In this document: piece by piece, positions 1 through 64,000 of the stretch | How the letters are laid out: each line of letters starts with the position of its first letter | How positions within the stretch are numbered: the first letter of the stretch is position 1 | Source: a virus | Taxonomy: Duplodnaviria; Caudoviricetes | Length of the DNA stretch: 64,000 nt | Direction: 5' to 3' (one strand) | IMG/VR virus record: IMGVR_UViG_3300025534_000006 | Location: 21,781 to 85,780 of that record | The notes under the pieces: model-generated | Databases searched by the model: none | Seen by the model: only the letters and a program-made list of their open reading frames with translations | Told to the model about the DNA's origin: nothing | Position numbers and translations under genes: made by a program

Positions 1-500
1 AGACCATGGGCTGCCATGTGCCGCTCGATCACACTGGGCGTGTCGGTGGCGTAAACGCCCTCAAGGCTGTCCCAGCGACCATCATGGTAATTGCCGCCGC
101 CATAGTTGGGTACCAGCCCCTTCTTCAAGATGGACCGAATGTTCTTGCGGGCGGTGACGTGTAGGAAGTATCGGGCACCAGCGACACCATTTGTGACAGG
201 CATCGTGTGAGCGATGGCCGATGCATACCTCCGAAGCTCGTCGTCGCTCTTGCCCTCGCACCGTTCGCGGACCTCGGCCTCGGTACGGCCCTCTTGGGTG
301 TAGTGAGCGACCAAAAGATCGATCAGTTCCTCCCGGCTCATGCGCTGGACGCTTCGGCGTCCGGACGCTTCCACAAGCGTGGCTATCTCTGCGGTCTCGG
401 GTCTGTCGAGAGAGGCGCCGCCCCGGTTCGACCGGGCGAACCAACGTTTAAAAGCGGGACTATCGACAAGGTTGCTTTTCGTCGCGCTCTCCACGAGATT
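1..500 (-). CDS. Partial ADP-ribosyltransferase-fold protein; runs off the window edge and its N-terminus is displaced by the IS
   Basis: Hand translation (not in ORF track): NLVESATKSNLVDSPAFKRWF...YFLHVTARKNIRSILKKGLVPNYGGG...EGVYATD. Has the H-x-T and GVY motifs; PAFKRWF echoes PEFKRWF of 63207..63941. Confidence 0.6.
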
Positions 501-518
501 GGGCACTATCAGGTTAGA

Positions 519-985
519 TCACGCAGCCACTAGGGCTTGTGTCGTCCCTGATTTCACGGGCGCCTCGCGGCGCTCGGATGACCTCACCACGGCAAACGGC
601 ACCCCACCGAAGTAGGGATTCGTCGTTCGTGGGTCGGCGGGCAGGCCCCGCTGCCCGGATCGGCCGAGCTTCGAAAGGCCCGGCCGTCGCTCAGACATGG
701 GATGGCGGGCCGTGAAAGCCGCCACCAGATGCCCAAGGACTGCCGCCTTCCTCTGGAACACCGAACCGATAGGGAGCGCACGGCGCTCCCCGATGTTCGG
801 CGCCGCATTGAGATCGGCGTGCTTGGTGTGGCCGCACCACAGGCAGGAGAACCTGCCCTGCGAGCGGCGATTTCGGGCGTCCACGTAGCCGCAGGCATTG
901 CAGGTCTGGCTGCTGTATGCCGGGTTGACCTCGGTGGACGTGATGCCGAGCCGCTGTTCGAGGTCGGCCAACTTGGACTGGATGC
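519..985 (-). pseudogene. tnpB: TnpB C-terminal fragment (Zn ribbon and RuvC-III)
   Basis: EVNPAYSSQTCNACG...RFSCLWCGHTKHADLNAAPNI; N-terminal part with RuvC-I/II missing. Confidence 0.85.
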
Positions 986-1605
986 GGGTCCAGCACGCCA
1001 TCGAGTGCCGAGGCGATGGCTTCCTTGCCGTGCGTCGGGATGACCTTCGCCACCACGTCGCCGCCCCGCTCTGCGGCCACCAGAACCAACGGGCGCTTCG
1101 TGCCGCGACCCTTGGTGTTGGGCGGAGGCGGCGGGTCGTCCTCGTGGTCGCGGGACGGCTTCGCCCGCTTCCGGGGCGGCGCCCCGGCATACATCTCATC
1201 GACCTCAATCACACCGGTCAGGATCGGGTTGGCCTCGGTCATCATCACGCGGATGCGGTGGCCCATGAACCACGCGGTCGGGTAAGACACGCCTAGCATC
1301 TCGCCCAGCTTAACGGCGCTGATGCCCTTCGAGGACGCCACGATCAGGTAGATGGCCTGCAACCACGACAGCAGGGGCACACGGGTCCGGTGCATGGGTG
1401 TGCCCGCCGTGACGGTGAACTGACCGTCGCATTCGCGGCACGCCCACTTGCGCCGGGTGCCGATCCAACGTGCCCGGTTCACGGAGCCGCAGGATGGGCA
1501 CTCCGGGCCGTGCGGCCAACGGGCGCGCTCGAACCATGCGCGGGCGCTGTCCTCGTCAGGAAACAGGGCGTTGAAGGCGCGCAGGCTCAAGGCGGAACCG
1601 CTCAT
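985..1605 (-). pseudogene. IS1595-family transposase, C-terminally truncated
   Basis: Zn ribbon CPSCG..WACREC, SKGISAVKLGEMLGV HTH, EVDEMY first catalytic motif; similarity ends after ALDGVLDP and the rest of the DDE domain is absent. Confidence 0.85.
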
Positions 1606-1622
1606 AGGGTGGATACTACCCC

Positions 1623-1628
1623 TATTTA
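1623..1628 (-). promoter_or_regulatory. TAAATA late-promoter-like site directly at the IS end
   Basis: CTAAATA on minus strand, same motif as upstream of structural genes. Confidence 0.55.
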
Positions 1629-1657
1629 GCTAGTGCGTCAACTTGATAGGTCCGGGA

Positions 1658-2050
1658 TCATTTACCTCGGAAAGCGTCGGTCATTTTGTCACTCGGACCT
1701 TGGAGGTGATCCGCGTAGGTCCATGGCGTATCGTCTCGCCCGATGGCAGGCCATGGGGCGTTTGGATCGAACTGCCGTGCCGTCCAGTCAAACCAGTACC
1801 CCGCGCAGGTCGCCACTCGATGTACGGTGTCGTTCACTACAGCGATCTCGTCCGCGTACACGTCCCGCTTGCTGTAGCCATGGCGCATCAGAACATCGCA
1901 GAATTGCGCCGAAGCTCGACCGCACTTATCGCGGGCACCCTCCGGGGTCGCGTATTCGGGGTGCTCTCGCTTGAACTCCTCGACCGCTGCCTGCATCGGC
2001 GCAGGCAGGCGCATAAGATCGATTGAGGAATTTTCGGACAGGGCGGTCAT
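1658..2050 (-). CDS. Papain/transglutaminase-like fold protein (Cys-His-Asp)
   Basis: KCGRAS...VHRV...FDWTARQF; same pattern as domain 2 of 58965..61262. Confidence 0.55.
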   Translation of the reverse strand: MTALSENSSIDLMRLPAPMQAAVEEFKREHPEYATPEGARDKCGRASAQFCDVLMRHGYSKRDVYADEIAVVNDTVHRVATCAGYWFDWTARQFDPNAPWPAIGRDDTPWTYADHLQGPSDKMTDAFRGK

Positions 2051-2080
2051 TATGCAGTCCTCGGATTGAGCTATCGAAAA

Positions 2081-2395
2081 TCAGGATTGTGTGGCCTTCT
2101 GCATGGCTTTCACCTTCCGCCGATGCCGTTTCCGTTCTGCGAGGCGAGCGCGGATGGCATCCTCGTCGGTGGTGTCGAGAGCAGCCATGATTTCGTTGAA
2201 AACTGCGTTCCGGACCGACACGAGCATGGTGGGCGTCGATGCCTCCACGGCTGCCGGATACATCGTCTCGATATGATGGGCGACGGCCTTGCCGATGTCC
2301 ATGGCGATCTCCTTGACTAGATCGCGCGAGAGCGGCGCAGGCTGCCGGTCGGGGACAGCCAAATCAGTTGCGCGAGGGTGTGGGTTGTTTTTCAT
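2081..2395 (-). CDS. Hypothetical phage protein
   Basis: Likely start MKNNPH at 2395 inside ORF 2081..2596. Confidence 0.55.
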   Translation of the reverse strand: MKNNPHPRATDLAVPDRQPAPLSRDLVKEIAMDIGKAVAHHIETMYPAAVEASTPTMLVSVRNAVFNEIMAALDTTDEDAIRARLAERKRHRRKVKAMQKATQS

Positions 2396-2659
2396 GCAGA
2401 GTTCCTGTGGTCTGGTCGTTGTCGGTTCTTGGATGGTCCAGATTGTTATGGGATAGACGCTTGCCGAGTTGCAGCCACGCCGAAGCCAAGGCGTTCCGTT
2501 GAACCATCGCCGGAATTGATCAAGGCACTCGGCATACTGTTGAACGAGAAATAACCCCTTGGAGCGGGCCGGGCAAACCAAAAAAATCGGTTGCACTGAT
2601 TTTTGTTTGTGGTAAGTTCATCCCATGACGCGGTACCGGAAACCGTTGGGATGAAGGAG

Positions 2660-2920
2660 ATGCAAATGTCGGCCGGTTTGCCCATTAGCCACACGCATCA
2701 ACTCGTGGTCGCCGGGCACGACCCGTCCGATGTCGTCGTGGCCCTTCTTGGTACGGCGAAGTCGCTGATGGCGGTGCCGGAAACCGTGGCCGCTGCCCGC
2801 GTAGCGCAGAAACTACTCTGCGCGCGCGAATTCATCCGGTGCCTCCTGTACGGGGGATGGGTATCAGGGCCTCTCCGCTTTTGCGGATGGATGGAAGTGT
2901 GCCATCTTCGCGAAGCCTGA
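2660..2920 (+). CDS. Hypothetical protein
   Basis: AAGGAG SD before ATG 2660. Confidence 0.45.
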   Translation: MQMSAGLPISHTHQLVVAGHDPSDVVVALLGTAKSLMAVPETVAAARVAQKLLCAREFIRCLLYGGWVSGPLRFCGWMEVCHLREA

Positions 2921-2979
2921 TCCGGTGGTTCCTAGCGAGGGCTGATTTTTGCGGATTTCCCATGATGACCGAGAGAGCG

Positions 2980-3465
2980 ATGGCCACCCCAACGTCCGAC
3001 CCGATGAATGACTCGATTATCGCCCGTCTGGAAAGAGCAAAGGAGACCCTCGTCGCCAACGGTTGGCGACGTATTCCTCGCTTTTCGACGCCTCCGAACC
3101 CTTATCCATTCGGTACGCCGGAATGGCGGAAGGAGATAAGCCGGATCAGCGCCATGGAGTTTGAAGCCCGGCGCAACCCACATGTCATCAACCCGGATGG
3201 CGTCGGACTATTCGCCGCCTTGATTCCGGAAAAGGAAATGGCGTGGGAGACTGCTGCCGAGATGCTGAAGTCCATACAACTGGCAATAAATCGCCGCGAT
3301 TCTCCTGCAATCAGGAGCGACGCGATGATGATGCTGGTACATGCCGAAATTCTGATTTGGTGCGAGGACCCAGCCCGCGTCGATTCTGATGTCGTGGACC
3401 TGCTGAACAAGGCGATCCAAATCCGTGCGGAACGCGTTCGCACTGGAACTGGATTGGCGGTATGA
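2980..3465 (+). CDS. Hypothetical protein with NPYPFGT motif
   Basis: Likely start 2980 within ORF 2839..3465; purine-rich upstream. Confidence 0.5.
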   Translation: MATPTSDPMNDSIIARLERAKETLVANGWRRIPRFSTPPNPYPFGTPEWRKEISRISAMEFEARRNPHVINPDGVGLFAALIPEKEMAWETAAEMLKSIQLAINRRDSPAIRSDAMMMLVHAEILIWCEDPARVDSDVVDLLNKAIQIRAERVRTGTGLAV

Positions 3466-3569
3466 GCATCCCGGTTGCCATGGACGTTTGAACCGAGGAA
3501 CTCCGCTTGCACCGATTTCGAGTTGTTGTAGCTCCTATAACGCGATTTCGATGATGAGGTGCAAGCGCC

Positions 3570-3755
3570 ATGGCGAATCTCGTTGATCGCAAGAGCCATG
3601 CCTACAAGGAAGGCCGGAGAGCGGGTGCCGCCGACCGTCCCCGCGCCAGTAATCCCTATCAGACCCGTGTTGGCGAATGGAGCGATTGGGATGCGGGGGC
3701 TGGCTGGCCGGGTACTATGACATCGGGTGGAGCAGGCCACCGAAGCCCGCTCTGA
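3570..3755 (+). CDS. Small protein, possibly RMF-like
   Basis: GAGGT SD; AYKEGRRAG...NPY...WSDWDAG pattern. Confidence 0.45.
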   Translation: MANLVDRKSHAYKEGRRAGAADRPRASNPYQTRVGEWSDWDAGAGWPGTMTSGGAGHRSPL

Positions 3756-3852
3756 AATCGCCGAAATAGTGGCCGGGGTCCGATCCTCCGAGGAGGATGG
3801 GCCTCGCCACCCGGATGCACATGCAACAACCTCGTGGACGATGGAGACGACG

Positions 3853-4056
3853 ATGTTCAAGGTAGGACACGCCATCACCAGTTCCGGCCTCTGGTTCTGC
3901 GATGTGCTCCGTGATGGGCGCATCTACTGCTCCGTCGCCAACATGCGGACCGAGGAGGAGGCCCTGATGCGGGCGACCAAGATCGCCGACGCCTTGAACC
4001 TCGCCACCAGCCAAGGGGTGATCGATCCCGAGGCCACCGCCAAGGTTGTGGGCTAG
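3853..4056 (+). CDS. Hypothetical protein
   Basis: GGAG SD before ATG 3853 (MFKVGH) in ORF 3727..4056. Confidence 0.5.
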   Translation: MFKVGHAITSSGLWFCDVLRDGRIYCSVANMRTEEEALMRATKIADALNLATSQGVIDPEATAKVVG

Positions 4057-4064
4057 ACCCGGCA

Positions 4065-4280
4065 ATGTGCGCCGACGATGAACGCCCGTGGTGGGCCGGG
4101 CTCGATGAGCCCGATGCCACCTGCCACAATGTCGGCCTCTCGGGCAATTGCGGTGACGACTGTCCGGTCCTGCACCGAGGCGATTGCCAGCACGAGACGG
4201 ATATGCTGGCGAGTGAACTGCGGGACGAATCCGTCAAGGCGTTCTTCGGGAGGTGGTCGCAGGCGACCGAACCGAAATAA
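4065..4280 (+). CDS. Small Cys/His-containing hypothetical protein
   Basis: ORF in series with + strand neighbours. Confidence 0.5.
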   Translation: MCADDERPWWAGLDEPDATCHNVGLSGNCGDDCPVLHRGDCQHETDMLASELRDESVKAFFGRWSQATEPK

Positions 4281-4285
4281 TTAGG

Positions 4286-4313
4286 TTGACGACTTCCGGA
4301 TTCTCACTAAGAT
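4286..4313 (+). promoter_or_regulatory. Sigma70-like early promoter
   Basis: TTGACG-N16-TAAGAT. Confidence 0.6.
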
Positions 4314-4329
4314 GCGCTCATAGCCTTGA

Positions 4330-4731
4330 GTGCAGATGATGGAGGTTGTTGTGGCTCGCAGCGAGCAGTTCACGCAGCAAGAAGCGGAAGTCCTCCTGCA
4401 TCGCCTCGACACGGGCTGCATCACCGAGGCACTTCTCGACGATCCGGAGTACGACGACCTCACCGAAGCCGAATGGGAGACTGCGCGGGAGCGGCTGCTG
4501 GCATGTGAGGCCAAGCTGGCAGACATGCTTCGCGGCGGTCATCGCATCACGAACGATGACGAATTGCTCATGGTGGTGCTCGCAGATGCTTTGGAGGGCA
4601 CGACGTACTTCCCGCCCCTTCGGAACCTCCACCCGGACGAAAAGCGCACGACGCTGGCGCTGAGCCGGAGCCTTGAGCGCAAGATCAGCCGATTGGTCGG
4701 AAGGCAGGTCCGTAGCCCGCTGGAAAGCTGA
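4330..4731 (+). CDS. Hypothetical protein
   Basis: ORF just downstream of the promoter. Confidence 0.6.
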   Translation: MQMMEVVVARSEQFTQQEAEVLLHRLDTGCITEALLDDPEYDDLTEAEWETARERLLACEAKLADMLRGGHRITNDDELLMVVLADALEGTTYFPPLRNLHPDEKRTTLALSRSLERKISRLVGRQVRSPLES

Positions 4732-4740
4732 GGTTCGAAC

Positions 4741-5265
4741 ATGGACTTCCGGCCCGAGAAGGTCATTATCGGCCGCGTCGCAGCACGGGAGTACAGTGTC
4801 TATGACCCGGTGCTTGATCTCTGGGTCGTGGTTGGCGCTGATGGGGGCGTGCGCTTCGAGAGCCCGGAGCCAGTCAGCCTAAGCGAGTTCTTCCCAGCAC
4901 CCGACGCCGGTACCGAGGACTTCGCGGTGAGGCTGCTTGCGTGGCTGCGCGAAAATGCCGGGACCGGCGAGGTGATTGAGGGTCGATGGGCCGATTGTGC
5001 GGATACTCAGGCGGCTCGTGCCGCCGTGTATTCCTTCGACGGCACCGCGCCGCTGGCGGTCGAAACGGGGCTGGAGTTCAATTGGGATTTCCGGACGCGC
5101 GACGTGATCTTCGAGGTCCGTGGCGACCCGGAGTTGGTGGACGAGTTCCTCGCCGAATACCGCGTGCAGTTCCCGCGCGAGACCTATGACACCACTTTCG
5201 CGGAGCACCCCGCACCCGAGGGTGCGAAGTGCGTGCGCGTGGTCCGCAGGAAGCTGTTCGATTAG
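4741..5265 (+). CDS. Hypothetical protein
   Basis: 174-aa ORF with normal composition, in series. Confidence 0.65.
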   Translation: MDFRPEKVIIGRVAAREYSVYDPVLDLWVVVGADGGVRFESPEPVSLSEFFPAPDAGTEDFAVRLLAWLRENAGTGEVIEGRWADCADTQAARAAVYSFDGTAPLAVETGLEFNWDFRTRDVIFEVRGDPELVDEFLAEYRVQFPRETYDTTFAEHPAPEGAKCVRVVRRKLFD

Positions 5266-6026
5266 CCCGATGCCCCGAGATGCCCGAGCAGTTCCGGAGT
5301 GCCGACGGCGTTGAGCACCTGCTTGGCGCAAGGGTTCTGGAACAGGCTGAACAGCGAGTTGGTCATCGCGAAGTTCAGCATCTCGGTCATCGCGGTAGCC
5401 AATGCCTGAACCTCGTTTCCGATCATGGTGGTGATGTTGGCGGCAACCATTTCAATCTGCGCCACCGCACCCATGATCGCTCCCAAGGCGGCTTGCATGT
5501 CCGTCAGGACGCCGGACACCACGTTCTGGATCGTGCTGGTCATCGCGTTGATCTGGCTGGTGATCTGGTCGATGAACCCCTGTGCGCCGCCCATCAGTGA
5601 CCCGAAAAAGTTGCCCATACCCGCACAGGGGTCGGTCCCCGGCGCGCCAGTATTGCCTTGCGAGGGCATGTTGCAGCCCGCGCCCACGAGGCCGACTTGG
5701 GCAGCTAGGTGGGACACGGCCAGACTGAGATTGCTGACAAGGTTCTGAATCTGCGTCTGCAAATGCGAGATCAGCGCCGACACCGCCCCCATGGCGACGG
5801 CCTCGATACGCATGATGAGGGACTGCGCGTCCAGCATCAGGGAGGTCAGGATCGCCTCGGGAATCTCTTGGATGCGCTCGATGGAGCCCAAAAGCTGATC
5901 CTTGAGGGCCATTGCGCCCGTGATGGCGGTGGTGGCGAATGCGCCGCCGGACTGCAACAGGCCCATGACGCCGCAGGTGCCCGGATTCGTCGGAAAAGCG
6001 ATGATGCCTGAAATGTTGATGCTCAT
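5262..6026 (-). CDS. Helical Ala/Gly/Met-rich protein, possibly baseplate-associated
   Basis: Directly follows the PAAR gene; amphipathic helical composition. Confidence 0.55.
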   Translation of the reverse strand: MSINISGIIAFPTNPGTCGVMGLLQSGGAFATTAITGAMALKDQLLGSIERIQEIPEAILTSLMLDAQSLIMRIEAVAMGAVSALISHLQTQIQNLVSNLSLAVSHLAAQVGLVGAGCNMPSQGNTGAPGTDPCAGMGNFFGSLMGGAQGFIDQITSQINAMTSTIQNVVSGVLTDMQAALGAIMGAVAQIEMVAANITTMIGNEVQALATAMTEMLNFAMTNSLFSLFQNPCAKQVLNAVGTPELLGHLGASG

Positions 6027-6032
6027 GATGGT

Positions 6033-6902
6033 TCAGTCGATGAATGTGTTGGGTGAGCCGCCGATCACGATGTGACCGCACGCCGCGATGGCGCCCATGG
6101 GAGCGGCCTGCTTGTCGCCATGGCTGACGGTCGGACTGCACAGGGCCACGATGGTGGTAAGCCCGTGCTGCTTGCAGAATACCAGATCGCCCAGCCGCGC
6201 CACCGGCAGGTCGTTCACGCTGGTGGTCTCCGACCCGGAGATGATCTGTCCGCCTCCCGTCAGGGGATCGCCAAGGCGGGCGAGGGGCTTGCCGGAGGCG
6301 TTGGGGGAGGGGGCCGGGTCGAACTCCCCGGTGGTGGGCGCGTCGGCCGATTCCGTCACCGCATTGGATGGCCGGACGGTGCGGCCGTTGCTGTAGGTGG
6401 TGACAACCTCGTTGGCCGATGCGGTGGAGGGTGGCTCCGGCGCCGTCGGGTCCGGGTTCTCCGGGGGTGGCTCGGCCTCGACCGGTTCCGCGTCATAAGC
6501 CGCATAGGTGACCCGGTCGCGGTCCGACTGGCTCCACGAGTAGTTGATGGTCTCGTTCTGCCTGCCCACGCCGCCGAGTTGCCCCCAGAAGGCGTGCGGG
6601 TATTTGCCTGCCGCGAGGCTGCCCGGCACCACGACGACGACATGGCCGTGCGCATTGGGCCGCGCCTGCTCCGACCCCTTGAGCCCGGCAATGACGAATT
6701 TGCCCGCCTGTGCCTGTGCGGCAGCCGTGGCGCCATCTGGCAGCACGGTCCAGCCATTGCCACTCCTGATGGTATCGACGATCTGGTTCGCCAAGCCCCG
6801 CAGCGGGATCGACAGAGCCGCTGCGACCGCCCGGCAGAAGCCGGAGCAGTCGGAGCGGTGCTCGGGCCAGTTGGCGGCACAAGCGGCGACGATATCAGCC
6901 AT
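6033..6902 (-). CDS. PAAR spike-tip protein with N-terminal NlpC/P60- or CHAP-like Cys-His hydrolase
   Basis: SDCSGF...HGHVVVV N-domain; Pro/Glu linker; ARLGD repeats, C..H and GSPNTFID C-terminus. Confidence 0.8.
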   Translation of the reverse strand: MADIVAACAANWPEHRSDCSGFCRAVAAALSIPLRGLANQIVDTIRSGNGWTVLPDGATAAAQAQAGKFVIAGLKGSEQARPNAHGHVVVVVPGSLAAGKYPHAFWGQLGGVGRQNETINYSWSQSDRDRVTYAAYDAEPVEAEPPPENPDPTAPEPPSTASANEVVTTYSNGRTVRPSNAVTESADAPTTGEFDPAPSPNASGKPLARLGDPLTGGGQIISGSETTSVNDLPVARLGDLVFCKQHGLTTIVALCSPTVSHGDKQAAPMGAIAACGHIVIGGSPNTFID

Positions 6903-6926
6903 TGGAACCCGGTATGGTCGCGCGCA

Positions 6927-7274
6927 TCAGCCCCGCAGCAGGCTACTGGCCTGCTGCGCGTTGGGAATCTCGATACCGGTGGTGGCCCGGATGTAGTTCG
7001 AGGCCACGTCCTGTCGGGTCTTGATGGGCTTGTTCAGCATCGCCTCGACGCGAAAGCTGACCGGGCCTTCCTCCCCGGCCGAGGCCATGAACGGCATGAA
7101 GCCGATCTGCGCCTGCTGCGGCCCGACCATCTGCACCCCGATCACGACGGGACGGGTCACCGCCACCACATCGGCCGAGATGGCGTGCAACTTGCCGACG
7201 ATCTCCTCGCCGCTGACCAGTTTGAAGGTGCAGACATCGCCCAGAGCGGGCGCATTGTTCTTCTCAATAAGCAT
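6927..7274 (-). CDS. Sm-like (LSm) fold protein
   Basis: GDVCTFKLVSGEEIVGKL...V.RPVVI, typical of T4-like phage Sm-fold proteins (from memory). Confidence 0.65.
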   Translation of the reverse strand: MLIEKNNAPALGDVCTFKLVSGEEIVGKLHAISADVVAVTRPVVIGVQMVGPQQAQIGFMPFMASAGEEGPVSFRVEAMLNKPIKTRQDVASNYIRATTGIEIPNAQQASSLLRG

Positions 7275-7367
7275 TCTGAAATGGCTCCTAGAATGACGCA
7301 ATTATAGCGCATCCGGCCCCTCGAAGCCAATTTCATTCGAAGGGCAACGTGGACGCTATAAAATCGG

Positions 7368-7422
7368 TTGACGGAACCGAATTTTGTGCGATCCTCCCTC
7401 TCGAAAGGAGGATCGCACAATG
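7368..7422 (+). promoter_or_regulatory. Promoter overlapping a 14-bp inverted repeat that pairs with the SD
   Basis: TTGACG 7368-7373; arms 7384-7397 and 7407-7420 (GGAGGATCGCACAA) ending at the A of ATG 7420. Confidence 0.6.
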
Positions 7423-7920
7423 GCTGTCCGGCGGATGCGCAGGATCGAGCGCGAATTGCGGGCGCGCTATTTCGAGGGCGCTTGTGCCATCGTCGAGGAG
7501 TTCGGTGGGCGATGGAAGGGCACGGAGAACGGAGCTTCCGGTCCGCACGCCGAGTACGTCCTGATGACCGATGCCGGTCCCCTCATGGTCGTGGTCTATG
7601 ATGACTGGACCCATACCTGCTTCGAGGACCCGAAGGCCGGTGCCGCGCTGGTGGGCAATGGGTTCGGGGCCGCTGATCCGATGCGCGGCTGCAACCCGTT
7701 CTCGGGCAAATGGAACTTCCATACCTTCCTCGGCCAGCAGAAGGCTCCGACCGCGCGCTACGTGGACGAATGCCTGCGGACCCTCCGCGCCGGTATGGAG
7801 AAGGCCGAGGCCCGTGCCATGACCGAGGACGAGATCGCCGCCTACGAGGCGGCCGAGGCCATCAAGGACGCGCGGCGGCAGGCGGAATGGGCCGCTGCAA
7901 TGACCCAGCAGGCGGCGTGA
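7420..7920 (+). CDS. Hypothetical protein
   Basis: GGAGG SD, ATG 7420. Confidence 0.7.
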   Translation: MAVRRMRRIERELRARYFEGACAIVEEFGGRWKGTENGASGPHAEYVLMTDAGPLMVVVYDDWTHTCFEDPKAGAALVGNGFGAADPMRGCNPFSGKWNFHTFLGQQKAPTARYVDECLRTLRAGMEKAEARAMTEDEIAAYEAAEAIKDARRQAEWAAAMTQQAA

Positions 7921-8099
7921 TGTTCTACTGTCCGCGCTGCGGCGAGGAGACCGAACGTCTGTTCGAAGGCTACTGCGAACCCTGCTGCGAGCAGGGCCAG
8001 CAGGAGTTGGACGAGCACAACGCCCGGTACGACTGGTGGGAGAGTCTGACCGAACAACAGCGGCAGGCGCAGATCAGGGACGCGATCCGACGGGGCTGA
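7920..8099 (+). CDS. Small Zn-finger protein
   Basis: MFYCPRCG...YCEPCC; start overlaps upstream stop. Confidence 0.6.
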   Translation: MFYCPRCGEETERLFEGYCEPCCEQGQQELDEHNARYDWWESLTEQQRQAQIRDAIRRG

Positions 8100-8113
8100 T
8101 CCCGGCCCACCAC

Positions 8114-8119
8114 TAAATA
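8114..8119 (+). promoter_or_regulatory. TAAATA late promoter
   Basis: CACTAAATAC, 5 nt before the kinase ATG. Confidence 0.65.
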
Positions 8120-8124
8120 CGCGC

Positions 8125-8706
8125 ATGTACGCGCATGAAATTCTCCGTCTGGACGAACTGCGGCCATCCACGGCCAAGGAACTCACCCGGACCAACTGGT
8201 CCGGGCATGAGGCGGTCGCGGAATGGCTCACCCGGCACGGTTTTCGGCAGATCGGCAGCGGCTCCTACGGTTCGGTCTGGTCCGATGAATCCCGCGCCGT
8301 GGTGAAGGTTTTCCACCGCGATCCCTGCTATGCCCGGTTCGCCGCGTACTGCCGCGACCACCGTGGCAACCCCCACCTGCCCAAGATCAGCCGTGTGTTC
8401 CCGCTGCCGCAGGACGGCGGCGTGGTCTTTATGGAACGGCTGGTGCCGCTCCCCGATGCGGTCGCCACGACATGGGCGCGCCTGATCAATACCTACAAGG
8501 ATTTCCTGACGTTCAGGGGCTACATGCCGCCTGCGAAGCTGCAAGGCGACGCCGAAGCCTTTGCCCGGCGCTACCCCGCCTTGGCGCGCACCGTGCGCGA
8601 GATCGTGGACCTGTTCGAGGATGGCGGGTGCCTGTTCGACATCCATGAGGACAATATCATGTCCCGCGACGGCACCGTCGTCATCATCGATCCGGTGATC
8701 GAGTAG
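8125..8706 (+). CDS. Ser/Thr protein-kinase-fold protein
   Basis: IGSGSYGSV glycine loop, VVK lysine, DIHEDN catalytic loop, IIDP. Confidence 0.85.
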   Translation: MYAHEILRLDELRPSTAKELTRTNWSGHEAVAEWLTRHGFRQIGSGSYGSVWSDESRAVVKVFHRDPCYARFAAYCRDHRGNPHLPKISRVFPLPQDGGVVFMERLVPLPDAVATTWARLINTYKDFLTFRGYMPPAKLQGDAEAFARRYPALARTVREIVDLFEDGGCLFDIHEDNIMSRDGTVVIIDPVIE

Positions 8707-8721
8707 CCTAGTCGGGCACCC

Positions 8722-9786
8722 TCATTCGCATCGGGCGCAGTAGCGCAGTCCCAGCCGGTCGCGCTCCTTGCCGACCGACAGGCCGCATCCGTAGCAGTTC
8801 TGGCAGTCGTCATCCGCCACGGACGGCTCGTGGAGGCGTCCGATGAGATCGGCGGCCCACTCCTCGGGGGAGGTCTCTGCCATTCTGGCCTGCTTCCGCC
8901 TTCCACGCGGCTGCCGGGGCTCCATGATCGGCTTGGTGGGGAGCGTGACCTTGACCTTGCGCGAGCCGCCACGGCGGTCCGGTGCGGGCGCCTGAGGGGG
9001 CGCTTCGGGGGTCTCCGATACAGGAGGCTCGCCCGAAGGTGCCGTGACCGTCTCCGCCTTGGCCGGGCGCGGGGCCTCGATCCTGACGGCCGGACGCGGC
9101 GCAACAGGGCGCGTCGGCGCTGGCATATCGGCGCCCGTCACCGGGGCGAACCGCCGCTCGCGCGCCCGCCGCATCGCGCCGCTTCGCAGCCGATTGCGGA
9201 GATGCTGGATGACCTCCGGAACGCTTTCGAGAAACCGCGCCACACACTGGTCGCGATACTGGCTGTTCCGGCGGAACCGCAGCTTGAGGCGCCGGACCAT
9301 GCCCCAGTCATAGCCGCCATTCAGCAGGCGCAGAGCGGCCAAGCGAAACGCGTGCAGGTGGATTCGGGGGTCTTGGGCTCGAATGCCGCTCTTGGGGCGC
9401 CGCCGTCGGCGGATGAAGATGTCGTGGCGCGCGGCGTAGTCGGGGTCGGAAAGGGCGGCGGTTCTTTCCTGATACCAGAAGGCGTACAGATCGAAGGAAT
9501 CGTCGTGGCGGCGCGATGAAGGTGGACGAGGGCGTCGTCGGTCTTGGTGGCCGTCGTCACTCGGTCTGACCGGCTGCTCTGCTTGCGGTAGTGCGCCCGA
9601 TTCGCGGAGAATGCGCCGCATCTGCGCCTCGGTGTTCCGCAGTGCGCGCCAGTCCGACGGCGTTGATGCAGTGTGAACCACACCTTTTGCCTTGGGGTGC
9701 TCAAGGCGAATATGGCCGCCATTGGTTCTTGTCGCGACCCAACCATCACTCTCCCAACGGCTGAGCCTGTCGCTAATCTTCACCAT
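8722..9786 (-). CDS. HicA-like N-terminal domain with basic/Pro-rich extension and C-terminal Cys cluster
   Basis: GWVATRTNGGHIRLEHP...TPSDWRALRN; C-terminal CQNCYGC...CARC. Confidence 0.6.
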   Translation of the reverse strand: MVKISDRLSRWESDGWVATRTNGGHIRLEHPKAKGVVHTASTPSDWRALRNTEAQMRRILRESGALPQAEQPVRPSDDGHQDRRRPRPPSSRRHDDSFDLYAFWYQERTAALSDPDYAARHDIFIRRRRRPKSGIRAQDPRIHLHAFRLAALRLLNGGYDWGMVRRLKLRFRRNSQYRDQCVARFLESVPEVIQHLRNRLRSGAMRRARERRFAPVTGADMPAPTRPVAPRPAVRIEAPRPAKAETVTAPSGEPPVSETPEAPPQAPAPDRRGGSRKVKVTLPTKPIMEPRQPRGRRKQARMAETSPEEWAADLIGRLHEPSVADDDCQNCYGCGLSVGKERDRLGLRYCARCE

Positions 9787-9952
9787 TCGCGCCCGTAACC
9801 AGCCCGTACAGAGTCCAAACCATTTCCGCGCAGCACCAGATGTGCTTCAATGACATGTGTTGTGTATGGAATCTGGGACGGTCGGAAACCCATCCACAGC
9901 GCAGATGGCCACACAAGCGCGCGAGACGCAAGGACCAAAATGTCCCGAAAAG

Positions 9953-9980
9953 AGAACAGGGGGCTCGCGCCCCCTGTTCT
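9953..9980 (-). terminator. Intrinsic terminator after nrdB
   Basis: 12-bp perfect stem, GCGA loop, followed by CTTTT on minus strand. Confidence 0.75.
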
Positions 9981-10030
9981 TGCCATCTGCGGCAATCCGT
10001 TTGCTCGAAAGCCGTAGCTCCGCGACCCGA

Positions 10031-11050
10031 TCAGAAGTCGTCCACGTCCAGCGCCACGTCGCCGCCGATGCCAACCGCGTATTCGGCCGGGGTCCGCTCG
10101 AAGAAGTTCGCGAGCGATTGCACGTCCTGCTTGAGCATGAAGTCGAACGGGCACTTCGCATTGTATACCGGCTCGATGCCGAGGCGGCGCATGTGGTTGT
10201 CGGCGGTGTAGCAGAGGTACTCGCGCATGTCCTCCTTGGTCAGGCCAACCACACCGAGGGACAGCGTGTCCTCGGCAAACTGCATCTCGCAGTCGATGGC
10301 CTCGGCGAGCATCTGCTTCACCCGCTCGTCCATCTGGTCATCCCACAGTTCCGGCTCCTCGCGGCGCACCGCATCGATCACGCTGAACGCGAAGCGCATG
10401 TGCCACGATTCGTCGCGGAACACCCAGTTGGTGCCACTGCCGAGGCCATGCAGCAGGCCGCGATCCCGCAGGTAGTAGACGTAGGCAAAGGCCGCGAAGA
10501 AGAACAGCCCCTCGACCGCCGCCGCGAAGGTGATCAGGTTCATCAGGAAGGTGCGCTTCTTCTCGACGGTATCGAGCACGTCGATGTCGTTCATCGCATC
10601 CATCCACTTGAAGCAGAAATCCGCCTTCTTCTTGATGCTCGGGATGTTGTTGATGGCATCGAACATCGCCTTCCGCTCGTCGGGATCGGGGATGTAGTTG
10701 TCGAGCAGGGTGAGGTAGAATTGGACGTGCAACGCCTCCTCGAAAATCTGGCGGGAATAGTAGAGGCGCGCCTCAGGGCTGTTGACGTGCTTGTAGAGGG
10801 TGAGCGCGGCGTTGTTACCGACGATGGAGTCGCCGGTCGCGAAGAAAGCGACGATGCGCGACACGACGTGCTTCTCGGCTTCGGTCAGCTTCTCGCGCAG
10901 ATCGACGAGGTCGGTGGCGAAGGAGATTTCCTGAACGGACCAGTTATTGGCCTGCGCATTCACGAAGGCATCGAAGAAGGCCGGGTACTTCATCGGGCGA
11001 AGCGTGAGGTCGAAGCCCGGCGTGAGCAGGGTATGCTTGGTAGACGACAT
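10031..11050 (-). CDS. nrdB: Ribonucleotide reductase class Ia beta subunit
   Basis: FFATGD, EEALHVQFY, VEGLFF, RDESWH di-iron ligands. Confidence 0.97.
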   Translation of the reverse strand: MSSTKHTLLTPGFDLTLRPMKYPAFFDAFVNAQANNWSVQEISFATDLVDLREKLTEAEKHVVSRIVAFFATGDSIVGNNAALTLYKHVNSPEARLYYSRQIFEEALHVQFYLTLLDNYIPDPDERKAMFDAINNIPSIKKKADFCFKWMDAMNDIDVLDTVEKKRTFLMNLITFAAAVEGLFFFAAFAYVYYLRDRGLLHGLGSGTNWVFRDESWHMRFAFSVIDAVRREEPELWDDQMDERVKQMLAEAIDCEMQFAEDTLSLGVVGLTKEDMREYLCYTADNHMRRLGIEPVYNAKCPFDFMLKQDVQSLANFFERTPAEYAVGIGGDVALDVDDF

Positions 11051-11214
11051 GATGAAAAATGGACTCCTGAAATCCGGTTCAAAAAATCACAACGATGCAC
11101 AAGCCCTGCCGCGTAGAGCGGCTATCGGTATACCAGATATAGCGCATCCGAGGTCGCCAGCACAAGCAAAACCACGTTCGGCCTGACGGCTTTTTCTCCG
11201 TCCTCAGGGAAGGC

Positions 11215-11619
11215 TCAGCCGGGCGTCGGGACGCGTCGGAGCACGATCAGTCTGGCGCCGCGTTCCGGCGCGTCCGGTGGCGGGGGAGGGGTCCAATCCG
11301 ACAGCACGCCGGGCTCGGGCGGGACGATGTTGGAGGCGGTCTTGACCCACGTCTTGCGCATCGTCGGCGTGAACGGGCCGAGGTTGGTGGCCGTCACCGT
11401 GTAGGAGGCCATGGAGGGGAAATCGAAACGGTCGCCCTGCCGCAGGGTGATGGTCTTGCCCTCATATGTGACCTCGAAGGTTCCAAGCGCCGCGAAGATC
11501 GTGTGGGCGGGGCGCTGGGCGATGCGGTCGCTGGTGAGCACCTCGCCCGCCTCGTCGAAGTCATGGAGGTCGCCCTCGATGACGCCCTTGGCCTTGATGG
11601 GGGTGGTCTCGATGGTCAT
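11215..11619 (-). CDS. Cupin-like small protein
   Basis: GTFEVTYEG..ITLRQGDRFDFP; downstream of the adhesin gene. Confidence 0.5.
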   Translation of the reverse strand: MTIETTPIKAKGVIEGDLHDFDEAGEVLTSDRIAQRPAHTIFAALGTFEVTYEGKTITLRQGDRFDFPSMASYTVTATNLGPFTPTMRKTWVKTASNIVPPEPGVLSDWTPPPPPDAPERGARLIVLRRVPTPG

Positions 11620-11632
11620 GGCAATGGCAGCC

Positions 11633-11887
11633 TCAGAACAGGATCAGGGCGGCATCCTCGCCCGCCACCAGCGAGAATGATTTTCCGGCCGGGATCGTCA
11701 GCGCGTCGCCTGCCGCGAGGCTCGTGCTGGTCTTGGTGCCGGAGCGCGTGAGGGTCAGGGTGCCACCGGTCACGATCAGCAGGCGGGCGGTCGGCCCGGC
11801 CGCCGCCGAATGCGTCTCGCCTTTCGGGAGGGTGATCGTGGCGCCGCGAAGCCCGTTGGGCGTGCGGAAAGGGGTTTCGGTGGACAT
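11633..11887 (-). CDS. Cupin-like small protein
   Basis: LLIVTGGTL...LAAGDALTIPAG; start MSTETP. Confidence 0.5.
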   Translation of the reverse strand: MSTETPFRTPNGLRGATITLPKGETHSAAAGPTARLLIVTGGTLTLTRSGTKTSTSLAAGDALTIPAGKSFSLVAGEDAALILF

Positions 11888-11891
11888 CGGG

Positions 11892-12206
11892 TCAATAGCT
11901 GTGGGTGACGGTGAAGCGATAGGCATTGACGGTCCGGCGCGGCGTGGAACTGTCGGTCGAGAGCACGGTGAAGCTCGCAACGAACACGTCGCCATCCTCG
12001 CCGGTCGAGGTGAACACGGGTTCCCCCGCCTCATTGAGGCTCGCGGTAATGCCGCCACCTCCGATGCGCGTGACCTCCGTCTGGTAGGGCGCGGTACCGT
12101 CCATGCGGGCGGTCGTCGTCAGCGTCCCGCCGCCCGGCATGTCGCCATCGGCATTGCTGAGGCTGAGCGGCGGGCAGGGGCGGCGAATATCGAGACCGTC
12201 AGCCAT
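11892..12206 (-). CDS. Hypothetical beta-rich protein in the tail-fibre operon
   Basis: Start overlaps the upstream stop. Confidence 0.55.
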   Translation of the reverse strand: MADGLDIRRPCPPLSLSNADGDMPGGGTLTTTARMDGTAPYQTEVTRIGGGGITASLNEAGEPVFTSTGEDGDVFVASFTVLSTDSSTPRRTVNAYRFTVTHSY

Positions 12207-13083
12207 AGGTCACGTATGCCCCCTCGCCATCAATGGCGAAGCCGCCCCGGCCGCCAGCGCCGCCTACCGCGCCGCCATTGGCACCCGGCTGGCCGTCCTG
12301 TCCCAGATTGCCGCCAGCGCCGCCATTGCCGCCCTGATTCCACTCCTTGGAGTTGTTTGGTTGGACAACGCCGCCACTGCCGCCGAACTCCCGGCTGCCC
12401 GGATTGGCGTTCTGGAATTTCCCGGATGCGGTACCGGGGGCACCGCCGTTCACACCGGCTCCTCCGCCACCCGGCGCACCGGGATCGTCGTAGCACTCGG
12501 GACAGGTGGCGCCACCGCCACCGCCACCACCGCCACCGCCTCCGGCGATCATTCCGCCGCCCATGAGGATGATCGGAAAGCGCACGTAGAGACCCGTGCC
12601 CCCATCCTGTCCGGCGCCGCCGTTACTGAGACTGCCAGAGCGTCCCGCCCCGGCATTACCGCCGCGACCACCGGCACCGATGATGGCGCCGTCCACACGC
12701 AGGCGGATGATGCTGCCGTTCGGGAAATAGGGCGGGACTACGAAGGCTGGCGCTTCGGGGCTGGCGGAGCCAACGGTCCCGCCTACGATGATCGTCATGT
12801 CGAGCGGGGTGACGGTATCCCAGCCGCGATAGTCGCGGAGATCGTTGTAGAGGTCGAAGTTGAACGTATCGCCAATCGCGTAGGTGATCGCGAAGGACCT
12901 GCGCGCCCCGTAGAAATCCGAGAACCTGATCGGACCGCTGGTCGGAATACGCTGGTTCACCGAGGAGTCCGGCACGCGCCCGCCGCCGCGATAATACTGT
13001 TTCAGACTGACCGGCAGGTTCCCGCCGAACTCCCCGCGAATATCGCCAAGGAGCGAAAGTGGACCGGAGGACTTGATGGTCAT
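12199..13083 (-). CDS. Glycine-rich tail-fibre tip adhesin (gp38-like)
   Basis: Poly-Gly runs (GAGGRGG, GGGGGGGGGG); follows the S74-containing fibre. Confidence 0.75.
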   Translation of the reverse strand: MTIKSSGPLSLLGDIRGEFGGNLPVSLKQYYRGGGRVPDSSVNQRIPTSGPIRFSDFYGARRSFAITYAIGDTFNFDLYNDLRDYRGWDTVTPLDMTIIVGGTVGSASPEAPAFVVPPYFPNGSIIRLRVDGAIIGAGGRGGNAGAGRSGSLSNGGAGQDGGTGLYVRFPIILMGGGMIAGGGGGGGGGGGATCPECYDDPGAPGGGGAGVNGGAPGTASGKFQNANPGSREFGGSGGVVQPNNSKEWNQGGNGGAGGNLGQDGQPGANGGAVGGAGGRGGFAIDGEGAYVTYG

Positions 13084-14591
13084 GCCCGGCCCTCCAACTT
13101 GGCGACACGCGCCGAAAGCTCCTTTACCGCCTCGATCAGCACGCCCACGAGGTTGCCGTAGGCGACCGACATCATGCCGCCGTCGTTGTCATGCACCACC
13201 TCGGGCACGACCTTCTGCACTTCTTGAGCGATGACGCCGACGCCCTCCTTGCCGTCACGCGAGAACCGGACGCCGCGCAACTGCTCAACCAGTTCCAGCG
13301 CATTCTCAATGGTCCTGACATCGCTCTTGAGGCGCGCATCCGAGGCAGCCGTGATGTCGCCTTGAACCACGAGGTTCGCGGCACTATCAAGCTCCATGAG
13401 AATGCGGGACCAAGACTGCCAATGACCGGTGCCGTCGAGCGTGGCGACGCCGAACTTGTTACCGCTGTTCATGAGCAGCCCGGCGCACCAGTTGGCAGAC
13501 GGCTTGTAGATGAACAGGGTCGGATCGACATCGGAAACAATGCCGACGGGTCCGGTATTGACCGTCATGCTGCCATTGACGGTGAGTGACGTACCGACCG
13601 TCACGTTGCCCGTCGGCAGATCAATCGTGAAGGGCCGCAGGTTATTCGCGCCACCGTTCTGCTGACCACTGTTGGTCAGCAGCAGTTGGAACGTGGACCC
13701 GTCATTGCGCTGGATCACCGCACGGTTACCGCCGATGAGGCGCAACTGGCCGCCATTCGCGGGGGTCGCGGACGCAACCAATTCGCCGTTGCGAACCGTC
13801 AGCCCGGCATTTGCGACCAGTGAACCCGTGACGGTACCACCGCTGATTGGCAGGTAGTCGCCCGGAGTGAAATTATCGGTGGTCCAGACATCCTTGCCAT
13901 CGACCTTGAGGGCCTTCGTGAACAGCGTGCCACCGACCGTGAGATCGCCCGTGATCTCGCCCATGCTGGCCGTAAGCTTGCCCAGAACGGTGAGGTCACC
14001 ATCGACCGTAAGATCGCCCGTGATCTCGCCGCCCGCAACATCGAGCTTGCTGTTGGGATCGAAGTTGCCCTCGTGCCAGACCGCATTATCGTCGATTTTG
14101 AGCGTGCCGCCTCCGTACACATGGAGGTCCGGGCCGTCCTGCGCGAACGACACCAAAATCGTGCCATCGGGATCGGCAAAGTTAATGCGCGCCTTGTGGT
14201 CGGGACGGGCAAGAGTGATGATGCCGTCCGCTCCGATGTTGCTCCACGTATTGTTCGTGGTATTGATGATCTTGAGATCGCCCGTCATCGTGTCGCCGTC
14301 GAGCGACACGGAGTTGGCGGCATATGCCATCTGCTTCCACTGACCGTTGGAGCCGAGCACCTTGATCTGTTCGGTCGAGGTGTCGTACCAGAGCATCCCC
14401 CGCAGCGCGGCGTCCGGCGGGCTTCTGTGCGCGAAGTTTTCGAGCAGGTTGATGAAGTTCTCGTTCATCGCCTCGCCGAAATCGAGCGCGCCACGGCCGA
14501 TCAGCGTGAGGGGTACCGCGCCCCGGACAAGCGTCCGCTCGTTTACATTCGCAATGAAGCCGCCGTCGCGGCGCTCGATTCTGTAGGTCAT
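13080..14591 (-). CDS. Tail fibre with C-terminal intramolecular chaperone (peptidase S74-like)
   Basis: GxLTV repeats, VWHEGNFDP, SDARLKSDV...ALELVEQLRGV. Confidence 0.9.
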   Translation of the reverse strand: MTYRIERRDGGFIANVNERTLVRGAVPLTLIGRGALDFGEAMNENFINLLENFAHRSPPDAALRGMLWYDTSTEQIKVLGSNGQWKQMAYAANSVSLDGDTMTGDLKIINTTNNTWSNIGADGIITLARPDHKARINFADPDGTILVSFAQDGPDLHVYGGGTLKIDDNAVWHEGNFDPNSKLDVAGGEITGDLTVDGDLTVLGKLTASMGEITGDLTVGGTLFTKALKVDGKDVWTTDNFTPGDYLPISGGTVTGSLVANAGLTVRNGELVASATPANGGQLRLIGGNRAVIQRNDGSTFQLLLTNSGQQNGGANNLRPFTIDLPTGNVTVGTSLTVNGSMTVNTGPVGIVSDVDPTLFIYKPSANWCAGLLMNSGNKFGVATLDGTGHWQSWSRILMELDSAANLVVQGDITAASDARLKSDVRTIENALELVEQLRGVRFSRDGKEGVGVIAQEVQKVVPEVVHDNDGGMMSVAYGNLVGVLIEAVKELSARVAKLEGRA

Positions 14592-14617
14592 GGCGACAAT
14601 CGCGTTCAGTGTGGTGT

Positions 14618-14623
14618 TATTTA
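14618..14623 (-). promoter_or_regulatory. TAAATA late promoter
   Basis: 26 nt upstream of the tail-fibre start. Confidence 0.7.
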
Positions 14624-14648
14624 GCCATCCTCAGCGCGCGCTTTCCGG

Positions 14649-15929
14649 TCAGAGCGGGACACAGACCTGATTGCCGTTGGGCAGCGTGCGACAGATGTAC
14701 CCTTGCGGACACCGCGCCTGCGTGAGGCCGCTATCGGCCCACTGGGTGGAGGTGGCGATGACATTGCCCGACGGGTCATAGAGGACGAACGCCACGCAAG
14801 CCGGGTTGAGGTTGAAATCGTAGGTGTGGTCGGGATTACCAAGGTCGCCATTGCGCCCGAACACCGAGAGGTAGTGGGTACCGGCGTCAACCCAGAAGGT
14901 GATGCTGCCCGTGGTCTGATTCGGCACTTCCCATGCCACGTCGATATTCGCATGGTGCGGTCCAAGCTGCTCGTCGAAGATCGTCGTGTTGTCGATTGCC
15001 ACCCTCATGCAGTCGTCATACCGGTATTCCATCCGGTAGACCCCCGAGACGGGAAAGTTGACGGGAACGGACAGGCCAACATCCGTGCCAATGAGTGTCG
15101 TTGCCTGCTGTGAGGGGAGGAACCAGATACCGTAAGTATTGGCGAACTCGGACCAAGAGTTCGAAGTGATGCGAAATGCGGTAAGGTACTCCGGGTTCGT
15201 GCCATCCGGGCCGGGCGGCGGCGGGATGCTGGCGTCGATCTCGAATTCAAAGGTGACGGTGCCCGATGTGGCGCTCCACCTGCCGCTGGGGTCGTTGGCG
15301 ACGAAATACACCTCGACCCGGTAATGCCCCGTCCCGAGGGTATAGCTCACCGAGCCGCCGAGATGGTTGTTGGACGAATCGGCGGTATATGCGGAGCCGG
15401 TGGCATTGAGATGATATGGCGTGGCGGCGCTGGCTTGATCTTGGATCACGCCCGTCGGCAAGCCCGTGGACGACCAAAGGCGCGTGATCTTGGTATGCTG
15501 CACCACGTTGACTGTCGCTGGCATGACGGCGAACCGCGAAGGGAAGCGCACCACCGGGTAGCCGGGTGACAGGAACACCATATTGGCGGTCTCGGTGTAG
15601 GAGAGCCACGCGGCGGACAGCGTCATCGGCGAGGCGATGATTTCCAGAGACGGGATCGCCGACACGGTGCCAATGGTGAAGGGCTTGATGGGCTTGCCCT
15701 GCCCGAACATGCTCAGATTCGGCAGCGACACCGTACGGCCTTCCATGGCGGCGTGCGACGCGATGGCATTGATCAGGGCAGACCAGTGTGCGGCGGTCAC
15801 GACGCTCCCCGCGCTCACCCTTTGGACCTCGGATGCAATTCCGCCGGACAGTTGGAAGATGGCGTGGTAGGTGTCCACGAGCGAGTTGAAGTCGCTGGCC
15901 TCGATGAGACCGTTCGTGGCGAAGGTCAT
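14649..15929 (-). CDS. Tail/virion protein with PA14-like module
   Basis: FPVSGVY..YDDCMRVAID...GTHYL; C-terminal CPQGYIC...C. Confidence 0.6.
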   Translation of the reverse strand: MTFATNGLIEASDFNSLVDTYHAIFQLSGGIASEVQRVSAGSVVTAAHWSALINAIASHAAMEGRTVSLPNLSMFGQGKPIKPFTIGTVSAIPSLEIIASPMTLSAAWLSYTETANMVFLSPGYPVVRFPSRFAVMPATVNVVQHTKITRLWSSTGLPTGVIQDQASAATPYHLNATGSAYTADSSNNHLGGSVSYTLGTGHYRVEVYFVANDPSGRWSATSGTVTFEFEIDASIPPPPGPDGTNPEYLTAFRITSNSWSEFANTYGIWFLPSQQATTLIGTDVGLSVPVNFPVSGVYRMEYRYDDCMRVAIDNTTIFDEQLGPHHANIDVAWEVPNQTTGSITFWVDAGTHYLSVFGRNGDLGNPDHTYDFNLNPACVAFVLYDPSGNVIATSTQWADSGLTQARCPQGYICRTLPNGNQVCVPL

Positions 15930-15932
15930 GGC

Positions 15933-17126
15933 TTACTTCGCTCCGATGACGGCGAAAACGAGCCCCTCGTCCTCGTCGTCCTTGTCCTCAAGGCACCAGC
16001 CGACCGAACCAATCACCATCCGAAAGAGCGCCTCCACGTTATCGGCGAGATCGGCGTCCTTCCCAATCGAGGTCGCCACGCCCGGCACGTCGCTCACCAC
16101 GAGCCGGTCGCCCTTGCGCGCCTTGCCGGTCACGCGGACGCGGACCCGCCCAGCAAGGCAGATTGGCGGATGGGTGATATCGGACCCGGCTCCGGCATTC
16201 ATCAGGTAGGCGGGCCGCTCCGATACGACGCCGAGGCATCCGTCATTCGGACCGGTCGTCTGGGTGACCTCCTTGGCGCCGCCGATCTTCACCAGCGTGC
16301 CGACCGGGTACGGCTGATCGACCTCGTATCGCTCCGCCAAGTCGGCATAGAGCGCCTGCGTGGCCGTGCCGTTGAAGGTCGTCGCATAGATGGTGTTGAA
16401 CTTGTTCGTGGCCGTGCCGAGATCGCCGGAGTAGGGACCTTGCCGGTTGAGGTTGTTGACATCGTTCTTGATGATGAAGTCGCAGGCGGTCGGGTTGATG
16501 ACCCTGATGTCTCCTTGCAGTTCCAAGGACTGGACCCGCAGCTTCTTTTGGACGATGAGGTCGCCTTCGACCGTAAGGTCGCCCGTGATCGTGCCGCCTT
16601 CAATGTCGAGCTTGTCGGACGGATCGAAGTTCCCGGCGTGCCAGACGGGATAGTTGCCGATCTTCAACGTGCCGCCGCCGACGGAGAGATCGCCGCCACT
16701 TTGCTGTAGCGTTACCAACTCGCGGTCGGGTGCGTGCAGGAACTCGATCCGCGCGGTACCGTCTAGCCGCACCAGCGTCAAGATGCCGTCGCTGTGCAAC
16801 TCCACCCGGTCGGTGCCATTGGTCACCTTGAAGGAGCCGCTGATTTCGGAACGGTTGGTGAGGAGTTCCAGCCACTCGCCACTGGTTGTGCGCAGCTTGA
16901 GGCTGTCGAAATTGGTGTCAAACCAAAGCATACCGCTGACCGGATTGCCCGGCGGTGCGATGCCTGCGAAATTCTCAAGCAGGTACAGCGTGTTCTGGTT
17001 TACGGCCGGTCCGAAATTGACCGAGCCGCGACCGATGAGGGTGATCGGGACAACGCCGTCCAGAAGGGTATTATCCGGAACATTGGCAACGAGGGTGCCG
17101 TCCCGGTGGGTGATTTGATAGGTCAT
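15933..17126 (-). CDS. Tail-fibre/baseplate protein paralogous to 13080..14591
   Basis: Shared N-terminus (LIGRG..FG..N.N...LLENFA...P...G.LW.DT), VWHAGNFDP, DLAERY. Confidence 0.85.
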   Translation of the reverse strand: MTYQITHRDGTLVANVPDNTLLDGVVPITLIGRGSVNFGPAVNQNTLYLLENFAGIAPPGNPVSGMLWFDTNFDSLKLRTTSGEWLELLTNRSEISGSFKVTNGTDRVELHSDGILTLVRLDGTARIEFLHAPDRELVTLQQSGGDLSVGGGTLKIGNYPVWHAGNFDPSDKLDIEGGTITGDLTVEGDLIVQKKLRVQSLELQGDIRVINPTACDFIIKNDVNNLNRQGPYSGDLGTATNKFNTIYATTFNGTATQALYADLAERYEVDQPYPVGTLVKIGGAKEVTQTTGPNDGCLGVVSERPAYLMNAGAGSDITHPPICLAGRVRVRVTGKARKGDRLVVSDVPGVATSIGKDADLADNVEALFRMVIGSVGWCLEDKDDEDEGLVFAVIGAK

Positions 17127-17152
17127 GGCACCGAGGAATTAACTGGTGCTCT

Positions 17153-17158
17153 TATTTA
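17153..17158 (-). promoter_or_regulatory. TAAATA late promoter
   Basis: 26 nt upstream of start 17126. Confidence 0.7.
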
Positions 17159-17292
17159 GCGAACGGATATGGACGGAGTTTAAGCGCCCCTTCCAATGCC
17201 GATGCGGCCTCCATGATCGGCGGGATCACGGAGGCCGCATGGTGCGCATGGTCTCAAAGGATTGGCCGGAAGCCCCGGCCAGTCCCGTCAGG

Positions 17293-19752
17293 TCAGGTGC
17301 AGGATTCGCAGATTTCGGCGTTTTCCGGCGCCATCGGCTTCGCAGTGACAACCTGCGTGGTCACCTGCTCGATGCGGGAAGCCGCCCGGCTGCGGAAGTA
17401 GTAGGTCGTCTTGATGCCCTGCTCCCATGCGTACATGTACAGCGACGAGAGGACGCCAATCCGCTTGTCGTCTGGGTACTTGTTCAGGTCGATGAACAGG
17501 TTGAGTGACTGGGATTGGTCGATGAAGGCACCGCGTGCGACCGCATGGCCGATGAGCTTCTTCATGCTCATCTCCCACACCGTCTTGTACAGGGCGCGCA
17601 TATCGTCGGGGAGGTTCGGGATGTTGGCGATGGAACCTTCGTCCGTCTTGAGGCGGTTGATGGTATCCGCATCCCAGCGGCCGATCCGCTTGAGGTCCTC
17701 GACGAGGTACTTGTTGATGGCGATGAACTCACCCGACAGCGTCTCGCGCTTGAGCAAGTTTGATTTGATCGGCTCGACGCACTCCTCGACCCCGCAGATA
17801 TGCGAAATCGTGGCGGTCGGCGCGATGGCGATCAGCAGGCTGTTGCGCAGGCCGTGCTCCATGATCTCCTTGCGCAGCGCGTCCCAGCGCGCCGGGTCGG
17901 ATGGCGTCACACCGGCAAGATCGAACTGCAAATCGCCCTTCGCCGCGCGCGTCAGGTGGAAGTCCCGATGCGGCCCGAACTTCTTCGCAAGATCGCAGGA
18001 TGTCTTGAGCGCCTGATAGTAGATTTCCTCCTGAATTTCCGCAGACAGGCGGATCGCCTCGTCGCTCTCAAAGGGGAGGCGAAGCTGGAACAGGAAGTCC
18101 GCGAAGCCCATCAGGCCCAGACCCACCGGACGCCAGCGATTGTTGGAAGCGGCGGCCTCATGGATCGGGTAGTAGTTGCGGTCGATCACGCGGTCGAGAA
18201 ATTTGACGGCCGTCGCTGTATTCTTCCGGAGCTTCTCCTTGTCGAGCTTGCCGTTCTTGATGTAGCCGCGCCCGATGTTGATCGAGCCGAGGTTGCAGAC
18301 GGCCGTCTCCATGCCGGTGATCACCTCGAAGGCATCCTGCGCGACGTTGAATCCTGTGACGCGGATGTTCTTCTCCACGAGATCGGCGGCCGTGGTCGCC
18401 ATCATCTCCTCGCGGGTCATCAGGTGCTTACGGCCGCACGACACCACCTCAAGGATTTCGGTGCAGAGGTTCGACAGCTTGATCGTGCCGCCCTCGCCGA
18501 CCTGATTGCCGCGACGGTTGCAGGTGTCGGCGAAGCACATCCAGCCATTGCCGGTCTCCGCCAGAGTCCGCATCATGCGCGCGTAAATCTTGCGGGCGGG
18601 AAGCTGCTCGACGAACTTGCCTTCGGCCTCAAGCTGCGTGTAACGCGCAACGAAGGCGTCACCGTAGAGGTCGGGCAGGTCGGGAGCGACGGTGGGATCG
18701 ATCAGCGACCACATGGCGTCCGCCTTCACCCGCTCCATGAACAGGTCGGGCACCCAGTTCGCCAAGTTGAGGTTGTAGGCGCGCCGCTCTTTCTCGCCCG
18801 CATTGTCGCGAAGCTCAAGGAACTCCATGATGTCCGGATGCCACGTCGGCAGATACACGCAGGCCGCGCCCTTGCGCTTGCCGCCCTGATTCACGGCAGC
18901 CACGGAACCCGACATGGTGTGCAGCCACGGCACGATGCCATTGCTCTTGCCGTTGGTACCACGGATCAGGGCGCCCTTTCCACGAATGCGCGCCGCCGAT
19001 ACACCGATGCCGCCCGCATACTTCGACAGGGCCGCCATATCGCCATACCGCTTGTAGATGTCGTCGAGGCTGTCGATGGGGGAATCGAGGAGGTAGCAGG
19101 ACGACATTTGCGAGTGTCGCGTGCCCGAATTGAACAGCGTCGGCGTCGAGGTCATGTATTCCAGCGAGGAGAGCAGCGTGTAGAGTTCGATGGCCTCCGC
19201 CGCCGTGTCTGCCAGACCGCAGGCGACACGCATGAAGAAGTACTGTGGCGTCTCGATGACGGCGCGCTGCTGGCCGGAGACCGTCACGGTCGGATGCTTG
19301 AGCAGGTAGCGGTCATAGACCGTCTGGATGCCGTGGTACTCGAACAGCCAGTCACGCTCATGGCGGATCGCCGCGTCGAGCTTGCGACGGTTCTTCATGA
19401 CGAGGGCATGGGTCTGCGCGCTGATGAGGCCCTGATCGAACCCGGTCTGGATGCACTGAGAGAAGGACTGAATGTCCAGCCCGCGAACCTCCTTCTGGAT
19501 CACCTCGGCGAGGATGCGCGCCGCAACCTTGCTGTAGACCGGGTCCTCGATGATCAGGCCCGCCGCCGTCCGGATGGACAGCAGGTCAAGCTCGCGCGTG
19601 CTGACACCGTCCACCAGACCGCCGACGGTCTTGCTGGCGATGCGATACGGATCGACGTTGGGGAGATCGGCGCAAACGCGCGTGATGGAGTTTACGATCT
19701 TGTTCAGATCGACCGGCTCAAGCGCGCCGGATCGCTTACGAACCTGCATCAA
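17293..19752 (-). CDS. nrdA: Ribonucleotide reductase class Ia alpha subunit with ATP cone
   Basis: TPTLFN, SSCYL, SNLCTEI, CNLGS, APTAT, DQSQS, C-terminal CESC. Confidence 0.97.
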   Translation of the reverse strand: MMQVRKRSGALEPVDLNKIVNSITRVCADLPNVDPYRIASKTVGGLVDGVSTRELDLLSIRTAAGLIIEDPVYSKVAARILAEVIQKEVRGLDIQSFSQCIQTGFDQGLISAQTHALVMKNRRKLDAAIRHERDWLFEYHGIQTVYDRYLLKHPTVTVSGQQRAVIETPQYFFMRVACGLADTAAEAIELYTLLSSLEYMTSTPTLFNSGTRHSQMSSCYLLDSPIDSLDDIYKRYGDMAALSKYAGGIGVSAARIRGKGALIRGTNGKSNGIVPWLHTMSGSVAAVNQGGKRKGAACVYLPTWHPDIMEFLELRDNAGEKERRAYNLNLANWVPDLFMERVKADAMWSLIDPTVAPDLPDLYGDAFVARYTQLEAEGKFVEQLPARKIYARMMRTLAETGNGWMCFADTCNRRGNQVGEGGTIKLSNLCTEILEVVSCGRKHLMTREEMMATTAADLVEKNIRVTGFNVAQDAFEVITGMETAVCNLGSINIGRGYIKNGKLDKEKLRKNTATAVKFLDRVIDRNYYPIHEAAASNNRWRPVGLGLMGFADFLFQLRLPFESDEAIRLSAEIQEEIYYQALKTSCDLAKKFGPHRDFHLTRAAKGDLQFDLAGVTPSDPARWDALRKEIMEHGLRNSLLIAIAPTATISHICGVEECVEPIKSNLLKRETLSGEFIAINKYLVEDLKRIGRWDADTINRLKTDEGSIANIPNLPDDMRALYKTVWEMSMKKLIGHAVARGAFIDQSQSLNLFIDLNKYPDDKRIGVLSSLYMYAWEQGIKTTYYFRSRAASRIEQVTTQVVTAKPMAPENAEICESCT

Positions 19753-19831
19753 ATGCCCTCTGAAATGGCTTCAAGTTTTGGAAACAGATTTATGAAGATT
19801 GGTCAGGCCACAGGACGCATCGTCAGATGCG

Positions 19832-20026
19832 CTATGCAATAACTGCATCCCATGTGAACGGGCAAAGAACCAACCCAATAGGCTCCCCGGTCTGATCGGG
19901 GTAATCGCGCCGCATTGCCTCGACGATCTCCGCCGGGGGCGCGGTGCGGGCCACCCCGTCCGCGTACAATGCTTCCCACATTTTGCGATAGCGATTGGCA
20001 GCCGGGATAGTGTGGTAATTGGTCAT
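19832..20026 (-). CDS. Small hypothetical protein
   Basis: 64-aa ORF filling an intergenic gap. Confidence 0.35.
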   Translation of the reverse strand: MTNYHTIPAANRYRKMWEALYADGVARTAPPAEIVEAMRRDYPDQTGEPIGLVLCPFTWDAVIA

Positions 20027-20066
20027 AATGACTCAAATATCCGTTCTGTTACAAATTCGCGGCGGA

Positions 20067-20519
20067 TCAGTCGCCGATGCCGGTGTATCCACGGCCCGAC
20101 CACTGCCATTCGCGGAGCACGACATTCGCGGTCGGGGGATAGGGTACGACTACGCCGTAATGGTAGTTCAATGCCCACACCGTGTCAATGCGGAGAACCA
20201 GACCGGATTCCTGCGCCGCCCGGTCGATGAACACCCGAAGCGTCATCCGTTTCGGGTCCCAGCCGGACAGACGGAGGGTCTCGGCCATCCCGATGGCGAC
20301 CGACTGGCGGCACCACTGCCCGGCATGGATCATCTCCCAGATCGTCGGCCACGTGTCCGGCGCCTCGGAATCGTAGGCGAGCTTTACCAGCGGAGCCTTG
20401 GCCCAATACGCGGCCACCGCGTCCAGTTGCTCGGCCTCCGTCATGTCCGGCAGGGCGCGGCGGAACGCCTTCCAGTCGTTCAGCCTCTCGGCTGGCGACA
20501 GGAGAAAGGGATTGATCAT
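20067..20519 (-). CDS. Conserved phage hypothetical protein (PTIWEMI motif)
   Basis: In series with the upstream structural gene. Confidence 0.7.
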   Translation of the reverse strand: MINPFLLSPAERLNDWKAFRRALPDMTEAEQLDAVAAYWAKAPLVKLAYDSEAPDTWPTIWEMIHAGQWCRQSVAIGMAETLRLSGWDPKRMTLRVFIDRAAQESGLVLRIDTVWALNYHYGVVVPYPPTANVVLREWQWSGRGYTGIGD

Positions 20520-20542
20520 GGCATGGCTCCCGCGATGAGCCG

Positions 20543-21661
20543 TCAGGCGGTCACGGTGGTCTGCAACTCGGTGCGGGCGACGGTCACGGAGACCGGCCCA
20601 ATGGTGGCGGTCGCTCGCAGCGTGACGGTTCCGCTGACGGCGCTGACCGAGAAGGTCGCGAGTTCGTTGCCGCCGGTCGTGAGGAAACCGTACTCGGTCA
20701 GGTGCGCATTGGTCCCGTCGGTCACGAGCAGCAATTCGCTGACCTGCGTCCCGTGCTGCCCACCATAGACGGTGATAACGTACTTGGCGGACGCACTGAT
20801 CAGGTTATTGTCGCCAAAGGAGTCGATCACCGTGTCGGCGCCGCTGACAAACAGCGTGTTGGTGACAGCCCCGTTGTCGGTGTCGTTCTCGGGTGCCCGC
20901 GCGGGCGCACGAGCGTAGTTCAGAGGCGTGTAGGCGACATTGTTCGGGCTGGCACGCTCGACGCGGAAGCACATGATGGGATTGATCGGCAGCAGGTTGC
21001 GATACTGGATGACGACGGTCTGGGCACCGCCATCGGCCACGACACGGGCACGGAAGGCAATGTCGCCATATGCCGATGTCGCGTCGGTGGGATCATCCGC
21101 ATTGCCGAGGTCCACGCGCCGCAGCATCGTGGCCTCGTCGGTCAGCAGCGGGGTGCTCGCCCCGCCGGGATGCAGCACGGTAAGGCGGCCGGTGCGGATC
21201 GGCGTATTGCCATCGAACAGGAAATACGTGACCTGTGCGCTGGTCAGCACGCCGACCAGCGCGATCTTGAAGGGCACCTCGCCGACGCCGTTCTCCTCGG
21301 CCAAGGTCAACGTGCGCCAGTCGGTGTCGTCATGGGGGTCGGTGTTGATGAGCGCATTCGTGGTCATGAAGGCCGTTTCCACGATGCGGTTGTAGCCGTC
21401 GAATGCCCGGCGCAGCAGCAGCGTCGAATTCTCGGTCAGGACCTCGATGTTCTGGTAGGGAAAGGTCGCGCGCTTGAAATTGGCGTCACCTTCCTGTGGA
21501 TCATGGCCGATGAACACCCGGCCGGTATCGGTCGTGAAGGCGATTTCGCCGATGTCGAGGCCGGGCGAGAACTCAAGCGGGCTGGTCGAGGTGGGCGCGC
21601 CGGGCAGATCGCGCTCTGGTCCGCGTCGAAGCTGAATCTTGCTGATGTGAATCTGCGCCAT
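20543..21661 (-). CDS. Virion structural protein
   Basis: ISKIQLRRG...LDIGEIAFTTDTGRVFIG N-terminus; TAAATA at 21693-21698. Confidence 0.75.
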   Translation of the reverse strand: MAQIHISKIQLRRGPERDLPGAPTSTSPLEFSPGLDIGEIAFTTDTGRVFIGHDPQEGDANFKRATFPYQNIEVLTENSTLLLRRAFDGYNRIVETAFMTTNALINTDPHDDTDWRTLTLAEENGVGEVPFKIALVGVLTSAQVTYFLFDGNTPIRTGRLTVLHPGGASTPLLTDEATMLRRVDLGNADDPTDATSAYGDIAFRARVVADGGAQTVVIQYRNLLPINPIMCFRVERASPNNVAYTPLNYARAPARAPENDTDNGAVTNTLFVSGADTVIDSFGDNNLISASAKYVITVYGGQHGTQVSELLLVTDGTNAHLTEYGFLTTGGNELATFSVSAVSGTVTLRATATIGPVSVTVARTELQTTVTA

Positions 21662-21695
21662 GACCGGCTTACCACTCTCTTGGATTGCTGCGTAT

Positions 21696-22379
21696 TTATG
21701 CCGCCATTTTCTGGTGGAAGCTGACGACGCGGTCATGCCACTGCCCGCAGTAGTCGTCGAACTCGACGCCTTCGATCACGTACTGCACGAACTCGCAGTC
21801 GCGGGACACCATGAAGATGACACCGGTCTGGATGTTGGTATCGAACAGCAGGTTGTGCGCCAGCGCGTAGGCCGCGAGTTGGCAGAAGTAATTCGGGATG
21901 TCCGCCTTCTTCTTGATCTTCTTCGCCGTCTTGAAATCCATGATCGCGGGCTTGCCCTTATAGACGCCCACCAAGTCGGTGGTGCCCGCATAGAGTTCGG
22001 GGAAATGCAGTGCCACCTCGACACCCCAGACCTCGTCCACATCGCACAGGCCGCGTGCGATGATGGTATCCGCCATGCGCTGCGCCATCTGGCGGACGAG
22101 ATTGTTGCCCCTCGGCCGGTCGATGCCCATGATGTGCTTTTCGAGATGTTCATGCATCAGCGAGCCGAGCCCGGTGGCCTCGTCGCGCGCATCCTGCGCC
22201 TTTTTCGCGCCTACGCGGGCCTCCCATTCAAGGAGCTTGGTCTTGTCCTCCGTGGCGGAGAGGATGGTGGTGACGGAGGTGAGATGGGCGCCTGTATCGG
22301 GGCAGACGTAATAGCGGGTGCCATCGTCGAGCGTCACTCGCTCGATCTCGCGGTATGGGTACAGTCTTTTCAACAGCAT
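21696..22379 (-). CDS. PD-(D/E)xK Cas4-like exonuclease
   Basis: SVTTIL, G..MH, E, GTTD, DFKT, QLAAY. Confidence 0.85.
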   Translation of the reverse strand: MLLKRLYPYREIERVTLDDGTRYYVCPDTGAHLTSVTTILSATEDKTKLLEWEARVGAKKAQDARDEATGLGSLMHEHLEKHIMGIDRPRGNNLVRQMAQRMADTIIARGLCDVDEVWGVEVALHFPELYAGTTDLVGVYKGKPAIMDFKTAKKIKKKADIPNYFCQLAAYALAHNLLFDTNIQTGVIFMVSRDCEFVQYVIEGVEFDDYCGQWHDRVVSFHQKMAA

Positions 22380-22518
22380 TCTGAAATCCGGTAGGGCTGA
22401 AATCGGCCTATCCTAACCACGTTGGAGCCGTCAGGCCAAGCCTGTTCGCGCAAACCGAAGAAATCCGGCTGACCACGATTATTTTCTGGTGGCTGGCTGA
22501 ACCCGGCCTTTCATGCGT

Positions 22519-23301
22519 TCAGGATCGAAGGGCCTTGATCAGCCAGTCGTAGAAATCCTTGACCGTGTTGATGCCGTCCCGGCCCTTGATGATGATGGAG
22601 GCCGGGTCGAACACGAAATAGGTGTGGCCGTCCATGGTTCCGGCGGCTCGCCGGGTGGCGGTATCCTCTTTGAAGCGCACGCCCGTGTAGCCGCGCGCCT
22701 TGAGAGCATCGACGAATTCCGGGCGGTCCAGCAGCCACCACCAGCGATGGATGGGAATGCGAGTGTATTTCTGGCCGTCACGGGCAAGCAGGTCGAGACC
22801 GAGGCGGACGATATCACGCGGTGGGCTGGCGGCGTCGAGGATATGAGTGGCGTCCACGTAACAGGTCAGGAGTCGGTAGTTGGCGCTGCCATCTGCACGG
22901 TTCGCGCCGAAGTAGTGCGCCAACGGCTTCGAATCGGTGAGAAAGATGCCCTGATTGTCCACGCTGTAGGTCGCGCCCAAGAAGCCGAGGCTGCGCTGTC
23001 CCTTGGTCAGTCGGAAGCCGTCCTTCTGGATGAGGTCGGCGACCTCGTGCGGGGTTCCGTGGTAGAGTTCGATGTAGCCGGGGCCGGGCCGGTGGGAGGC
23101 CGCGATAACGGCCTGCATCACGTCGTTCAGGTCTTTGACCTGATCACGCGGGACCTTCTTGATGGACGCCATGAAGGCGTCGAAAGAGGAGAGGTCCATG
23201 CCCCGCGTCAGGGCGTGAAGATCGGCACCGGGCGGTACCGGGATGGTCGAGCCAGACAACGCCCGCTCGACCAACGCGATGTAATACGCAAGGTGCCGCA
23301 T
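22519..23301 (-). CDS. ADP-ribosyltransferase-fold protein with leader
   Basis: Start MRHLAYYIALVE; LYHGT, GIFLTD, YF, GYTGV, YFVFDP. Confidence 0.7.
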   Translation of the reverse strand: MRHLAYYIALVERALSGSTIPVPPGADLHALTRGMDLSSFDAFMASIKKVPRDQVKDLNDVMQAVIAASHRPGPGYIELYHGTPHEVADLIQKDGFRLTKGQRSLGFLGATYSVDNQGIFLTDSKPLAHYFGANRADGSANYRLLTCYVDATHILDAASPPRDIVRLGLDLLARDGQKYTRIPIHRWWWLLDRPEFVDALKARGYTGVRFKEDTATRRAAGTMDGHTYFVFDPASIIIKGRDGINTVKDFYDWLIKALRS

Positions 23302-23302
23302 A

Positions 23303-23896
23303 TCAGGCCGGGCGCTGAGTTCCGGGCGCGAAATCGAGGCGCAGGATGTTAATGGGCGACCCGGCCACGTGTGTGATCTCGCGCTCCTCCTCCCACCAGA
23401 ACATAGCACGGGCGAGAGAGGTGGTCCAATCCACATTCTCATTACGAACCTGAGCGTAGAGAATGTGGCCGCCGCGATGGGCGGTGTGTGGGTTGGGCTC
23501 GGCGCCATAGGACCAATGCACCCCGAGTGGTCTCGCTAGGTCGGCCGTTTTCGTGAGCCGCCGGGTGATCGGAATCACGTCTAATTTGGACGCCTCTGCA
23601 AGTGCGCGCCGGGCATAGGTGATCAGTGGCCCAAGATACTCCGCGACCATGGCAACCTGATGGTCCGTAAGCTCCTCGAAGGTCTGGGGCAGTTGCGGAT
23701 CAAGCGGCTCGCCATGTTCGTCCTCGCCCCAGTCGATTTGGTCCCAATGGCCTTCCAGCACGTCGCGTAGGTCATCGACCTCCACATAGGCGCGCACCAC
23801 GTCCTCGACAGTGACTAGGTCGAGAGATTTGTGTGCCATTGTGCGGCGGGTGACCGCTTCGACTAGATCAATCAGACTCCGGAGGTCGTGCGTCAC
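23303..23896 (-). CDS. Leader-tagged protein, probable ART-like fold
   Basis: MTHDLRSLIDLVEA; ITR...LGVHWS...EEEREI. Confidence 0.55.
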   Translation of the reverse strand: MTHDLRSLIDLVEAVTRRTMAHKSLDLVTVEDVVRAYVEVDDLRDVLEGHWDQIDWGEDEHGEPLDPQLPQTFEELTDHQVAMVAEYLGPLITYARRALAEASKLDVIPITRRLTKTADLARPLGVHWSYGAEPNPHTAHRGGHILYAQVRNENVDWTTSLARAMFWWEEEREITHVAGSPINILRLDFAPGTQRPA

Positions 23897-24258
23897 GGTT
23901 TGTCCTGAATTTCTTTCTTGGCCTGCTTGCGGGCCTTGTCCTTAATCCGCTCGATCTCGGTTTCGGCCTGCTTGTCGCTGGTCTCCCGCTCCACTCCCTT
24001 GCCCTCGGTCGGGGTCAGGTAGATGCGGTCGCCCTCGATCTTCGAGACGGCCTTGATCCGAGACGGATCGAGCAGGTCGAGCACCAGCGCCCGGTCAACC
24101 ACGATGCCGGGGCGGGTATGGCGAAGCTCGTCCACCATCTGCTGCACCGTCACGAAGGGCAGCTTGTGGGCGATCATCGGCGTGAGGATGTCGAGGGCAG
24201 CCTGTAGCAGGCTGCCCTTTACATCCAGACCGTCTTGAAAGAGTTCCCAAAGGAGCAT
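23893..24258 (-). CDS. Hypothetical protein in late head-assembly operon
   Basis: 4-nt overlap with the next gene; in operon downstream of TAAATA 25813. Confidence 0.65.
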   Translation of the reverse strand: MLLWELFQDGLDVKGSLLQAALDILTPMIAHKLPFVTVQQMVDELRHTRPGIVVDRALVLDLLDPSRIKAVSKIEGDRIYLTPTEGKGVERETSDKQAETEIERIKDKARKQAKKEIQDKP

Positions 24259-24283
24259 GGCCGGGGAGGGGGCTCGCGCCCCC

Positions 24284-25486
24284 TTACTCCTTCGCCTCGG
24301 GGGCCTTGCCCCATACCATCGAGGCCACGAGCTTCTTCGAGGCGATCACCCCGTCGATCTTCTTCTTGGTCTCTTTGGCTCCTTTGACGTTCCCAGCCTT
24401 GCGCTGCGCCTGATAGTCCTTCACCCAGCCTGCAAGGCCGTTCTCCAACTCCGCCTTGGTCCGAGCCTCGGCATCGTTGCTTTCGGCCACGGGCTGCGGC
24501 GCCTTCTGGGGCGTCCCACGACCGACCGGACCCTTGGGGGCCGGAGCCTGCTCCGGCGCCGCCTGCACACCCTTCTGACCTTGCTGGGAGGGCTGTCCGG
24601 CGGGCTTCGGGGGAGCCGGAGGGGTGGCGGGCTTCGCACCGGCCTGCGGCTGCTTCCGGCCCTGCGGTGCAGCCTTCTGCGCCTGCTGGGTAGCCCGCTC
24701 GGCCTCCGCACGGGCACGCATATCGGCCGGGCTGAGCGGCTTCTGAGGCTGAGCCTCCGTTACCTTCTTGCGGCACGCCTTTTTCGCCTCGCGCACGATG
24801 CTCACCACATCGGCGGCGTCGATGGCATAGGCGGTGGCGGTATGGCGGAGCGCCTTGGCAGCATCGCGGGTCTCGGCCAGCGCCTTACGGAACGTACCCA
24901 GCACCAGCGCGTCCGGGTTCTTGGACTCGCGCAGCGCCTTGATGTTGCGCTCGATCAGGCGCTTGCCACGGGGCAGGGCGCTCTCCTTCCGTGCGCGACC
25001 GGCCGCGTTCTGCGCCGCGCCCAGTACGTCATCCTCGGCGTTGCCAGCCATATCCGGCTCGGGCAGTTCGACATCGCCATCACCGGGCGGCGCCGGAAGC
25101 TCGTTGCCCTCCGCATCCGCATCGGCCTCTGGCGCGGGAGGCTCGGCGTCCATCGCATCGCCGTCCATCGCCATGTCGGAGGTGGCGCCGCCATTCACGG
25201 CCCGCTCAAGGCGCGCGATCTCGTTGCCAATGGCATCCTTGGCACCCTGAATGGCCTGCACGAGTTCGTCGATTTTCGTGGAGGTGACCTGCGAGAAGCT
25301 GTTGGCGGCGGAGGGGCCGAATGCGTCCTTGAGGTGGTCCTGCATCGGCATGATGTCGTCGGCCTTCACCTTGGCGAGGTCCTCGGCCATATCCTGAAGT
25401 TTGTCGGCAATCGCCTTGGCATTCAGTACGAGTTCGGACCGCTCAAGCGTGGACTCGATCAGTCGAGCCATGCGATTTTTGGTCAT
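24284..25486 (-). CDS. Prohead core/scaffold-like protein
   Basis: Coiled coil plus acidic/Pro-rich segments; many x-x-E|S/A sites (LIES, LRES, VREA, VTEA, VAES). Confidence 0.55.
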   Translation of the reverse strand: MTKNRMARLIESTLERSELVLNAKAIADKLQDMAEDLAKVKADDIMPMQDHLKDAFGPSAANSFSQVTSTKIDELVQAIQGAKDAIGNEIARLERAVNGGATSDMAMDGDAMDAEPPAPEADADAEGNELPAPPGDGDVELPEPDMAGNAEDDVLGAAQNAAGRARKESALPRGKRLIERNIKALRESKNPDALVLGTFRKALAETRDAAKALRHTATAYAIDAADVVSIVREAKKACRKKVTEAQPQKPLSPADMRARAEAERATQQAQKAAPQGRKQPQAGAKPATPPAPPKPAGQPSQQGQKGVQAAPEQAPAPKGPVGRGTPQKAPQPVAESNDAEARTKAELENGLAGWVKDYQAQRKAGNVKGAKETKKKIDGVIASKKLVASMVWGKAPEAKE

Positions 25487-25782
25487 CGGGAAATGTCCTT
25501 GTTCTTCTTCTTTCTCTTGCGCGGGCGGGGGTCAATCTCGCGGAGGATCATCAGTCGGGCCGCCTCGCTGAGCAGGACCGCCTTGGCATATTCCTCGCGG
25601 GCCAGCGCCCCTGCTTCACCGTACTCACGCAGCAGCGCCTCGCGCTTGTCGCGGTAATGCTCGAAAACGGTTTGCAGATGAGCGCGGTTACCCGGCTCTA
25701 GGCGCAGGCCGAAACGCCGCTCAATCAGGTCGAGCAGCGTGTCGATTCTGGTGAACACATTCGCCGATAGGCGACCAGTCAT
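25483..25782 (-). CDS. Late hypothetical protein
   Basis: TAAATA at 25813-25818. Confidence 0.65.
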   Translation of the reverse strand: MTGRLSANVFTRIDTLLDLIERRFGLRLEPGNRAHLQTVFEHYRDKREALLREYGEAGALAREEYAKAVLLSEAARLMILREIDPRPRKRKKKNKDISR

Positions 25783-25853
25783 GCCCTTGCCCCAAATAGG
25801 AAGTTCGAGAGCTATTTATGCTGGGCGTTTGACTGGTCGCTCGGACGGTGAGG

Positions 25854-26069
25854 TCAGTCCCCGGTCGGCTCTTGCAACAGGTGATGGAAGCGCACATCCG
25901 CCTCGGAAATCCGCACCCACGCCTTCCCGCCGTCACGCGGATAAAGGCAGCCAAACACCTGCCTGCATCCGGGGCACTGATAGACCGCCCCGTATCGGAG
26001 GTCCTCGGCCCGGCATTCGCTCTCGGTCCCGCAGGTACAGGTCCAGAGGTGGGTGATGGTGGTCATCAC
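25854..26069 (-). CDS. Small Zn-ribbon protein
   Basis: CTCG...CPGC. Confidence 0.5.
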   Translation of the reverse strand: MMTTITHLWTCTCGTESECRAEDLRYGAVYQCPGCRQVFGCLYPRDGGKAWVRISEADVRFHHLLQEPTGD

Positions 26070-26092
26070 CTTGCTCCGTGGGCGGCAGGGGA

Positions 26093-26740
26093 TCAGTAGG
26101 AGCGGGACCCGGCGAGCTTGAAAACCCGGTTGCGGGCGGCGATGGCCTTCCGCTGCGCGGCGCCGTAGCGGTCCTCATAGATCGGAAAGCGCGGGCTGTC
26201 GGGATTCCGCGTCATCAGGCGCTTGAAATGGATCGCGTCGCCAAGGGCGGAGGCATAATCCTGCTCGGCGGCCAGCAGGTCCAATGCAGCCTTCGAATTG
26301 ACCTGTCCGCCCTCATTGAGGATGCGGGCGAGGCCATGCGCGGCCTCGTAGAGCGTGAGGTCGGCGGCGATACGCTCGCTTTCACCGACGCGGCCGACAT
26401 CATAGAGCTTGCGGTTGCCCTCGCCCCGGACGCGGATTTCCCACGGACCGATCCGGGCGCCCTGCTCGGTTTCCTCGGTGACCAACGCCTCGCGCAGTTC
26501 ACGGTCGTAGCTTGCCCGGCTGGCGAGCGCCATAGCCGTGCCATCGGTGGCCGCCGTGAACCGCTCAAGGATGGCCTTCATGGCCGCAACTTCCGGCTTG
26601 GCCGAGAGGTCTGCCTCCCCGGACGGGATGGCGGGGGCGGCAACGGGATCGTCTGACGCCTCGGAGGCTTCCGGCATGGGGCAGCCCTCAAGGATTGCCT
26701 TGAGACGGGCCATCTCATTGACTTCACGAGGGTCAATCAT
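26093..26740 (-). CDS. Late hypothetical (head-assembly cluster)
   Basis: Start overlaps upstream stop; ILEG and LNEG sites. Confidence 0.65.
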   Translation of the reverse strand: MIDPREVNEMARLKAILEGCPMPEASEASDDPVAAPAIPSGEADLSAKPEVAAMKAILERFTAATDGTAMALASRASYDRELREALVTEETEQGARIGPWEIRVRGEGNRKLYDVGRVGESERIAADLTLYEAAHGLARILNEGGQVNSKAALDLLAAEQDYASALGDAIHFKRLMTRNPDSPRFPIYEDRYGAAQRKAIAARNRVFKLAGSRSY

Positions 26741-26967
26741 CGCTCTCTCCAAATGTCTTTCACCGAGTTAACGCGATAAAATATCCGGCCCTCCTGATCG
26801 CGCCTGCGGTGCAGGAGCCCACGCGACACCATGTGGCGGGCAACCTCGCGCTCCCGCTCATCCAGTGATGCCTGTGCGACGCCGTCACCTTCGGCGCGGG
26901 ACAGCAGGTCCCGTTCCTCGGAGCTTACAGGCAAACGCAGTCCGGATGCAATCTCGTGATACCGCAT
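26737..26967 (-). CDS. Small winged-helix-like hypothetical protein
   Basis: MRYHEI...LDEREREVARHMVSRGLL. Confidence 0.6.
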   Translation of the reverse strand: MRYHEIASGLRLPVSSEERDLLSRAEGDGVAQASLDEREREVARHMVSRGLLHRRRDQEGRIFYRVNSVKDIWRER

Positions 26968-26975
26968 TGCGGTGG

Positions 26976-27332
26976 TTATTCCTTATCCGAGCCGTCCGGC
27001 CGCTTGGAGGCATCCGGGGCCTTGTGCCCGTCCACGTCCCGCGAAAAATCCGGCCGGAACAGGGCTCTGTGGTCATGATGGCGGGGTAGGGAGCGCCCCC
27101 GGTGGAAACGGTAGATCGAGCGGTTGCGGATGGGGGTCACCTGTCGCCGGGCGCGCCGCCGGACCTCCTCGTCGTCCTCGAACAGATGGATGCCGTCCTC
27201 GCGTTCGACTGCCTTGCCCTCGGCCAGAGCCGAGAACACGGTCCGTTCGGCAATCGGTCGGGTGGTCAGGAGGAGGTTCTGAACCCAGTTGATGGCCTCG
27301 CGGCGATTGCCCCCAATCCAGCGCCCGGACAT
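26976..27332 (-). CDS. Hypothetical protein
   Basis: In series on minus strand. Confidence 0.55.
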   Translation of the reverse strand: MSGRWIGGNRREAINWVQNLLLTTRPIAERTVFSALAEGKAVEREDGIHLFEDDEEVRRRARRQVTPIRNRSIYRFHRGRSLPRHHDHRALFRPDFSRDVDGHKAPDASKRPDGSDKE

Positions 27333-27337
27333 GGGGA

Positions 27338-28123
27338 TCAGACCCTCGTTTTGCCTTCCCGCCGCAGCGAACGGCCTTCATTCAGCCGGGCGGTCAGATC
27401 ATAGATGCGCTTCCGAACGTCCTTGAGGTCGGCGACCCGCAGGTTCGGCATGTGGCGTTCCAGTTCATCAAGGCAGGCCATCACGGCCGCCTTGGCGCAT
27501 TCGGGGGAATTCGCGTCCCCGCCCTCGGAATTATCCGGTTCGGCGGCCCCGACGGCCACCTGCACGGGACTGGTCTCGGGCGCCTCAAAAGATGCAGTCG
27601 AAATGCCAGCAAGTTCCTGCATCCGCTGAATAGACGGAATGCCAGTCATTCCAAGTACCATCTCGTCCAGTTTCAGCGCGTCACCGACGGGCCTCACCTT
27701 CTTACGGTCAATCATCTTGAGCTTGCCTCCAATCAATACACCCACGGTGCCTCCGGGGCCGTGGGGGATTTTGACGATTGCATCGTCTCCGTTGACCTCC
27801 ACCGCGTCCCCGACGCCGAATTCCACAATCCCGTCGCTCGGTTCCTCGTCCCCGGACCGCTTCTTCCGGCGGCCGTGCTTCACCACCTCGGCATCCTCGT
27901 CCGACGCCTCCTCCGCTGCGGCCGGGACATCGCCTTCCTCCATGCCGTGCGGCGCGAGTATCCGCTTCGCAGCCGATGCATCGTTCTTGGCAACGGCGTC
28001 CGTCAGGGTGAGAAGCGCGTCGCCGTCCAGCTTGTCGAGCATCTCCTCCGCCTTCTCCCGGTCGATGCCGAGCAGCTTCCCGAGCCGCTCGATGAAGCCG
28101 CCGTCATTCATGTCCGCCATCAT
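27338..28123 (-). CDS. Late hypothetical protein with KOW/SH3-like segment
   Basis: FGVGDAVEV..IVKIPHGPGGTVGV; IQRMQELAGI. Confidence 0.65.
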   Translation of the reverse strand: MMADMNDGGFIERLGKLLGIDREKAEEMLDKLDGDALLTLTDAVAKNDASAAKRILAPHGMEEGDVPAAAEEASDEDAEVVKHGRRKKRSGDEEPSDGIVEFGVGDAVEVNGDDAIVKIPHGPGGTVGVLIGGKLKMIDRKKVRPVGDALKLDEMVLGMTGIPSIQRMQELAGISTASFEAPETSPVQVAVGAAEPDNSEGGDANSPECAKAAVMACLDELERHMPNLRVADLKDVRKRIYDLTARLNEGRSLRREGKTRV

Positions 28124-28277
28124 GCTCCTCCGCAGACGTGATCTCGATATGCGTGCGCGGCTGAACATCGGTCGCGGCGATGCGCTCGACCTCCTTGCGG
28201 GCGATCTTGTCGCCCCGCTTGCTCCAAACCGTCTTTCGGACAGAAATGCCCGCGTCGAACATTTCGTCGAGCTTCAT
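28104..28277 (-). CDS. Small late protein
   Basis: MKLDEMF start 23 nt after TAAATA 28301-28306. Confidence 0.5.
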   Translation of the reverse strand: MKLDEMFDAGISVRKTVWSKRGDKIARKEVERIAATDVQPRTHIEITSAEEHDGGHE

Positions 28278-28324
28278 GCTCAACCCCAAGCTATTTCCGC
28301 TATTTAGTGATGCACAAACGCACA

Positions 28325-28350
28325 AAGGCCCGGCATTGCTGCCGGGCCTT
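28325..28350 (-). terminator. Intrinsic terminator
   Basis: Perfect 11-bp stem AAGGCCCGGCA/TGCCGGGCCTT downstream of 28381..28722. Confidence 0.7.
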
Positions 28351-28380
28351 CGTCTGAACCCTTAGGAAACCGGAAAAGGA

Positions 28381-28722
28381 TCAGAAATCGACCTTGGCGA
28401 CGGTGGTGTTGTTGGCAGCGAAGCCCCAAGCACCAGCGTGCGCAACGATGGAGTCGGCCAGAGACGGGGTCACGTTGTCCCACGCGCCAGTGTGCTCGAT
28501 GGCGAACTTCACAACCTTCTCGCCCGCCTCGGCGCCATCGGTGACCGACATGATCACCGGCTGACCGCGCAGGGCGATCACCTCGATCAGCTTGTCGAGG
28601 GCATTCTCGAACTTGCCAGCCGGAGCGGAGGCCAGATCGACAGTGGTGGTGACGGTGTAGAAGTCGAGGGCGCTACCGAGGTGGGCGCCAGCGGCGACGT
28701 GACCATTGACCTTCTGAGTCAT
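28381..28722 (-). CDS. Small virion structural protein (own late promoter and terminator)
   Basis: TAAATA 28759-28764 upstream, terminator downstream. Confidence 0.7.
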   Translation of the reverse strand: MTQKVNGHVAAGAHLGSALDFYTVTTTVDLASAPAGKFENALDKLIEVIALRGQPVIMSVTDGAEAGEKVVKFAIEHTGAWDNVTPSLADSIVAHAGAWGFAANNTTVAKVDF

Positions 28723-28795
28723 TGTGTATGTCCCTTTGAAAAGAGGTTTTGGTGCATCTATTTAGTATTCGACCTTCAAAGCACTGCGCGTACCG

Positions 28796-29728
28796 TCAGG
28801 TAGACCGCTTGATCACCTTCGGCCCACGGTCCCCCTTCGGCGCCGGGTAGATCGACTTCGAATAGTCGTCGTCAAACCCCGCCCCGAGGCCACCGGCCAC
28901 GGTCGCCACATTCGCGGCGGCGGTGGCGCCTGCGGTCGCGCCTTCCTTCGCGTGGAGCCGCTTGCTGATCGCGTGCGCGGCCAGCGCCCCGACCGCCCCG
29001 GCGGCGAGATGCGCGATCAGACCGGTCCCGCGCTTCCGGTGGCCGCGTTCATGTGGCTCAAGGAAGGGCTCATCCTGCGCCTGCGCCCCGCAGCCCTCGC
29101 CCGTCTCCCGGTCGCAGACCCCGTGCAGTTCCAGATTGCCGTTCCGGGCGGCCCGGTTGAGGAGCGGGAGAAGCTCGCCCTTGGGGGCGCGGGACCGGAA
29201 GAATTGCAGCAGCCGGGTCATCGCCAGCCTGCGTTCGTGAACCGTAAGGTCGGGCCATTCCATGATCAGCCGCCGCAGCGCCCGCATCGATCCGTTCCCG
29301 ATTCGGAACATGATATCGAGCCGGACGAACAGCCGCGCGGTCTGATCCTCGAACCGCTGCTCTCGGGCACCCGCATTGAGCCAGTTCAGGATCGCGCCCT
29401 GCGAGACACGATGGTAATCGGCGAAGTCGTTGACATGCTTCGGGCCGTCCGGGTGATCCTGACCGATCAGTCCATGCAGGAGGGCATAGAGGTCGGTCGC
29501 ATCCGTGCGCCAGCGACGGAAGTTGCCGGACGAGGCCGTCTTGCGGCAGATGATCCTTGCGTGAGCGGCCGTATCCGGCTCGCAAAGCAGGATGCGCAGG
29601 CCCAAGATGTGCAGGTAGGCCAGTTCCGCCAGTTCGTCGGCATCATAGGTCGCAAGCGCCTTCACGGAGGGTATCAGACGGCTCTCCGAAAGGGCGTTGA
29701 GCAGCGAAAAGCGCGGTTCCTCGCTCAT
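28796..29728 (-). CDS. Late hypothetical (virion/head) protein
   Basis: LSESRL near N-terminus; Ala/Gly-rich hydrophobic tail. Confidence 0.65.
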   Translation of the reverse strand: MSEEPRFSLLNALSESRLIPSVKALATYDADELAELAYLHILGLRILLCEPDTAAHARIICRKTASSGNFRRWRTDATDLYALLHGLIGQDHPDGPKHVNDFADYHRVSQGAILNWLNAGAREQRFEDQTARLFVRLDIMFRIGNGSMRALRRLIMEWPDLTVHERRLAMTRLLQFFRSRAPKGELLPLLNRAARNGNLELHGVCDRETGEGCGAQAQDEPFLEPHERGHRKRGTGLIAHLAAGAVGALAAHAISKRLHAKEGATAGATAAANVATVAGGLGAGFDDDYSKSIYPAPKGDRGPKVIKRST

Positions 29729-31011
29729 TTTTTCAAGCTCAGAAGGGCGCCCCAGACGTTGGCGGCGAGATTGAGCTTCTGCTTCTGCACCTGCGCGGCG
29801 AAATCCTTCCAGTCGCGCGCCTTGGAGGCGATGTTGCTGACGGCCTCGACGGTTTCTGGCTTGAGGTTCGGGATTTTCGACAGCGCGTCCCTGATCTTCT
29901 GGACCGGAAGGCCGCTGGGGCGCTGTTGCTGTGCCGCCTGCTGCTGTGCCTGCGGCGGCGATTGCTGGGTCCGCTGCTGCGACGGGTTGCCCATCTGCAA
30001 CTGCTTCGCCGTGGTGCCATCCTCGTCCGGATGCGTGATGACCCCCGTGTTAAAGAGGTGCTGCGCCATCGCGGTGAAAAGCTTTTGCAGGTAGGCGCGG
30101 TCGAAGCCTGCCTCCCACAGCGCCTCACGCTCGGAGATGGCGATCCGCAACGCCTCGTGCAGGGCCGCCTTGCTGCGCACCTGATGCTCCACGAGGATGC
30201 GGGCGAGGCCAATTGCCAGCATCAGCGGCTCGTAGCCTTCTTGGACACCAAGGCGCTGATTGGCGGTCTGGATCATGCGCATCAGGTTCGGCATCTTCTG
30301 CGTGAGGCGGGGTTCCCTTTCGAGGTTTCGCAGGAAGGTGAGCAGTCGTTTCTTCTCGCCTTCGCCACGCTCCAACGCGCTGGTGATCAGTTCCTTGGTG
30401 AGATTGAAGATCGCGCCCTTGGCTTTGCTGTCGAGCATCGGCTCACGGGTCGCCGCGAGCAGCTTGCTCATCGTCTTGATCTGGTAGTTGTCATACGGCG
30501 TCTTGCCCACGCCGCCGCCGAACATCCGCATCACGTCGCTGACCGCCGCCTTCCGGGCCGCCGTGCTTGCCGGTTTCGCCGGGGTCTCTCCGGCGTCTGC
30601 GGCCGGGTTCTTCTGCCCGGTCGGCGCGGTGGCATTCTCGGGCTTGGACGCACTGGGGCCGTCCAGCGTCGGCAGGTTGAGCTTCTGCCGGATCGCGTTG
30701 GCGGTCGGCAGCCAATTCGGGTCCTTTGCCAGACCTTCCTTGGTGTACCAGTCCACGGCTTCCCGGCCGTAGGTACGGGCGAAGAACTCGGCGATGGTTT
30801 CCGGATTGGTCTGGCGTCCTTCGCGTGCGGCGAAGCGCAGCCAGCGATTCATCATGTCCCGAACCGCGTGGTCGAGTTGCAGCTTGCCTTGTGCCGTCTC
30901 ACTGCCGAAGGCGGCCAGAACGGAATTCTTGGCCCGGTCCAAGGCGCTGCCTGCCACCGCCTTGAACGTGTCGAACGGACCCTCTTTGATTACATTGCTC
31001 ACGGGGCTCAA
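29725..31011 (-). CDS. Late hypothetical (internal head-like) protein
   Basis: IKEG and VQEG sites; Gln/Ala-rich linkers. Confidence 0.65.
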   Translation of the reverse strand: MSPVSNVIKEGPFDTFKAVAGSALDRAKNSVLAAFGSETAQGKLQLDHAVRDMMNRWLRFAAREGRQTNPETIAEFFARTYGREAVDWYTKEGLAKDPNWLPTANAIRQKLNLPTLDGPSASKPENATAPTGQKNPAADAGETPAKPASTAARKAAVSDVMRMFGGGVGKTPYDNYQIKTMSKLLAATREPMLDSKAKGAIFNLTKELITSALERGEGEKKRLLTFLRNLEREPRLTQKMPNLMRMIQTANQRLGVQEGYEPLMLAIGLARILVEHQVRSKAALHEALRIAISEREALWEAGFDRAYLQKLFTAMAQHLFNTGVITHPDEDGTTAKQLQMGNPSQQRTQQSPPQAQQQAAQQQRPSGLPVQKIRDALSKIPNLKPETVEAVSNIASKARDWKDFAAQVQKQKLNLAANVWGALLSLKK

Positions 31012-31268
31012 TCCTTCTTCTTCTTGCCTTCGCGGATTGCGCGGACCCGGCGACGGAATTTCTCCTCATCCCCGCTCTGGATGGCACGGACAAGACGCTT
31101 GCTGAGGTCGTCGGCCGTCTCGCTGTCGTAGCTCTCGCGGATCAGCCGCAGGACGTTCAACGCCGAGGCGATAACCTGCTGCCCCCGCATTTCAATGAGC
31201 AGGTCGCGGTTGCGGTTGGGTGCGTAGTCGGAGAGTTCCTCTACGATGCTGCGGAAGCGTTGTTCCAA
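31008..31268 (-). CDS. Conserved late hypothetical protein
   Basis: In operon with neighbours. Confidence 0.65.
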   Translation of the reverse strand: MEQRFRSIVEELSDYAPNRNRDLLIEMRGQQVIASALNVLRLIRESYDSETADDLSKRLVRAIQSGDEEKFRRRVRAIREGKKKKD

Positions 31269-31271
31269 GGC

Positions 31272-31556
31272 TTAGTCCCCCTCGGTATGCCGACGGATCA
31301 GGTTCTCGACCATGTCGGCGGCGCGCTGCATTCCCAGTTCGACGCCAAGAGCCTGCTCGCTGTCCTCATTCTCGGTGTGTGAGCGAAGCTTGAAAGCCAA
31401 ATCGCGCAGGTCGGCTATGATCGGCGGCTCGGACACCGGGAGTGCTTCATCCGATGTATCCTGATCCTCAAGGACGCATTCGCTCGCCGAGGGCAGAAGT
31501 TCCTCGGCGAGCAAGATGTACCCACGCATTTCGGTGATGAAGGTATTGTCGTTCAT
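31272..31556 (-). CDS. Late hypothetical protein
   Basis: TAAATA 31578-31583. Confidence 0.6.
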   Translation of the reverse strand: MNDNTFITEMRGYILLAEELLPSASECVLEDQDTSDEALPVSEPPIIADLRDLAFKLRSHTENEDSEQALGVELGMQRAADMVENLIRRHTEGD

Positions 31557-31593
31557 CGCGCGATCCTGTGTCCGCCTTATTTAGGCGGATGAT

Positions 31594-33153
31594 TCAGATC
31601 AGCGCGGAATGCTTGCGGGTGTGCGTCATGAGTTGGCCGATCAGATCGATTGTGCGCGGCTCCGACGCGGCCGGGACCACCCCGGCTTCCTCGCCCGTCT
31701 CGACCTCCATAGCCATATCCTCTACCTCGGGCGGGGCGGAGACCGGCACGGAGCCGGTGGAGGCCGGTTCCGGCTGCTGCGCTGGCGCCGGAGCGGGCGG
31801 CTGGGTCTGGGACGCGGCGATCTGAGCCTGCACCTGCTGCTTCAAATTGCTCATCGACATCGGCTTCTCCGGGTTCTCGTCAAAGCCGCCGAGCGGCGGA
31901 TCGGTGATCCGCATCGAGGTGTTGTTGTAGGCAAGTTCGATCTTGCTGCCGACCGCCGACGAGGAGCGCGTCTTGAGGAACTGGATTTCGTAGATGCCCC
32001 GCTCCTTCATCGCGGGCGTCGCCAGCAGGCCGAACACGTTGTCGGCGGTGTTGATCTTGGAGATGCCGCCCGCAATGTGCGAATGGTCGAACTCCATGGT
32101 CTGAACGGAGGTGCGGTTCAACTGACTGGCGGTCGCCCCGAAGGTGTTGGTCTCGTGCATGAGGCCGCGCAGTTCTTCGGAGACGAATTTGTCCTTGGTG
32201 AACAGGTCCGATGCATCGATCCGCCGATTGTTCGGATAGAGCAGGTCCAGATAGTCCACGATGAGCGCATCCGGCTTGATGGCCCGTTTGATCTCGTACT
32301 CCTTGAGATAGGCTCGGAGATCGTTGGAGGTCGTTCCGCCCTCCGGCAGCTTCTTGACCGTCAGCGAACCGGCCTGCTTGCCGCGCATGGAGATGATGTA
32401 GGCGCTTTCGTCAATCTTCCGAAGCACCTCGCTGGTGCCGCGCCCGGTCACCATGGCGTCGAGACGCAGCGCGACCAGTTCCTCCGAGAGTTCCAGCGTG
32501 ATATAGACCACATGGTAACCCATGAAGGCCCAGTTGAGCGCGAGGTTCTGCAAGACCAGCGACTTGCCGGAGCCCGAGCCGCCCGCGAACACGTTGAGGC
32601 CGCCGCGCGTGAACCCGCCGTACAGCTTGTTGTCGAGCGTCTCCCAACCGGTGCTGACGTAAGCGGACTTGTCCTTGAGCCGTTCGAGACGCTGATGCGG
32701 ATCGGAGAAGTAGTCCATCCCAAGCTCGGACACGAGGCTGATCGTCATCGCGTCCCGGACGCGCTTCTCGATCTCGGCGCCGTTCCCCTTCTTGAGCAGT
32801 TCGACGCCTTCGAGGATGGCAAGCTCAAGCGCCTTGTAGCGGCAGAAGCTTTCGATCTCCTTGAGCAGCCATTCCCGCTTCTGCGGCGATTCTCCGATAT
32901 CCTGCGGCGTGAGGGCGACACCGGCTTTGCCACGGATCAGGTCGGCGTCAGGCAGGTCACGGTTCTCGTCCGCATATTCGAGAACGAAGCGCACCGCCGG
33001 GCGAAGCGTGTCCTCGAAATACTCCGGCATGAGGATATTGCGGCAGAGAGCGAAGGCTGTCGGATTGCCGATCAGGCAAGACAGGAGGTATCGCTGGACT
33101 TCGGCATTGAATTCGAGGTTGAAGTCCTTCTCGGACTTCAGAGGCGTTCTCAT
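31594..33153 (-). CDS. Replicative DnaB/gp41-like helicase
   Basis: GGSGSGKS Walker A, ITLELSE, LIVDYLD, ASQLNR, LKTR. Confidence 0.93.
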   Translation of the reverse strand: MRTPLKSEKDFNLEFNAEVQRYLLSCLIGNPTAFALCRNILMPEYFEDTLRPAVRFVLEYADENRDLPDADLIRGKAGVALTPQDIGESPQKREWLLKEIESFCRYKALELAILEGVELLKKGNGAEIEKRVRDAMTISLVSELGMDYFSDPHQRLERLKDKSAYVSTGWETLDNKLYGGFTRGGLNVFAGGSGSGKSLVLQNLALNWAFMGYHVVYITLELSEELVALRLDAMVTGRGTSEVLRKIDESAYIISMRGKQAGSLTVKKLPEGGTTSNDLRAYLKEYEIKRAIKPDALIVDYLDLLYPNNRRIDASDLFTKDKFVSEELRGLMHETNTFGATASQLNRTSVQTMEFDHSHIAGGISKINTADNVFGLLATPAMKERGIYEIQFLKTRSSSAVGSKIELAYNNTSMRITDPPLGGFDENPEKPMSMSNLKQQVQAQIAASQTQPPAPAPAQQPEPASTGSVPVSAPPEVEDMAMEVETGEEAGVVPAASEPRTIDLIGQLMTHTRKHSALI

Positions 33154-33207
33154 ATGCGCTTTCTCAAAATATCTGACTGAAACAGTCTTTGCGGGACCCC
33201 GGCCCTG

Positions 33208-34284
33208 TCAGGCCAGCATCTTCCGGTAAAGCGTGATCTGCATCCTGTTGGAGGTGGCCGTTTCGAGAACGGAGCGCAGCGTATATAGCCGCCCGTACCG
33301 CTGCACGGCCTGCGCCGCATCCTTCACGTCGGCTTCCCACCAATTGGCGTAGCCATGGCCGTCGCTCAGGCGCGGAAAGGCGACATGGAAGTCATTCGCC
33401 ACCGCCACGTCGATGAGGCGCTGACCGGCCTTGTCGCGGTCCGGCAGGACGATGGGGGTCTTGCCGCAGTTCTTGATCCACGCGATCTGCTTGTCATTCA
33501 GGCGGGCGCCCAAAGTGCCGACCGCATCCAACGCCAGAGCGTCAAAGATGCCCTCGACGATGATGACGAAACGACGCTCCGGGGCGGTCAGCGCGGCGGT
33601 GTTGAACAGCAGGTTCGACGGCGTCTCGTTATAGTAGCGCGGATTGATGTCCGGCACGGTGGCCCGCGCCGTCCATCCCACCATCTTTCCCTCATGGAAG
33701 CAGGGGATGATCAGGCGCTTGTTGAGATGATGACCCCCGTCCTCCGGCGTCCAGTAGTAGGTGGTCGCCCCCACCAGATCGTCGCCGCGCGAGAACAGGT
33801 ACTCGACGGCGGTCAGGAAGTCCGGGTCCTCGCACCTGTCCTCCGCCCACTCCGCCAGCGACCTTGCACCTTTCGGCAGGGCCTTGGCCGGGAAGTCGAT
33901 GATGTTGCTGACCTTCGCCACCTCCTGCGCGGCCGGGTTGTCCGCCACCATGCGGGACAGGGTGAACGCCCAATGCGCGAGCCGCTTCACCTCCATCGAG
34001 GATACGCCGACCTCCATGAGGAAGTCCTGCATGGTTCGGCTGAGCGTTTCGCCCTTTCGGAACCGGCTCTTGAAGCCGCAGTTGAAGCAATGGATACCGA
34101 TGCCCTTGGCATCGTATTTGATGCCGCACCGTTGCCGCTTGTCCTGCGTCTCCCCACGATGTACGCACATGGGACAGTTGATGGAGATGAAACCCGTCCC
34201 GGACCGCCGCCTCGCGCTTTTCAGCGACGAGGACAGCGCGGTCCAGACGAGGTCCTCGCTGAACAGCTTTTCGAGTGCGGACAT
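33208..34284 (-). CDS. DNA primase (gp61-like)
   Basis: CPMC...HCFNC Zn finger; VEGIFDA and PDRD TOPRIM motifs. Confidence 0.9.
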   Translation of the reverse strand: MSALEKLFSEDLVWTALSSSLKSARRRSGTGFISINCPMCVHRGETQDKRQRCGIKYDAKGIGIHCFNCGFKSRFRKGETLSRTMQDFLMEVGVSSMEVKRLAHWAFTLSRMVADNPAAQEVAKVSNIIDFPAKALPKGARSLAEWAEDRCEDPDFLTAVEYLFSRGDDLVGATTYYWTPEDGGHHLNKRLIIPCFHEGKMVGWTARATVPDINPRYYNETPSNLLFNTAALTAPERRFVIIVEGIFDALALDAVGTLGARLNDKQIAWIKNCGKTPIVLPDRDKAGQRLIDVAVANDFHVAFPRLSDGHGYANWWEADVKDAAQAVQRYGRLYTLRSVLETATSNRMQITLYRKMLA

Positions 34285-34286
34285 GC

Positions 34287-34826
34287 TTACTGCGTCGCGC
34301 GACGGGCCTGCGGGTTGAATTTCGGCAGCGGTGCCATGCGCTCAAGCGCCTGCGCGAAGGTGATGGGGGTGTAGTTCCAGCAGTCGGCACCCACGTCGCA
34401 GCAATTGCCCCAGTCGTCGCAATTGCCGTGCTCGTGGCCGTAGAGATGGTACCAGCCCCGGTAGAGGCCATCCCATGACCGGCTCGGGTAGTGGTCGAGC
34501 ACGATCATCTTGCCGTCGAGCTTGATGGTCGCGCGCTGCACGGGCGTCTCCGCCCACGGCAGGGCCAGCACCTCGTCATTGTCATGGTTGCCGATCACCA
34601 GCCGCTTGTGGCCGTTCAGCCGGGGGAAAATCTCGGCCACCAGCCCCTTGGTGCTTCGGTAGGAGAAATCCCCGAGGTGCCACACGTCATCATTTGGCCC
34701 GACCACGGCGTTCCACCGCTCGATCAGGGCGGCGTGCATCTCGTCGAGATTGGCGAAGGGTCGCTTCGAAAGGCGAATGATGTTGGAATGTCCGAAATGG
34801 GTATCGGACGTGAACCACGTCGGCAT
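34287..34826 (-). CDS. Calcineurin-like metallophosphoesterase
   Basis: SDTHFGH, HLGDF, GNHD, GHEH. Confidence 0.9.
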   Translation of the reverse strand: MPTWFTSDTHFGHSNIIRLSKRPFANLDEMHAALIERWNAVVGPNDDVWHLGDFSYRSTKGLVAEIFPRLNGHKRLVIGNHDNDEVLALPWAETPVQRATIKLDGKMIVLDHYPSRSWDGLYRGWYHLYGHEHGNCDDWGNCCDVGADCWNYTPITFAQALERMAPLPKFNPQARRATQ

Positions 34827-34923
34827 CTGAAATGACTCTCTGAAATATGGGCACAGGATGCCGGATTAACCCGGTTCTTGTCAACGGCCTTAGGCCGGTC
34901 TCCTCCCGTCTCCGTCTCCGGCG

Positions 34924-35715
34924 TTACGCCTTGACGAAAATCCGCGAGACCTGCCCCTCGGTTGTGCGGAGCGCGATACGCACCTTGGCGAAATTCCCCT
35001 CGGCGCTGAACGCCACCGCCCCCGTGACGCCTTCGTAATCCTGCCGGGCGGCCTCGAACCAGTCATCCTCCACGGGCTGGTCGGCGATGGTCGCTTCAAG
35101 GGTCAGGCTGCCGCTGAACCCGTCGAGCAGGGCTTCAACGGTGTGCAGGCCATCCGGGTAGCCGAGGGCGGCAGAGCCCGGCACGGCGCTGCTGCGGGCC
35201 ACCGTATCGGTGACCGTGAAGGTGGAGGGGTCGAGCACCACCGGGGCAGCCGGAGCCGGGCGAGGGCCTTCCAGCACCTCCAAATGGCTGTAGGGTGTGT
35301 AGTCGCGGTCGGTATAGAGCATCGCCTCGTCGCCGTCGGGGCGGGTCGCCACCACGCTCCACCGCAGCGGGTGGCTCGGCCAGTCGATCATGTCGCCCGG
35401 CAGGATGGTCAGGCGGTAGAGGGCGCGGGCCGGATCGACCACCGTCAGGGCGCGGGACAGCAGCAACCGATCCGCCTTGGTGTCCACGATATTCGCGGTG
35501 AGCGCCCCGCCGGTCAGGTCCACCGGCTTGCGGTCGATGTCCAGAACGAAGAACTCGATGTCGTTGCGCGTTCCGCGCACGACGCGAAACACGGTGCGGT
35601 TAACGGGATAATTCATAAGGATCGGCCCACTGGTTGCTGCGGACGATGCCAAGACGAGTTGGACCACGCGGGGGAGGGCGTACAATGCGACCCGCCCGGC
35701 ATCGCTGTAGGACAT
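34924..35715 (-). CDS. Virion structural protein with Ig-like/BppU-like N-domain
   Basis: RG..NDIEFFVLD.DRKPVDL; TAAATA 35753-35758. Confidence 0.65.
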   Translation of the reverse strand: MSYSDAGRVALYALPRVVQLVLASSAATSGPILMNYPVNRTVFRVVRGTRNDIEFFVLDIDRKPVDLTGGALTANIVDTKADRLLLSRALTVVDPARALYRLTILPGDMIDWPSHPLRWSVVATRPDGDEAMLYTDRDYTPYSHLEVLEGPRPAPAAPVVLDPSTFTVTDTVARSSAVPGSAALGYPDGLHTVEALLDGFSGSLTLEATIADQPVEDDWFEAARQDYEGVTGAVAFSAEGNFAKVRIALRTTEGQVSRIFVKA

Positions 35716-35752
35716 TGAAGCGCCTCCGGTCTTATCTGGCTCCGTTCCGGGC

Positions 35753-35770
35753 TATTTAGCCGCTTAAATA
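35753..35770. promoter_or_regulatory. Back-to-back divergent TAAATA late promoters
   Basis: TATTTA 35753-35758 and TAAATA 35765-35770 between divergent genes. Confidence 0.7.
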
Positions 35771-35789
35771 CCGCAATCGCTCCCCATTC

Positions 35790-36260
35790 ATGAGGCCGAG
35801 CACGCAGCGCGTTAAAATGAGCATTCCTAAATACGTGATCCGCGTCCACGCCTCGACCGCACATGGATTTACACTCATGATTCTGGATGAACGCATCGAA
35901 AAAATCCTGATCTCCTTTCCGTTCCTGTCCTATGGAACGATGCTTGGTCGCCCGTATCTCGGCATCATCCAGAACTGCGACAACCAGCTACTCTCGATGT
36001 ACGTTCTGGATGCTATCCCGACGGAGGAGATGCGCCGGGAATTCCTGCGCCTCGGCGAGGCATGGTGGTGGGGCAGCAATCGGCAGATACCGATCAATAT
36101 CTTCCTCAAGGACCGGTTCCGGCCGTTCAGGGAGTACCTCACGCACTTCTCCCGCAAGGATTTCATCCTTGAGGCCGGACCGACCGTGAGCCTGCACGAG
36201 ACCATCGCGCGCCGGGTCCGCAAGCGCCAGATCACCCTCGTCCGCCGCACTCCCGCCTAG
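35790..36260 (+). CDS. Conserved jumbo-phage hypothetical protein
   Basis: FPFLS...WWWGSNRQIPINIFL; start may be 35790, 35817 or 35877. Confidence 0.7.
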   Translation: MRPSTQRVKMSIPKYVIRVHASTAHGFTLMILDERIEKILISFPFLSYGTMLGRPYLGIIQNCDNQLLSMYVLDAIPTEEMRREFLRLGEAWWWGSNRQIPINIFLKDRFRPFREYLTHFSRKDFILEAGPTVSLHETIARRVRKRQITLVRRTPA

Positions 36261-36544
36261 TCGCCGTCGGGCCGCCCGGTCCAGTACAGCTTGAACAAAG
36301 CGAATTCCTTTTCGTCGTGGAATGCCACGGTCATGATGATCCGGACCATTTCACTGCTGACCAACTGACCGCCCTCCTCCCACAGCAACTCCCAGTCCTT
36401 GCAGTTTTCAGTCAGCCATTCGTGCAGTTCGGGGTTGTAGAAGCGGAACGTGTCCGCCACCAACTCGGCGGACAGCAACTCGGACGGGACCCAGATCGCT
36501 GGCAGGCGATGCAACCACATGATGTTCGCTATGCTCCCGACCAA
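36257..36544 (-). CDS. Small protein, FxxxxD/ExxxFxLxW family
   Basis: VAFHDEKEFALFKLYW. Confidence 0.55.
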   Translation of the reverse strand: MVGSIANIMWLHRLPAIWVPSELLSAELVADTFRFYNPELHEWLTENCKDWELLWEEGGQLVSSEMVRIIMTVAFHDEKEFALFKLYWTGRPDGD

Positions 36545-36900
36545 CAGAGAGCGAATGTCACGGCGGTGGCATCGTTCTCGAAGCTAAAGTGGAAGGTGAG
36601 GCGGCTTACCGAGTGGACCTCGATCCGCATCGACCACTCGCCATCACTGTGCTCGGCGATCCATTCGACCACGTTGCGGAGCCAGTGGGTCAGGGCCGCC
36701 GCACTGAGACCTTCGCGCACGATGGCGATGCGGTGGTCCCGATCCTCCGCCACAAAGCGGGCGAACCGGCCACCGCGAAGCTCAAGCTCGCTGCCATAGA
36801 GGGGCAGTAGGTCAATCTGGTAGAGAAACCGACCGGTGCGCTCGCTGACCACCTCCTGACACAGCCATGGCTCATTCACGCCAACCACCGTGAACGTCAT
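36529..36900 (-). CDS. Small protein, FxxxxD/ExxxFxLxW family
   Basis: FSFENDATAVTFALCW. Confidence 0.6.
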   Translation of the reverse strand: MTFTVVGVNEPWLCQEVVSERTGRFLYQIDLLPLYGSELELRGGRFARFVAEDRDHRIAIVREGLSAAALTHWLRNVVEWIAEHSDGEWSMRIEVHSVSRLTFHFSFENDATAVTFALCWSGA

Positions 36901-37532
36901 GCGGCTTGGGCTTTTTCGACAAGGAGGTTTAGCTGCACGACGATGCTGGTCGCATAGGCGATGGCGTGCGACCGCTTGAACGTATAGCCTTCGGCGGAGG
37001 GCTTCCAGATTTCCGCGTCGATGACATGACGTGGCCGATGCAGGAGGTGGCGCTTGCCGGGCCGGATCAACGCAAGGCAGACGGCGATATCCTCGATGGA
37101 TCGCGGCCGGATCGCCGACACCACGTCGAAATGCCCCGAAAGGTGCGCGAGGCTGTCCACCACATCCCTGTCGTCGAACAATTCCCAGACCGGTTCCCGA
37201 TTCAGGAGTGCGACGAGATGCGCTTCGTCACGGACTTCCCTGTAGATGGAGACGTTGAGGAAATCCAGCTTGAAGTAGCCATGATCGCCTGCTTCCTTGT
37301 AGTCAAAGACGGCAAGCCCATCCAGCGGATCGGTCGGGACGTTCTGGAAGTAGACGCCGGTCTTGTGCTTCATGCGCTGACCATTGGCGATCTGCGTGGC
37401 CGGAATGTACGGCAGGCCCGCGAGGGCCGCTTCGCGGTCGGCAAAGTCGATATCGATATCGGTGGAAACACCCATCGCCCGAGCTTTCCTGCTGGTGATG
37501 TCGCGTAGGTCTGGTCGCTTGCTGTCGGACAT
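36897..37532 (-). CDS. Minimal DnaE (Pol III alpha)-like catalytic core
   Basis: DIDIDF, KHKTGV, GYFKLDFL, ALIRPG, FKRSHAIAYA; TAAATA 37548-37553. Confidence 0.8.
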   Translation of the reverse strand: MSDSKRPDLRDITSRKARAMGVSTDIDIDFADREAALAGLPYIPATQIANGQRMKHKTGVYFQNVPTDPLDGLAVFDYKEAGDHGYFKLDFLNVSIYREVRDEAHLVALLNREPVWELFDDRDVVDSLAHLSGHFDVVSAIRPRSIEDIAVCLALIRPGKRHLLHRPRHVIDAEIWKPSAEGYTFKRSHAIAYATSIVVQLNLLVEKAQAA

Positions 37533-37574
37533 GGTCGTCTCCGGCCATATTTAGGTCGGAGACAGGTGAATCGC

Positions 37575-38147
37575 TCAGTCGTCCCTTGACATCATGAACG
37601 CGCTGATCTTCGCAGGATCGAGGACGTACCGGCTGCCATTATGGTCCTTCAACTCGTAAGTCTCCCCTTTGGCGCGTGCCGCATTGAAGCCATCCACAAT
37701 CGCGTTCGCGAAATCCTGCGGCACCTGACGGTAGAGGAGCATGGATTTGCGCGGGTTCCCCACCGCATAGTGAATCGAGAATTTTGGCTTCGATGCCTCC
37801 TCTCGCTGCCGGTCCACCTCGGCCGTGAAATCGGCGAAGCTCCGGAAAGCGGCGGTTCCACGCGAGTTATACGCGTTCAGGCACTCTTTCAGGTATTCCC
37901 GCGCCAGCGCCGGGACGAAGTGGGCCTCGGCCGTAGTCACGTCAAGGACAGCGAAGCCCTTGAAGGCAGGCCCATCGGCTTCATCCAGATGGAATTGCAG
38001 GACATTCGCGCGGCTGCCCGCTACGGACAGCACTATCGATGCCGTCGTCGGATAGTCGCCGGGCGCGAACAAGATATCGGCGACCTTGATATTCCGGCGT
38101 GCCGAAAAGGACTTCAACAAGTGCAGGAGGGCATGAATGAAGCGCAT
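37575..38147 (-). CDS. Hypothetical protein
   Basis: 190-aa ORF. Confidence 0.55.
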   Translation of the reverse strand: MRFIHALLHLLKSFSARRNIKVADILFAPGDYPTTASIVLSVAGSRANVLQFHLDEADGPAFKGFAVLDVTTAEAHFVPALAREYLKECLNAYNSRGTAAFRSFADFTAEVDRQREEASKPKFSIHYAVGNPRKSMLLYRQVPQDFANAIVDGFNAARAKGETYELKDHNGSRYVLDPAKISAFMMSRDD

Positions 38148-38168
38148 TGGAACTCTAGTTCTTGAATG

Positions 38169-38768
38169 TCAAATGTTCAGCAGAGAGTTGTGCAACAGAG
38201 CCAGCCAGCGGTTCGCCTCGTTTGCCCACCTGATCTCGTCATCCCGTTCCTTCCGGTGATACTCGATAACGGACTGCATCTCCGCGATCTCGCTCTCGCG
38301 CCACTCCTCGCCCGTCATCCGCGTGGGAGGCTGCAAATACTCCATATTGCAGTCCCAGCTAATGGAATCGGTAAGCTGCCGCATCATGAAGCAGCGCAAT
38401 TCTTCCAATTCCGGCGGTACCTTCCAGTCGCGCACCTTCTCCAACATGGCCGTATAGCGACTGCGGTACTGTATCATCCGTTCCCGAAACCGCTCTAGGT
38501 ATGCGATTTGCTCCTCGTAGGCAGCACGGGCGCATTCTTCGCATTCCTCGGCGGACAACTCCCAAAGTCGCGTCAGTTCGGCCTCCGCCTTGGTGAGTTC
38601 GGCGTCATGGTATGCCGTGTCTGGCTCCACCGTGATGGGAACCGCCGATGATAATGGCTGGTCCCGAAAACGGGATAGCGCGTCGCAGGCGTGGGCGCAC
38701 AACAGAGCAAAATCACGCAGTTCGGTGATCTTGCCGGTCTGGACGGGTTCGGTGTAACTGCTTGGCAT
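38169..38768 (-). CDS. Hypothetical phage protein (MPSSYT..V..G N-terminus)
   Basis: 199-aa helical ORF. Confidence 0.65.
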   Translation of the reverse strand: MPSSYTEPVQTGKITELRDFALLCAHACDALSRFRDQPLSSAVPITVEPDTAYHDAELTKAEAELTRLWELSAEECEECARAAYEEQIAYLERFRERMIQYRSRYTAMLEKVRDWKVPPELEELRCFMMRQLTDSISWDCNMEYLQPPTRMTGEEWRESEIAEMQSVIEYHRKERDDEIRWANEANRWLALLHNSLLNI

Positions 38769-38801
38769 GTGTCAAATGGCTTTCTGAAATGCGCAGTGAT
38801 A

Positions 38802-39263
38802 TTAGCCGTTGTCGATGACGACACGCAAGCCCGCTCGTGGCTTCGGCAGGTCAATCGCCATGTTCAGGCACGCATGATAGTCGTACACCACCTCGGTGTC
38901 GCTGATGCGGCAGATACGCATCAACTCGATCTGGCTCTCCGTGCGCTGCTGCAAGCAGTAGATCAGGCCCCCGATGAGGAAGTGAAGGCTCAGCATGACG
39001 GGATGTTGCGGATCACCGCGCTGCTCATCATTCAGGGCGGCGACCTTGCCGAAGGCCGTGGCGATCATGAGGCGCCAGTGGGTCGGCGTCAGATCGCACC
39101 AGCGGCGGCGCCCCTCGAAATACGGGTGATCCTGCATCTCGATCAGGATGCGGTCCTCGTTCTGCCAGTTCGTCACGACGCGCTCGAAGTCGCCGTTTTC
39201 GAGGATCGTCACGGAACGCCGGTCGCACTCGTAGTCGTTGGTAATGACGGTGACGGTGGTCAT
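38802..39263 (-). CDS. Hypothetical protein
   Basis: In series. Confidence 0.6.
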   Translation of the reverse strand: MTTVTVITNDYECDRRSVTILENGDFERVVTNWQNEDRILIEMQDHPYFEGRRRWCDLTPTHWRLMIATAFGKVAALNDEQRGDPQHPVMLSLHFLIGGLIYCLQQRTESQIELMRICRISDTEVVYDYHACLNMAIDLPKPRAGLRVVIDNG

Positions 39264-39299
39264 GCCTTAAATGCCGTTCTTGAAATCGTGCAGAGACTA

Positions 39300-39626
39300 T
39301 CAGGAGTTGTCCCGGTAGTCGATCTTGTGCGCCAGTTCGCGCGAAATTTCGGAGATGGTTCCCGTCTGCCGCCGCACAAAGCTGCGGGTCTCCACGAGAG
39401 ACTGCTCAAGGCGGCGGATCGCCTTGCCCTGCTCGACGACCAGATGCTCAAGCCGCGCGAGGTATCCCATGGTCGGGACCTCGACCCACTTGCCGTTCAC
39501 GAAAATCATCTGCGAACGGCTCCGCTCGCGCTGCGGCGGCAGGCCCGGCTTGGTATCCGATCCGGCATCCCCGTCATCATCCTGATACATGTTGCGGAGA
39601 AGCTCCGCGCGTTCCTCGTCAGTCAT
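39300..39626 (-). CDS. Hypothetical coiled-coil protein
   Basis: In series. Confidence 0.6.
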   Translation of the reverse strand: MTDEERAELLRNMYQDDDGDAGSDTKPGLPPQRERSRSQMIFVNGKWVEVPTMGYLARLEHLVVEQGKAIRRLEQSLVETRSFVRRQTGTISEISRELAHKIDYRDNS

Positions 39627-39903
39627 CGAGCGATCCTAAGGTGATATGATTGGCCCAGCGATCCCGGAACCGCTGCGCATCGGCCGGGTTGCGGAAAGCG
39701 AAGTAGGACCACGGGAAGTCGTCCTCCTCGAAGGCGCAAGCCGCCTTGCCAGTGAGGCCGTCGTCGCGCATCCACTTCCAGAAGTCGTCGTAGAGCGGTC
39801 CGGTCCCTCTTACCCCAAAGACCAAGGGCAAGGGGCCGGGCTGCCCGCGCCAACTACCGGCGGGGACATTCTTGTATAAGGTGATGCCGAAACTCATCTC
39901 CAT
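39619..39903 (-). CDS. Small protein, FxxxxDxxxF..W family
   Basis: FAFRNPADAQRFRDRW. Confidence 0.6.
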   Translation of the reverse strand: MEMSFGITLYKNVPAGSWRGQPGPLPLVFGVRGTGPLYDDFWKWMRDDGLTGKAACAFEEDDFPWSYFAFRNPADAQRFRDRWANHITLGSLDD

Positions 39904-39912
39904 ATTTCCCCC

Positions 39913-40668
39913 TCAGACACCGGCTTCGGCCAGCACGGCACGGATTTGCGCTACTTCCTCCGCATGACGGGCGAGTTTGATGCGCCAGAAATGCGGGTCG
40001 ATGGCCTGCTCAACCATCGCGGTCTGCTCCGGGCTCAGGCGCCCGAGGAGGTCCCGCGCGCTCGGCGCGGTGAACAGCACCCACGGACTGATCCGGCCCG
40101 ACCTGATCCACAGGGCCGCGAGCGGCGGCGCGACCTTGCGGAAGAAGTCGGTCCAATGCTCGCCGGTCTCGACGCTCCACTGCTGCATCAGCATGATGTT
40201 GCGCTCCAAGGCTTCGACCGGGGTTTCACCCTTGTTCAGTTCGCGCACATAGGTCTCGTAGAGCGCCGGGTTCTGCCACTTGTCGATGGGAACCTCGGTG
40301 CGGAGCAGGAAGTCCACATAGCCAAGCGGGTTCAGCGCGCTGTTCTCATGCAGCCAGCGGCCGAATTTGACGAATGCGATGTAGAAATTCGACCGCTCGA
40401 ATACCTCAATGGAGGGCGGCTTGGCCCGACCCATGCCACGCTGATAGAAACGCTGGAAGGCGAGGAATCCGAGCTTGACGGGCTTTTCCTCGCGTTGCAG
40501 GAACCGTCGCTTCTTCTCGCAGACATGGGTCAGAAGGGTATCCTCTTTGGCGAAGGACGCTTTGCAGAACTCGCAGACATGGCGGCTGTCGTCAGCCTCC
40601 ACGCCGATCACGCTTACCTTTGGCCCTGCCTTCTTCCTTCGCCTCGACGCCACCACTGAGTCTGTCAT
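39913..40668 (-). CDS. C2H2 Zn-finger-containing conserved phage protein
   Basis: CEFCKASF..EDTLLTHVCEKKRR. Confidence 0.75.
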   Translation of the reverse strand: MTDSVVASRRRKKAGPKVSVIGVEADDSRHVCEFCKASFAKEDTLLTHVCEKKRRFLQREEKPVKLGFLAFQRFYQRGMGRAKPPSIEVFERSNFYIAFVKFGRWLHENSALNPLGYVDFLLRTEVPIDKWQNPALYETYVRELNKGETPVEALERNIMLMQQWSVETGEHWTDFFRKVAPPLAALWIRSGRISPWVLFTAPSARDLLGRLSPEQTAMVEQAIDPHFWRIKLARHAEEVAQIRAVLAEAGV

Positions 40669-41137
40669 ACGCCTTCATCGCCTCCTTGGCCTCGTCGGGG
40701 GTACAGCCGGTTTCGTTGACGAACTGCTGGAACGTGTCTCGGGTGTGCTGGCGGAGGAGCATGTCGATCTCCCACGCATTCGCGGTCGGGTAGAACCGCT
40801 CGACCAGTTCACGGGCCTTGTTCGAGGTAGCCTTGCGGGAGGGCATCCCAAGCCATTCGTGGCGCTGGCGCGTCCCCAGACCGCAGGAGGCGGCAAGACG
40901 GAACAGGAGTTCCGGATGCGGCCCCATCATGTCGAGGGCACCGATATTGACGCGCTCGTTCACCAGCCAGATGGTGGCCTCGCCTGCCGGGCCATCCTGC
41001 ACCGCACTGGCCCAGCGGAGGAACACCGGGGCAGCAAAGCCCTTGCGGGCTTCCTCGGGCTGCCTGCCCAGCCAGCCCCCGTCACGCGTGTCCATGGCAC
41101 GCAGGGCCTCGAAAATGTCCAGCTTGTACTCGGCCAC
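40592..41137 (-). CDS. Clamp-loader small subunit-like (gp62)
   Basis: F..PVFLRW...NE.VN...HPEL...CG.G..Q.H.W; located among replication genes. Confidence 0.6.
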   Translation of the reverse strand: MAEYKLDIFEALRAMDTRDGGWLGRQPEEARKGFAAPVFLRWASAVQDGPAGEATIWLVNERVNIGALDMMGPHPELLFRLAASCGLGTRQRHEWLGMPSRKATSNKARELVERFYPTANAWEIDMLLRQHTRDTFQQFVNETGCTPDEAKEAMKAYDRLSGGVEAKEEGRAKGKRDRRGG

Positions 41138-41181
41138 AATGACTTCCTTAAATCCGGTCTACTGAAACCGCATTAGCACCC

Positions 41182-41271
41182 TAAATAGGTAGTGGCGCGA
41201 GGTCAAGACCCAAGACCCCGCCATCGGTGCTCAGTTTGGCCCGGCAGGCATCCCACCTGCCGGGCCTTTTT
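41182..41271 (+). ncRNA. Candidate late small RNA (~85 nt)
   Basis: TAAATA 41182-41187 then 11-bp hairpin 41238-41266 and TTTTT, antisense to the surrounding genes; no credible ORF. Confidence 0.4.
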
Positions 41272-41273
41272 CA

Positions 41274-41810
41274 TCAGGACCGCTTGCCCTTGGAGCCGCG
41301 CTTGGCGGGCGCAGGGGCCTTGGCGGGCTCGACCGGGGCCTGCTGTGCCTCCGCAGCGGCATCATCGGTCTCTCCGTCGGCATCGGCGGCCTGCCCTTGC
41401 TCAGCCCGTGCCTTGGCATCGGCAAGCCACTGCTCAATGTCATCGGCTGGGGCAGCGATGCGCTCGGCCAGCCGTCGGACGACCTCCTCCACTCCTGCGC
41501 CGGTCACACCCAGCACCGTGTCGCTCTCAGCGGCACCACCCACAACTTCGGCCTCGGCGAGCGGCGAGTTGGCAACGGCTTCCTTGATGGAATTATAGAT
41601 CGGCAGGTTGATCGCGGCGCGAATCTCCTCGTCCGTCATGGTGCCGGTATCCACATGGAAAACCGGCCTCGCGGGCGCCTTGCCCTCGATCATGTCGAGC
41701 ATCAGGCGGATGATCTCGACCAACTCGGTATTGGCGCCCGGCATGTCGCGGCGGGCGGATCGACGCTGGAAGTCTGCCAGCTTCGCCTCGATCAGGTCAC
41801 GGTTGCTCAT
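41274..41810 (-). CDS. Hypothetical protein
   Basis: Likely start MSNRDL at 41810. Confidence 0.6.
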   Translation of the reverse strand: MSNRDLIEAKLADFQRRSARRDMPGANTELVEIIRLMLDMIEGKAPARPVFHVDTGTMTDEEIRAAINLPIYNSIKEAVANSPLAEAEVVGGAAESDTVLGVTGAGVEEVVRRLAERIAAPADDIEQWLADAKARAEQGQAADADGETDDAAAEAQQAPVEPAKAPAPAKRGSKGKRS

Positions 41811-41835
41811 TCTCGAATGTCCTTCTGTACATCTT

Positions 41836-42303
41836 TCAGGAAAAAACCTTGGAAATGTCCAACGCGTCCGGCAGGCGATTGATGTCCTTGACGAACAAGG
41901 CACAGGCCGGGTTCTCACAGTCCTCAAGCGGCACGGCGAGGATGTGGCCGTATTTCAACTTCGGCATGTGCCACGTCACATCGGGGAACACATTCTCGAT
42001 GATGATCTCTTCAAACTGCGGGATATACCCGGTGATGGGATTGAAGATGAATGCCTCGAACGGCCGGTCGTTGAGGTGCTTGAGTTCGATGATCTCCATG
42101 TGACCGAAATCGCGGTCACAGATGACGACAGACCAATCAAGCGGCATCTGAACCCGGTATTTGCCGATGCGCAGATCGGCCGCAGGCCGGGGGAATACGT
42201 CGAGAAAGATCATCGGGATGAAAAAGAAATCCACGTCCTGCTGGTTGCTGTAGTCGAGGACGCAGTATCGCAGGTCATCCACCTGATCCGGTATCCCGTT
42301 CAT
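41836..42303 (-). CDS. Conserved phage protein next to uvsW
   Basis: DDLRYCVLDYS...FIPMIFL...MPLDW; frame stays open to 42363, possible ATT start at 42339. Confidence 0.7.
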   Translation of the reverse strand: MNGIPDQVDDLRYCVLDYSNQQDVDFFFIPMIFLDVFPRPAADLRIGKYRVQMPLDWSVVICDRDFGHMEIIELKHLNDRPFEAFIFNPITGYIPQFEEIIIENVFPDVTWHMPKLKYGHILAVPLEDCENPACALFVKDINRLPDALDISKVFS

Positions 42304-42411
42304 GTTGAACGGGCGATTTTCTGGAAGTAGAACGCGAATTGTTAGGGTACTCTCAAAGGAGGTTCAGTGGGCCTCTGTATACCACACTGAACCCCGGAAA
42401 ATCCAATACTT

Positions 42412-44427
42412 TCAACCCCGGTAGCGGATTTTCCGCACGACGTAGGGGTATCCCGCCTCGTCGTAATATGCCTTGCGCTTCGACAGGTGCCGCTTGCTGA
42501 ACTTCAGCGTCGAGGTCAGGTCGTAGACCATGGCGCTGTCCTTGTCGTTCGCCTTGCGCAGCACGCGTCCGATGGACTGGATCGTCCGCACGAAGCTCTT
42601 GCCGCATTCGAGGAACAGGAGATTGAAGATGCGCGGCGCGTTGATGCCGACAGCGGCAACACCGAAGGTCGCGATGATGACCTTGTTGTTGACGACGGCG
42701 ACCTCCTTGAACTCGGTCTTACGGTCCTTGGTTTTCATCCGCCCGCTGATGAACACCGAGCCGGGGATCATCTGTTCGAGCATCTCGCCCGTGTCGATGC
42801 GGTCCACGAGGATCAGGGTGTTGCCCGTCTCGGCGGCCAGCTTCGCGGTGAAGTCGGCAATCCACTGGATGCGTGTCTTGTCGCGGACGAGGTAGTCATA
42901 CTCCTCCGCATAGTCGCGGAACTCGACGTGATCCTCCTCAAGCTGCAAGATTTCGATCTTGCATTTCGCAAGGACATTGCGTTCCTGCAAATCGGCCGCG
43001 CGAATCTCGCCGACCACCGGCCCCAGCGAGGCCAGCAGGCTCATGAACTCGTAGTCCTCCTTGGGGATCGTTCCGGTCAGCCCCCAGCGGATGGGGATGT
43101 GCGCCATTGGCCCGCAGAGGAGCTTGCGCAACTCGTCTCCCTTTACCGTGTGCGTTTCGTCGCACATCACGCAGACGACGCCATCGAGGAAATCCTCGAT
43201 GGTGATGCCGATGTCCTCGTCCTCCACGGCCGCTTTTTTCGACCCCTTCTTGAACTTGGCCCCCTCGGATTTCTTGCTGAACACCGACAAGGACTGCCAT
43301 GTCGCAATAGTATGGGTGTGCCCCCATTCCTTGCGGTCGCCGTAGAACACGCCCACGTCGAGACCGAGGTTCCGATAGTCCTCCTCGGTCTGCTCGACGA
43401 GATTCTTGGAGGGCACAATGACGATGGTGCGCCCACCCGTCGCCCGTTCAACGGTCAGCGACAGTGCTGCGGTCAGCAGCGTGTTGTGATGGATCAGCCC
43501 GGCCGCATCCCGATAAAGATGGGGGTAGTCGATGCCGATGTCGTAGAAGTCCTGTACGGCGCCATGCAATACCGATTTCACGACCAGAGGCCCGTTGACG
43601 GTGTCTACGGCCTCTCCGGGCCACAATGTCTCCGCAAATCGTTCGGCCCCGCCACAGAGAAGAATGTGCTTGTCTGCGCAGGTGAGCTTGTGGCCATTCT
43701 CGAAAGCAATGGTGACCGACGGGGCGCGCTTTTTGATGACGCCGTTGATCGTCGCCGAAATGCCATCAAGGTGCGTGGGGACCTTGATCCCGAGATCGCT
43801 TGCGACGATCTCCTCGCCAATCTCAAGCTGCCTGTTCCGGAATGCGGCAACCGCCTCCACCAACTGGCCCATTTTTAATGTCAGGCCAGTCGGATTGGTC
43901 CGAATTTCAGGCATACTTAGCAAAGAGCGCCCAAACGGCGTGTTTTCGTCGATCTCGATCTCGATCAGCGTGTCGTAATCGACGCACTTTCCCGCACCCG
44001 TGGAGATCGACTGTATGCTCTGAGGATTGGCGAGGTAGGTCTTGATCGCTTCGACCTGATAGTCGCGGAGGAAGATCGGCTCGCCCGCCATCGGATGGCC
44101 TTCCGGCCAGCAGCGGTCAGCAACAAGCTCATCCGTGACCTCCGGCCACTTGGGATGGAAATCCGGACGCTTGTCGTCGATGTCGATCTCGTATCCCGCC
44201 TCCATGATCAGAGGCAGGACCCGGTCGAGCAGATTGATATAGGTCGCGCCGCCGACAGTCCCGAAGCTCACCTTGCCGTCCCAGCGTCCGAGCTTGTAGG
44301 CAGGCATGTGCCTCGCGTGCGGAACCATGAACTTGAGAGCGTCGGCAAATTTGCGGCGAATGAAGGGGTCGAGATCAGTGAACTTGCAGTTCACCTGATC
44401 GCTGATAACCAGCGTGCAACGCGGCAT
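42412..44427 (-). CDS. uvsW: UvsW-like SF2 helicase containing an intein
   Basis: LRDYQ, STGAGK|T, DETH, GLTGT, QSIGR. Confidence 0.9.
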   Translation of the reverse strand: MPRCTLVISDQVNCKFTDLDPFIRRKFADALKFMVPHARHMPAYKLGRWDGKVSFGTVGGATYINLLDRVLPLIMEAGYEIDIDDKRPDFHPKWPEVTDELVADRCWPEGHPMAGEPIFLRDYQVEAIKTYLANPQSIQSISTGAGKCVDYDTLIEIEIDENTPFGRSLLSMPEIRTNPTGLTLKMGQLVEAVAAFRNRQLEIGEEIVASDLGIKVPTHLDGISATINGVIKKRAPSVTIAFENGHKLTCADKHILLCGGAERFAETLWPGEAVDTVNGPLVVKSVLHGAVQDFYDIGIDYPHLYRDAAGLIHHNTLLTAALSLTVERATGGRTIVIVPSKNLVEQTEEDYRNLGLDVGVFYGDRKEWGHTHTIATWQSLSVFSKKSEGAKFKKGSKKAAVEDEDIGITIEDFLDGVVCVMCDETHTVKGDELRKLLCGPMAHIPIRWGLTGTIPKEDYEFMSLLASLGPVVGEIRAADLQERNVLAKCKIEILQLEEDHVEFRDYAEEYDYLVRDKTRIQWIADFTAKLAAETGNTLILVDRIDTGEMLEQMIPGSVFISGRMKTKDRKTEFKEVAVVNNKVIIATFGVAAVGINAPRIFNLLFLECGKSFVRTIQSIGRVLRKANDKDSAMVYDLTSTLKFSKRHLSKRKAYYDEAGYPYVVRKIRYRG
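43483..43986 (-). mobile_element. Mini-intein (168 aa) in Walker A motif
   Basis: Begins C(VDYDT) after GAGK, TCADKH block B, ends HHN before Thr; no LAGLIDADG seen. Confidence 0.9.
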
Positions 44428-44527
44428 TCAAAATCGCTTCCTGAAATGCATCCGCCTGATGGCGGTCTGAAATTAGTTTTTCAAATGAGCACTCAGTTTA
44501 TCACACCGCGTGCCCTGTAGTCGATAT

Positions 44528-44893
44528 TCACGGGAGTGGGGGAAAGAGGTCCTTGAGGCAAGACGGAATCCCCGGTTTCTGCCATTCCTCGACCAGTATC
44601 AGCCTTGGCGCGAACATGCACACCATCAGGGAGAGGTCCGACGGTTCATACACATGCATCGAGACGACATCCCCGGCATACTTCACGCAGTGGCGTATCG
44701 ACATGTTCTCGCAGACCTGCCCTACCTCCTCGTAATCGGACCCACGGAACCATACGCAGAAGCGACCGTCCCAGAACTCATGGTCGAGGCGGGACACGTT
44801 GAAACGCAGGTTCCCCCGCACCCAAGTTTCAGCTTCAAACCATGCCATCAGTTTGTCTCGGGAGGGAGGGGAGGCAGCAGCGCCTTGAGGCAC
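44528..44893 (-). CDS. Hypothetical protein
   Basis: Ends VEE...PSCLKDLFPPLP. Confidence 0.55.
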   Translation of the reverse strand: MPQGAAASPPSRDKLMAWFEAETWVRGNLRFNVSRLDHEFWDGRFCVWFRGSDYEEVGQVCENMSIRHCVKYAGDVVSMHVYEPSDLSLMVCMFAPRLILVEEWQKPGIPSCLKDLFPPLP

Positions 44894-45003
44894 GAAGGCG
44901 CTTCCAGTGGGATGAGTTCCTCCACTGCGACCACGCTGTGACCGAGCATCATCACGACCATCTGCATGGCGGTGTCATGCCAGTGAACCCATTTCCGCAG
45001 CAT
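44848..45003 (-). CDS. Short paralogue of the C-terminus of 44528..44893
   Basis: VEE...PSCLKALLPPLP. Confidence 0.4.
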   Translation of the reverse strand: MLRKWVHWHDTAMQMVVMMLGHSVVAVEELIPLEAPSCLKALLPPLPPETN

Positions 45004-45796
45004 GATTCTGTGGCAGGAACACGTTGTAGAAGTGCGCAAGGTCGTTGCGCTTGGCGTTGCCCCATGTCGTTCGCGGCATCACCTCGCGCTCGATGTGCCG
45101 GTCGCCTAGCGTAAAATGACCGAGAGGCATCTCCGGATAAAGCACCGCCGCAAGCTCCCACCACGGGAGACTCGATGATTGCTCGACGTAAGGAACGGGT
45201 CTACCGAATTGATAGAGCCCCAGCGACATATCCAGCATGAAACGCCCCTGAGCAATGCTCTCAAGCGCCGCTTCATCGGCCAGAATCACGGTGCGGGGAA
45301 ACTCGCGGGCGATGGCAGTGAAAAGTTCGGTAGTCTCGAAGGTGATGGTCGTATCATGCCAGTCGAGCACCATCAGGCCGTCGCGTCGCCCTTCCTGCTC
45401 CTCCTCCCGGAATGCGGCCCGGTGAGAGAGCATGACGAACGCCGTTTTCGGGAGGCCGGACCCGGCGACGGCTTCCTTCCACCTCTTGGGGTCACGGGAG
45501 GCAATGATCACCTTCTCCACGCCCATCAGCCTCGCGGCATTCAGGATGGTGGTCTGGGTCGGTCCGCCCGGCGCTACCACGCCTGCCCGCAGCCCGGCGT
45601 CGAGGAGGAACTGGGTCAGGACGATCCGCTCCGGCGTCGCCGGGCAGAGGAAAGGGTCGAAAGCGTCGGCGGTGACGCGATCCCGCTCGGCGAGGGACCG
45701 GATGCGCGGATCGAGATCGAGGCTCGTCAGATCAGCGAAACGGACGAGCTTGCGGGCCACGGCCGGAGTGGCAGGCAGAAGGAAGTCCTGATTCAT
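44975..45796 (-). CDS. Hypothetical, possibly degenerate helicase-like ATPase domain
   Basis: Alternating beta/alpha pattern, no intact Walker A. Confidence 0.55.
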   Translation of the reverse strand: MNQDFLLPATPAVARKLVRFADLTSLDLDPRIRSLAERDRVTADAFDPFLCPATPERIVLTQFLLDAGLRAGVVAPGGPTQTTILNAARLMGVEKVIIASRDPKRWKEAVAGSGLPKTAFVMLSHRAAFREEEQEGRRDGLMVLDWHDTTITFETTELFTAIAREFPRTVILADEAALESIAQGRFMLDMSLGLYQFGRPVPYVEQSSSLPWWELAAVLYPEMPLGHFTLGDRHIEREVMPRTTWGNAKRNDLAHFYNVFLPQNHAAEMGSLA

Positions 45797-46461
45797 ACGG
45801 GAATGCCTCCGGCCACGCGCGCCACCCAGCAGGCCAGCACCTCGTTGTCCGCCACATTCGCCACGATCACCTCGTTCTCCTCGTCGAGGACGAAGGTCGA
45901 GGGCCGGTTCAGCGACCGATGGCAGAGCGACAGGTATTCGCGGGCCTCCTCATCCATCTCGAAACGGTAGGCCGAGATGATCAGGCCGACGCCCTCCAAG
46001 GTCTGGCGGGTGACCGAAACCACCCAAATGCGGTGGTCGCGGTCGAAATACGCCGCCACGGCATTGCCACGCTCGTTGAGCCTGCGCAGGTCCCGGATCA
46101 GCAACTCGTTGAATTTGAAGCGGAAACCGAGCTTATTGTCGCCGAGATAGCGGACTTCCTTCCGGATGGAGGTGCTCTGGTATGGGGTCTGCCGGTAGCG
46201 CGGATTGGCAAGGAGGTCGTCGATCTCCTGCTCGACCACATCGCCAAGGGCCACCAGCCGGTCACGCACGCGCCCGGCCATCTTGAGCACGATCTTGGCC
46301 TGCTCGGTGGACAGGGGCTTCCCGGCTTCCACGTGCCGCAGGACATTCATCACAAAGCTGTCGTACCAGCCTCCTTCAAGGAGGCCGTGGAAGGGGTCAG
46401 GGAATTCGCAAAGCCGCCGGGCGATAATTACCAGTAGGTCCTCTACGGTCAGCATTCTCAA
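45793..46461 (-). CDS. Conserved hypothetical, possibly HARP-like
   Basis: TVEDLL...LST.Q...YFDRDHRIWVV. Confidence 0.6.
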   Translation of the reverse strand: MRMLTVEDLLVIIARRLCEFPDPFHGLLEGGWYDSFVMNVLRHVEAGKPLSTEQAKIVLKMAGRVRDRLVALGDVVEQEIDDLLANPRYRQTPYQSTSIRKEVRYLGDNKLGFRFKFNELLIRDLRRLNERGNAVAAYFDRDHRIWVVSVTRQTLEGVGLIISAYRFEMDEEAREYLSLCHRSLNRPSTFVLDEENEVIVANVADNEVLACWVARVAGGIPV

Positions 46462-46542
46462 ATCCGTTTCTCGAAGCGGGCCGATTCTGCCCGATCAGGG
46501 GTCGAACCGTCAATACTCGGTTCACCAGAACCATTTTTCCAC

Positions 46543-46570
46543 TTGACGCCCCCGCCGGACCTGACATAGT
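46543..46570 (+). promoter_or_regulatory. Sigma70-like early promoter
   Basis: TTGACG-N16-CATAGT with TG extension. Confidence 0.55.
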
Positions 46571-46628
46571 TCCGGCCGTCGATTTGACAGAACCCCATTT
46601 GCGGCCTCGCGCCGCCCGGAGAAAGCGA

Positions 46629-46835
46629 ATGTCCCTGAGCCCGAATACCGTTTTCCGCCTCAGCGCGGGTGCCGTGGTCTCGATGATTGCCTTCGCCCTC
46701 GCCTCCCTCGCCGCGCTGATCACGCACGTCGTGGTCTGCATCAAGGCGGCGACGTGGGGCCTGCTGATCGCGGGCGCGATCCTGCCGCCTATCGGCGTGA
46801 TCCACGGTGTCGGCGTCTGGTTCGGTGTATGGTGA
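46629..46835 (+). CDS. Small two-TM membrane protein
   Basis: Hydrophobic; PPIGVIHGVGVWFG. Confidence 0.7.
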   Translation: MSLSPNTVFRLSAGAVVSMIAFALASLAALITHVVVCIKAATWGLLIAGAILPPIGVIHGVGVWFGVW

Positions 46836-47290
46836 TCAGCGGCGTCAAGGGGGCGGCCGACCCATGGCGGGTGCTGGCCGGTATCGCGAGCAGCGATACC
46901 GATAGCGCCGACTATCTGCGCCATATCGCGCAGCGCGCTCTCCTGAGCGACGGTGCCCCGCCCTCTTGGTCCCGCGCGGTGGAACGGATCGACCGATATG
47001 CGGAGGACCCGGACATCATGCCGGGTTCGGCCGAGACTGCCCGGATGCTCGCGGAAGCCCTTTGCGCCGACCGCTGCGCTCCACCGGAGGTCTATCCACA
47101 CGGTCGCCTGCTCGCACTGGTCTGGGGCGAGATCGACGACCTGTACTTCCTGATCGCGGGAGACCGCTACGTGGAGGGATTGAGCATCCGTAGGGGGCGG
47201 GTGTCCGTGCGATATGCCCGCATCGCCTATACGGGCGGCCTTCTGCCCCCACCCCATGTCAGCGGCATCCCTGTCGCCGAGGGATCGTGA
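46829..47290 (+). CDS. Hypothetical protein
   Basis: Overlapping series. Confidence 0.55.
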   Translation: MVISGVKGAADPWRVLAGIASSDTDSADYLRHIAQRALLSDGAPPSWSRAVERIDRYAEDPDIMPGSAETARMLAEALCADRCAPPEVYPHGRLLALVWGEIDDLYFLIAGDRYVEGLSIRRGRVSVRYARIAYTGGLLPPPHVSGIPVAEGS

Positions 47291-47574
47291 TGGCAAGGAA
47301 ACCCACCCGCTGGGGGCGTCCCGGCCATACGCGCATCCACGAGGAGAACGGCTGGTTCATCGGCGTCCGCGACTTCGAGTTCACCGACGCGGAGGGCGGT
47401 ACCATCTGGCAGTACAAGGTGGCGCGAAACCGCGACCATTTCCACGACCCGCAATCGTCCCACTTGTGCTGGGTGTCGAAAGCCTCTCCGTACAAGCGGA
47501 AGCATTTCCAGACGCGGGAGGAAGCACTCGCCGCCACGCGTGCCCACATCACACAAGTCACGAAAACCATTTGA
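47287..47574 (+). CDS. Hypothetical protein
   Basis: Overlapping series. Confidence 0.6.
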   Translation: MMARKPTRWGRPGHTRIHEENGWFIGVRDFEFTDAEGGTIWQYKVARNRDHFHDPQSSHLCWVSKASPYKRKHFQTREEALAATRAHITQVTKTI

Positions 47575-47589
47575 GAACGGTATCCGATC

Positions 47590-49059
47590 ATGCGTATCCA
47601 CAATTTCCGTGTGGGGTTCGCGACGAACTCCTCGTCCTCGCACAGCGTCATCCTGCTGCCGCCCGACCTGATCGGTAAGGTCTCGGGGATCGCTACCCAT
47701 GATGACGGTCACTATGGCTGGGACTTCTTCCGCCTCGTCTCTGAGGAGGAGAAGCTGCGCTACCTCGCGGCGCAGTTCTTCGCGAACTACATCCGCGACA
47801 AGCACGCCATCGCCGACATCGTCGAGAAGCTCGACGCCGAGGTCTCGGGTTTCAAGGACCGTTATGCCGAGGTAGCGACCAACGCAGAGGACATATATGA
47901 CTGCGACGATTCGCTGCCCTCCGTGGACCACCAGTCGGTCCTCCGACTGCCGGACAACTACGATCCGGCGTTTGCAGAGGCGCTGATCCGCTTCTTCAAG
48001 AGCCCGCGCGTGGTGGTTCTGGGCGGTAACGACAATTCGGACGGCAACGATCATATCAAGCCGGACGGGTCGGAGGAGATCAGGTTCCTCAACAACCTGC
48101 GTGACTGCTATGACGGGTATCGCGCGCGCCAAGACGGCGCCTTCTGGACGCTGTTCTCCACGAGGGATGGCACCAAGATAAGGTTCAGCTTCGACCGCGA
48201 CGACCTGAACGCCGAGGGATATGTCAAGGCGAGCGCCCCGGAACTCGTGGACGTGAAAATCACCGACTGGTGCGACAAAGGGTGCGCCTTCTGTTACCAG
48301 TCCTCCACAAAGGCCGGTGTCCATGCGCCACTCGACCGCATCGAGCGCATCGTGAAGATGCTCGCCGAGATGAAGGTGTTCGAGGTCGCCATCGGTGGCG
48401 GCGAACCGACGGCGCATCCCGAGTTCGCGCGCATCCTGCGGATGTTCCATGAGGCCGGGATCACCCCGAACTTCACCACCTTCTCGAACAAGTGGCTGGT
48501 GAACGCGGGCCTCGTGCAGACGGTGCGCGAGACGGTCGGTGGCATCGGCGTCTCCTGCCTGAGCGCCAAGGACCTCGGTCTGCTCAACGAGATCAAGGCC
48601 ACACTCAGCGGTGGCGCCCGTTGGCATGACGGCCCGCAGATCACGGCGCAGCATGTTCTCGGGTCGGTCCCGCTCTACGTAACCGGCAACCTGCTGACAG
48701 CCGCATTCAAGGAGCGGCACCCGCTGCTGTTGCTGGGCTACAAGCCGGTCGGTTTCGGAGCGAACCACGAACGGCACGACACCGGGGAGGTCGAAACCTT
48801 CCTCAGGATGGCCGTCTACTCGGAGGAGAACCGGTGGGTGCGCCTGTCCGTAGACACGGCGCTGGTTGACCGGTTCCCGACTCTCACGGAGACGCTCGGT
48901 GTGCCGGATGCGCTGGTGACCAGCCCCGAGGGCAAATTCTCCTGCTATATCGATGCCGTGGAGAACCTGATGGGGCCGTCGAGCTACATCCAGAAGGTCG
49001 ATATGGACCCGCTGGTGCTGGATACCGAAGCGTTCAAGGCGATCTTCGCCCGGTACTGA
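47590..49059 (+). CDS. Radical SAM protein fused to an N-terminal TNSSSxH domain
   Basis: CDKGCAFCY, GGGEPT, NFTT; N-terminal GFATNSSSSHS. Confidence 0.85.
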   Translation: MRIHNFRVGFATNSSSSHSVILLPPDLIGKVSGIATHDDGHYGWDFFRLVSEEEKLRYLAAQFFANYIRDKHAIADIVEKLDAEVSGFKDRYAEVATNAEDIYDCDDSLPSVDHQSVLRLPDNYDPAFAEALIRFFKSPRVVVLGGNDNSDGNDHIKPDGSEEIRFLNNLRDCYDGYRARQDGAFWTLFSTRDGTKIRFSFDRDDLNAEGYVKASAPELVDVKITDWCDKGCAFCYQSSTKAGVHAPLDRIERIVKMLAEMKVFEVAIGGGEPTAHPEFARILRMFHEAGITPNFTTFSNKWLVNAGLVQTVRETVGGIGVSCLSAKDLGLLNEIKATLSGGARWHDGPQITAQHVLGSVPLYVTGNLLTAAFKERHPLLLLGYKPVGFGANHERHDTGEVETFLRMAVYSEENRWVRLSVDTALVDRFPTLTETLGVPDALVTSPEGKFSCYIDAVENLMGPSSYIQKVDMDPLVLDTEAFKAIFARY

Positions 49060-49096
49060 AAGGGAAGGGGAGGGGGCCACCTCTCCCCAACCACAT

Positions 49097-49525
49097 ATGC
49101 CCTTGCTCTCCTACGTCACCGGGTGCAACGCGGCGCTTGGCCTGACGGAGTTCATGCGGTCGGAAGGCTCAGTCCGGTACGATGGCGGTTTCAATATCCA
49201 AGTCGCCCCGGAAGCGCAGCCATACTATGATCTGTTCCGGTGGATCGTGGATGATCGCCTGTCCTGCGGGTTTGAGGTGAATGAGAGCGGTCTGATGGTA
49301 TGGCATGAGGATCAGCAACGCATCATCGAAACCGGCGAACAACCCCCTTTGGCCTTTGTTGGCGCCACTATGGCCCATGCCGCTCTTGACCAGCATCGCA
49401 TGACCATCTCGCTGGCATCGGTTCGCGGAAAGTCATGGCTTGATGGGCAGCGCGCGTTCATCGTCGCGGCCTCCTCTGAGGAGGCCCTCCAAACGATCAC
49501 CGTCCTCGCCAGCTTGTCACGCTGA
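49097..49525 (+). CDS. Hypothetical protein
   Basis: 142-aa ORF. Confidence 0.5.
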   Translation: MPLLSYVTGCNAALGLTEFMRSEGSVRYDGGFNIQVAPEAQPYYDLFRWIVDDRLSCGFEVNESGLMVWHEDQQRIIETGEQPPLAFVGATMAHAALDQHRMTISLASVRGKSWLDGQRAFIVAASSEEALQTITVLASLSR

Positions 49526-50164
49526 TCAGCGCGAGAAGCGTACCCCGTATTGGGCGAGGAGGCTGGTCTCGACAGGCTTGCCTCCCACCGTGGGTGAAAG
49601 CTGCATTTCGGGCGTCGAGGGTCCGCTCAGCCCTTCCCTGTAGGCACGGATGGCATCCTTGTAGCCGCTCCGGCTGACCTTGCCGAGGCTGGTGGTCATC
49701 GTGGCGATGCGCGGGTCCAGTCGCTCGGAAAACACCGTATCGAGCCAGACGCCACCGGTCTCTGGCAGCCAGAGCAGATGCCCCGTCCTGATCTCAATGG
49801 AGCCGCGACCCATGCTGAGCCATGTCGAGCCAGCCTCCCAACGGCGCATCTCTCCCAAGGGATCGGGCGCGAAACCCTGAACGACTTTGCCGTCCAGATG
49901 CGCGATCATGAGAAGTTCGGCGTCGGCATCCCGGTATTTTTGCGCCAGTCGCTTGAGTGCCGTGCGGTACCATGGCAGCGGCACCTCGGCAGCGTCGATC
50001 TCGGCATCGGTCATCTCGTGAACGCGTTCGACCAGCGCCGCCACTGCGGGACGGCGCTTGGCCTCGTATTCGAGCATGGAAAGCAGGTCGCGGAACATCA
50101 GGAAAGCCAATCCACTTTCGTCGGCACGTCCGAGCGCATTTCGACAATGACTTCCTGTTGCCAA
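49526..50164 (-). CDS. Late hypothetical protein with leader-like MFRDLLSMLE
   Basis: TAAATA 50198-50203; alternative ATG at 50098. Confidence 0.6.
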   Translation of the reverse strand: MATGSHCRNALGRADESGLAFLMFRDLLSMLEYEAKRRPAVAALVERVHEMTDAEIDAAEVPLPWYRTALKRLAQKYRDADAELLMIAHLDGKVVQGFAPDPLGEMRRWEAGSTWLSMGRGSIEIRTGHLLWLPETGGVWLDTVFSERLDPRIATMTTSLGKVSRSGYKDAIRAYREGLSGPSTPEMQLSPTVGGKPVETSLLAQYGVRFSR

Positions 50165-50348
50165 CCGTGGCGCGGACTTTCTATGGCCTGTGCGGCGTAT
50201 TTAGCCGGTCCGTCCTGCCGCCTACCCCATGGACCTCGTCCTTCCGGTATTGCGAAACTCGTTCAGTGGCAGACCTCTCACGCTTCTATGGACCAATCAC
50301 CGAAACGTGTGCTAGAAGTGCAACGAAAAGCCCCTTTGAAGGTCTACC

Positions 50349-50582
50349 ATGTCGTACGTGTTGCACCTCACCGAATTCGATGACGCGCACGAGCGACTGC
50401 TCTGCTACGACGACGAGCCGGAGCTTCGGCCCGAGGTCCGGGTCTGGCTGGCCGCAAACCTGCCCGGCGCCAAGGTCTGCTATGATCCCGAAAACGAGTT
50501 TGGCGTGAGCATCCGGTTTGCCTCCAAGGAGGACTGCGCATTGTTCACCACCTTCTGGATCGGACGTGATGGGGTGGCCTAG
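50349..50582 (+). CDS. Small protein, FxxxxDxxxF..W family
   Basis: IRFASKEDCALFTTFW. Confidence 0.6.
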   Translation: MSYVLHLTEFDDAHERLLCYDDEPELRPEVRVWLAANLPGAKVCYDPENEFGVSIRFASKEDCALFTTFWIGRDGVA

Positions 50583-50590
50583 GCCACCCC
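50571..50590. terminator. Perfect 20-bp palindrome between convergent genes
   Basis: GGGGTGGCCTAGGCCACCCC. Confidence 0.5.
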
Positions 50591-50599
50591 GTCCTTCTT

Positions 50600-51814
50600 T
50601 CAGTATGCATCGCACATCATGAACTGTGCGCTGTCGATCACCACTTCATCGCCGTCCACACACTGGACCTTCACGAAGTCACCCGTGGCGCGGATCATCG
50701 GTTGAATGACGGTCTCGCCCCAGACCTCGCCCGAGGTCTCGACGACACGCCAATTTTCATAGAAACGCCAGTTCCGGTCCACCACTGCGTACCGGACCTG
50801 CCGCGCCGAGGTGGTGCGGATGGTGATGGTGGCCTGCACCGGAGCCCCCGGCTGGCTGCGCCACAGCGTCGTGGCCTCCGGCGCGAGGCTCACGCTCTGC
50901 GGCAGCGCCGGGATCATCCCGGCCAGATGCGAGGCCAGCGCCGGGCTTTCGCAGCGTGCATCGACACCGGGCTCGCCCAGCGTGAAGCTGTCGGTGCCGA
51001 AGGTCCAGAGCGTCACCGGTACTTGGCTGGCGTCGGCGGCGGTGATCACCGTCTGGGCCAATCCCTTTTGCTGGTCCGGCGGTAGCGGCGTGAACGGGTC
51101 GCAGCCAAGCCCATACTCGCCGAGCATCACCGGGATGCCGAGGTCCTTGCCCCACTGCGCAAAGCCGCCGAGACGACTGGCCGCCCAGTCATGCGATATC
51201 GCATCGTAGCAATGCGCCTCCGCGATCTGGTAGGCCGTATCGGAAGCGGGCGGCGCGGAGCATTCCATGGTGCTCTCGATGGAGCCCCAGCTATGCCCGG
51301 CCCATACCAGCACGAAATTCGGCCCCACGGCGCCGCGCGCGGTGGCATAGACACGGTCGCGGATCGGGAGCCACTCCGCAAGGCTGCTGCGGGTCGCCTC
51401 ATTGATCGGCGCGAGCGCGGTCCAAGCCGGGTCGAGGCGCGCAGCGCAGTAGGAGAGCACATCATGGACGAGCGAGAGGTAGGCATCCTGACGCGCAGTG
51501 TCCCCGAGCGGATAGCTCTGGTCGTCGCAGAAATCGGTGACGGCGAGAAAGCTGCGCAGGCCAGCAGCCTTGGCGTTGTTCATCGCCGCAATGTAGGAAT
51601 CGGTCTGCCACCAATTGCGGGGATTGAACCATCCGGTCGGCATGATGGCACGGACATGGGTGAAGCCCTGACTTTTGAGCGCCGCAAAATACTCGACGCT
51701 TAGCTGACGGGTCTCCCACGAGTCCTTGGCGAACAACGGAAACAGCTTGCCGTTGCCCGCGATATTGGCCCCGACGCGCAGGTTCGAGGCGAAGATTTGA
51801 GCAGGGGTACGCAT
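50600..51814 (-). CDS. Glycoside hydrolase, clan GH-A (GH5-like)
   Basis: APINEA acid/base, EAHCY, MLGEYG nucleophile; extra C-terminal beta domain. Confidence 0.8.
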   Translation of the reverse strand: MRTPAQIFASNLRVGANIAGNGKLFPLFAKDSWETRQLSVEYFAALKSQGFTHVRAIMPTGWFNPRNWWQTDSYIAAMNNAKAAGLRSFLAVTDFCDDQSYPLGDTARQDAYLSLVHDVLSYCAARLDPAWTALAPINEATRSSLAEWLPIRDRVYATARGAVGPNFVLVWAGHSWGSIESTMECSAPPASDTAYQIAEAHCYDAISHDWAASRLGGFAQWGKDLGIPVMLGEYGLGCDPFTPLPPDQQKGLAQTVITAADASQVPVTLWTFGTDSFTLGEPGVDARCESPALASHLAGMIPALPQSVSLAPEATTLWRSQPGAPVQATITIRTTSARQVRYAVVDRNWRFYENWRVVETSGEVWGETVIQPMIRATGDFVKVQCVDGDEVVIDSAQFMMCDAY

Positions 51815-51918
51815 CCTGAAATGGCCTTCTTCGAAGGACCGGCACCACGCCGGTCGCCTCTAGTTAGGCCAGTTCACGGACGCATCTTATGCGGTGTTGA
51901 TCGAACCCGGCGTTGGGA

Positions 51919-52368
51919 TCACACCACGGACATGCGCCCGACAGCGGCGCGCGGCTCCCACCACCACTGGTCCATCCGCAGGTCGTCCAGCGCCCCGAGA
52001 AGTCGCTCCCGTGCCAGCTTCGCCACGCCGCTAAGCCGTCCGAACGGGCGGTCCGCCCGCCATTCGATCTCGTGGCCGTTCAGCACCGCGTCGATCAGGT
52101 CAGGAATGAGGCCGCCGGAAAGCGCGGCGTGCAGGGTCTCGATGCGCACCCCCGTCGGCAGCAGGCACCGCATCACCAAGCCGTCGCGGACAAGCAGGGG
52201 CAGGTCTCCGGTGGAATCAAGCACGGGCTCGATGCTCACCGAAACGCCGTGCATCGCACCGATTTTCAGGTACGCCACCGGTCCATTCGTGCGGAAACCG
52301 GCGAAGTCGGCGCAAGCGGTCAGCGCCTCCTGTGTGATGCCACACAGGGCGTCGGAATAATCCGTCAT
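51919..52368 (-). CDS. Hypothetical protein
   Basis: 149-aa ORF. Confidence 0.5.
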   Translation of the reverse strand: MTDYSDALCGITQEALTACADFAGFRTNGPVAYLKIGAMHGVSVSIEPVLDSTGDLPLLVRDGLVMRCLLPTGVRIETLHAALSGGLIPDLIDAVLNGHEIEWRADRPFGRLSGVAKLARERLLGALDDLRMDQWWWEPRAAVGRMSVV

Positions 52369-52525
52369 GGAAGGGGCTCACGTTTTCGTGCGAGGCTTCC
52401 GCGCTGTGTACACGCCTCGGGGGCGGTTGGCAATGGAATATATGAAGATTGTCTACGGCGAATCCGGGATAATGCCGTTGACCAGAACCGGGTTTTCCGC
52501 TACTTCTGCCCCGGAAGGGGCAAGC

Positions 52526-52756
52526 ATGAGCGCCATTAGCATCCAGCGGAATGTGCCAGTCCGCCTGATCGAAATCGACTTTCCGGCGCATTCGGACCGG
52601 GCCTTTAGGGCGCTGGCCGACGAGACACGGCGCGGTACGTTCACCCACACGCTGGTATGCGGCCCGAAGTTCAGCACCCCCGGCATGTCGCGGATGCTCC
52701 TCCTCATCAGCGAGGATCGCGCTGCCGCCTTTCTGGATGCCATCAGCGAGGCTTGA
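52526..52756 (+). CDS. Small hypothetical protein
   Basis: AAGGGG SD, ATG 52526. Confidence 0.5.
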   Translation: MSAISIQRNVPVRLIEIDFPAHSDRAFRALADETRRGTFTHTLVCGPKFSTPGMSRMLLLISEDRAAAFLDAISEA

Positions 52757-53268
52757 TGTTCTACAGCTACCGTGACCACGAGTATCGTGCCCATCGGAGG
52801 TACAAGGATCGCCTGAGCCGCGACATCATCGTCCGGCACGAGGTGAGACTGCCCGATGGCTCGACCGTGGAAGCGCCATTCCCACGTCGTTTCATTGCCG
52901 ACCGTGAGACATTCGTCGAATGGGTGAACCTGCGTCTCCTGCCCCTCTATGAGGTGGATGGATATCGCTATGAGCCGGTGCGGATAACTCCGTGGACGAG
53001 CGTCGTTGCTGCGCGCTACCAGCATGTGGTGCGTGCGCCCGACGGGTCCATCGCCGAGTTCCCGCATCCTGCAACCTCGCTGGTACCGCGTGACCTTTTC
53101 GTCGAGTGGATGCGGTGGGGGCGCCCGACCGCCGATGCGCTGGGGCGCCGGGTCTTGTCGCTCGGCCTGTTCCGCCGCCTCGACAGGCTGGCGCAGAAGC
53201 ACGGGATCGGACGCGAGCAGCACGAGGTTCTGGCCGTTTTCAGTCGGCTCGCCTCGGGCCGGGGTTGA
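52756..53268 (+). CDS. Hypothetical protein with internal duplication
   Basis: LPDGSTVEAPFP..F..WV and APDGSIAEFPHP..F.EWM. Confidence 0.6.
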   Translation: MFYSYRDHEYRAHRRYKDRLSRDIIVRHEVRLPDGSTVEAPFPRRFIADRETFVEWVNLRLLPLYEVDGYRYEPVRITPWTSVVAARYQHVVRAPDGSIAEFPHPATSLVPRDLFVEWMRWGRPTADALGRRVLSLGLFRRLDRLAQKHGIGREQHEVLAVFSRLASGRG

Positions 53269-53281
53269 TACGGATTTTCAG

Positions 53282-54037
53282 ATGCCAATGTTGCGGGTTG
53301 TGGCCCTTGCGGGCCTGATGGCGCTTGCCGCCTGTGGCGATGATCGGGCGGAGAAGCGGGCGGAGGATCGGCCCGATACGGCCAAGATCGCTGCACAGAA
53401 AATCGCGGAGGGAAAGCTGCGGGAGGGCGCCCGCACCGAGGTCACCCTGCGGGCCGTGCAGTCATATGCGCAAGCAGCGCCGGGCGTCATCGCGGTCTGC
53501 GGTCAGGTCCGGTTCGGCGGCGGTGGTGAGCCGTTCCTGCCGTTCGTGACGGTGGTGTATGAACCCGGCCGGGGCGCCGCCCCCAAGGTCGAGCATTTCG
53601 TCGCCCTGTCCAGCACCGCAGCCACGCGGGTCTATATCGAGACCATGAGCCGATGCCATGACGGCGGCGGCCCCGATCCGCGCCATAGGGGCATCGAGCC
53701 GCTGCCGCCCGTCCCGTCCGAGGATGCCTTGCGGCAGGCTTTGCGGCCCATGGAGGCGCCCGCAAGCCCGCCTGCCGCACCACCCCCTGCGCCGCAGCCC
53801 GCGACGGCTCCTGCAACGCCTCCCGTGCCGCAGAGCGCCTCCGGGGTCACCGTCACGATGCGCCAGCATGGCAACATTCGTGCCCATCCGCATGGGGGAG
53901 GGGCGGTGACCGGCGTCGTGCCGCAGGGGACGGTGCTCCGGGTCTACGGCACCGCTCCGGGTGGCTGGTACGAAGTGGGCGACTCAACCACGGTCCTCGG
54001 CTGGGTCCACGGCAGCTTGCTGGTGTCCCAGCCCTAG
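53282..54037 (+). CDS. Lipoprotein with C-terminal bacterial SH3 domain
   Basis: Lipobox LAAC; NIRAHP...GWYEV...GWVHGSLL. Confidence 0.8.
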   Translation: MPMLRVVALAGLMALAACGDDRAEKRAEDRPDTAKIAAQKIAEGKLREGARTEVTLRAVQSYAQAAPGVIAVCGQVRFGGGGEPFLPFVTVVYEPGRGAAPKVEHFVALSSTAATRVYIETMSRCHDGGGPDPRHRGIEPLPPVPSEDALRQALRPMEAPASPPAAPPPAPQPATAPATPPVPQSASGVTVTMRQHGNIRAHPHGGGAVTGVVPQGTVLRVYGTAPGGWYEVGDSTTVLGWVHGSLLVSQP

Positions 54038-54068
54038 TCCTCGCTGGGGTGCCGAGTGGGCAGGGGCG

Positions 54069-54389
54069 TCACGGATGGGCCTCGGCGGCCTCATTCTCCT
54101 CCAAGACCATCACCAGCGTCCCGTCGGCGCCCGGCCGGATGACCGGCATCCGGCCATACTTGGCGTGCTTGGCGTTATAGGCGGGGATCGCCAGCGCCAA
54201 GAATTCGTCGATCCGCCGGACCGCCTCCTCCTCGCTGGGGAATTCTCCCACGGCGCCCGTGTTGTCGTCGTAGTCGATCAGGCAGACGGTCCAGTCCGGC
54301 TCGTCATTGCGGTTCGTGATCTCGATGGTGAAGCTCTGGTACGAGGCGGTGAGGGTGACCACCTTGGAGCGCCGGAAATCCATGGTCAT
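54069..54389 (-). CDS. Hypothetical protein
   Basis: In series. Confidence 0.55.
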   Translation of the reverse strand: MTMDFRRSKVVTLTASYQSFTIEITNRNDEPDWTVCLIDYDDNTGAVGEFPSEEEAVRRIDEFLALAIPAYNAKHAKYGRMPVIRPGADGTLVMVLEENEAAEAHP

Positions 54390-54847
54390 GCGTCCTGACA
54401 TTCGGTGCCGATGAATGCCAGCACCTCTTGCGGCGTGAGGCGGCGAGGAACACCCGGTGCCGCGTCCGGACAAAAGGCCAGCACATCCTTGGGCAGGGTA
54501 GGGTGCTCGGCCCGCAATTCCTCCGGCGCCTCGACGCGGATCACCAGATCGCCGACCGCCTTGTCATAGTCGAGAACGCCGAGGACGAGCCACGGAAGCG
54601 GCGTATTGCCCGCCGCATCGGCGGTGCGCGGAGAGAAATAGCGGACGATCTCCACCTTGCCATGCACGCCGCCCCCGGAGAAGCCGCCCGTGGCCTGCAC
54701 CTTCATGTAGCGTGGATCATCGCTCGGCAGGTTCGGACGGAAACCGGCAGCGCGCTCGGCCCTGATCCACTCCTCGAAGGTGACCTCGCGCCATTCGGCT
54801 TCGCCGTTGCGCCGCAGAAGCCAGCGTTCGAACCCCGCCATCGTCAT
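54386..54847 (-). CDS. Hypothetical protein
   Basis: In series. Confidence 0.55.
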   Translation of the reverse strand: MTMAGFERWLLRRNGEAEWREVTFEEWIRAERAAGFRPNLPSDDPRYMKVQATGGFSGGGVHGKVEIVRYFSPRTADAAGNTPLPWLVLGVLDYDKAVGDLVIRVEAPEELRAEHPTLPKDVLAFCPDAAPGVPRRLTPQEVLAFIGTECQDA

Positions 54848-55098
54848 CCTCCCTGCGCCGACCGGGCGCGCTTGGCCTCGATCCGGTTGAGTGTCTCATG
54901 CATGTCCACCAGCGCAAGGCCGCCACCGAGGGCGAACAGCGGGGACCAGATGAGCAGGGCCGTCGGAAGCCACGGAGGACCAATCAGCACGCTCGCCAAT
55001 GGCGCCCCGAAGATCACCGCCATGACCAAACGCCGGACCAGCGACCGACCAAACAGCCGGTCGCCGATCAGCGAAAAGGCGTGCCAGATGCGTCCCAT
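54844..55098 (-). CDS. Small membrane protein
   Basis: Two hydrophobic segments. Confidence 0.6.
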   Translation of the reverse strand: MGRIWHAFSLIGDRLFGRSLVRRLVMAVIFGAPLASVLIGPPWLPTALLIWSPLFALGGGLALVDMHETLNRIEAKRARSAQGG

Positions 55099-55110
55099 GA
55101 GTGCTCCCGA

Positions 55111-55752
55111 TCAGGCCGCCGCGAGTTGCTGGCGGCCCCGGCCGGACAGGCTCCGGCCGATGCCTCGCAGGTGGTAGTTCACATCGCCCACCGGGATGAA
55201 CCACTTCGTGTAGCTGTCGAGGCGCTTGCCGTTGCTGGTGAAGCGGAAGCCCTCGATGCTCACATTGGTGTCCGGGCACTCAAGGAAGGCGAAAGCCTCC
55301 GGCACCGAGCACTCGAACTCGATCATGCCGATGCTGCCCGGAAGCGAGCGGTCGCCATGGTGGAGCTTCACCCGGATGGTGATGTCGTCGAACTCCTCCT
55401 CGGTCAGGCGCGGGTCGCGCTCCACCGGAGGAATGTAGCCGACGATCTTGGCGAAGGCATCGGCGCGGATGGCAGCAGCCTTGGCCTCGGCCGCCTCATA
55501 GCGGCTGCGGAAGGCCGCCAGCGCGTCGGCAGCGGTCGGGTAGCTCGCGATGTGGTCGAGATCGCTGAAGTCGATCTCCCGGCGCCCGCCGCCATAGGTC
55601 AGCCAGCGGCCGTCCTCGCACTGCTTGAGATGACCGATGCTGTACGGGTAGCCCTCAACGAACAGGTTGTAGTGGGTCTCATCCGCGAGCAGGTTGAAAT
55701 CCTTGGCGCGGTTGACGTGAGACTTCACTGCGCGGAACCGGAAGCTGCTCAT
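55111..55752 (-). CDS. Early hypothetical protein
   Basis: GAGGAGG SD; upstream TTGACG-N16-TATGGT. Confidence 0.65.
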   Translation of the reverse strand: MSSFRFRAVKSHVNRAKDFNLLADETHYNLFVEGYPYSIGHLKQCEDGRWLTYGGGRREIDFSDLDHIASYPTAADALAAFRSRYEAAEAKAAAIRADAFAKIVGYIPPVERDPRLTEEEFDDITIRVKLHHGDRSLPGSIGMIEFECSVPEAFAFLECPDTNVSIEGFRFTSNGKRLDSYTKWFIPVGDVNYHLRGIGRSLSGRGRQQLAAA

Positions 55753-55776
55753 GGTGTTCGCCCTCCTCACAAGGCG

Positions 55777-55804
55777 ACCATACCACAGTCGCACCGGCCG
55801 TCAA
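55777..55804 (-). promoter_or_regulatory. Sigma70-like early promoter
   Basis: TTGACG-N16-TATGGT. Confidence 0.6.
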
Positions 55805-55818
55805 GAAAATAGTTTGGG

Positions 55819-56589
55819 TTAACCGGATTTTTTTGGTTCAGGCGCCGGTACCGTCGGCTGCTTGCGGCGGCCGGTCCCGGCGGCGCTCTTAGCCGGGGGC
55901 GGGGCGTCTCCGCTCGGGTCCTCGGTATAGGTCCAGTACGACGGTTCGAGGCGCGGGAGATCGGCGACCCCGGCCTCCCGGTTGATCGCTTCGACCTCGG
56001 CGTCCGACAGCACGCGAACGACTTTCATGGCGCCCGCGATGAGCCAATTGCCGGTCATGTTCGGGTTCGTCCTGTACCGATAATGGCCGCCATGTGGAAT
56101 TTGGTCGGTGATGTGCGCCGTCCTCGGGATGATCTTTCCCGTCTTGTCACGCTTGGCACGCCGGTTTGCCTCGCTCTGCCAATCGACATCGGCGGGAAGC
56201 TCGACCTCGGCCCAGACATGCGTGGGGAGACGATGATCCGGGCGTCTCAGCTTGGGGTCAGACTTGCCTCCGATATGCGTCGCTATCGGCAGGTCGCCCG
56301 CGTGCCATCCGGGACGAAAAGCCAGTGGGCCGAGCTTCGACTTGACCTTATCACCAACCATGGGGCCGATCTCCGCCTCTACCCATTTCCCGATAGGGAT
56401 TGGCTTGTCAGCATTGACATACAGCGGGAATAGCTGCCCCGGCCGCTTGGGATCGATGCGAAACAGCTTGTAGGCTCTGACCGTGTTCTTGGGCGGCGGA
56501 ACGTCCAGTGGTTCGATATGCAGACCCGCATCTTCGCTGAGGATGTCCCACGATGCAGGGAGACGGTTCACGAGTTCACGGTAACGCAT
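55819..56589 (-). CDS. Late protein with polyvalent-protein-type domain
   Basis: TAAATA 56613-56618; AYKLF...LAFRPGWH...VWAEVE, recalled from large polyvalent proteins (unverified). Confidence 0.6.
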   Translation of the reverse strand: MRYRELVNRLPASWDILSEDAGLHIEPLDVPPPKNTVRAYKLFRIDPKRPGQLFPLYVNADKPIPIGKWVEAEIGPMVGDKVKSKLGPLAFRPGWHAGDLPIATHIGGKSDPKLRRPDHRLPTHVWAEVELPADVDWQSEANRRAKRDKTGKIIPRTAHITDQIPHGGHYRYRTNPNMTGNWLIAGAMKVVRVLSDAEVEAINREAGVADLPRLEPSYWTYTEDPSGDAPPPAKSAAGTGRRKQPTVPAPEPKKSG

Positions 56590-56752
56590 GTCATCGAATT
56601 CCATGTTTGGCATATTTATGAAGTTTGGAAAACCGGGTTACGCGGTCTGGGGATTGGGCAAGGGAGGAGCAAACCGGAAAATTTGGTTCGGCTGATTGAC
56701 TTTTTTTGCCGGTTTGTTACGAGTATGAAGTCCATGCTTGGAGGTCAAACGC

Positions 56753-57184
56753 GTGAGCTTCTGGCACATCATGTTCGGATTCAGGGGGCGGGTGCGCCGC
56801 CTGACATACTTCGGTTTTGGGCTATTGGCTTTCGTACTGCTGGCCGTTCCGGTCGCCGTTGGGCTAATGCTGGCTGGCGAAGGCGAAGATGTAATTGGCA
56901 ACCTTCTTATCGTGGTAGGCTTGGTCATCGGTGGCTGGTCCGGTCTGGCGCTGATGGTCAAGCGTCTCCACGATTTCGGTGCCTCAGGGTGGTGGGCGCT
57001 GGCCGTCTACGCCACATACGCTCTACCCGAACTCACCAACACGCCTGCCCTGAAACTCATCCTCAGCCTCATTGGCCTCGTCGTCGCCTTGGTGATCCTG
57101 TTCAAGAGGGGCACCGAGGGTATGAACCGTTTCGGCCCACAACCTATCGGTGGCGGGCAGTTCGCGGTCGCATCCACCACCTGA
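56753..57184 (+). CDS. DUF805-family membrane protein
   Basis: GRVRR..Y, VKRLHD.G.SGWW, GTEG.NRFG; GGAGG SD before GTG 56753. Confidence 0.85.
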   Translation: MSFWHIMFGFRGRVRRLTYFGFGLLAFVLLAVPVAVGLMLAGEGEDVIGNLLIVVGLVIGGWSGLALMVKRLHDFGASGWWALAVYATYALPELTNTPALKLILSLIGLVVALVILFKRGTEGMNRFGPQPIGGGQFAVASTT

Positions 57185-57210
57185 CCCTCGATCAGCCGAC
57201 GCGGCGCATT

Positions 57211-57247
57211 CAGGGCCGGACGGGATACCGTCCGGCCCTGTGTTTTT
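57211..57247 (+). terminator. Intrinsic terminator
   Basis: 13-bp perfect stem followed by TGTTTTT. Confidence 0.75.
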
Positions 57248-57323
57248 GGCCAAGGTGTCGTCGCGCATTTTGGTGAACACGCGCCTCCTAAATAGCCACG
57301 TTTCCTCAAAACCGGAGGCGAAC

Positions 57324-57563
57324 ATGCAGCACAGGGTGGTTTTCGACGGTGACTTCTATCAGGCGATGGATATCGGCAAGGATGGCGGGCGCCATGCGGT
57401 GATCCGCAAGGGCAAGGGCATCGTGCTGATGACGACGCTGCATTCTCCGGTTCCGGAGCGAGAGATGGCGATTGCTGCCGCGCAGGCCCTCGATGAGGCC
57501 GAGAAGGCAAAAGCGAAGGCAGGCACGGGCCTCTGGGGCTGGATCAAGGGCCTGTTTGGCTGA
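57324..57563 (+). CDS. Small late protein with amphipathic C-terminus
   Basis: TAAATA 57289-57294, GGAGG SD; ends GLWGWIKGLFG. Confidence 0.65.
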   Translation: MQHRVVFDGDFYQAMDIGKDGGRHAVIRKGKGIVLMTTLHSPVPEREMAIAAAQALDEAEKAKAKAGTGLWGWIKGLFG

Positions 57564-57640
57564 CGCTGCGGTGATCAACAGGCTGATCCGGCACGGCTCA
57601 ACCTGTAGCACCAGCCAGAAAGTCTTGGTAGATTTCGCCC

Positions 57641-58201
57641 ATGAGTCTGCCAAAGCCAAAATCAGTGCGGATCATGAACCGGGCCGAGTATCGGGCGTGG
57701 GCCGAGAGGCAGCCGCGCGGCCGTTTCGAGCGGGTCGCTGGCGAGGTGGTTGCCATGGCCCCCGAGAGGGTGGCCCATGCGCGGGTCAAGGCACGGGTCT
57801 GGCAGGCCCTCGACCGGGCTCTGCGGGAGGCCAAGCTGCCCTGCGAGGCGCTGCCGGACGGGATCACCGTCGAGGTCGGCGAGGACACCGACTACGAACC
57901 GGATACCGTGGTCAACTGCGGCGAGCCGATCCCCGGCGATGCCGTGGCAGCCCCGAACCCCGTGATCGTGGTGGAGGTCCTGTCGCCGTCCACCCAGAGC
58001 ACGGACACCGGGGCCAAGCTGGCGGACTATTTCCGCCTGCCGTCGGTCAGCCATTACCTGATCCTGCGGGCCGACCGTCCGCAGGTCATCCACCACCAGC
58101 GCGGATCGAATGGCGCCATCGAAACGCGGATCATCACCGAGGGGGAGGTGGCGCTGCACCCGCCGGGGATCGCGTTCAGCCTCCGCGAGATTTACGGGTA
58201 G
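57641..58201 (+). CDS. Uma2-family (DUF820) PD-(D/E)xK nuclease-like protein
   Basis: E...GEVVAMAP...H, YEPD, VVEVLSPST, KL..Y. Confidence 0.9.
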   Translation: MSLPKPKSVRIMNRAEYRAWAERQPRGRFERVAGEVVAMAPERVAHARVKARVWQALDRALREAKLPCEALPDGITVEVGEDTDYEPDTVVNCGEPIPGDAVAAPNPVIVVEVLSPSTQSTDTGAKLADYFRLPSVSHYLILRADRPQVIHHQRGSNGAIETRIITEGEVALHPPGIAFSLREIYG

Positions 58202-58404
58202 CTGGCGCTCTTACCATAATCAGATTTGGTTTCGATCCGGAACGTAGCCCGATTTTCGGCGCAATATCAGTAGCTTGCGCAGCCCACCCGGAGGGCTTCC
58301 TTCCATAATGATTATTATCCGGTAACATAACCTATCATTATGCGGCAGGACGGCTGGGAGATGGATGCAGAGGAGCGGGGGTATGCTCCCCCGCTCGCTC
58401 GCGG

Positions 58405-58641
58405 TCAGGCGGTCAAGCTGTCTCCCACGCTCAGGGTGCTGTTCGCGGGCTCGTAGGCCAGCAACGGCTCCTGATCCATGTCGATGGTTGTTCCCTCGTA
58501 AACGAAGATCATCATCTTGCCGTCGCGCACCGTGATCTCGGTCCGGCCCGGCCGGTCGAACGCCAGCAGCACGCGGTCGGCCTCGCCGCGTCCCCCGCCA
58601 ACGTTTCCCTGCACGTCCAGCACTTGCAGCTTGATGGTCAT
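58405..58641 (-). CDS. Small hypothetical protein
   Basis: 78-aa ORF; hairpin downstream. Confidence 0.55.
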   Translation of the reverse strand: MTIKLQVLDVQGNVGGGRGEADRVLLAFDRPGRTEITVRDGKMMIFVYEGTTIDMDQEPLLAYEPANSTLSVGDSLTA

Positions 58642-58964
58642 TGTCTGGCCCTCCGTTGTGACCCGACGATCTTGTTCGGCATCACCACGGAGGAGAAGCG
58701 TTCGATGCGCATGGGCTCATGAATAGTTCGGGCGGCTCGCCACACGCCGCTGATTCGCAACAGGATTGCCGTCGTGGAGCGCGCGAAAACGCCGCAAGTC
58801 CAGTTCGGGCGCTTTCCGGGCTCGCAATCACGCAATCCGCCGCAGGCGATCCGGCGAGACCGGTTCTTGGATGATCCACCCGCCACCATTCGTGCCCGGC
58901 TCGAAGTGACTGGACCACACGGACATGTCCTCAGTCTCCGGGTCCGGATGCATCACCAATCCCC

Positions 58965-61262
58965 TCAGGCCCACACGCTTCGGCATTCCGTCTCGTCGAT
59001 TTCAAACCGGACATCCGGATCGCCATCCATCCACCGTTTCCATGTTGTCTCGGAAGCAAGTACGATATGCCCGCACTCCACGACGGGGATCGTCTCGCGC
59101 CCGGCCCTCGCATACGCTGCCAACCGGTGTCCACCATCATAAAAGTGGCCATTGGCGATCAGGATCGGGTCAAAATCGAAGGCCGGGTTGCGTCGCAGCA
59201 TTTCGGCGTACCGCTCCACCGCCTTGTTGCTGTTCTCCCGTGCCATGGAATGGACGAGATCGGAAACGCGGGCACGTCCGACCAAGACCTCGGGCGGATG
59301 CACAAGCCCGCAAAGATTGGCCCATGCATCCTCTGCCGTATAGCCAGTCTCGATGAAGTAGGGGTGACGCTCGGCGAGGTTTTCGCAGATGTCGGTCTGC
59401 ACTTCCGTCGGCAGATCATCGAAGGGAATCCGACGGAAACCACCCTCGCCTTTCCCTTCTGTCACGGTACTTTCGCGTTCAGCATTCTCCTCGGTGTCCG
59501 GTTCACGGGTCACCGACCGGATAACGGACGGGTCCAGTACCGCGTAGGTGGTGGAAGGATCGCCATGCTCGAAATTGACGATGTTCCGGATCACCACGCC
59601 TTTGTCACCACGCTCACGAGCCCTTGCCAGAATACGCTGCATGATGTCCGGATCGTAGATCGGATCACCACCAGCCAGACGGGCATAGTTCACCGAGGGA
59701 AAGCCCGCGACATCCACTTGAACCTTATGGACATAGCCCCAATGCTCCGCATCCTCGCGGCTGTCGGTCAGAAAAATCGCATTTTCGGCGCCTCCGGGCA
59801 GGCGCAGCCCATTCGACAGATCAGCGAGGCTTCCGTGATACGCCGTAATCACGTTTCCGCGCCCGGTCCCTTCATGGAGATGGCGACCCGTCACTACCTC
59901 GGCGCTTTCCAGCGGCAACGGCTTCGTCATATGAACCAGCACTTCGTCCTGATGATGCCAGTCACCGAGCGCCCTGATTGCCGACCGCACCTCCCGGTTC
60001 CGCGACGCTTTCAGATCAGCCATACCGAATGGAATCCGTTCGGGATCGGGCTTCGTACTGACCAGCAGCGGTATGCCCGACCGGGCTGAATGCTCCGCAA
60101 AGTCCAAGGCAGCCTCCCGGCTCCCCGAGAACGACTGATACGGGTATTGCGAATTCGGCGGAAGCATCTTGCTGCGAATGATCTTCACCGCCGTTGATTT
60201 CGGCACGAAGATCACCCGGTAGAGGAGCGGCTTCGCTACGGCGCGATGGTTGCCGACGGCTTGCCCGATGATGGAGAACGCCTCCTCCACGGTCATGGCC
60301 TCGGTCTCCGGCCACGACCAGTCGGGATCGCGCATGGAACCGCTGATCCAGCGTTGCAGCCACCAGAGGGCATATTGCAGCTTCTTCGAGTCCACCGAGG
60401 TCGTCTTGTGCCCGGTGCTCTCGGCCATGCGGCTTCGCACCCGCCGCATGATCTCCCTCGCCCGCTTGCTTGGTTTGCGCGTCAGAAAGCCACGGGCGCG
60501 GCCATGTTCGTATGGCGGCACCTCGCCGACTGAGGTGTACTGACTTGCCGTTGGGTCGAGGATTGCACCGGTCGTCGTGTTCCGAAGCCACCAGTGGACC
60601 ACACCATTGCGGTCTCGGGCGCTGTACGGACGCCATGGGCTATCGAACCCACCGAGCATGTGCCAAAGGGCTTCGCTCGCCACATAGCAATGACCGTAGG
60701 TGGGATTGTCGGCGGACCACTTCTTCCGAAAAGCTGGCTGGAGCAGTTCCGGGCTCAGCGACGCCTTGACGGACGATACGAGATCGGGGGCGATATCCTG
60801 TCCGGCGTTTTCCGTGACGCCCCGGCGCTGTCTTGGATAACGGATCATGAGGCACTCCTCGGAATCCTCATCATCCAAATCGCCGTTGCCGTTCTGCAAA
60901 ATCTCGAAACCGAAGTCCTGATAGTAGGATATGAGCTTCGGCGAGTTAGCAAAGACAGTCAATTTGATCGTGACCCGGTACCGGTCAGCAAGATCGGCAA
61001 GGGCTTGCATGACCTGTGCTCCCGCCCCCGGCGGCGCGTCGGGACGGCGCTCGATATACGTCAAGTGGACTACTTTGGCGCCGTTCCCCACGGTGCCACC
61101 GGTTTCCAGTTCAATGTCAACATTCAGCCTGCGTGCGATTGGCTGGATGGCACGGATAACCTCTAGAGCCGGTACCGCGCGTTTTGCAGGCTTCTGGGTT
61201 GCCGCCGTCTTGGGCGCAGAGCGGGTCTCGGCGAGATCGATCCAGAGGCGGAGAGAGGACAT
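58965..61262 (-). CDS. Five-domain polyvalent protein (GNAT, papain-like, two ART-like, ParB/Srx-like)
   Basis: Leader MSSLRLWIDLAE; GAGAQVM..YYQDFGF; HCYVAS/VHWW/LDPTASQY; LYR/SFS/QDE; YHGS/IFLTD; DGGHRL; TAAATA 61291-61296. Confidence 0.75.
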   Translation of the reverse strand: MSSLRLWIDLAETRSAPKTAATQKPAKRAVPALEVIRAIQPIARRLNVDIELETGGTVGNGAKVVHLTYIERRPDAPPGAGAQVMQALADLADRYRVTIKLTVFANSPKLISYYQDFGFEILQNGNGDLDDEDSEECLMIRYPRQRRGVTENAGQDIAPDLVSSVKASLSPELLQPAFRKKWSADNPTYGHCYVASEALWHMLGGFDSPWRPYSARDRNGVVHWWLRNTTTGAILDPTASQYTSVGEVPPYEHGRARGFLTRKPSKRAREIMRRVRSRMAESTGHKTTSVDSKKLQYALWWLQRWISGSMRDPDWSWPETEAMTVEEAFSIIGQAVGNHRAVAKPLLYRVIFVPKSTAVKIIRSKMLPPNSQYPYQSFSGSREAALDFAEHSARSGIPLLVSTKPDPERIPFGMADLKASRNREVRSAIRALGDWHHQDEVLVHMTKPLPLESAEVVTGRHLHEGTGRGNVITAYHGSLADLSNGLRLPGGAENAIFLTDSREDAEHWGYVHKVQVDVAGFPSVNYARLAGGDPIYDPDIMQRILARARERGDKGVVIRNIVNFEHGDPSTTYAVLDPSVIRSVTREPDTEENAERESTVTEGKGEGGFRRIPFDDLPTEVQTDICENLAERHPYFIETGYTAEDAWANLCGLVHPPEVLVGRARVSDLVHSMARENSNKAVERYAEMLRRNPAFDFDPILIANGHFYDGGHRLAAYARAGRETIPVVECGHIVLASETTWKRWMDGDPDVRFEIDETECRSVWA

Positions 61263-61444
61263 GGCGTGGCTGTTCCGAAGCTTGGCATCGTATTTATCGA
61301 TCTGCCCGGCAGTATCAGAGCCAAGCTTCGGGGGTGGTCAATCAACCACTCCCCTGCCGATGTTAATTCCTATCTCCCAGCGCGGTGCTGCGCAGCGGCG
61401 AGGCCGGATCGACCGGCCATCGCTGCTTGGAAGGTCTGGACGCT

Positions 61445-61720
61445 TTAGCGCCAGCCGCGTGATTCTTCGGCTTCTTCCCAGCCCGGCATTTCCTTGATCC
61501 GTTCCAACTCAATATGTCCGGCGATCATCTCCGCCTCGACCTCGGTTGGCTTGCGCGCCTGCACGGTCCCATCGGCTTCCTGTACCTTGATCTCCACGAC
61601 CTCGAAATCCTCCTCGCCATCGGGCGTGTCCACGATGGCAGCGGCCAACACCCGCGTGACCTCGTCCTCAAGGCAGAGGTCGGCGACCTCCACCCACTCC
61701 GTCTTGATATTGCAAGTCAT
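61445..61720 (-). CDS. Small acidic hypothetical protein
   Basis: AGGAG SD. Confidence 0.6.
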   Translation of the reverse strand: MTCNIKTEWVEVADLCLEDEVTRVLAAAIVDTPDGEEDFEVVEIKVQEADGTVQARKPTEVEAEMIAGHIELERIKEMPGWEEAEESRGWR

Positions 61721-61795
61721 ATCATCACTCCTTTCCTATTCGGTGGCGCCATACAACACGAATAGGCGGAGATAAGCAAGACTCTTCGAAGAAAA

Positions 61796-61837
61796 AAGTT
61801 ACTTGTGAAAACTACTGTTTTCGCAAGTTACTTGTGA
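61796..61837. repeat. 13-bp direct repeat pair in AT-rich intergenic DNA
   Basis: AAGTTACTTGTGA at 61796-61808 and 61825-61837. Confidence 0.75.
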
Positions 61838-61882
61838 TAATCATGCCCGGAAACCCGTTTGGCTTCGCCCGGCCAGCGCCTA

Positions 61883-62464
61883 TTACGGCACGCCCCGGCC
61901 CTCTCGTTCATCAAAGTCACTATGACCCACCGCTTCGATGCGGCGCCAAGCAAGCGTGTCGAAATACCGCGACGTTTTGGCGAAGCGATGCTCGGGGGCC
62001 TCGCATGGCTCATATCCGGCCATCGCAAGCTCTTGGGAGAACTTCGCGGCCATTTTCTGATAGAGCCGGAAGCGGTTCGTGTTCTCCTTGCTGGCGGAGA
62101 GCATGATCAACTCCGGCTTGACCTTGGTGATGAATTCCCGGAACACGGCGATGGCGGTGGCGAAAACGCGATACCCCTTCCCTCCCAAGTTCAGGACCTT
62201 GGTGCCAGCGAAGTAGTCGCTGACGGGGCCGAAGCTGAGGTCATACCAATTGCCGTCGCGCTGGGGATCATCGGGATGCGGGAAGCCGGTCGAGAGGTCC
62301 GCCTTGGCGAAATACTCCTCGTCGCCAACCTTGAAGATCGCCTCCCAGAGGTCTTTCTTGCGGTGTATCCACCGGTATGGGAATGGCGTTTCGAAGCTTT
62401 CGGAAATGCCCGAGCGTTCGGCGCTCTCAATGATGTCGATGTAGTGGCGAAGGGTATGGGTCAT
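61883..62464 (-). CDS. Leader-tagged protein, possibly divergent GNAT-like
   Basis: MTHTLRHYIDIIES; VFATAIAVFREFI...RFRLYQKM. Confidence 0.6.
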   Translation of the reverse strand: MTHTLRHYIDIIESAERSGISESFETPFPYRWIHRKKDLWEAIFKVGDEEYFAKADLSTGFPHPDDPQRDGNWYDLSFGPVSDYFAGTKVLNLGGKGYRVFATAIAVFREFITKVKPELIMLSASKENTNRFRLYQKMAAKFSQELAMAGYEPCEAPEHRFAKTSRYFDTLAWRRIEAVGHSDFDEREGRGVP

Positions 62465-63210
62465 CTTTGGGTGTCAATGCTGAAATCTCGTCTCCCCCGA
62501 CGCAGCAGCGTGTTGTTCGGGTCTGGGTCCTCGTAGACCACCAAGGGCAAGCCGAGACGCTCGCAGGTCTCGCGCACAGCCTGAGCCTGCTGGTCATCTT
62601 CGGCCGGGTTCACCAGCAGGTAGACCTTGACCAGATAGGACCGCAAAGGCGTGATGGACCCGATGCAGAACTCCTCCGCCTCCATGCGGGTGTTGCGCTC
62701 GCCATGAGTGCGCCGCATGGGTTCGAAATCATCCGGATCGTAGTGCAGCACACGGGTTGGCTTGTTCGGCTTATGCGTTCCGTCCATGGAGAACGGCACG
62801 AGCTTGTAGCGCGCTGCCAAGGCTGCCTGATCCAATTCAAACACCACACGGCCCCATACAGTGGCAAGATTCCATGAGCGGGTCAGGGATACGCCTATCA
62901 CCGGCTTTCCGCCGATCATCTGCGGGCGCTTGGCGTTTGCGGCAATGCGGTCCTGCTTGATGATGCTGATGGCGCGGTCATATGTCGTGGCGTGATAGAG
63001 CGGAGCGTCCCTGCCCTCCATCAACGCCATGCATTCGCGCCCGGCTGTCATGGCACCCGACGCTTGGATTGCCTCCCGACGGGCTTCGCTCGTGCCGTGG
63101 TAGACGCGGCGCTCGGGTGCCACATATGGCGACCACGCTGGGCCTGCGCCGCGCCCCCAAGCCTCATTGAGGCGCTCAACAAGGTTGATCCATAGACGAA
63201 GGGAGGTCAT
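62461..63210 (-). CDS. Leader-tagged ART-fold protein
   Basis: MTSLRLWINLVE; VYHGT stub, then LYHAT/GVSLTRS/EAEE. Confidence 0.7.
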   Translation of the reverse strand: MTSLRLWINLVERLNEAWGRGAGPAWSPYVAPERRVYHGTSEARREAIQASGAMTAGRECMALMEGRDAPLYHATTYDRAISIIKQDRIAANAKRPQMIGGKPVIGVSLTRSWNLATVWGRVVFELDQAALAARYKLVPFSMDGTHKPNKPTRVLHYDPDDFEPMRRTHGERNTRMEAEEFCIGSITPLRSYLVKVYLLVNPAEDDQQAQAVRETCERLGLPLVVYEDPDPNNTLLRRGRRDFSIDTQR

Positions 63211-63941
63211 GCCAGCCCCTCCGTGATCTCCGGACTGTCGGGAGAGAACGTCCCTTTGTTGGCGATGGCCGACTTGATCTGGTGCGGATAGAACGCGATC
63301 CACCAGTCGGTAAGGCCGCCGCCGCGAGTACCAGCGTCGGCGAAGGTGTCCTTGAGCAGGATGCCATCATAGCCTTCGCTGATCGCCTGCTCGCGGAACT
63401 CCTCCACCATGGCTTCCCATTCGCGGCTCGATTGCTTCACCCGTCGCCCGCCGCTGATGGCGCGCAGCAATCGGTCGTAGGCATCGGCGCGGTCCATCTG
63501 CTCGACATGCCGGTTATAGGCGGACCAGTTCCGCGAGCTTGCATGGGCGTCAAGGGCCTTCTGATCCTCGATCCATACCGGTTCGCTGTTGAACACGAGG
63601 GGACGTTTGATCGAGAGATAGCATGGCATGACGTTGCCGCCGGGCGTGATGCGGTCATGCTCCGGGTCGGCATGGCCCATGTAGCCAGCGAAATAGGAGG
63701 GAGTTTTGGGGTTGGTGTCGAACCAGAAGCCAAGGCGGTTGGTGCCGTAGGCCCGCCGCCTTTCGCTGTCCAGTTTGAAATGTCCGAAGTTCTCTAACGT
63801 GCCATGGTAAACGACCAATGGCTTGCCGTGGGCGTCCACGACCTTGCTGCCGGAGAACCACCGCTTGAATTCCGGGGTCTCGGTGATGCTCGGAGCAGCA
63901 GCACGTTCAACGAGATTGATCCATTGGCGTAGGGTAGTCAC
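63207..63941 (-). CDS. Leader-tagged ART-fold protein (polyvalent-protein type)
   Basis: MTTLRQWINLVE; TPEFKRWF.GSKVVD..GKPLVVYHGT, GFWF, YDGI, QIKSA..N.GTFS. Confidence 0.8.
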   Translation of the reverse strand: MTTLRQWINLVERAAAPSITETPEFKRWFSGSKVVDAHGKPLVVYHGTLENFGHFKLDSERRRAYGTNRLGFWFDTNPKTPSYFAGYMGHADPEHDRITPGGNVMPCYLSIKRPLVFNSEPVWIEDQKALDAHASSRNWSAYNRHVEQMDRADAYDRLLRAISGGRRVKQSSREWEAMVEEFREQAISEGYDGILLKDTFADAGTRGGGLTDWWIAFYPHQIKSAIANKGTFSPDSPEITEGLA

Positions 63942-63969
63942 GGCAAGGCGGGCTCCGGGGTGTTTTGGT

Positions 63970-63975
63970 TATTTA
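63970..63975 (-). promoter_or_regulatory. TAAATA late promoter for the three-gene effector operon
   Basis: 28 nt upstream of GTG 63941. Confidence 0.65.
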
Positions 63976-64000
63976 CTCCCGGAGTGCATGGACTGGCGGG

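What the first reader, a model, noticed from the sequence alone, without database searches (positions are those of the whole stretch)
58965..61262. 765-aa polyprotein with five enzyme domains, each preceded by a hydrophobic-x-Glu site
Seen: LAE12|T, GNAT-like (~30-145), VTE151|N, papain-like C192/H223/D236, MAE281|S, R-S-E-type ART-like (R349, SFS377-379, QDE438-440), LHE464|G, H-type ART-like (YHGS475-478, IFLTD), VTE602|G, ParB/sulfiredoxin-like (DGGHR709-713). The sites fall at the domain boundaries. Known: T4 gp21 cuts after (I/L)-x-E. Inference: one gene is packaged through one leader and cut by the head protease into five separate effectors, i.e. virus-style polyprotein processing in a phage.
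Basis: partly seen in the sequence, partly recalled or inferred. Interest (0 to 1): 0.88.

Follow-up and report, generated by a model that had tools for sequence, protein, structure and literature searches.

The report
Capsid-targeted five-module phage cargo protein
A roughly half-megabase soil phage encodes one 765-residue late protein that strings five host-modifying enzyme modules behind a T4-like capsid-targeting leader, with a possible head-protease cutting site in every joint; it is probably loaded into the capsid and perhaps cut into separate enzymes, but neither packaging nor cutting has been measured.

Summary
The ORF is real. It lies on the minus strand at 58965-61262, is 765 aa long, and is identical in four independent assemblies.
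- GNAT-like (weak evidence).
- YunG-type thiol enzyme with a Cys-His-Asp triad (strong: pLDDT 93, invariant triad, transglutaminase/papain-like fold hits).
- R-S-QxE ART-like (motif level).
- ART-PolyVal-like (lead only).
- ParB/sulfiredoxin-like (weak).

[LIVM]-x-E is no more frequent than chance overall (11 seen, 11.8 expected). However, one site lies in each of the four independently defined linkers (p about 0.001-0.003, for a motif chosen after the fact).

New support:
- The N-terminal MSSLRLWIDLAE belongs to a leader shared by at least 12 genes of this phage and by homologues elsewhere. It ends like the T4 capsid-targeting sequence.
- The gene has a T4-late-promoter-like GATAAATA 28 nt upstream.
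- All five internal copies of module C in other proteins have [LI]-x-E just upstream.

Against:
- Only one of the four internal sites fits the strict T4 motif.
- MAE281 lies in a predicted helix.
- No head protease is present on this fragment.

The closest known concepts are polyvalent proteins and T4 CTS cargo, so I class it as a new variant of a known kind. This scan has noted similar "cargo polyproteins" on other phage DNA before.

The parts
58965..61262 (-). 765-aa ORF (P0001), stop codon included
   Evidence: identical protein on 4 contigs
61291..61298 (-). GATAAATA box 28 nt upstream of the ATG; resembles the T4 late promoter
   Evidence: TAAATA occurs 19 times in the window against 2.5 expected. 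In the whole record, 19 of 30 copies lie within 60 nt (here 5-39 nt) upstream of a gene start, including tail-fibre and structural genes
61227..61262 (-). Leader, aa 1-12, MSSLRLWIDLAE; candidate capsid-targeting propeptide with a cut after E12
   Evidence: Shared by at least 12 genes of the record and by P0004, P0005, P0009, P0011 and P0091 from other samples
60825..61178 (-). Module A, aa ~29-146, GNAT-like acetyltransferase (lead only)
   Evidence: Atlas features 0.89 and TM about 0.6 to phage GNAT clusters. No Pfam hit. P0135 and P0003 carry Pfam GNAT ahead of a YunG module
60792..60824 (-). A/B linker, aa 147-157, with VTE151|N
   Evidence: aa 150-154 have pLDDT below 50 in the module-B model. 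Stand-alone B proteins start at about aa 152-158
60417..60791 (-). Module B, aa 158-282, YunG family (PF24585); small transglutaminase/papain-like Cys192-His223-Asp236 enzyme
   Evidence: Scanned alone it scores 31.1 bits against a cut-off of 27. phrog_12251 E 2e-39. C, H, D and Q241 are invariant in 55 sequences. AF2 pLDDT 93. VIA hits: LapG Z 5.3, NATs, TGase, SseI, protein-glutaminase, PeiW
60420..60428 (-). MAE281|S site at the B/C joint
   Evidence: Lies in the C-terminal helix of B (aa 266-287). Aligns with the end of the leader of stand-alone C homologue P0004 (IIE|S)
59889..60401 (-). Module C, aa 288-458, R-S-QxE ADP-ribosyltransferase-like; family not in Pfam
   Evidence: R349, Q376-S377-F378, Q438 and E440 are invariant in 16 sequences. 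The best hhalign stretch with T4 ModA/ModB puts the Arg strand in register with both and the Ser motif in register with ModB, but the scores are weak (E 0.009-0.024, probability 2-4%). No Pfam or PDB sequence hit
59859..59888 (-). C/D linker, aa 459-468, with LHE464|G
   Evidence: Stand-alone C homologues end 3-12 residues after the SAE(I/V) motif. This is the only internal site that fits the strict [LI]xE motif
59508..59858 (-). Module D, aa 469-585, ART-PolyVal-like (H476 in YHGS); lead only
   Evidence: Atlas features 0.92 with 170 shared; TM 0.68 to ART-PolyVal clusters and 0.65 to RES. No Pfam hit, no relatives, hhalign negative
59439..59507 (-). D/E linker, aa 586-608, Glu-rich, with VTE602|G
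   Evidence: E homologues start at aa 601-612
58995..59438 (-). Module E, aa 609-756, ParB/sulfiredoxin-like (DGGHR709-713); family not in Pfam
   Evidence: GGHR is invariant in 6 sequences. Profile hit to sulfiredoxin only at E 0.5. phrog_3256 E 2.5e-4. Fused with ART-PolyVal in P0053 and P0147
63207..63941 (-). Upstream gene, 244 aa: leader (V)TTLRQWINLVE plus ART-PolyVal
   Evidence: PF18760 E 2.4e-21; TAAATA 28 nt upstream
62461..63210 (-). Upstream gene, 249 aa: leader MTSLRLWINLVE followed by a VYHGT motif
61883..62464 (-). Upstream gene, 193 aa: leader MTHTLRHYIDIIE

Best explanation
The gene encodes a late-expressed cargo protein of a megaphage of about 0.5 Mb that is distantly T4-related. 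It is a 'polyvalent' effector with five modules: a GNAT-like acetyltransferase, a YunG-type Cys-His-Asp thiol enzyme, an R-S-QxE ART-like domain, an ART-PolyVal-like domain and a ParB/sulfiredoxin-like domain.

Proposed mechanism:
1. The first 12 residues form an amphipathic leader that acts like the T4 capsid-targeting sequence. It brings the protein into the assembling prohead.
2. A gp21-type (S77) prohead protease removes the leader after L-A-E12.
3. The same protease probably also cuts after Glu in some or all of the four inter-module linkers (VTE151, MAE281, LHE464, VTE602). One packaged precursor would then yield several separate enzymes.
4. These enzymes are ejected with the DNA and modify host proteins or nucleic acids at the start of the next infection.

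Shown here: the modular make-up, the shared leader, the promoter box and the position of the sites.

Inferred: packaging, cleavage, ejection and every enzyme activity.
For: Modules and boundaries:
- Boundaries come from homology alone.
- B, C and E each also occur as stand-alone genes whose ends lie within about 10 residues of the proposed sites.

Leader:
- M..LR.[WYL]I[DNR][LI][VIA]E is found on at least 12 genes of the 85.8-kb record. Seven of nine pattern hits lie in the first 25 residues, where 11% would be expected.
- The genes use different synonymous codons for the leader, so it is conserved at protein level.
- The same leader is found on P0004, P0005, P0009, P0011 and P0091 from other samples.
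- It ends like the T4 CTS MKTYQEFIAE, in which residues 8 and 10 govern processing (PMC8442874; PMC9026906).

Late expression:
- The TAAATA box is 8-fold over-represented.
- It lies 15-40 nt before tail-fibre and structural genes and 28 nt before this gene.
- The T4 late promoter consensus is TATAAATA (PMC1524935).
- The same box sits at the same spacing before the stand-alone C homologue P0004.

Protease:
- The nearest cultured relative by primase, the 469-kb Sinorhizobium phage Phosso, has a Peptidase_S77 gene.

Junctions:
- All four linkers hold [LIVM]xE, p 0.001-0.003.
- All 5 internal copies of module C in other proteins have strict [LI]xE 11-18 residues before the conserved WW helix. The background is 0.22 per 35-aa window. 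These stretches are not whole relic leaders, which suggests selection on the site itself.
Against: - There is no direct evidence of packaging or cutting.
- [LIVM]xE is not enriched across the protein as a whole, and the residue set was widened after the fact.
- The phage's own leaders use L or I at P3 and V, I or A at P2. Three of the four internal sites have V or M at P3 and T or A at P2.
- MAE281 lies in a predicted helix of module B.
- Internal copies of module B in other proteins show no enrichment of the motif upstream (11 of 43, against a background of 0.22).
- No S77 protease was found on the fragment.
- Phosso is only 34.5% identical in primase and lacks the leader family.
- Some polyvalent proteins, such as N4 vRNAP, ArdC and TraC1, are delivered uncut (PMC5512222).
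Confidence: 0.5

Rival explanations
1. The protein is packaged through the leader, and only the leader is removed. It is then delivered as one intact five-module polyvalent protein. On this reading the Glu motifs in the linkers reflect chance and the Glu-rich make-up of linkers.
For: - The overall motif count equals chance.
- Internal sites fit the phage's own leader consensus poorly.
- MAE281 is in a helix.
- The within-linker shuffle gives 0.37 and 0.48 for two of the linkers on their own.
- Precedents exist for uncut delivery of polyvalent proteins (PMC5512222).
- GNAT-YunG fusions recur without a site at the joint (P0135).
Against: - Four of four linkers hold a site, p about 0.001-0.003.
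- Five of five internal C modules in other architectures keep a strict [LI]xE at the same place.
Confidence: 0.28
2. The protein cuts itself. Module B, the papain/transglutaminase-like thiol enzyme, would cleave the precursor in the capsid or after injection. This would parallel the role proposed for the MPTase domain of other polyvalent proteins and for the papain-like proteases of RNA-virus polyproteins.
For: - The Cys-His-Asp triad is invariant.
- The fold resembles LapG, PeiW/PeiP and other cysteine peptidases.
- B sits at the very N-terminus of many giant proteins of 2,400-4,700 aa.
- No MPTase is present in this protein.
Against: - The same fold also serves deamidases, transglutaminases and N-acetyltransferases.
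- Most family members are stand-alone proteins of about 130 aa with nothing to process.
- Nothing links B to cleavage after Glu.
- The junction motif matches the leader ends, which points to the head protease instead.
Confidence: 0.07
3. The protein is not packaged. The shared N-terminal helix would have another role, such as binding a common partner or chaperone, localisation, or control of stability, and the protein would act inside the cell that makes it.
For: - There are no virion data.
- The gene sits among small hypothetical genes, not beside portal or capsid genes.
- No protease lies on the fragment.
- T4 ModA and ModB are ARTs that are not packaged (PMC5512222).
Against: - The leader ends exactly in the T4-type processing motif.
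- The late-type promoter box is shared with tail-fibre and structural genes.
- A 400-aa protein that matches a 'virion structural protein' family starts with a related MARLIE|S.
- Cargo of this kind (ART, GNAT, ParB) is what polyvalent and injected proteins typically carry (PMC5512222).
Confidence: 0.12

Closest known systems
Phage T4 internal proteins IPI-III and Alt: capsid-targeting sequence plus gp21 cleavage (Mullaney & Black 1996; PMC9026906, PMC8442874, PMC5694885)
   Same: - A short N-terminal amphipathic leader of 10-20 aa ends in (I/L)-x-E.
- The leader is shared by otherwise unrelated proteins of one phage.
- The genes are late genes.
- The cargo includes an ADP-ribosyltransferase.
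- T4 Alt is cut at both ends.
   Different: - Here the leader precedes a five-module fusion rather than one domain.
- Candidate sites lie between modules.
- The leader sequence itself is different (M..LR.WI.L.E).
- The host phage is an uncultured genome of about 0.5 Mb.
- The protease has not been seen in this fragment.
Polyvalent proteins of phages and conjugative elements (Iyer, Burroughs, Anand, de Souza, Aravind 2017, PMC5512222)
   Same: - Several unrelated conflict domains (ART, GNAT, ParB-like) lie in one polypeptide of a phage.
- Modules C and E are fused to ART-PolyVal in other proteins.
- That paper already proposed delivery with the DNA and processing into functional units.
   Different: - This protein has no MPTase or other recognised processing peptidase, so processing would be by the head protease at Glu sites.
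[quoted passage not shown]
- It contains a YunG-type thiol enzyme; a text search of the paper found none of the words transglutaminase, thiol, NlpC or papain.
- It is not next to portal or MuF genes.
Ejection and inner-body proteins of giant phages phiKZ, 201phi2-1 and SPN3US, cut by gp21-related proteases (PMC5694885, PMC10052503)
   Same: - Many head-internal proteins are cut after Glu at a short motif.
- Some are cut at several sites.
- Paralogues share N-termini.
   Different: - Those motifs are (S/A/G)-x-E and the propeptides often exceed 100 aa.
- Cleavage there mostly removes propeptides rather than separating enzyme domains.
T4 ModA/ModB R-S-E ADP-ribosyltransferases
   Same: Module C has Arg, Ser-Phe-Ser/Thr and Q/E-x-E in the same order and with similar spacing. 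The best local alignments put the Arg strand in register with both and the Ser motif in register with ModB.
   Different: The similarity is not significant (hhalign probability 2-4%). C has QxE rather than ExE and carries an N-terminal WW-helix.

Membership tests
Polyvalent proteins (PMC5512222) | Two or more unrelated effector domains in one polypeptide of a phage or conjugative element | tested here: met
   Five modules, three of which have independent stand-alone families. The record is a virus fragment with tail-fibre, replication and structural genes
Polyvalent proteins (PMC5512222) | Domains drawn from the polyvalent repertoire (ART-PolyVal, GNAT, ParB-like and others) | tested here: inconclusive
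   No Pfam ART-PolyVal, GNAT or ParB hit in this protein. D and A are Atlas leads. Homologues of C and E are fused to PF18760 in P0005, P0009, P0053 and P0147
Polyvalent proteins (PMC5512222) | Linked processing peptidase (MPTase); frequent but not obligatory | tested here: not met
   No peptidase family at E<=1 in Pfam. Only the YunG-type thiol module could act as a peptidase
T4-type CTS cargo proteins | N-terminal propeptide of 10-20 aa ending in (L/I)-x-E | tested here: met
   MSSLRLWIDLAE|T. T4 reference MKTYQEFIAE, with processing determinants at residues 8 and 10
T4-type CTS cargo proteins | The same leader on several unrelated proteins of one phage | tested here: met
   At least 12 genes
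T4-type CTS cargo proteins | Late expression | tested here: inconclusive
   A GATAAATA box lies 28 nt upstream and is shared with tail-fibre and structural genes. There are no transcript data and no gp55 search was made
T4-type CTS cargo proteins | The phage encodes a gp21-type (Peptidase_S77) prohead protease | tested here: inconclusive
   None in the 85.8-kb fragment, which is 17% complete. Present in the relative Phosso, E 1.3e-27. The 484-kb contig could not be searched
T4-type CTS cargo proteins | Found in virions with the leader removed | not testable with these tools
   Uncultured phage; no proteomics available
YunG (PF24585) | Score above Pfam's gathering cut-off | tested here: met
   31.1 bits against 27 for aa 150-290 alone; 26.1 bits within the whole protein; 38 of 55 relatives match
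Transglutaminase/papain-like thiol enzymes | Cys-His-Asp triad on the papain-like core fold | tested here: inconclusive
   The triad is invariant. Confident model (pLDDT 93). Nearly all top VIA rows are of this fold, but Z is at most 5.3. Foldseek found nothing at E<=0.001. Triad geometry was not measured
R-S-E ADP-ribosyltransferases (Alt/ModA/ModB type) | Arg (strand 1), Ser-x-Ser/Thr (strand 2) and Q/E-x-E (strand 5), in that order | tested here: met
   R349, S377-F-S379 and Q438-D-E440 are invariant in 16 sequences. The order is the same as in ModB: R73, SFTTS, EQE
R-S-E ADP-ribosyltransferases (Alt/ModA/ModB type) | Significant sequence or fold similarity to a known ART | tested here: inconclusive
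   hhalign E 0.009-0.024, probability 2-4%. No PDB or Pfam hit.
ART-PolyVal (PF18760), module D | Pfam match and an H-Y-D active site | tested here: inconclusive
   No Pfam hit. H476 is present in YHGS. The strand-2 position reads IFLT, with Phe where Tyr is expected. Atlas 0.92, TM 0.68. hhalign negative against a poor alignment
ParB/sulfiredoxin superfamily, module E | Conserved GxxR/DGxHR active-site loop and fold | tested here: inconclusive
   GGHR is invariant. Sulfiredoxin hit only at E 0.5. No Pfam hit. No model made
GNAT, module A | Pfam or fold match including the acetyl-CoA loop | tested here: inconclusive
   No Pfam hit. Atlas 0.89, TM 0.53-0.61 over aa 23-151. A PGAGAQ loop is seen in the sequence

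The most novel reading that the evidence does not exclude
In a clade of soil megaphages, the head-maturation protease serves as a polyprotein-processing enzyme. A single late gene is addressed to the prohead by a 12-residue leader and is then cut at Glu sites in every joint into five separate host-modifying enzymes. The modules would be exchangeable cassettes, since each also occurs alone with its own leader, which would give the phage a plug-in system for its injected arsenal.
Probability: 0.3. Interest if true: 0.8.

Novelty: new variant of a known kind. Interest (0 to 1): 0.58.

Why it matters
If it holds, tailed phages would use polyprotein processing, a strategy usually associated with RNA viruses, to load several enzymes into the capsid from one gene. 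A short leader plus a three-residue joint would be enough to add new cargo.

It also points to three module families that are uncharacterised or barely characterised and are probably injected host-takeover or anti-defence enzymes:
- the YunG-type thiol enzyme;
- an R-S-QxE ART-like family;
- a ParB/sulfiredoxin-like family.

The leader could become a tool for packaging foreign proteins, as the T4 CTS already is.

Tried and rejected
- **Full-length AF2 from a single sequence.** Mean pLDDT was 37, so the model is unusable.
- **Patched full-length alignment for AF2.** MAFFT laid the C and E homologues onto module B (A3). I therefore spent the last fold job on module B alone. Modules A, C, D and E have no model of mine.
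- **PDB sequence searches.** The whole protein and the profiles of C and E gave nothing below E 0.2.
- **Pfam on members of the C and E families.** Nothing found.
- **Relatives of module D.** None among shorter proteins or among the 150 fetched proteins. hhalign of D against the phage's own ART-like paralogues was negative.
- **IMG/VR scans with P0001 and with the C alignment.** No loci.
- **GenBank phages.** Only module B has relatives, in Caulobacter phiCbK-like phages and others. C and E have none.
- **Plasmids.** One hit, to module B only.
- **The 484-kb contig.** It is not held for whole-record search.
- **Search for this phage's own S77 protease through Phosso's protease.** The best 120 hits did not include a protein from the 484,642-bp contig.
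- **Phosso.** It has no P0001 or ART-PolyVal homologue and no leader family.
- **Dickeya phage JA11.** Its ART-PolyVal homologue lacks the leader.
- **Internal copies of module B in other proteins.** No upstream [LI]xE enrichment.
- **Complex prediction, sequencing runs and read laying.** Not used, because none of them can show cleavage.
Full report
**1. What is there**

The finding's coordinates hold a 765-codon ORF on the minus strand, window 58965-61262. Third-position GC is coding-like along its whole length.

The window is the last 64 kb of an 85,780-bp IMG/VR virus record that CheckV rates 17% complete. The identical protein is encoded on three other assemblies, one of them a 484,642-bp contig. 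The gene is therefore not an assembly artefact, and the phage probably has a genome of about 0.5 Mb.

The record carries tail-fibre and Ig-repeat structural genes, ribonucleotide reductase, a DnaB-like helicase, a primase and thymidylate synthase. By primase, the nearest cultured relatives are Sinorhizobium phage Phosso (469 kb, 34.5% identity) and PA5oct/Rak2-like jumbo phages. In PMC7824862, T4-like late-transcription factors are noted for jumbo-phage subgroup 2.2, which includes Atu_ph07; I take that to be the group in question, but that paper does not place Phosso, PA5oct or Rak2 by name.

**2. Modules**

A search of 1.84 billion representative proteins gave 1,703 hits, and they fall into three blocks:
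- aa 158-282, module B;
- aa 288-458, module C;
- aa 606-756, module E.

Each block also exists as stand-alone proteins of 125-190 aa and as part of other multidomain proteins. No other protein has the same five-module architecture. Modules A (1-155) and D (460-605) have no detectable sequence relatives.

*Module B.*
- Scanned alone, it passes Pfam's cut-off for YunG, PF24585 (31.1 bits against 27). It also matches phrog_12251.
- In 55 aligned members, G190, C192, H223, D236 and Q241 are invariant.
- An AlphaFold model built with that alignment has pLDDT 93.
- Foldseek found nothing significant.
- The Foldseek-independent search listed almost only transglutaminase/papain-like Cys-His-Asp enzymes: LapG (Z 5.3), arylamine N-acetyltransferases, a TGase, SseI, protein-glutaminase, PeiW/PeiP, SpvD and OspI. 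The Z scores are low.
- I read B as a minimal thiol enzyme of that fold. It could be a peptidase, deamidase, transglutaminase or acyltransferase.
- It sits at the N-terminus of many giant proteins of 2,400-4,700 aa. It follows a GNAT domain in P0135 and P0003.

*Module C.*
- R349, Q376-S377-F378, W435, Q438 and E440 are invariant in 16 sequences.
- The order and spacing match T4 ModB (R73, SFTTS, EQE). The best local alignments put the Arg strand in register with both ModA and ModB and the Ser motif in register with ModB. The scores are not significant, however (E 0.009-0.024, probability 2-4%).
- There is no Pfam, PDB or GenBank-phage hit.
- C follows an ART-PolyVal domain in P0005 and P0009.

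*Module D.* It is an ART-PolyVal-like lead only. The Atlas gives feature score 0.92 and TM 0.68 to ART-PolyVal clusters, and the sequence has a YHGS motif.

*Module E.* It has an invariant GGHR, a weak sulfiredoxin hit (E 0.5) and fusions with ART-PolyVal.

*Module A.* It is GNAT-like by Atlas only (0.89; TM about 0.6).

**3. The Glu sites**

[LIVM]-x-E occurs 11 times in the protein, and shuffles give 11.8. The motif as such is not enriched.

I defined the linkers without reference to the motif, from homologue ends and model or Atlas ranges: aa 146-157, 279-292, 457-468 and 586-608. Each holds exactly one site. The chance of four out of four is 0.0011-0.0028 under three null models.

Caveats:
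- The residue set was widened after the fact to include V and M.
- With T4's [LI]-x-E, only LHE464 of the four internal sites qualifies.
- Two linkers reach 0.37-0.48 on their own composition.
- In the module-B model, aa 150-154 (VTE|NA) are disordered, but MAE281 lies in the C-terminal helix, aa 266-287.

**4. New evidence: a shared leader**

The first 12 residues, MSSLRLWIDLAE, belong to a family of N-termini: M..LR.[WYL]-I-[DNR]-[LI]-[VIA]-E.

- The family occurs on at least 12 genes of the record. Three of them lie directly upstream: 244 aa (leader plus Pfam ART-PolyVal), 249 aa and 193 aa.
- Seven of nine hits to a stringent pattern lie in the first 25 residues of a gene, where 11% would be expected.
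- The genes encode the leader with different synonymous codons.
- Homologues from unrelated samples carry it too. P0005 has MSIRHYINLIE, P0009 MRDLINLVE, P0091 MRNWIRLVE, P0004 MRMREILGIIE and P0011 a related form.
- The leader ends as the T4 capsid-targeting sequence MKTYQEFIAE does. In that sequence residues 8 and 10 govern gp21 processing, and it suffices to package foreign proteins.

I found this leader before consulting the scan's notes. Two first-reader notes on this genome describe it as well.

**5. New evidence: late-type promoter**

- TAAATA occurs 19 times in the window against 2.5 +/- 1.5 expected.
- In the whole record, 19 of 30 copies lie within 60 nt (here 5-39 nt) upstream of a gene start.
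- Those genes include two tail-fibre genes, an 863-aa structural protein and a 263-aa 'virion structural protein'. The replication genes do not have the box.
- The target gene has GATAAATA 28 nt before its ATG.
- The gene for the stand-alone C homologue P0004 has GTAAATA at the same spacing, on a contig that also carries a T4_Y16D family gene.
- The T4 late promoter consensus is TATAAATA.

**6. New evidence: junction conservation in relatives**

- In all five proteins where module C is internal (P0005, P0007, P0008, P0009, P0046), a strict [LI]-x-E followed by S, N or D lies 11-18 residues before the conserved WW helix. The background is 0.22 per 35-residue window, so five of five has p of about 5e-4.
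- Stand-alone C proteins either start right at the domain or carry a leader that ends at the same aligned position.
- Four of the five internal stretches are not whole relic leaders, which suggests that the three-residue site itself is retained.
- MAE281|S in the target aligns with these sites.
- For module E, three of eight members have such a site (P0001, P0011, P0016).
- For module B in other, mostly unrelated, proteins there is no enrichment (11 of 43).
- Modules A and D have no comparators.

**7. Protease**

No Peptidase_S77 gene is on the fragment, and the 484-kb contig could not be searched. Phosso has one (E 1.3e-27), and thousands of close homologues exist on soil contigs of 0.3-0.57 Mb. 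A gp21-type protease in this phage is therefore a reasonable inference, but it is not shown.

**8. Reading**

The most likely reading (0.5) is a late, leader-addressed capsid cargo protein. Its leader is removed after E12, and at least some of its joints are cut by the prohead protease.

The main rival (0.28) is that only the leader is removed. Self-processing by module B (0.07) and a role outside the capsid (0.12) remain possible.

**9. Relation to what is known**

- The architecture fits the 'polyvalent protein' concept, including the earlier proposal that such proteins are processed into units (PMC5512222).
- The addressing and cutting logic is that of T4 IPs and Alt (PMC9026906).
- Multi-site cutting by head proteases is known in phiKZ and SPN3US (PMC5694885).
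- What is new is the combination. There is a CTS-like leader on a five-module polyvalent protein, candidate head-protease sites in place of an MPTase, and an R-S-E-like ART inside a polyvalent protein, which PMC5512222 says had not been seen.
- This scan has noted similar 'cargo polyproteins with protease-site junctions' in other T4-like jumbo phages. Those are unverified AI notes, and I did not use them as evidence.

I class the finding as a new variant of a known kind, with interest 0.58.

Noticed in passing
window 61883-63941 (-) and G000 16587-22286, 44299-45676 (= window 22519-23896): At least 12 genes start with the leader M..LR.[WYL]I[DNR][LI][VIA]E. Most are small ART-like proteins, and one copy (G000 21261-22286) is truncated to ..NLVES. 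A 400-aa 'virion structural protein' (window 24284-25486) starts with the related MTKNRMARLIE|S.
   Followed up: yes
window, 19 sites (e.g. 14618-14623, 17153-17158, 35753-35758, 61291-61296, 63970-63975): The TAAATA box is 8-fold over-represented and lies 15-40 nt upstream of tail-fibre, structural and leader-bearing genes. It is probably the late promoter of this phage and resembles T4's TATAAATA.
   Followed up: yes
window 60417-60791 (-) and proteins P0049, P0057, P0061, P0067, P0112, P0134: The YunG (PF24585) domain is predicted here to be a minimal transglutaminase/papain-like Cys-His-Asp enzyme. It opens many giant proteins of 2,400-4,700 aa and recurs directly after GNAT domains (P0135, P0003).
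   Followed up: partly
window 59889-60401 (-); alignment A1: Module C defines a family with no Pfam model and invariant R, QSF and QxE, which makes it a candidate new R-S-E-type ART. It is found only in metagenomic phages, often after an ART-PolyVal domain.
   Followed up: partly
window 58995-59438 (-); alignment A2: Module E defines a family with no Pfam model and an invariant DGGHR-type loop (ParB/sulfiredoxin-like). It is fused to ART-PolyVal and NUDIX in proteins of up to 2,831 aa.
   Followed up: partly
window 57641-58201 (+): A Uma2-family putative restriction endonuclease (PF05685, E 3e-28) lies on the opposite strand, two small genes downstream of the target.
   Followed up: no
L007 1422-1526: Just upstream of the P0005 gene lies a 34-codon ORF that consists of little more than a leader (MNLRHYMRLIEV...). 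It may be a relic of cassette exchange.
   Followed up: no
L011 95-2064 (Sinorhizobium phage Phosso): The S77 protease of Phosso starts MANFLTE, and the acidic, scaffold-like 410-aa protein before it starts MSEKLSKVLDLLIAE. Both therefore have L-x-E near the N-terminus, although Phosso lacks the leader family of this phage.
   Followed up: partly
L037 5452-9240 (Tunturiibacter phage Tunturi_5): A 1,262-aa protein annotated as a NUDIX hydrolase contains an ART-PolyVal domain and lies directly before the portal gene. This is a cultured example of a portal-linked polyvalent protein in a 309-kb soil phage.
   Followed up: no

Follow-up and report, generated by a model that had tools for sequence, protein, structure and literature searches.

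A short leader at the N-terminus of a varied set of late proteins in a huge phage is, in our reading, a capsid-targeting propeptide of the kind that phage T4 uses to load proteins into its head. From comparison of sequences and analogy with T4, we give this reading a probability of roughly three in four. The original prediction had proposed that the leader sends an enzyme set into the capsid, and the comparison supports it, as every prediction that can be tested from sequence came out as required. The window analyzed here is the final 64 kb of an 85,780-b virus record (IMGVR_UViG_3300025534_000006), and coordinates refer to the window unless the record is named. CheckV puts the completeness of the record at 17%, which implies a genome of about 0.5 Mb, and a contig of 484,642 b that encodes proteins identical to those of the record at 62461 to 63210, 61883 to 62464, and 23303 to 23896 is probably the full genome of the phage. 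The record has a G+C content of about 62% and carries the majority of its genes on the minus strand, and a megablast search gave no match of the region to cultured phages. A complete relative is the 578-kb IMG/VR genome G001, which has 39 of 121 genes in common with the record, with a mean amino acid identity of 47% and with the gene order kept. Atu_ph07, for which a virion proteome exists, turned out to be too distant to have this leader set, with a single head-protein homolog in common. The window also contains a radical-SAM or Fe-S oxidoreductase-like gene (phrog_16999; 47590 to 49059, plus strand) that has no counterpart in G001.

The leader follows the consensus LRxWIxLVE, which begins after 1 to 4 residues, and ends in [LIM]-x-E in all copies, so that P3 is L, I, or M; its length ranges from 9 to 18 residues. 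In a six-frame translation of the window the pattern has 8 matches, against 0.03 in 200 residue shuffles, and in the whole record it has 13 matches, against 0.06 in shuffles. All 13 lie within a few residues of a start codon, on the minus strand, in ORFs of at least 75 open codons. A nine-column profile built from the leader copies ranks these N-termini above all other six-frame positions in the record; this strict profile was used because a loose score for an amphipathic N-terminus ending in E was too unspecific (7 to 8% of internal windows pass). In total, at least 14 genes are tagged in a record that represents about 17% of the genome. The six leaders originally placed at 63941, 63210, 62464, 61262, 23896, and 23301 are all present at those starts. 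Five more were found in the rest of the record, at record positions 17162, 19476, 20133, 20752, and 21212, and the window itself has looser versions at 25486, at about 26720, and at 8125. The scan of relatives that had been suggested together with that of the record gave a related form, MR-[DE]-[LFY]-I-x-[IL]-[VM]-E, on at least 17 G001 genes, which are the top profile matches and are all N-terminal. In orthologous cargo pairs, the leader is kept in both the record and G001.

The codons differ among the leader copies, and in the DNA upstream of the genes only a TAAATA motif is conserved, which indicates that selection on the leader acts at the level of the peptide. An origin by duplication or at the nucleotide level was ruled out, as the codons differ and the similarity stops at the Glu. 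When the leader is removed, the majority of cargo pairs show no BLAST similarity. The tagged ORFs had been described as otherwise unrelated and mostly of ADP-ribosyltransferase (ART) folds. The first part holds for most pairs beyond the leader, but several of the proteins are distant members of the ART superfamily; the second part is roughly right, as several cargoes have ART folds, but others are non-ART proteins or proteins of unassigned fold. The leader could also have been equally frequent on early genes, an outcome that was named beforehand as counting against a role in packaging. Instead, it is absent from the replication and nucleotide metabolism genes of the record (helicase, primase, and ribonucleotide reductase).

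The clearest arrangement of tagged genes is found at 61883 to 63975 on the minus strand, where a TAAATA late-type promoter core (63970 to 63975) stands 34 nt before the first of three genes that overlap by 4 nt at each stop and start, each with a leader of 12 or 13 residues. The first gene (63207 to 63941; GTG start; 244 amino acids, of which residues 1 to 12 are the leader) encodes a stand-alone ART-PolyVal domain (Pfam PF18760; E value, 2.4e-21), and its ortholog in G001 is 45% identical and keeps the leader. The start of the second gene (62461 to 63210) overlaps the stop of the first by 4 nt. Its product of 249 amino acids consists of the leader (residues 1 to 12), an insert modelled with low confidence, and an ART core that begins at GRDAPLYH. 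This protein had no Pfam match, but its AlphaFold model (21 homologs; pLDDT of 73 overall and above 90 in the core) is nearest to Tpt1/KptA and DarT, both of which are ART folds. Directly before the core there is an internal relic site, ..ALME (residues 62 to 65; window 63016 to 63027), so that the protein has two candidate cut sites, one in its own leader and one after the poorly modelled insert. The third gene (61883 to 62464) encodes a non-ART protein of 193 amino acids with a 13-residue leader and weak matches to DUF6934 and phrog_16075. Here as well, a second site, I-S-E, lies between the leader and the conserved core, directly before the core.

Several more tagged genes are spread over the window. 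Downstream of the operon, a TAAATA site (61291 to 61296, minus strand) stands 34 nt before the gene for a multi-module protein of 765 amino acids (58965 to 61262, minus strand), the leader of which occupies residues 1 to 12. On the same strand, 31272 to 31556 encodes a small acidic protein of 94 amino acids, in which the leader lies within an 18-residue N-terminus after an 8-residue extension; a TAAATA site is found at 31578 to 31583, and the ortholog in G001 (56% identical) has retained a leader. The minus-strand gene at 23303 to 23896 (GTG start; 197 amino acids; 13-residue leader) has a product of unassigned fold, for which the ESM Atlas gave no usable lead, and its orthologs keep lineage-specific leaders. 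The adjacent gene at 22519 to 23301 (minus strand) has a weak ART-PolyVal match and is the ortholog of the C-terminal module of a 555-amino-acid G001 protein that has its own N-terminus, MRWKEILE. Outside the window, at record positions 20318 to 20752, there is a leader cargo with a weak PARP match. In the minus-strand gene at 3 to 506 the leader is reduced to ..NLVE, as had been noticed originally; the truncated copy lies at about 506, where the first codons are lost and stop codons stand directly upstream. The TAAATA site nearest to this gene is at 1623 to 1628.

Other copies are looser. MFRDLLSMLE, at the start of the gene at 49526 to 50098 (minus strand), was already ranked as weaker in the original prediction; it is present but remains a weak candidate, and the leader of its ortholog in G001 is poor. 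The gene at 26093 to 26752 (minus strand) has a looser leader after an internal Met (..MARLKAILE), and its G001 ortholog is a leader gene. On the plus strand, 8125 to 8706 encodes a Kinase-PolyVal-like protein (weak PF18762 match) with the loose leader MYAHEILRLDE and a TAAATA site 5 nt before the ATG. A head-protein homolog (phrog_14154; 24284 to 25486, minus strand) has an N-terminus that ends in L-I-E at residue 11, and an L-I-E just before the matching stretch is also present in G001 and in Atu_ph07 gp044, which is annotated in its record as a virion structural protein. The pI values of the mature cargo proteins span 4.1 to 9.1, with many of the proteins on the acidic side. Several of the acidic leader proteins could belong to the prohead core, and some of these may be degraded instead of being injected as effectors.

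The TAAATA motif occurs 19 times in the window, against an expectation of 2.46, at sites that lie 5 to 45 nt before gene starts, those of tail-fibre-like genes among them. The observation that the leader genes sit behind such sites was borne out, as each is either directly behind one or belongs to the next gene or genes of the same-strand run. In G001, a TAAATA motif is found at most 60 nt upstream of 12 of the 17 leader genes, compared to 95 of 772 genes overall, and also before the portal, protease, and sheath-like genes. Judged by these promoter motifs, the leader genes would be expressed late, together with the head genes. Many of the G001 leader genes (such as those at 462079, 468413, 472538, and 486084) have TAAATA exactly 5 nt before the ATG, which means that the late transcripts of those genes would be leaderless or nearly so, and in a second class the motif lies 25 to 35 nt upstream. 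G001 also has a second, looser class of leader, MR-x-x-E-[IL]-x-E and variants, on many further genes preceded by TAAATA (32770, 44585, 124504, 174354, 406984, 471190, 500340, 566495, and others). If these looser leaders count, G001 may tag about 40 proteins.

The head module of G001 consists of genes for a portal, an 81-amino-acid protein, an acidic protein, a 212-amino-acid Peptidase_S77 protease, a coiled-coil scaffold, and a capsid protein, which is the order of T4 genes 20-67-68-21-22-23. The scaffold is rich in [LIM]-x-E. In a MAFFT alignment, the T4 cuts in gp23 (after ..LTE, before A) and gp24 (after ..LRE, before S) align with ..LLE followed by S in the G001 capsid protein. In the capsid proteins of 39 distinct relatives, an invariant L-x-E with a variable P2 is found 16 to 17 residues upstream of a conserved block, as would be expected for a gp21-type cut site. 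Neither a Peptidase_S77 protease nor a head module was found in the 17%-complete record, and the protease of the phage is therefore deduced from its relatives. Peptidase_S77 is present in 7 of 10 other viral records that carry the tagged ART family, including all three that are at least 90% complete; the three records without it are fragments.

Our best evidence was obtained when three cargo families were traced into other phages; in each, a lineage-specific leader ending in hydrophobic-x-Glu precedes a conserved core. Homologs of the second protein of the operon occur in many metagenomes and have a leader of 6 to 14 residues that ends in hydrophobic-x-Glu directly before an invariant GRDAP. 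A profile search placed 3,035 cluster representatives in this GRDAP-core ART family. Among the best 150 of these, 117 core starts were found, with Glu at P1 in 108 and Ala in 9, and with Leu or Ile at P3 in 110; the commonest leader length in these best 150 is 9 to 10 residues. The family also includes polyproteins of up to eight tandem ART modules in 2,290 amino acids, with [LI]-x-E at each joint. The leaders sort into lineage-specific types, one of which, MKTYQEFLTE, is identical to the proven T4 tag MKTYQEFIAE at 8 of 10 positions and occurs on a contig with T4-like replication genes and with RNase H-like and glutaredoxin-like (NrdC-type) proteins. The families of the genes at 61883 to 62464 and 23303 to 23896 show the same pattern of a leader before the core. 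If the capsid-targeting reading holds, the large GRDAP-core family with its Tpt1/DarT-like fold probably represents head-packaged enzymes. A different leader was observed in Dickeya phage JA11, where at least nine genes (within gp176 to gp181 and gp188 to gp191; record positions 140001 to 190000) share the N-terminus M-x-three hydrophobic residues-S-[LI]-S-[AKN], without Glu. One of them, gp190, is an ART-PolyVal homolog, and this leader seems to be a tag particular to its lineage that ends in a different residue.

Based on the analogy with T4, we infer the steps that would follow, namely, core binding, cleavage, packaging, injection, and the effect of the cargo on the host. Late in infection, the phage would make a set of enzymes that each start with an amphipathic helix of 9 to 13 residues, among them several ART folds, a multi-module protein, a kinase-like protein, and small proteins of unassigned fold. 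The helix would dock the cargo on the scaffolding core of the assembling prohead. Once the shell is closed, a gp21-type prohead protease would cut after the Glu of the terminal [LIM]-x-E and release the cargo inside the head, from which some or all of it may enter the next host with the DNA. Points that speak against a T4-type tag are the lack of a head module in the record itself, the acidity of many cargoes, and the fact that the leader has little sequence identity with that of T4 beyond the general pattern.

Instead of sorting proteins to the capsid, the leader might be only a cleavable propeptide that holds toxic enzymes in an inactive state or flags them for processing. In the GRDAP-core ARTs, 7 residues separate the predicted cut site from the conserved His of the NAD-binding motif; a leader in this place could cover the active site, and the protease motif requires just two positions. 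However, within a lineage, five or six positions upstream of P3 are conserved, which exceeds what the motif needs in the capsid protein, and a prohead protease acts inside the prohead, where its substrate must first arrive. Moreover, in T4 a single short peptide does both the targeting and the processing. We therefore consider a propeptide without a sorting role unlikely, whereas one that controls activity may coexist with targeting. We regard as somewhat less likely again that the leader docks the protein onto some other machinery, for instance a radical-SAM maturase, or addresses it to a secretion route or an intracellular compartment. The record does encode a radical-SAM protein (window 47590 to 49059), but neither the leader-rich G001 nor G002, a near-complete genome that carries the tagged ART family, has a Radical_SAM match, and a tag recognized by such an enzyme was ruled out on this ground. 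By inspection, the leader has no hydrophobic core like that of Sec or Tat signals and it ends in Glu, and its distribution instead follows that of the S77 protease and of the late promoter.

The many cargoes with ART folds, or with ART-like His motifs shortly after the leader, could also be explained if the leader were simply the conserved first helix of one old family of paralogous ARTs and not a transferable tag. Since several cargo proteins share the ART superfamily, part of the set could indeed be old paralogs. Nevertheless, the leader is also present on non-ART proteins, similarity ends abruptly after the Glu, and orthologs in other phages have different leaders at the same junction. In addition, the same ART domain occurs without a leader in giant polyvalent proteins of other phages, where the ART-PolyVal homologs lie hundreds to thousands of residues inside the polypeptide. 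A conserved paralog helix is thus very improbable, and targeting to the capsid accounts best for the evidence that we have set out.

In T4, a 10-residue tag suffices to load foreign proteins, with residues 4 and 7 serving in targeting and residues 8 and 10 in processing (PMC9026906, PMC3012670, PMC8442874); when position 10 is changed to Asp, which makes P1 non-cleavable, a reporter still enters proheads. The internal proteins of T-even phages are a diverse set that have only the targeting sequence in common, which may be an evolutionary route to load new proteins (PMC3012670, PMC9026906). That such a tag acts as a modular address label had already been stated for these phages (PMC3012670, PMC9026906) and is not a new idea. 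The phage described here resembles T4 in having a short N-terminal peptide ending in L/I-x-E on diverse late proteins, an ADP-ribosyltransferase among the cargo classes, and relatives with a T4-type head module that includes an S77 protease. It differs in its leader consensus, which is slightly longer (LRxWIxLVE after 1 to 4 residues), and in the number of tagged genes, at least 14 in 17% of the genome compared to about eight head-internal proteins in T4. The cargo consists mostly of enzymes and is often acidic, whereas the T4 internal proteins are small and basic, and some cargo proteins carry a second site just before the core.

Effector domains that are predicted to be delivered with the DNA have also been described in the polyvalent proteins of phages and conjugative elements (Iyer et al. 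2017, PMC5512222). Two domains are shared with that system, ART-PolyVal (PF18760) above threshold and Kinase-PolyVal (PF18762) weakly, but here the domains are mostly separate genes, each with its own leader. Polyvalent proteins combine two to fifteen disparate domains per polypeptide; the protein of 63207 to 63941 has a single domain, and only the 765-amino-acid protein is multi-module. In phiKZ, 201phi2-1, and SPN3US, head propeptides are cut at S/A/G-x-E by a diverged gp21 homolog (PMC5694885). Cleavage after Glu and the loading of many proteins into the head, both of which are predicted here, are features of these phages (PMC5694885), as are paralogs with common N-termini. Most of their propeptides, however, exceed 100 residues in length and carry a small residue at P3, whereas the leaders described here are short (9 to 18 residues) with Leu, Ile, or Met at P3, as in T4. 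In the literature that we searched, such tags were not linked to huge phages except in the SPN3US work, and a survey of viral ARTs from 2022 bases its inference of packaging solely on fusions and on gene context.

The short distance of 7 residues between the ART cut site and the catalytic His motif suggested to us that the tag might also be a safety catch. The ART enzymes would then be inactive in the cell that produces them, until the head protease activates them within the capsid. It is possible, although we advance this tentatively, that huge phages of the T4 type have in this way swapped giant polyvalent proteins for dozens of effector genes that are separately tagged and separately exchangeable. 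A scan of N-termini would in that case reveal, from its genome, which effectors any such phage injects.

A useful generalization from this work is that, in a very large ART family, the core nearly always follows a gp21-type site. If the capsid-targeting reading is true, sequence alone is enough to draw up a list of the head cargo of uncultured huge phages, and the record would yield at least 14 head-cargo proteins in 86 kb, four or more of which have an ART fold. The leaders would also provide short natural tags for loading foreign proteins into the capsids of other phages. The tag-and-clip system of T4 would then be old, widespread, and scalable, and the reading offers a concrete hypothesis for the use of part of the extra coding capacity of huge phages.
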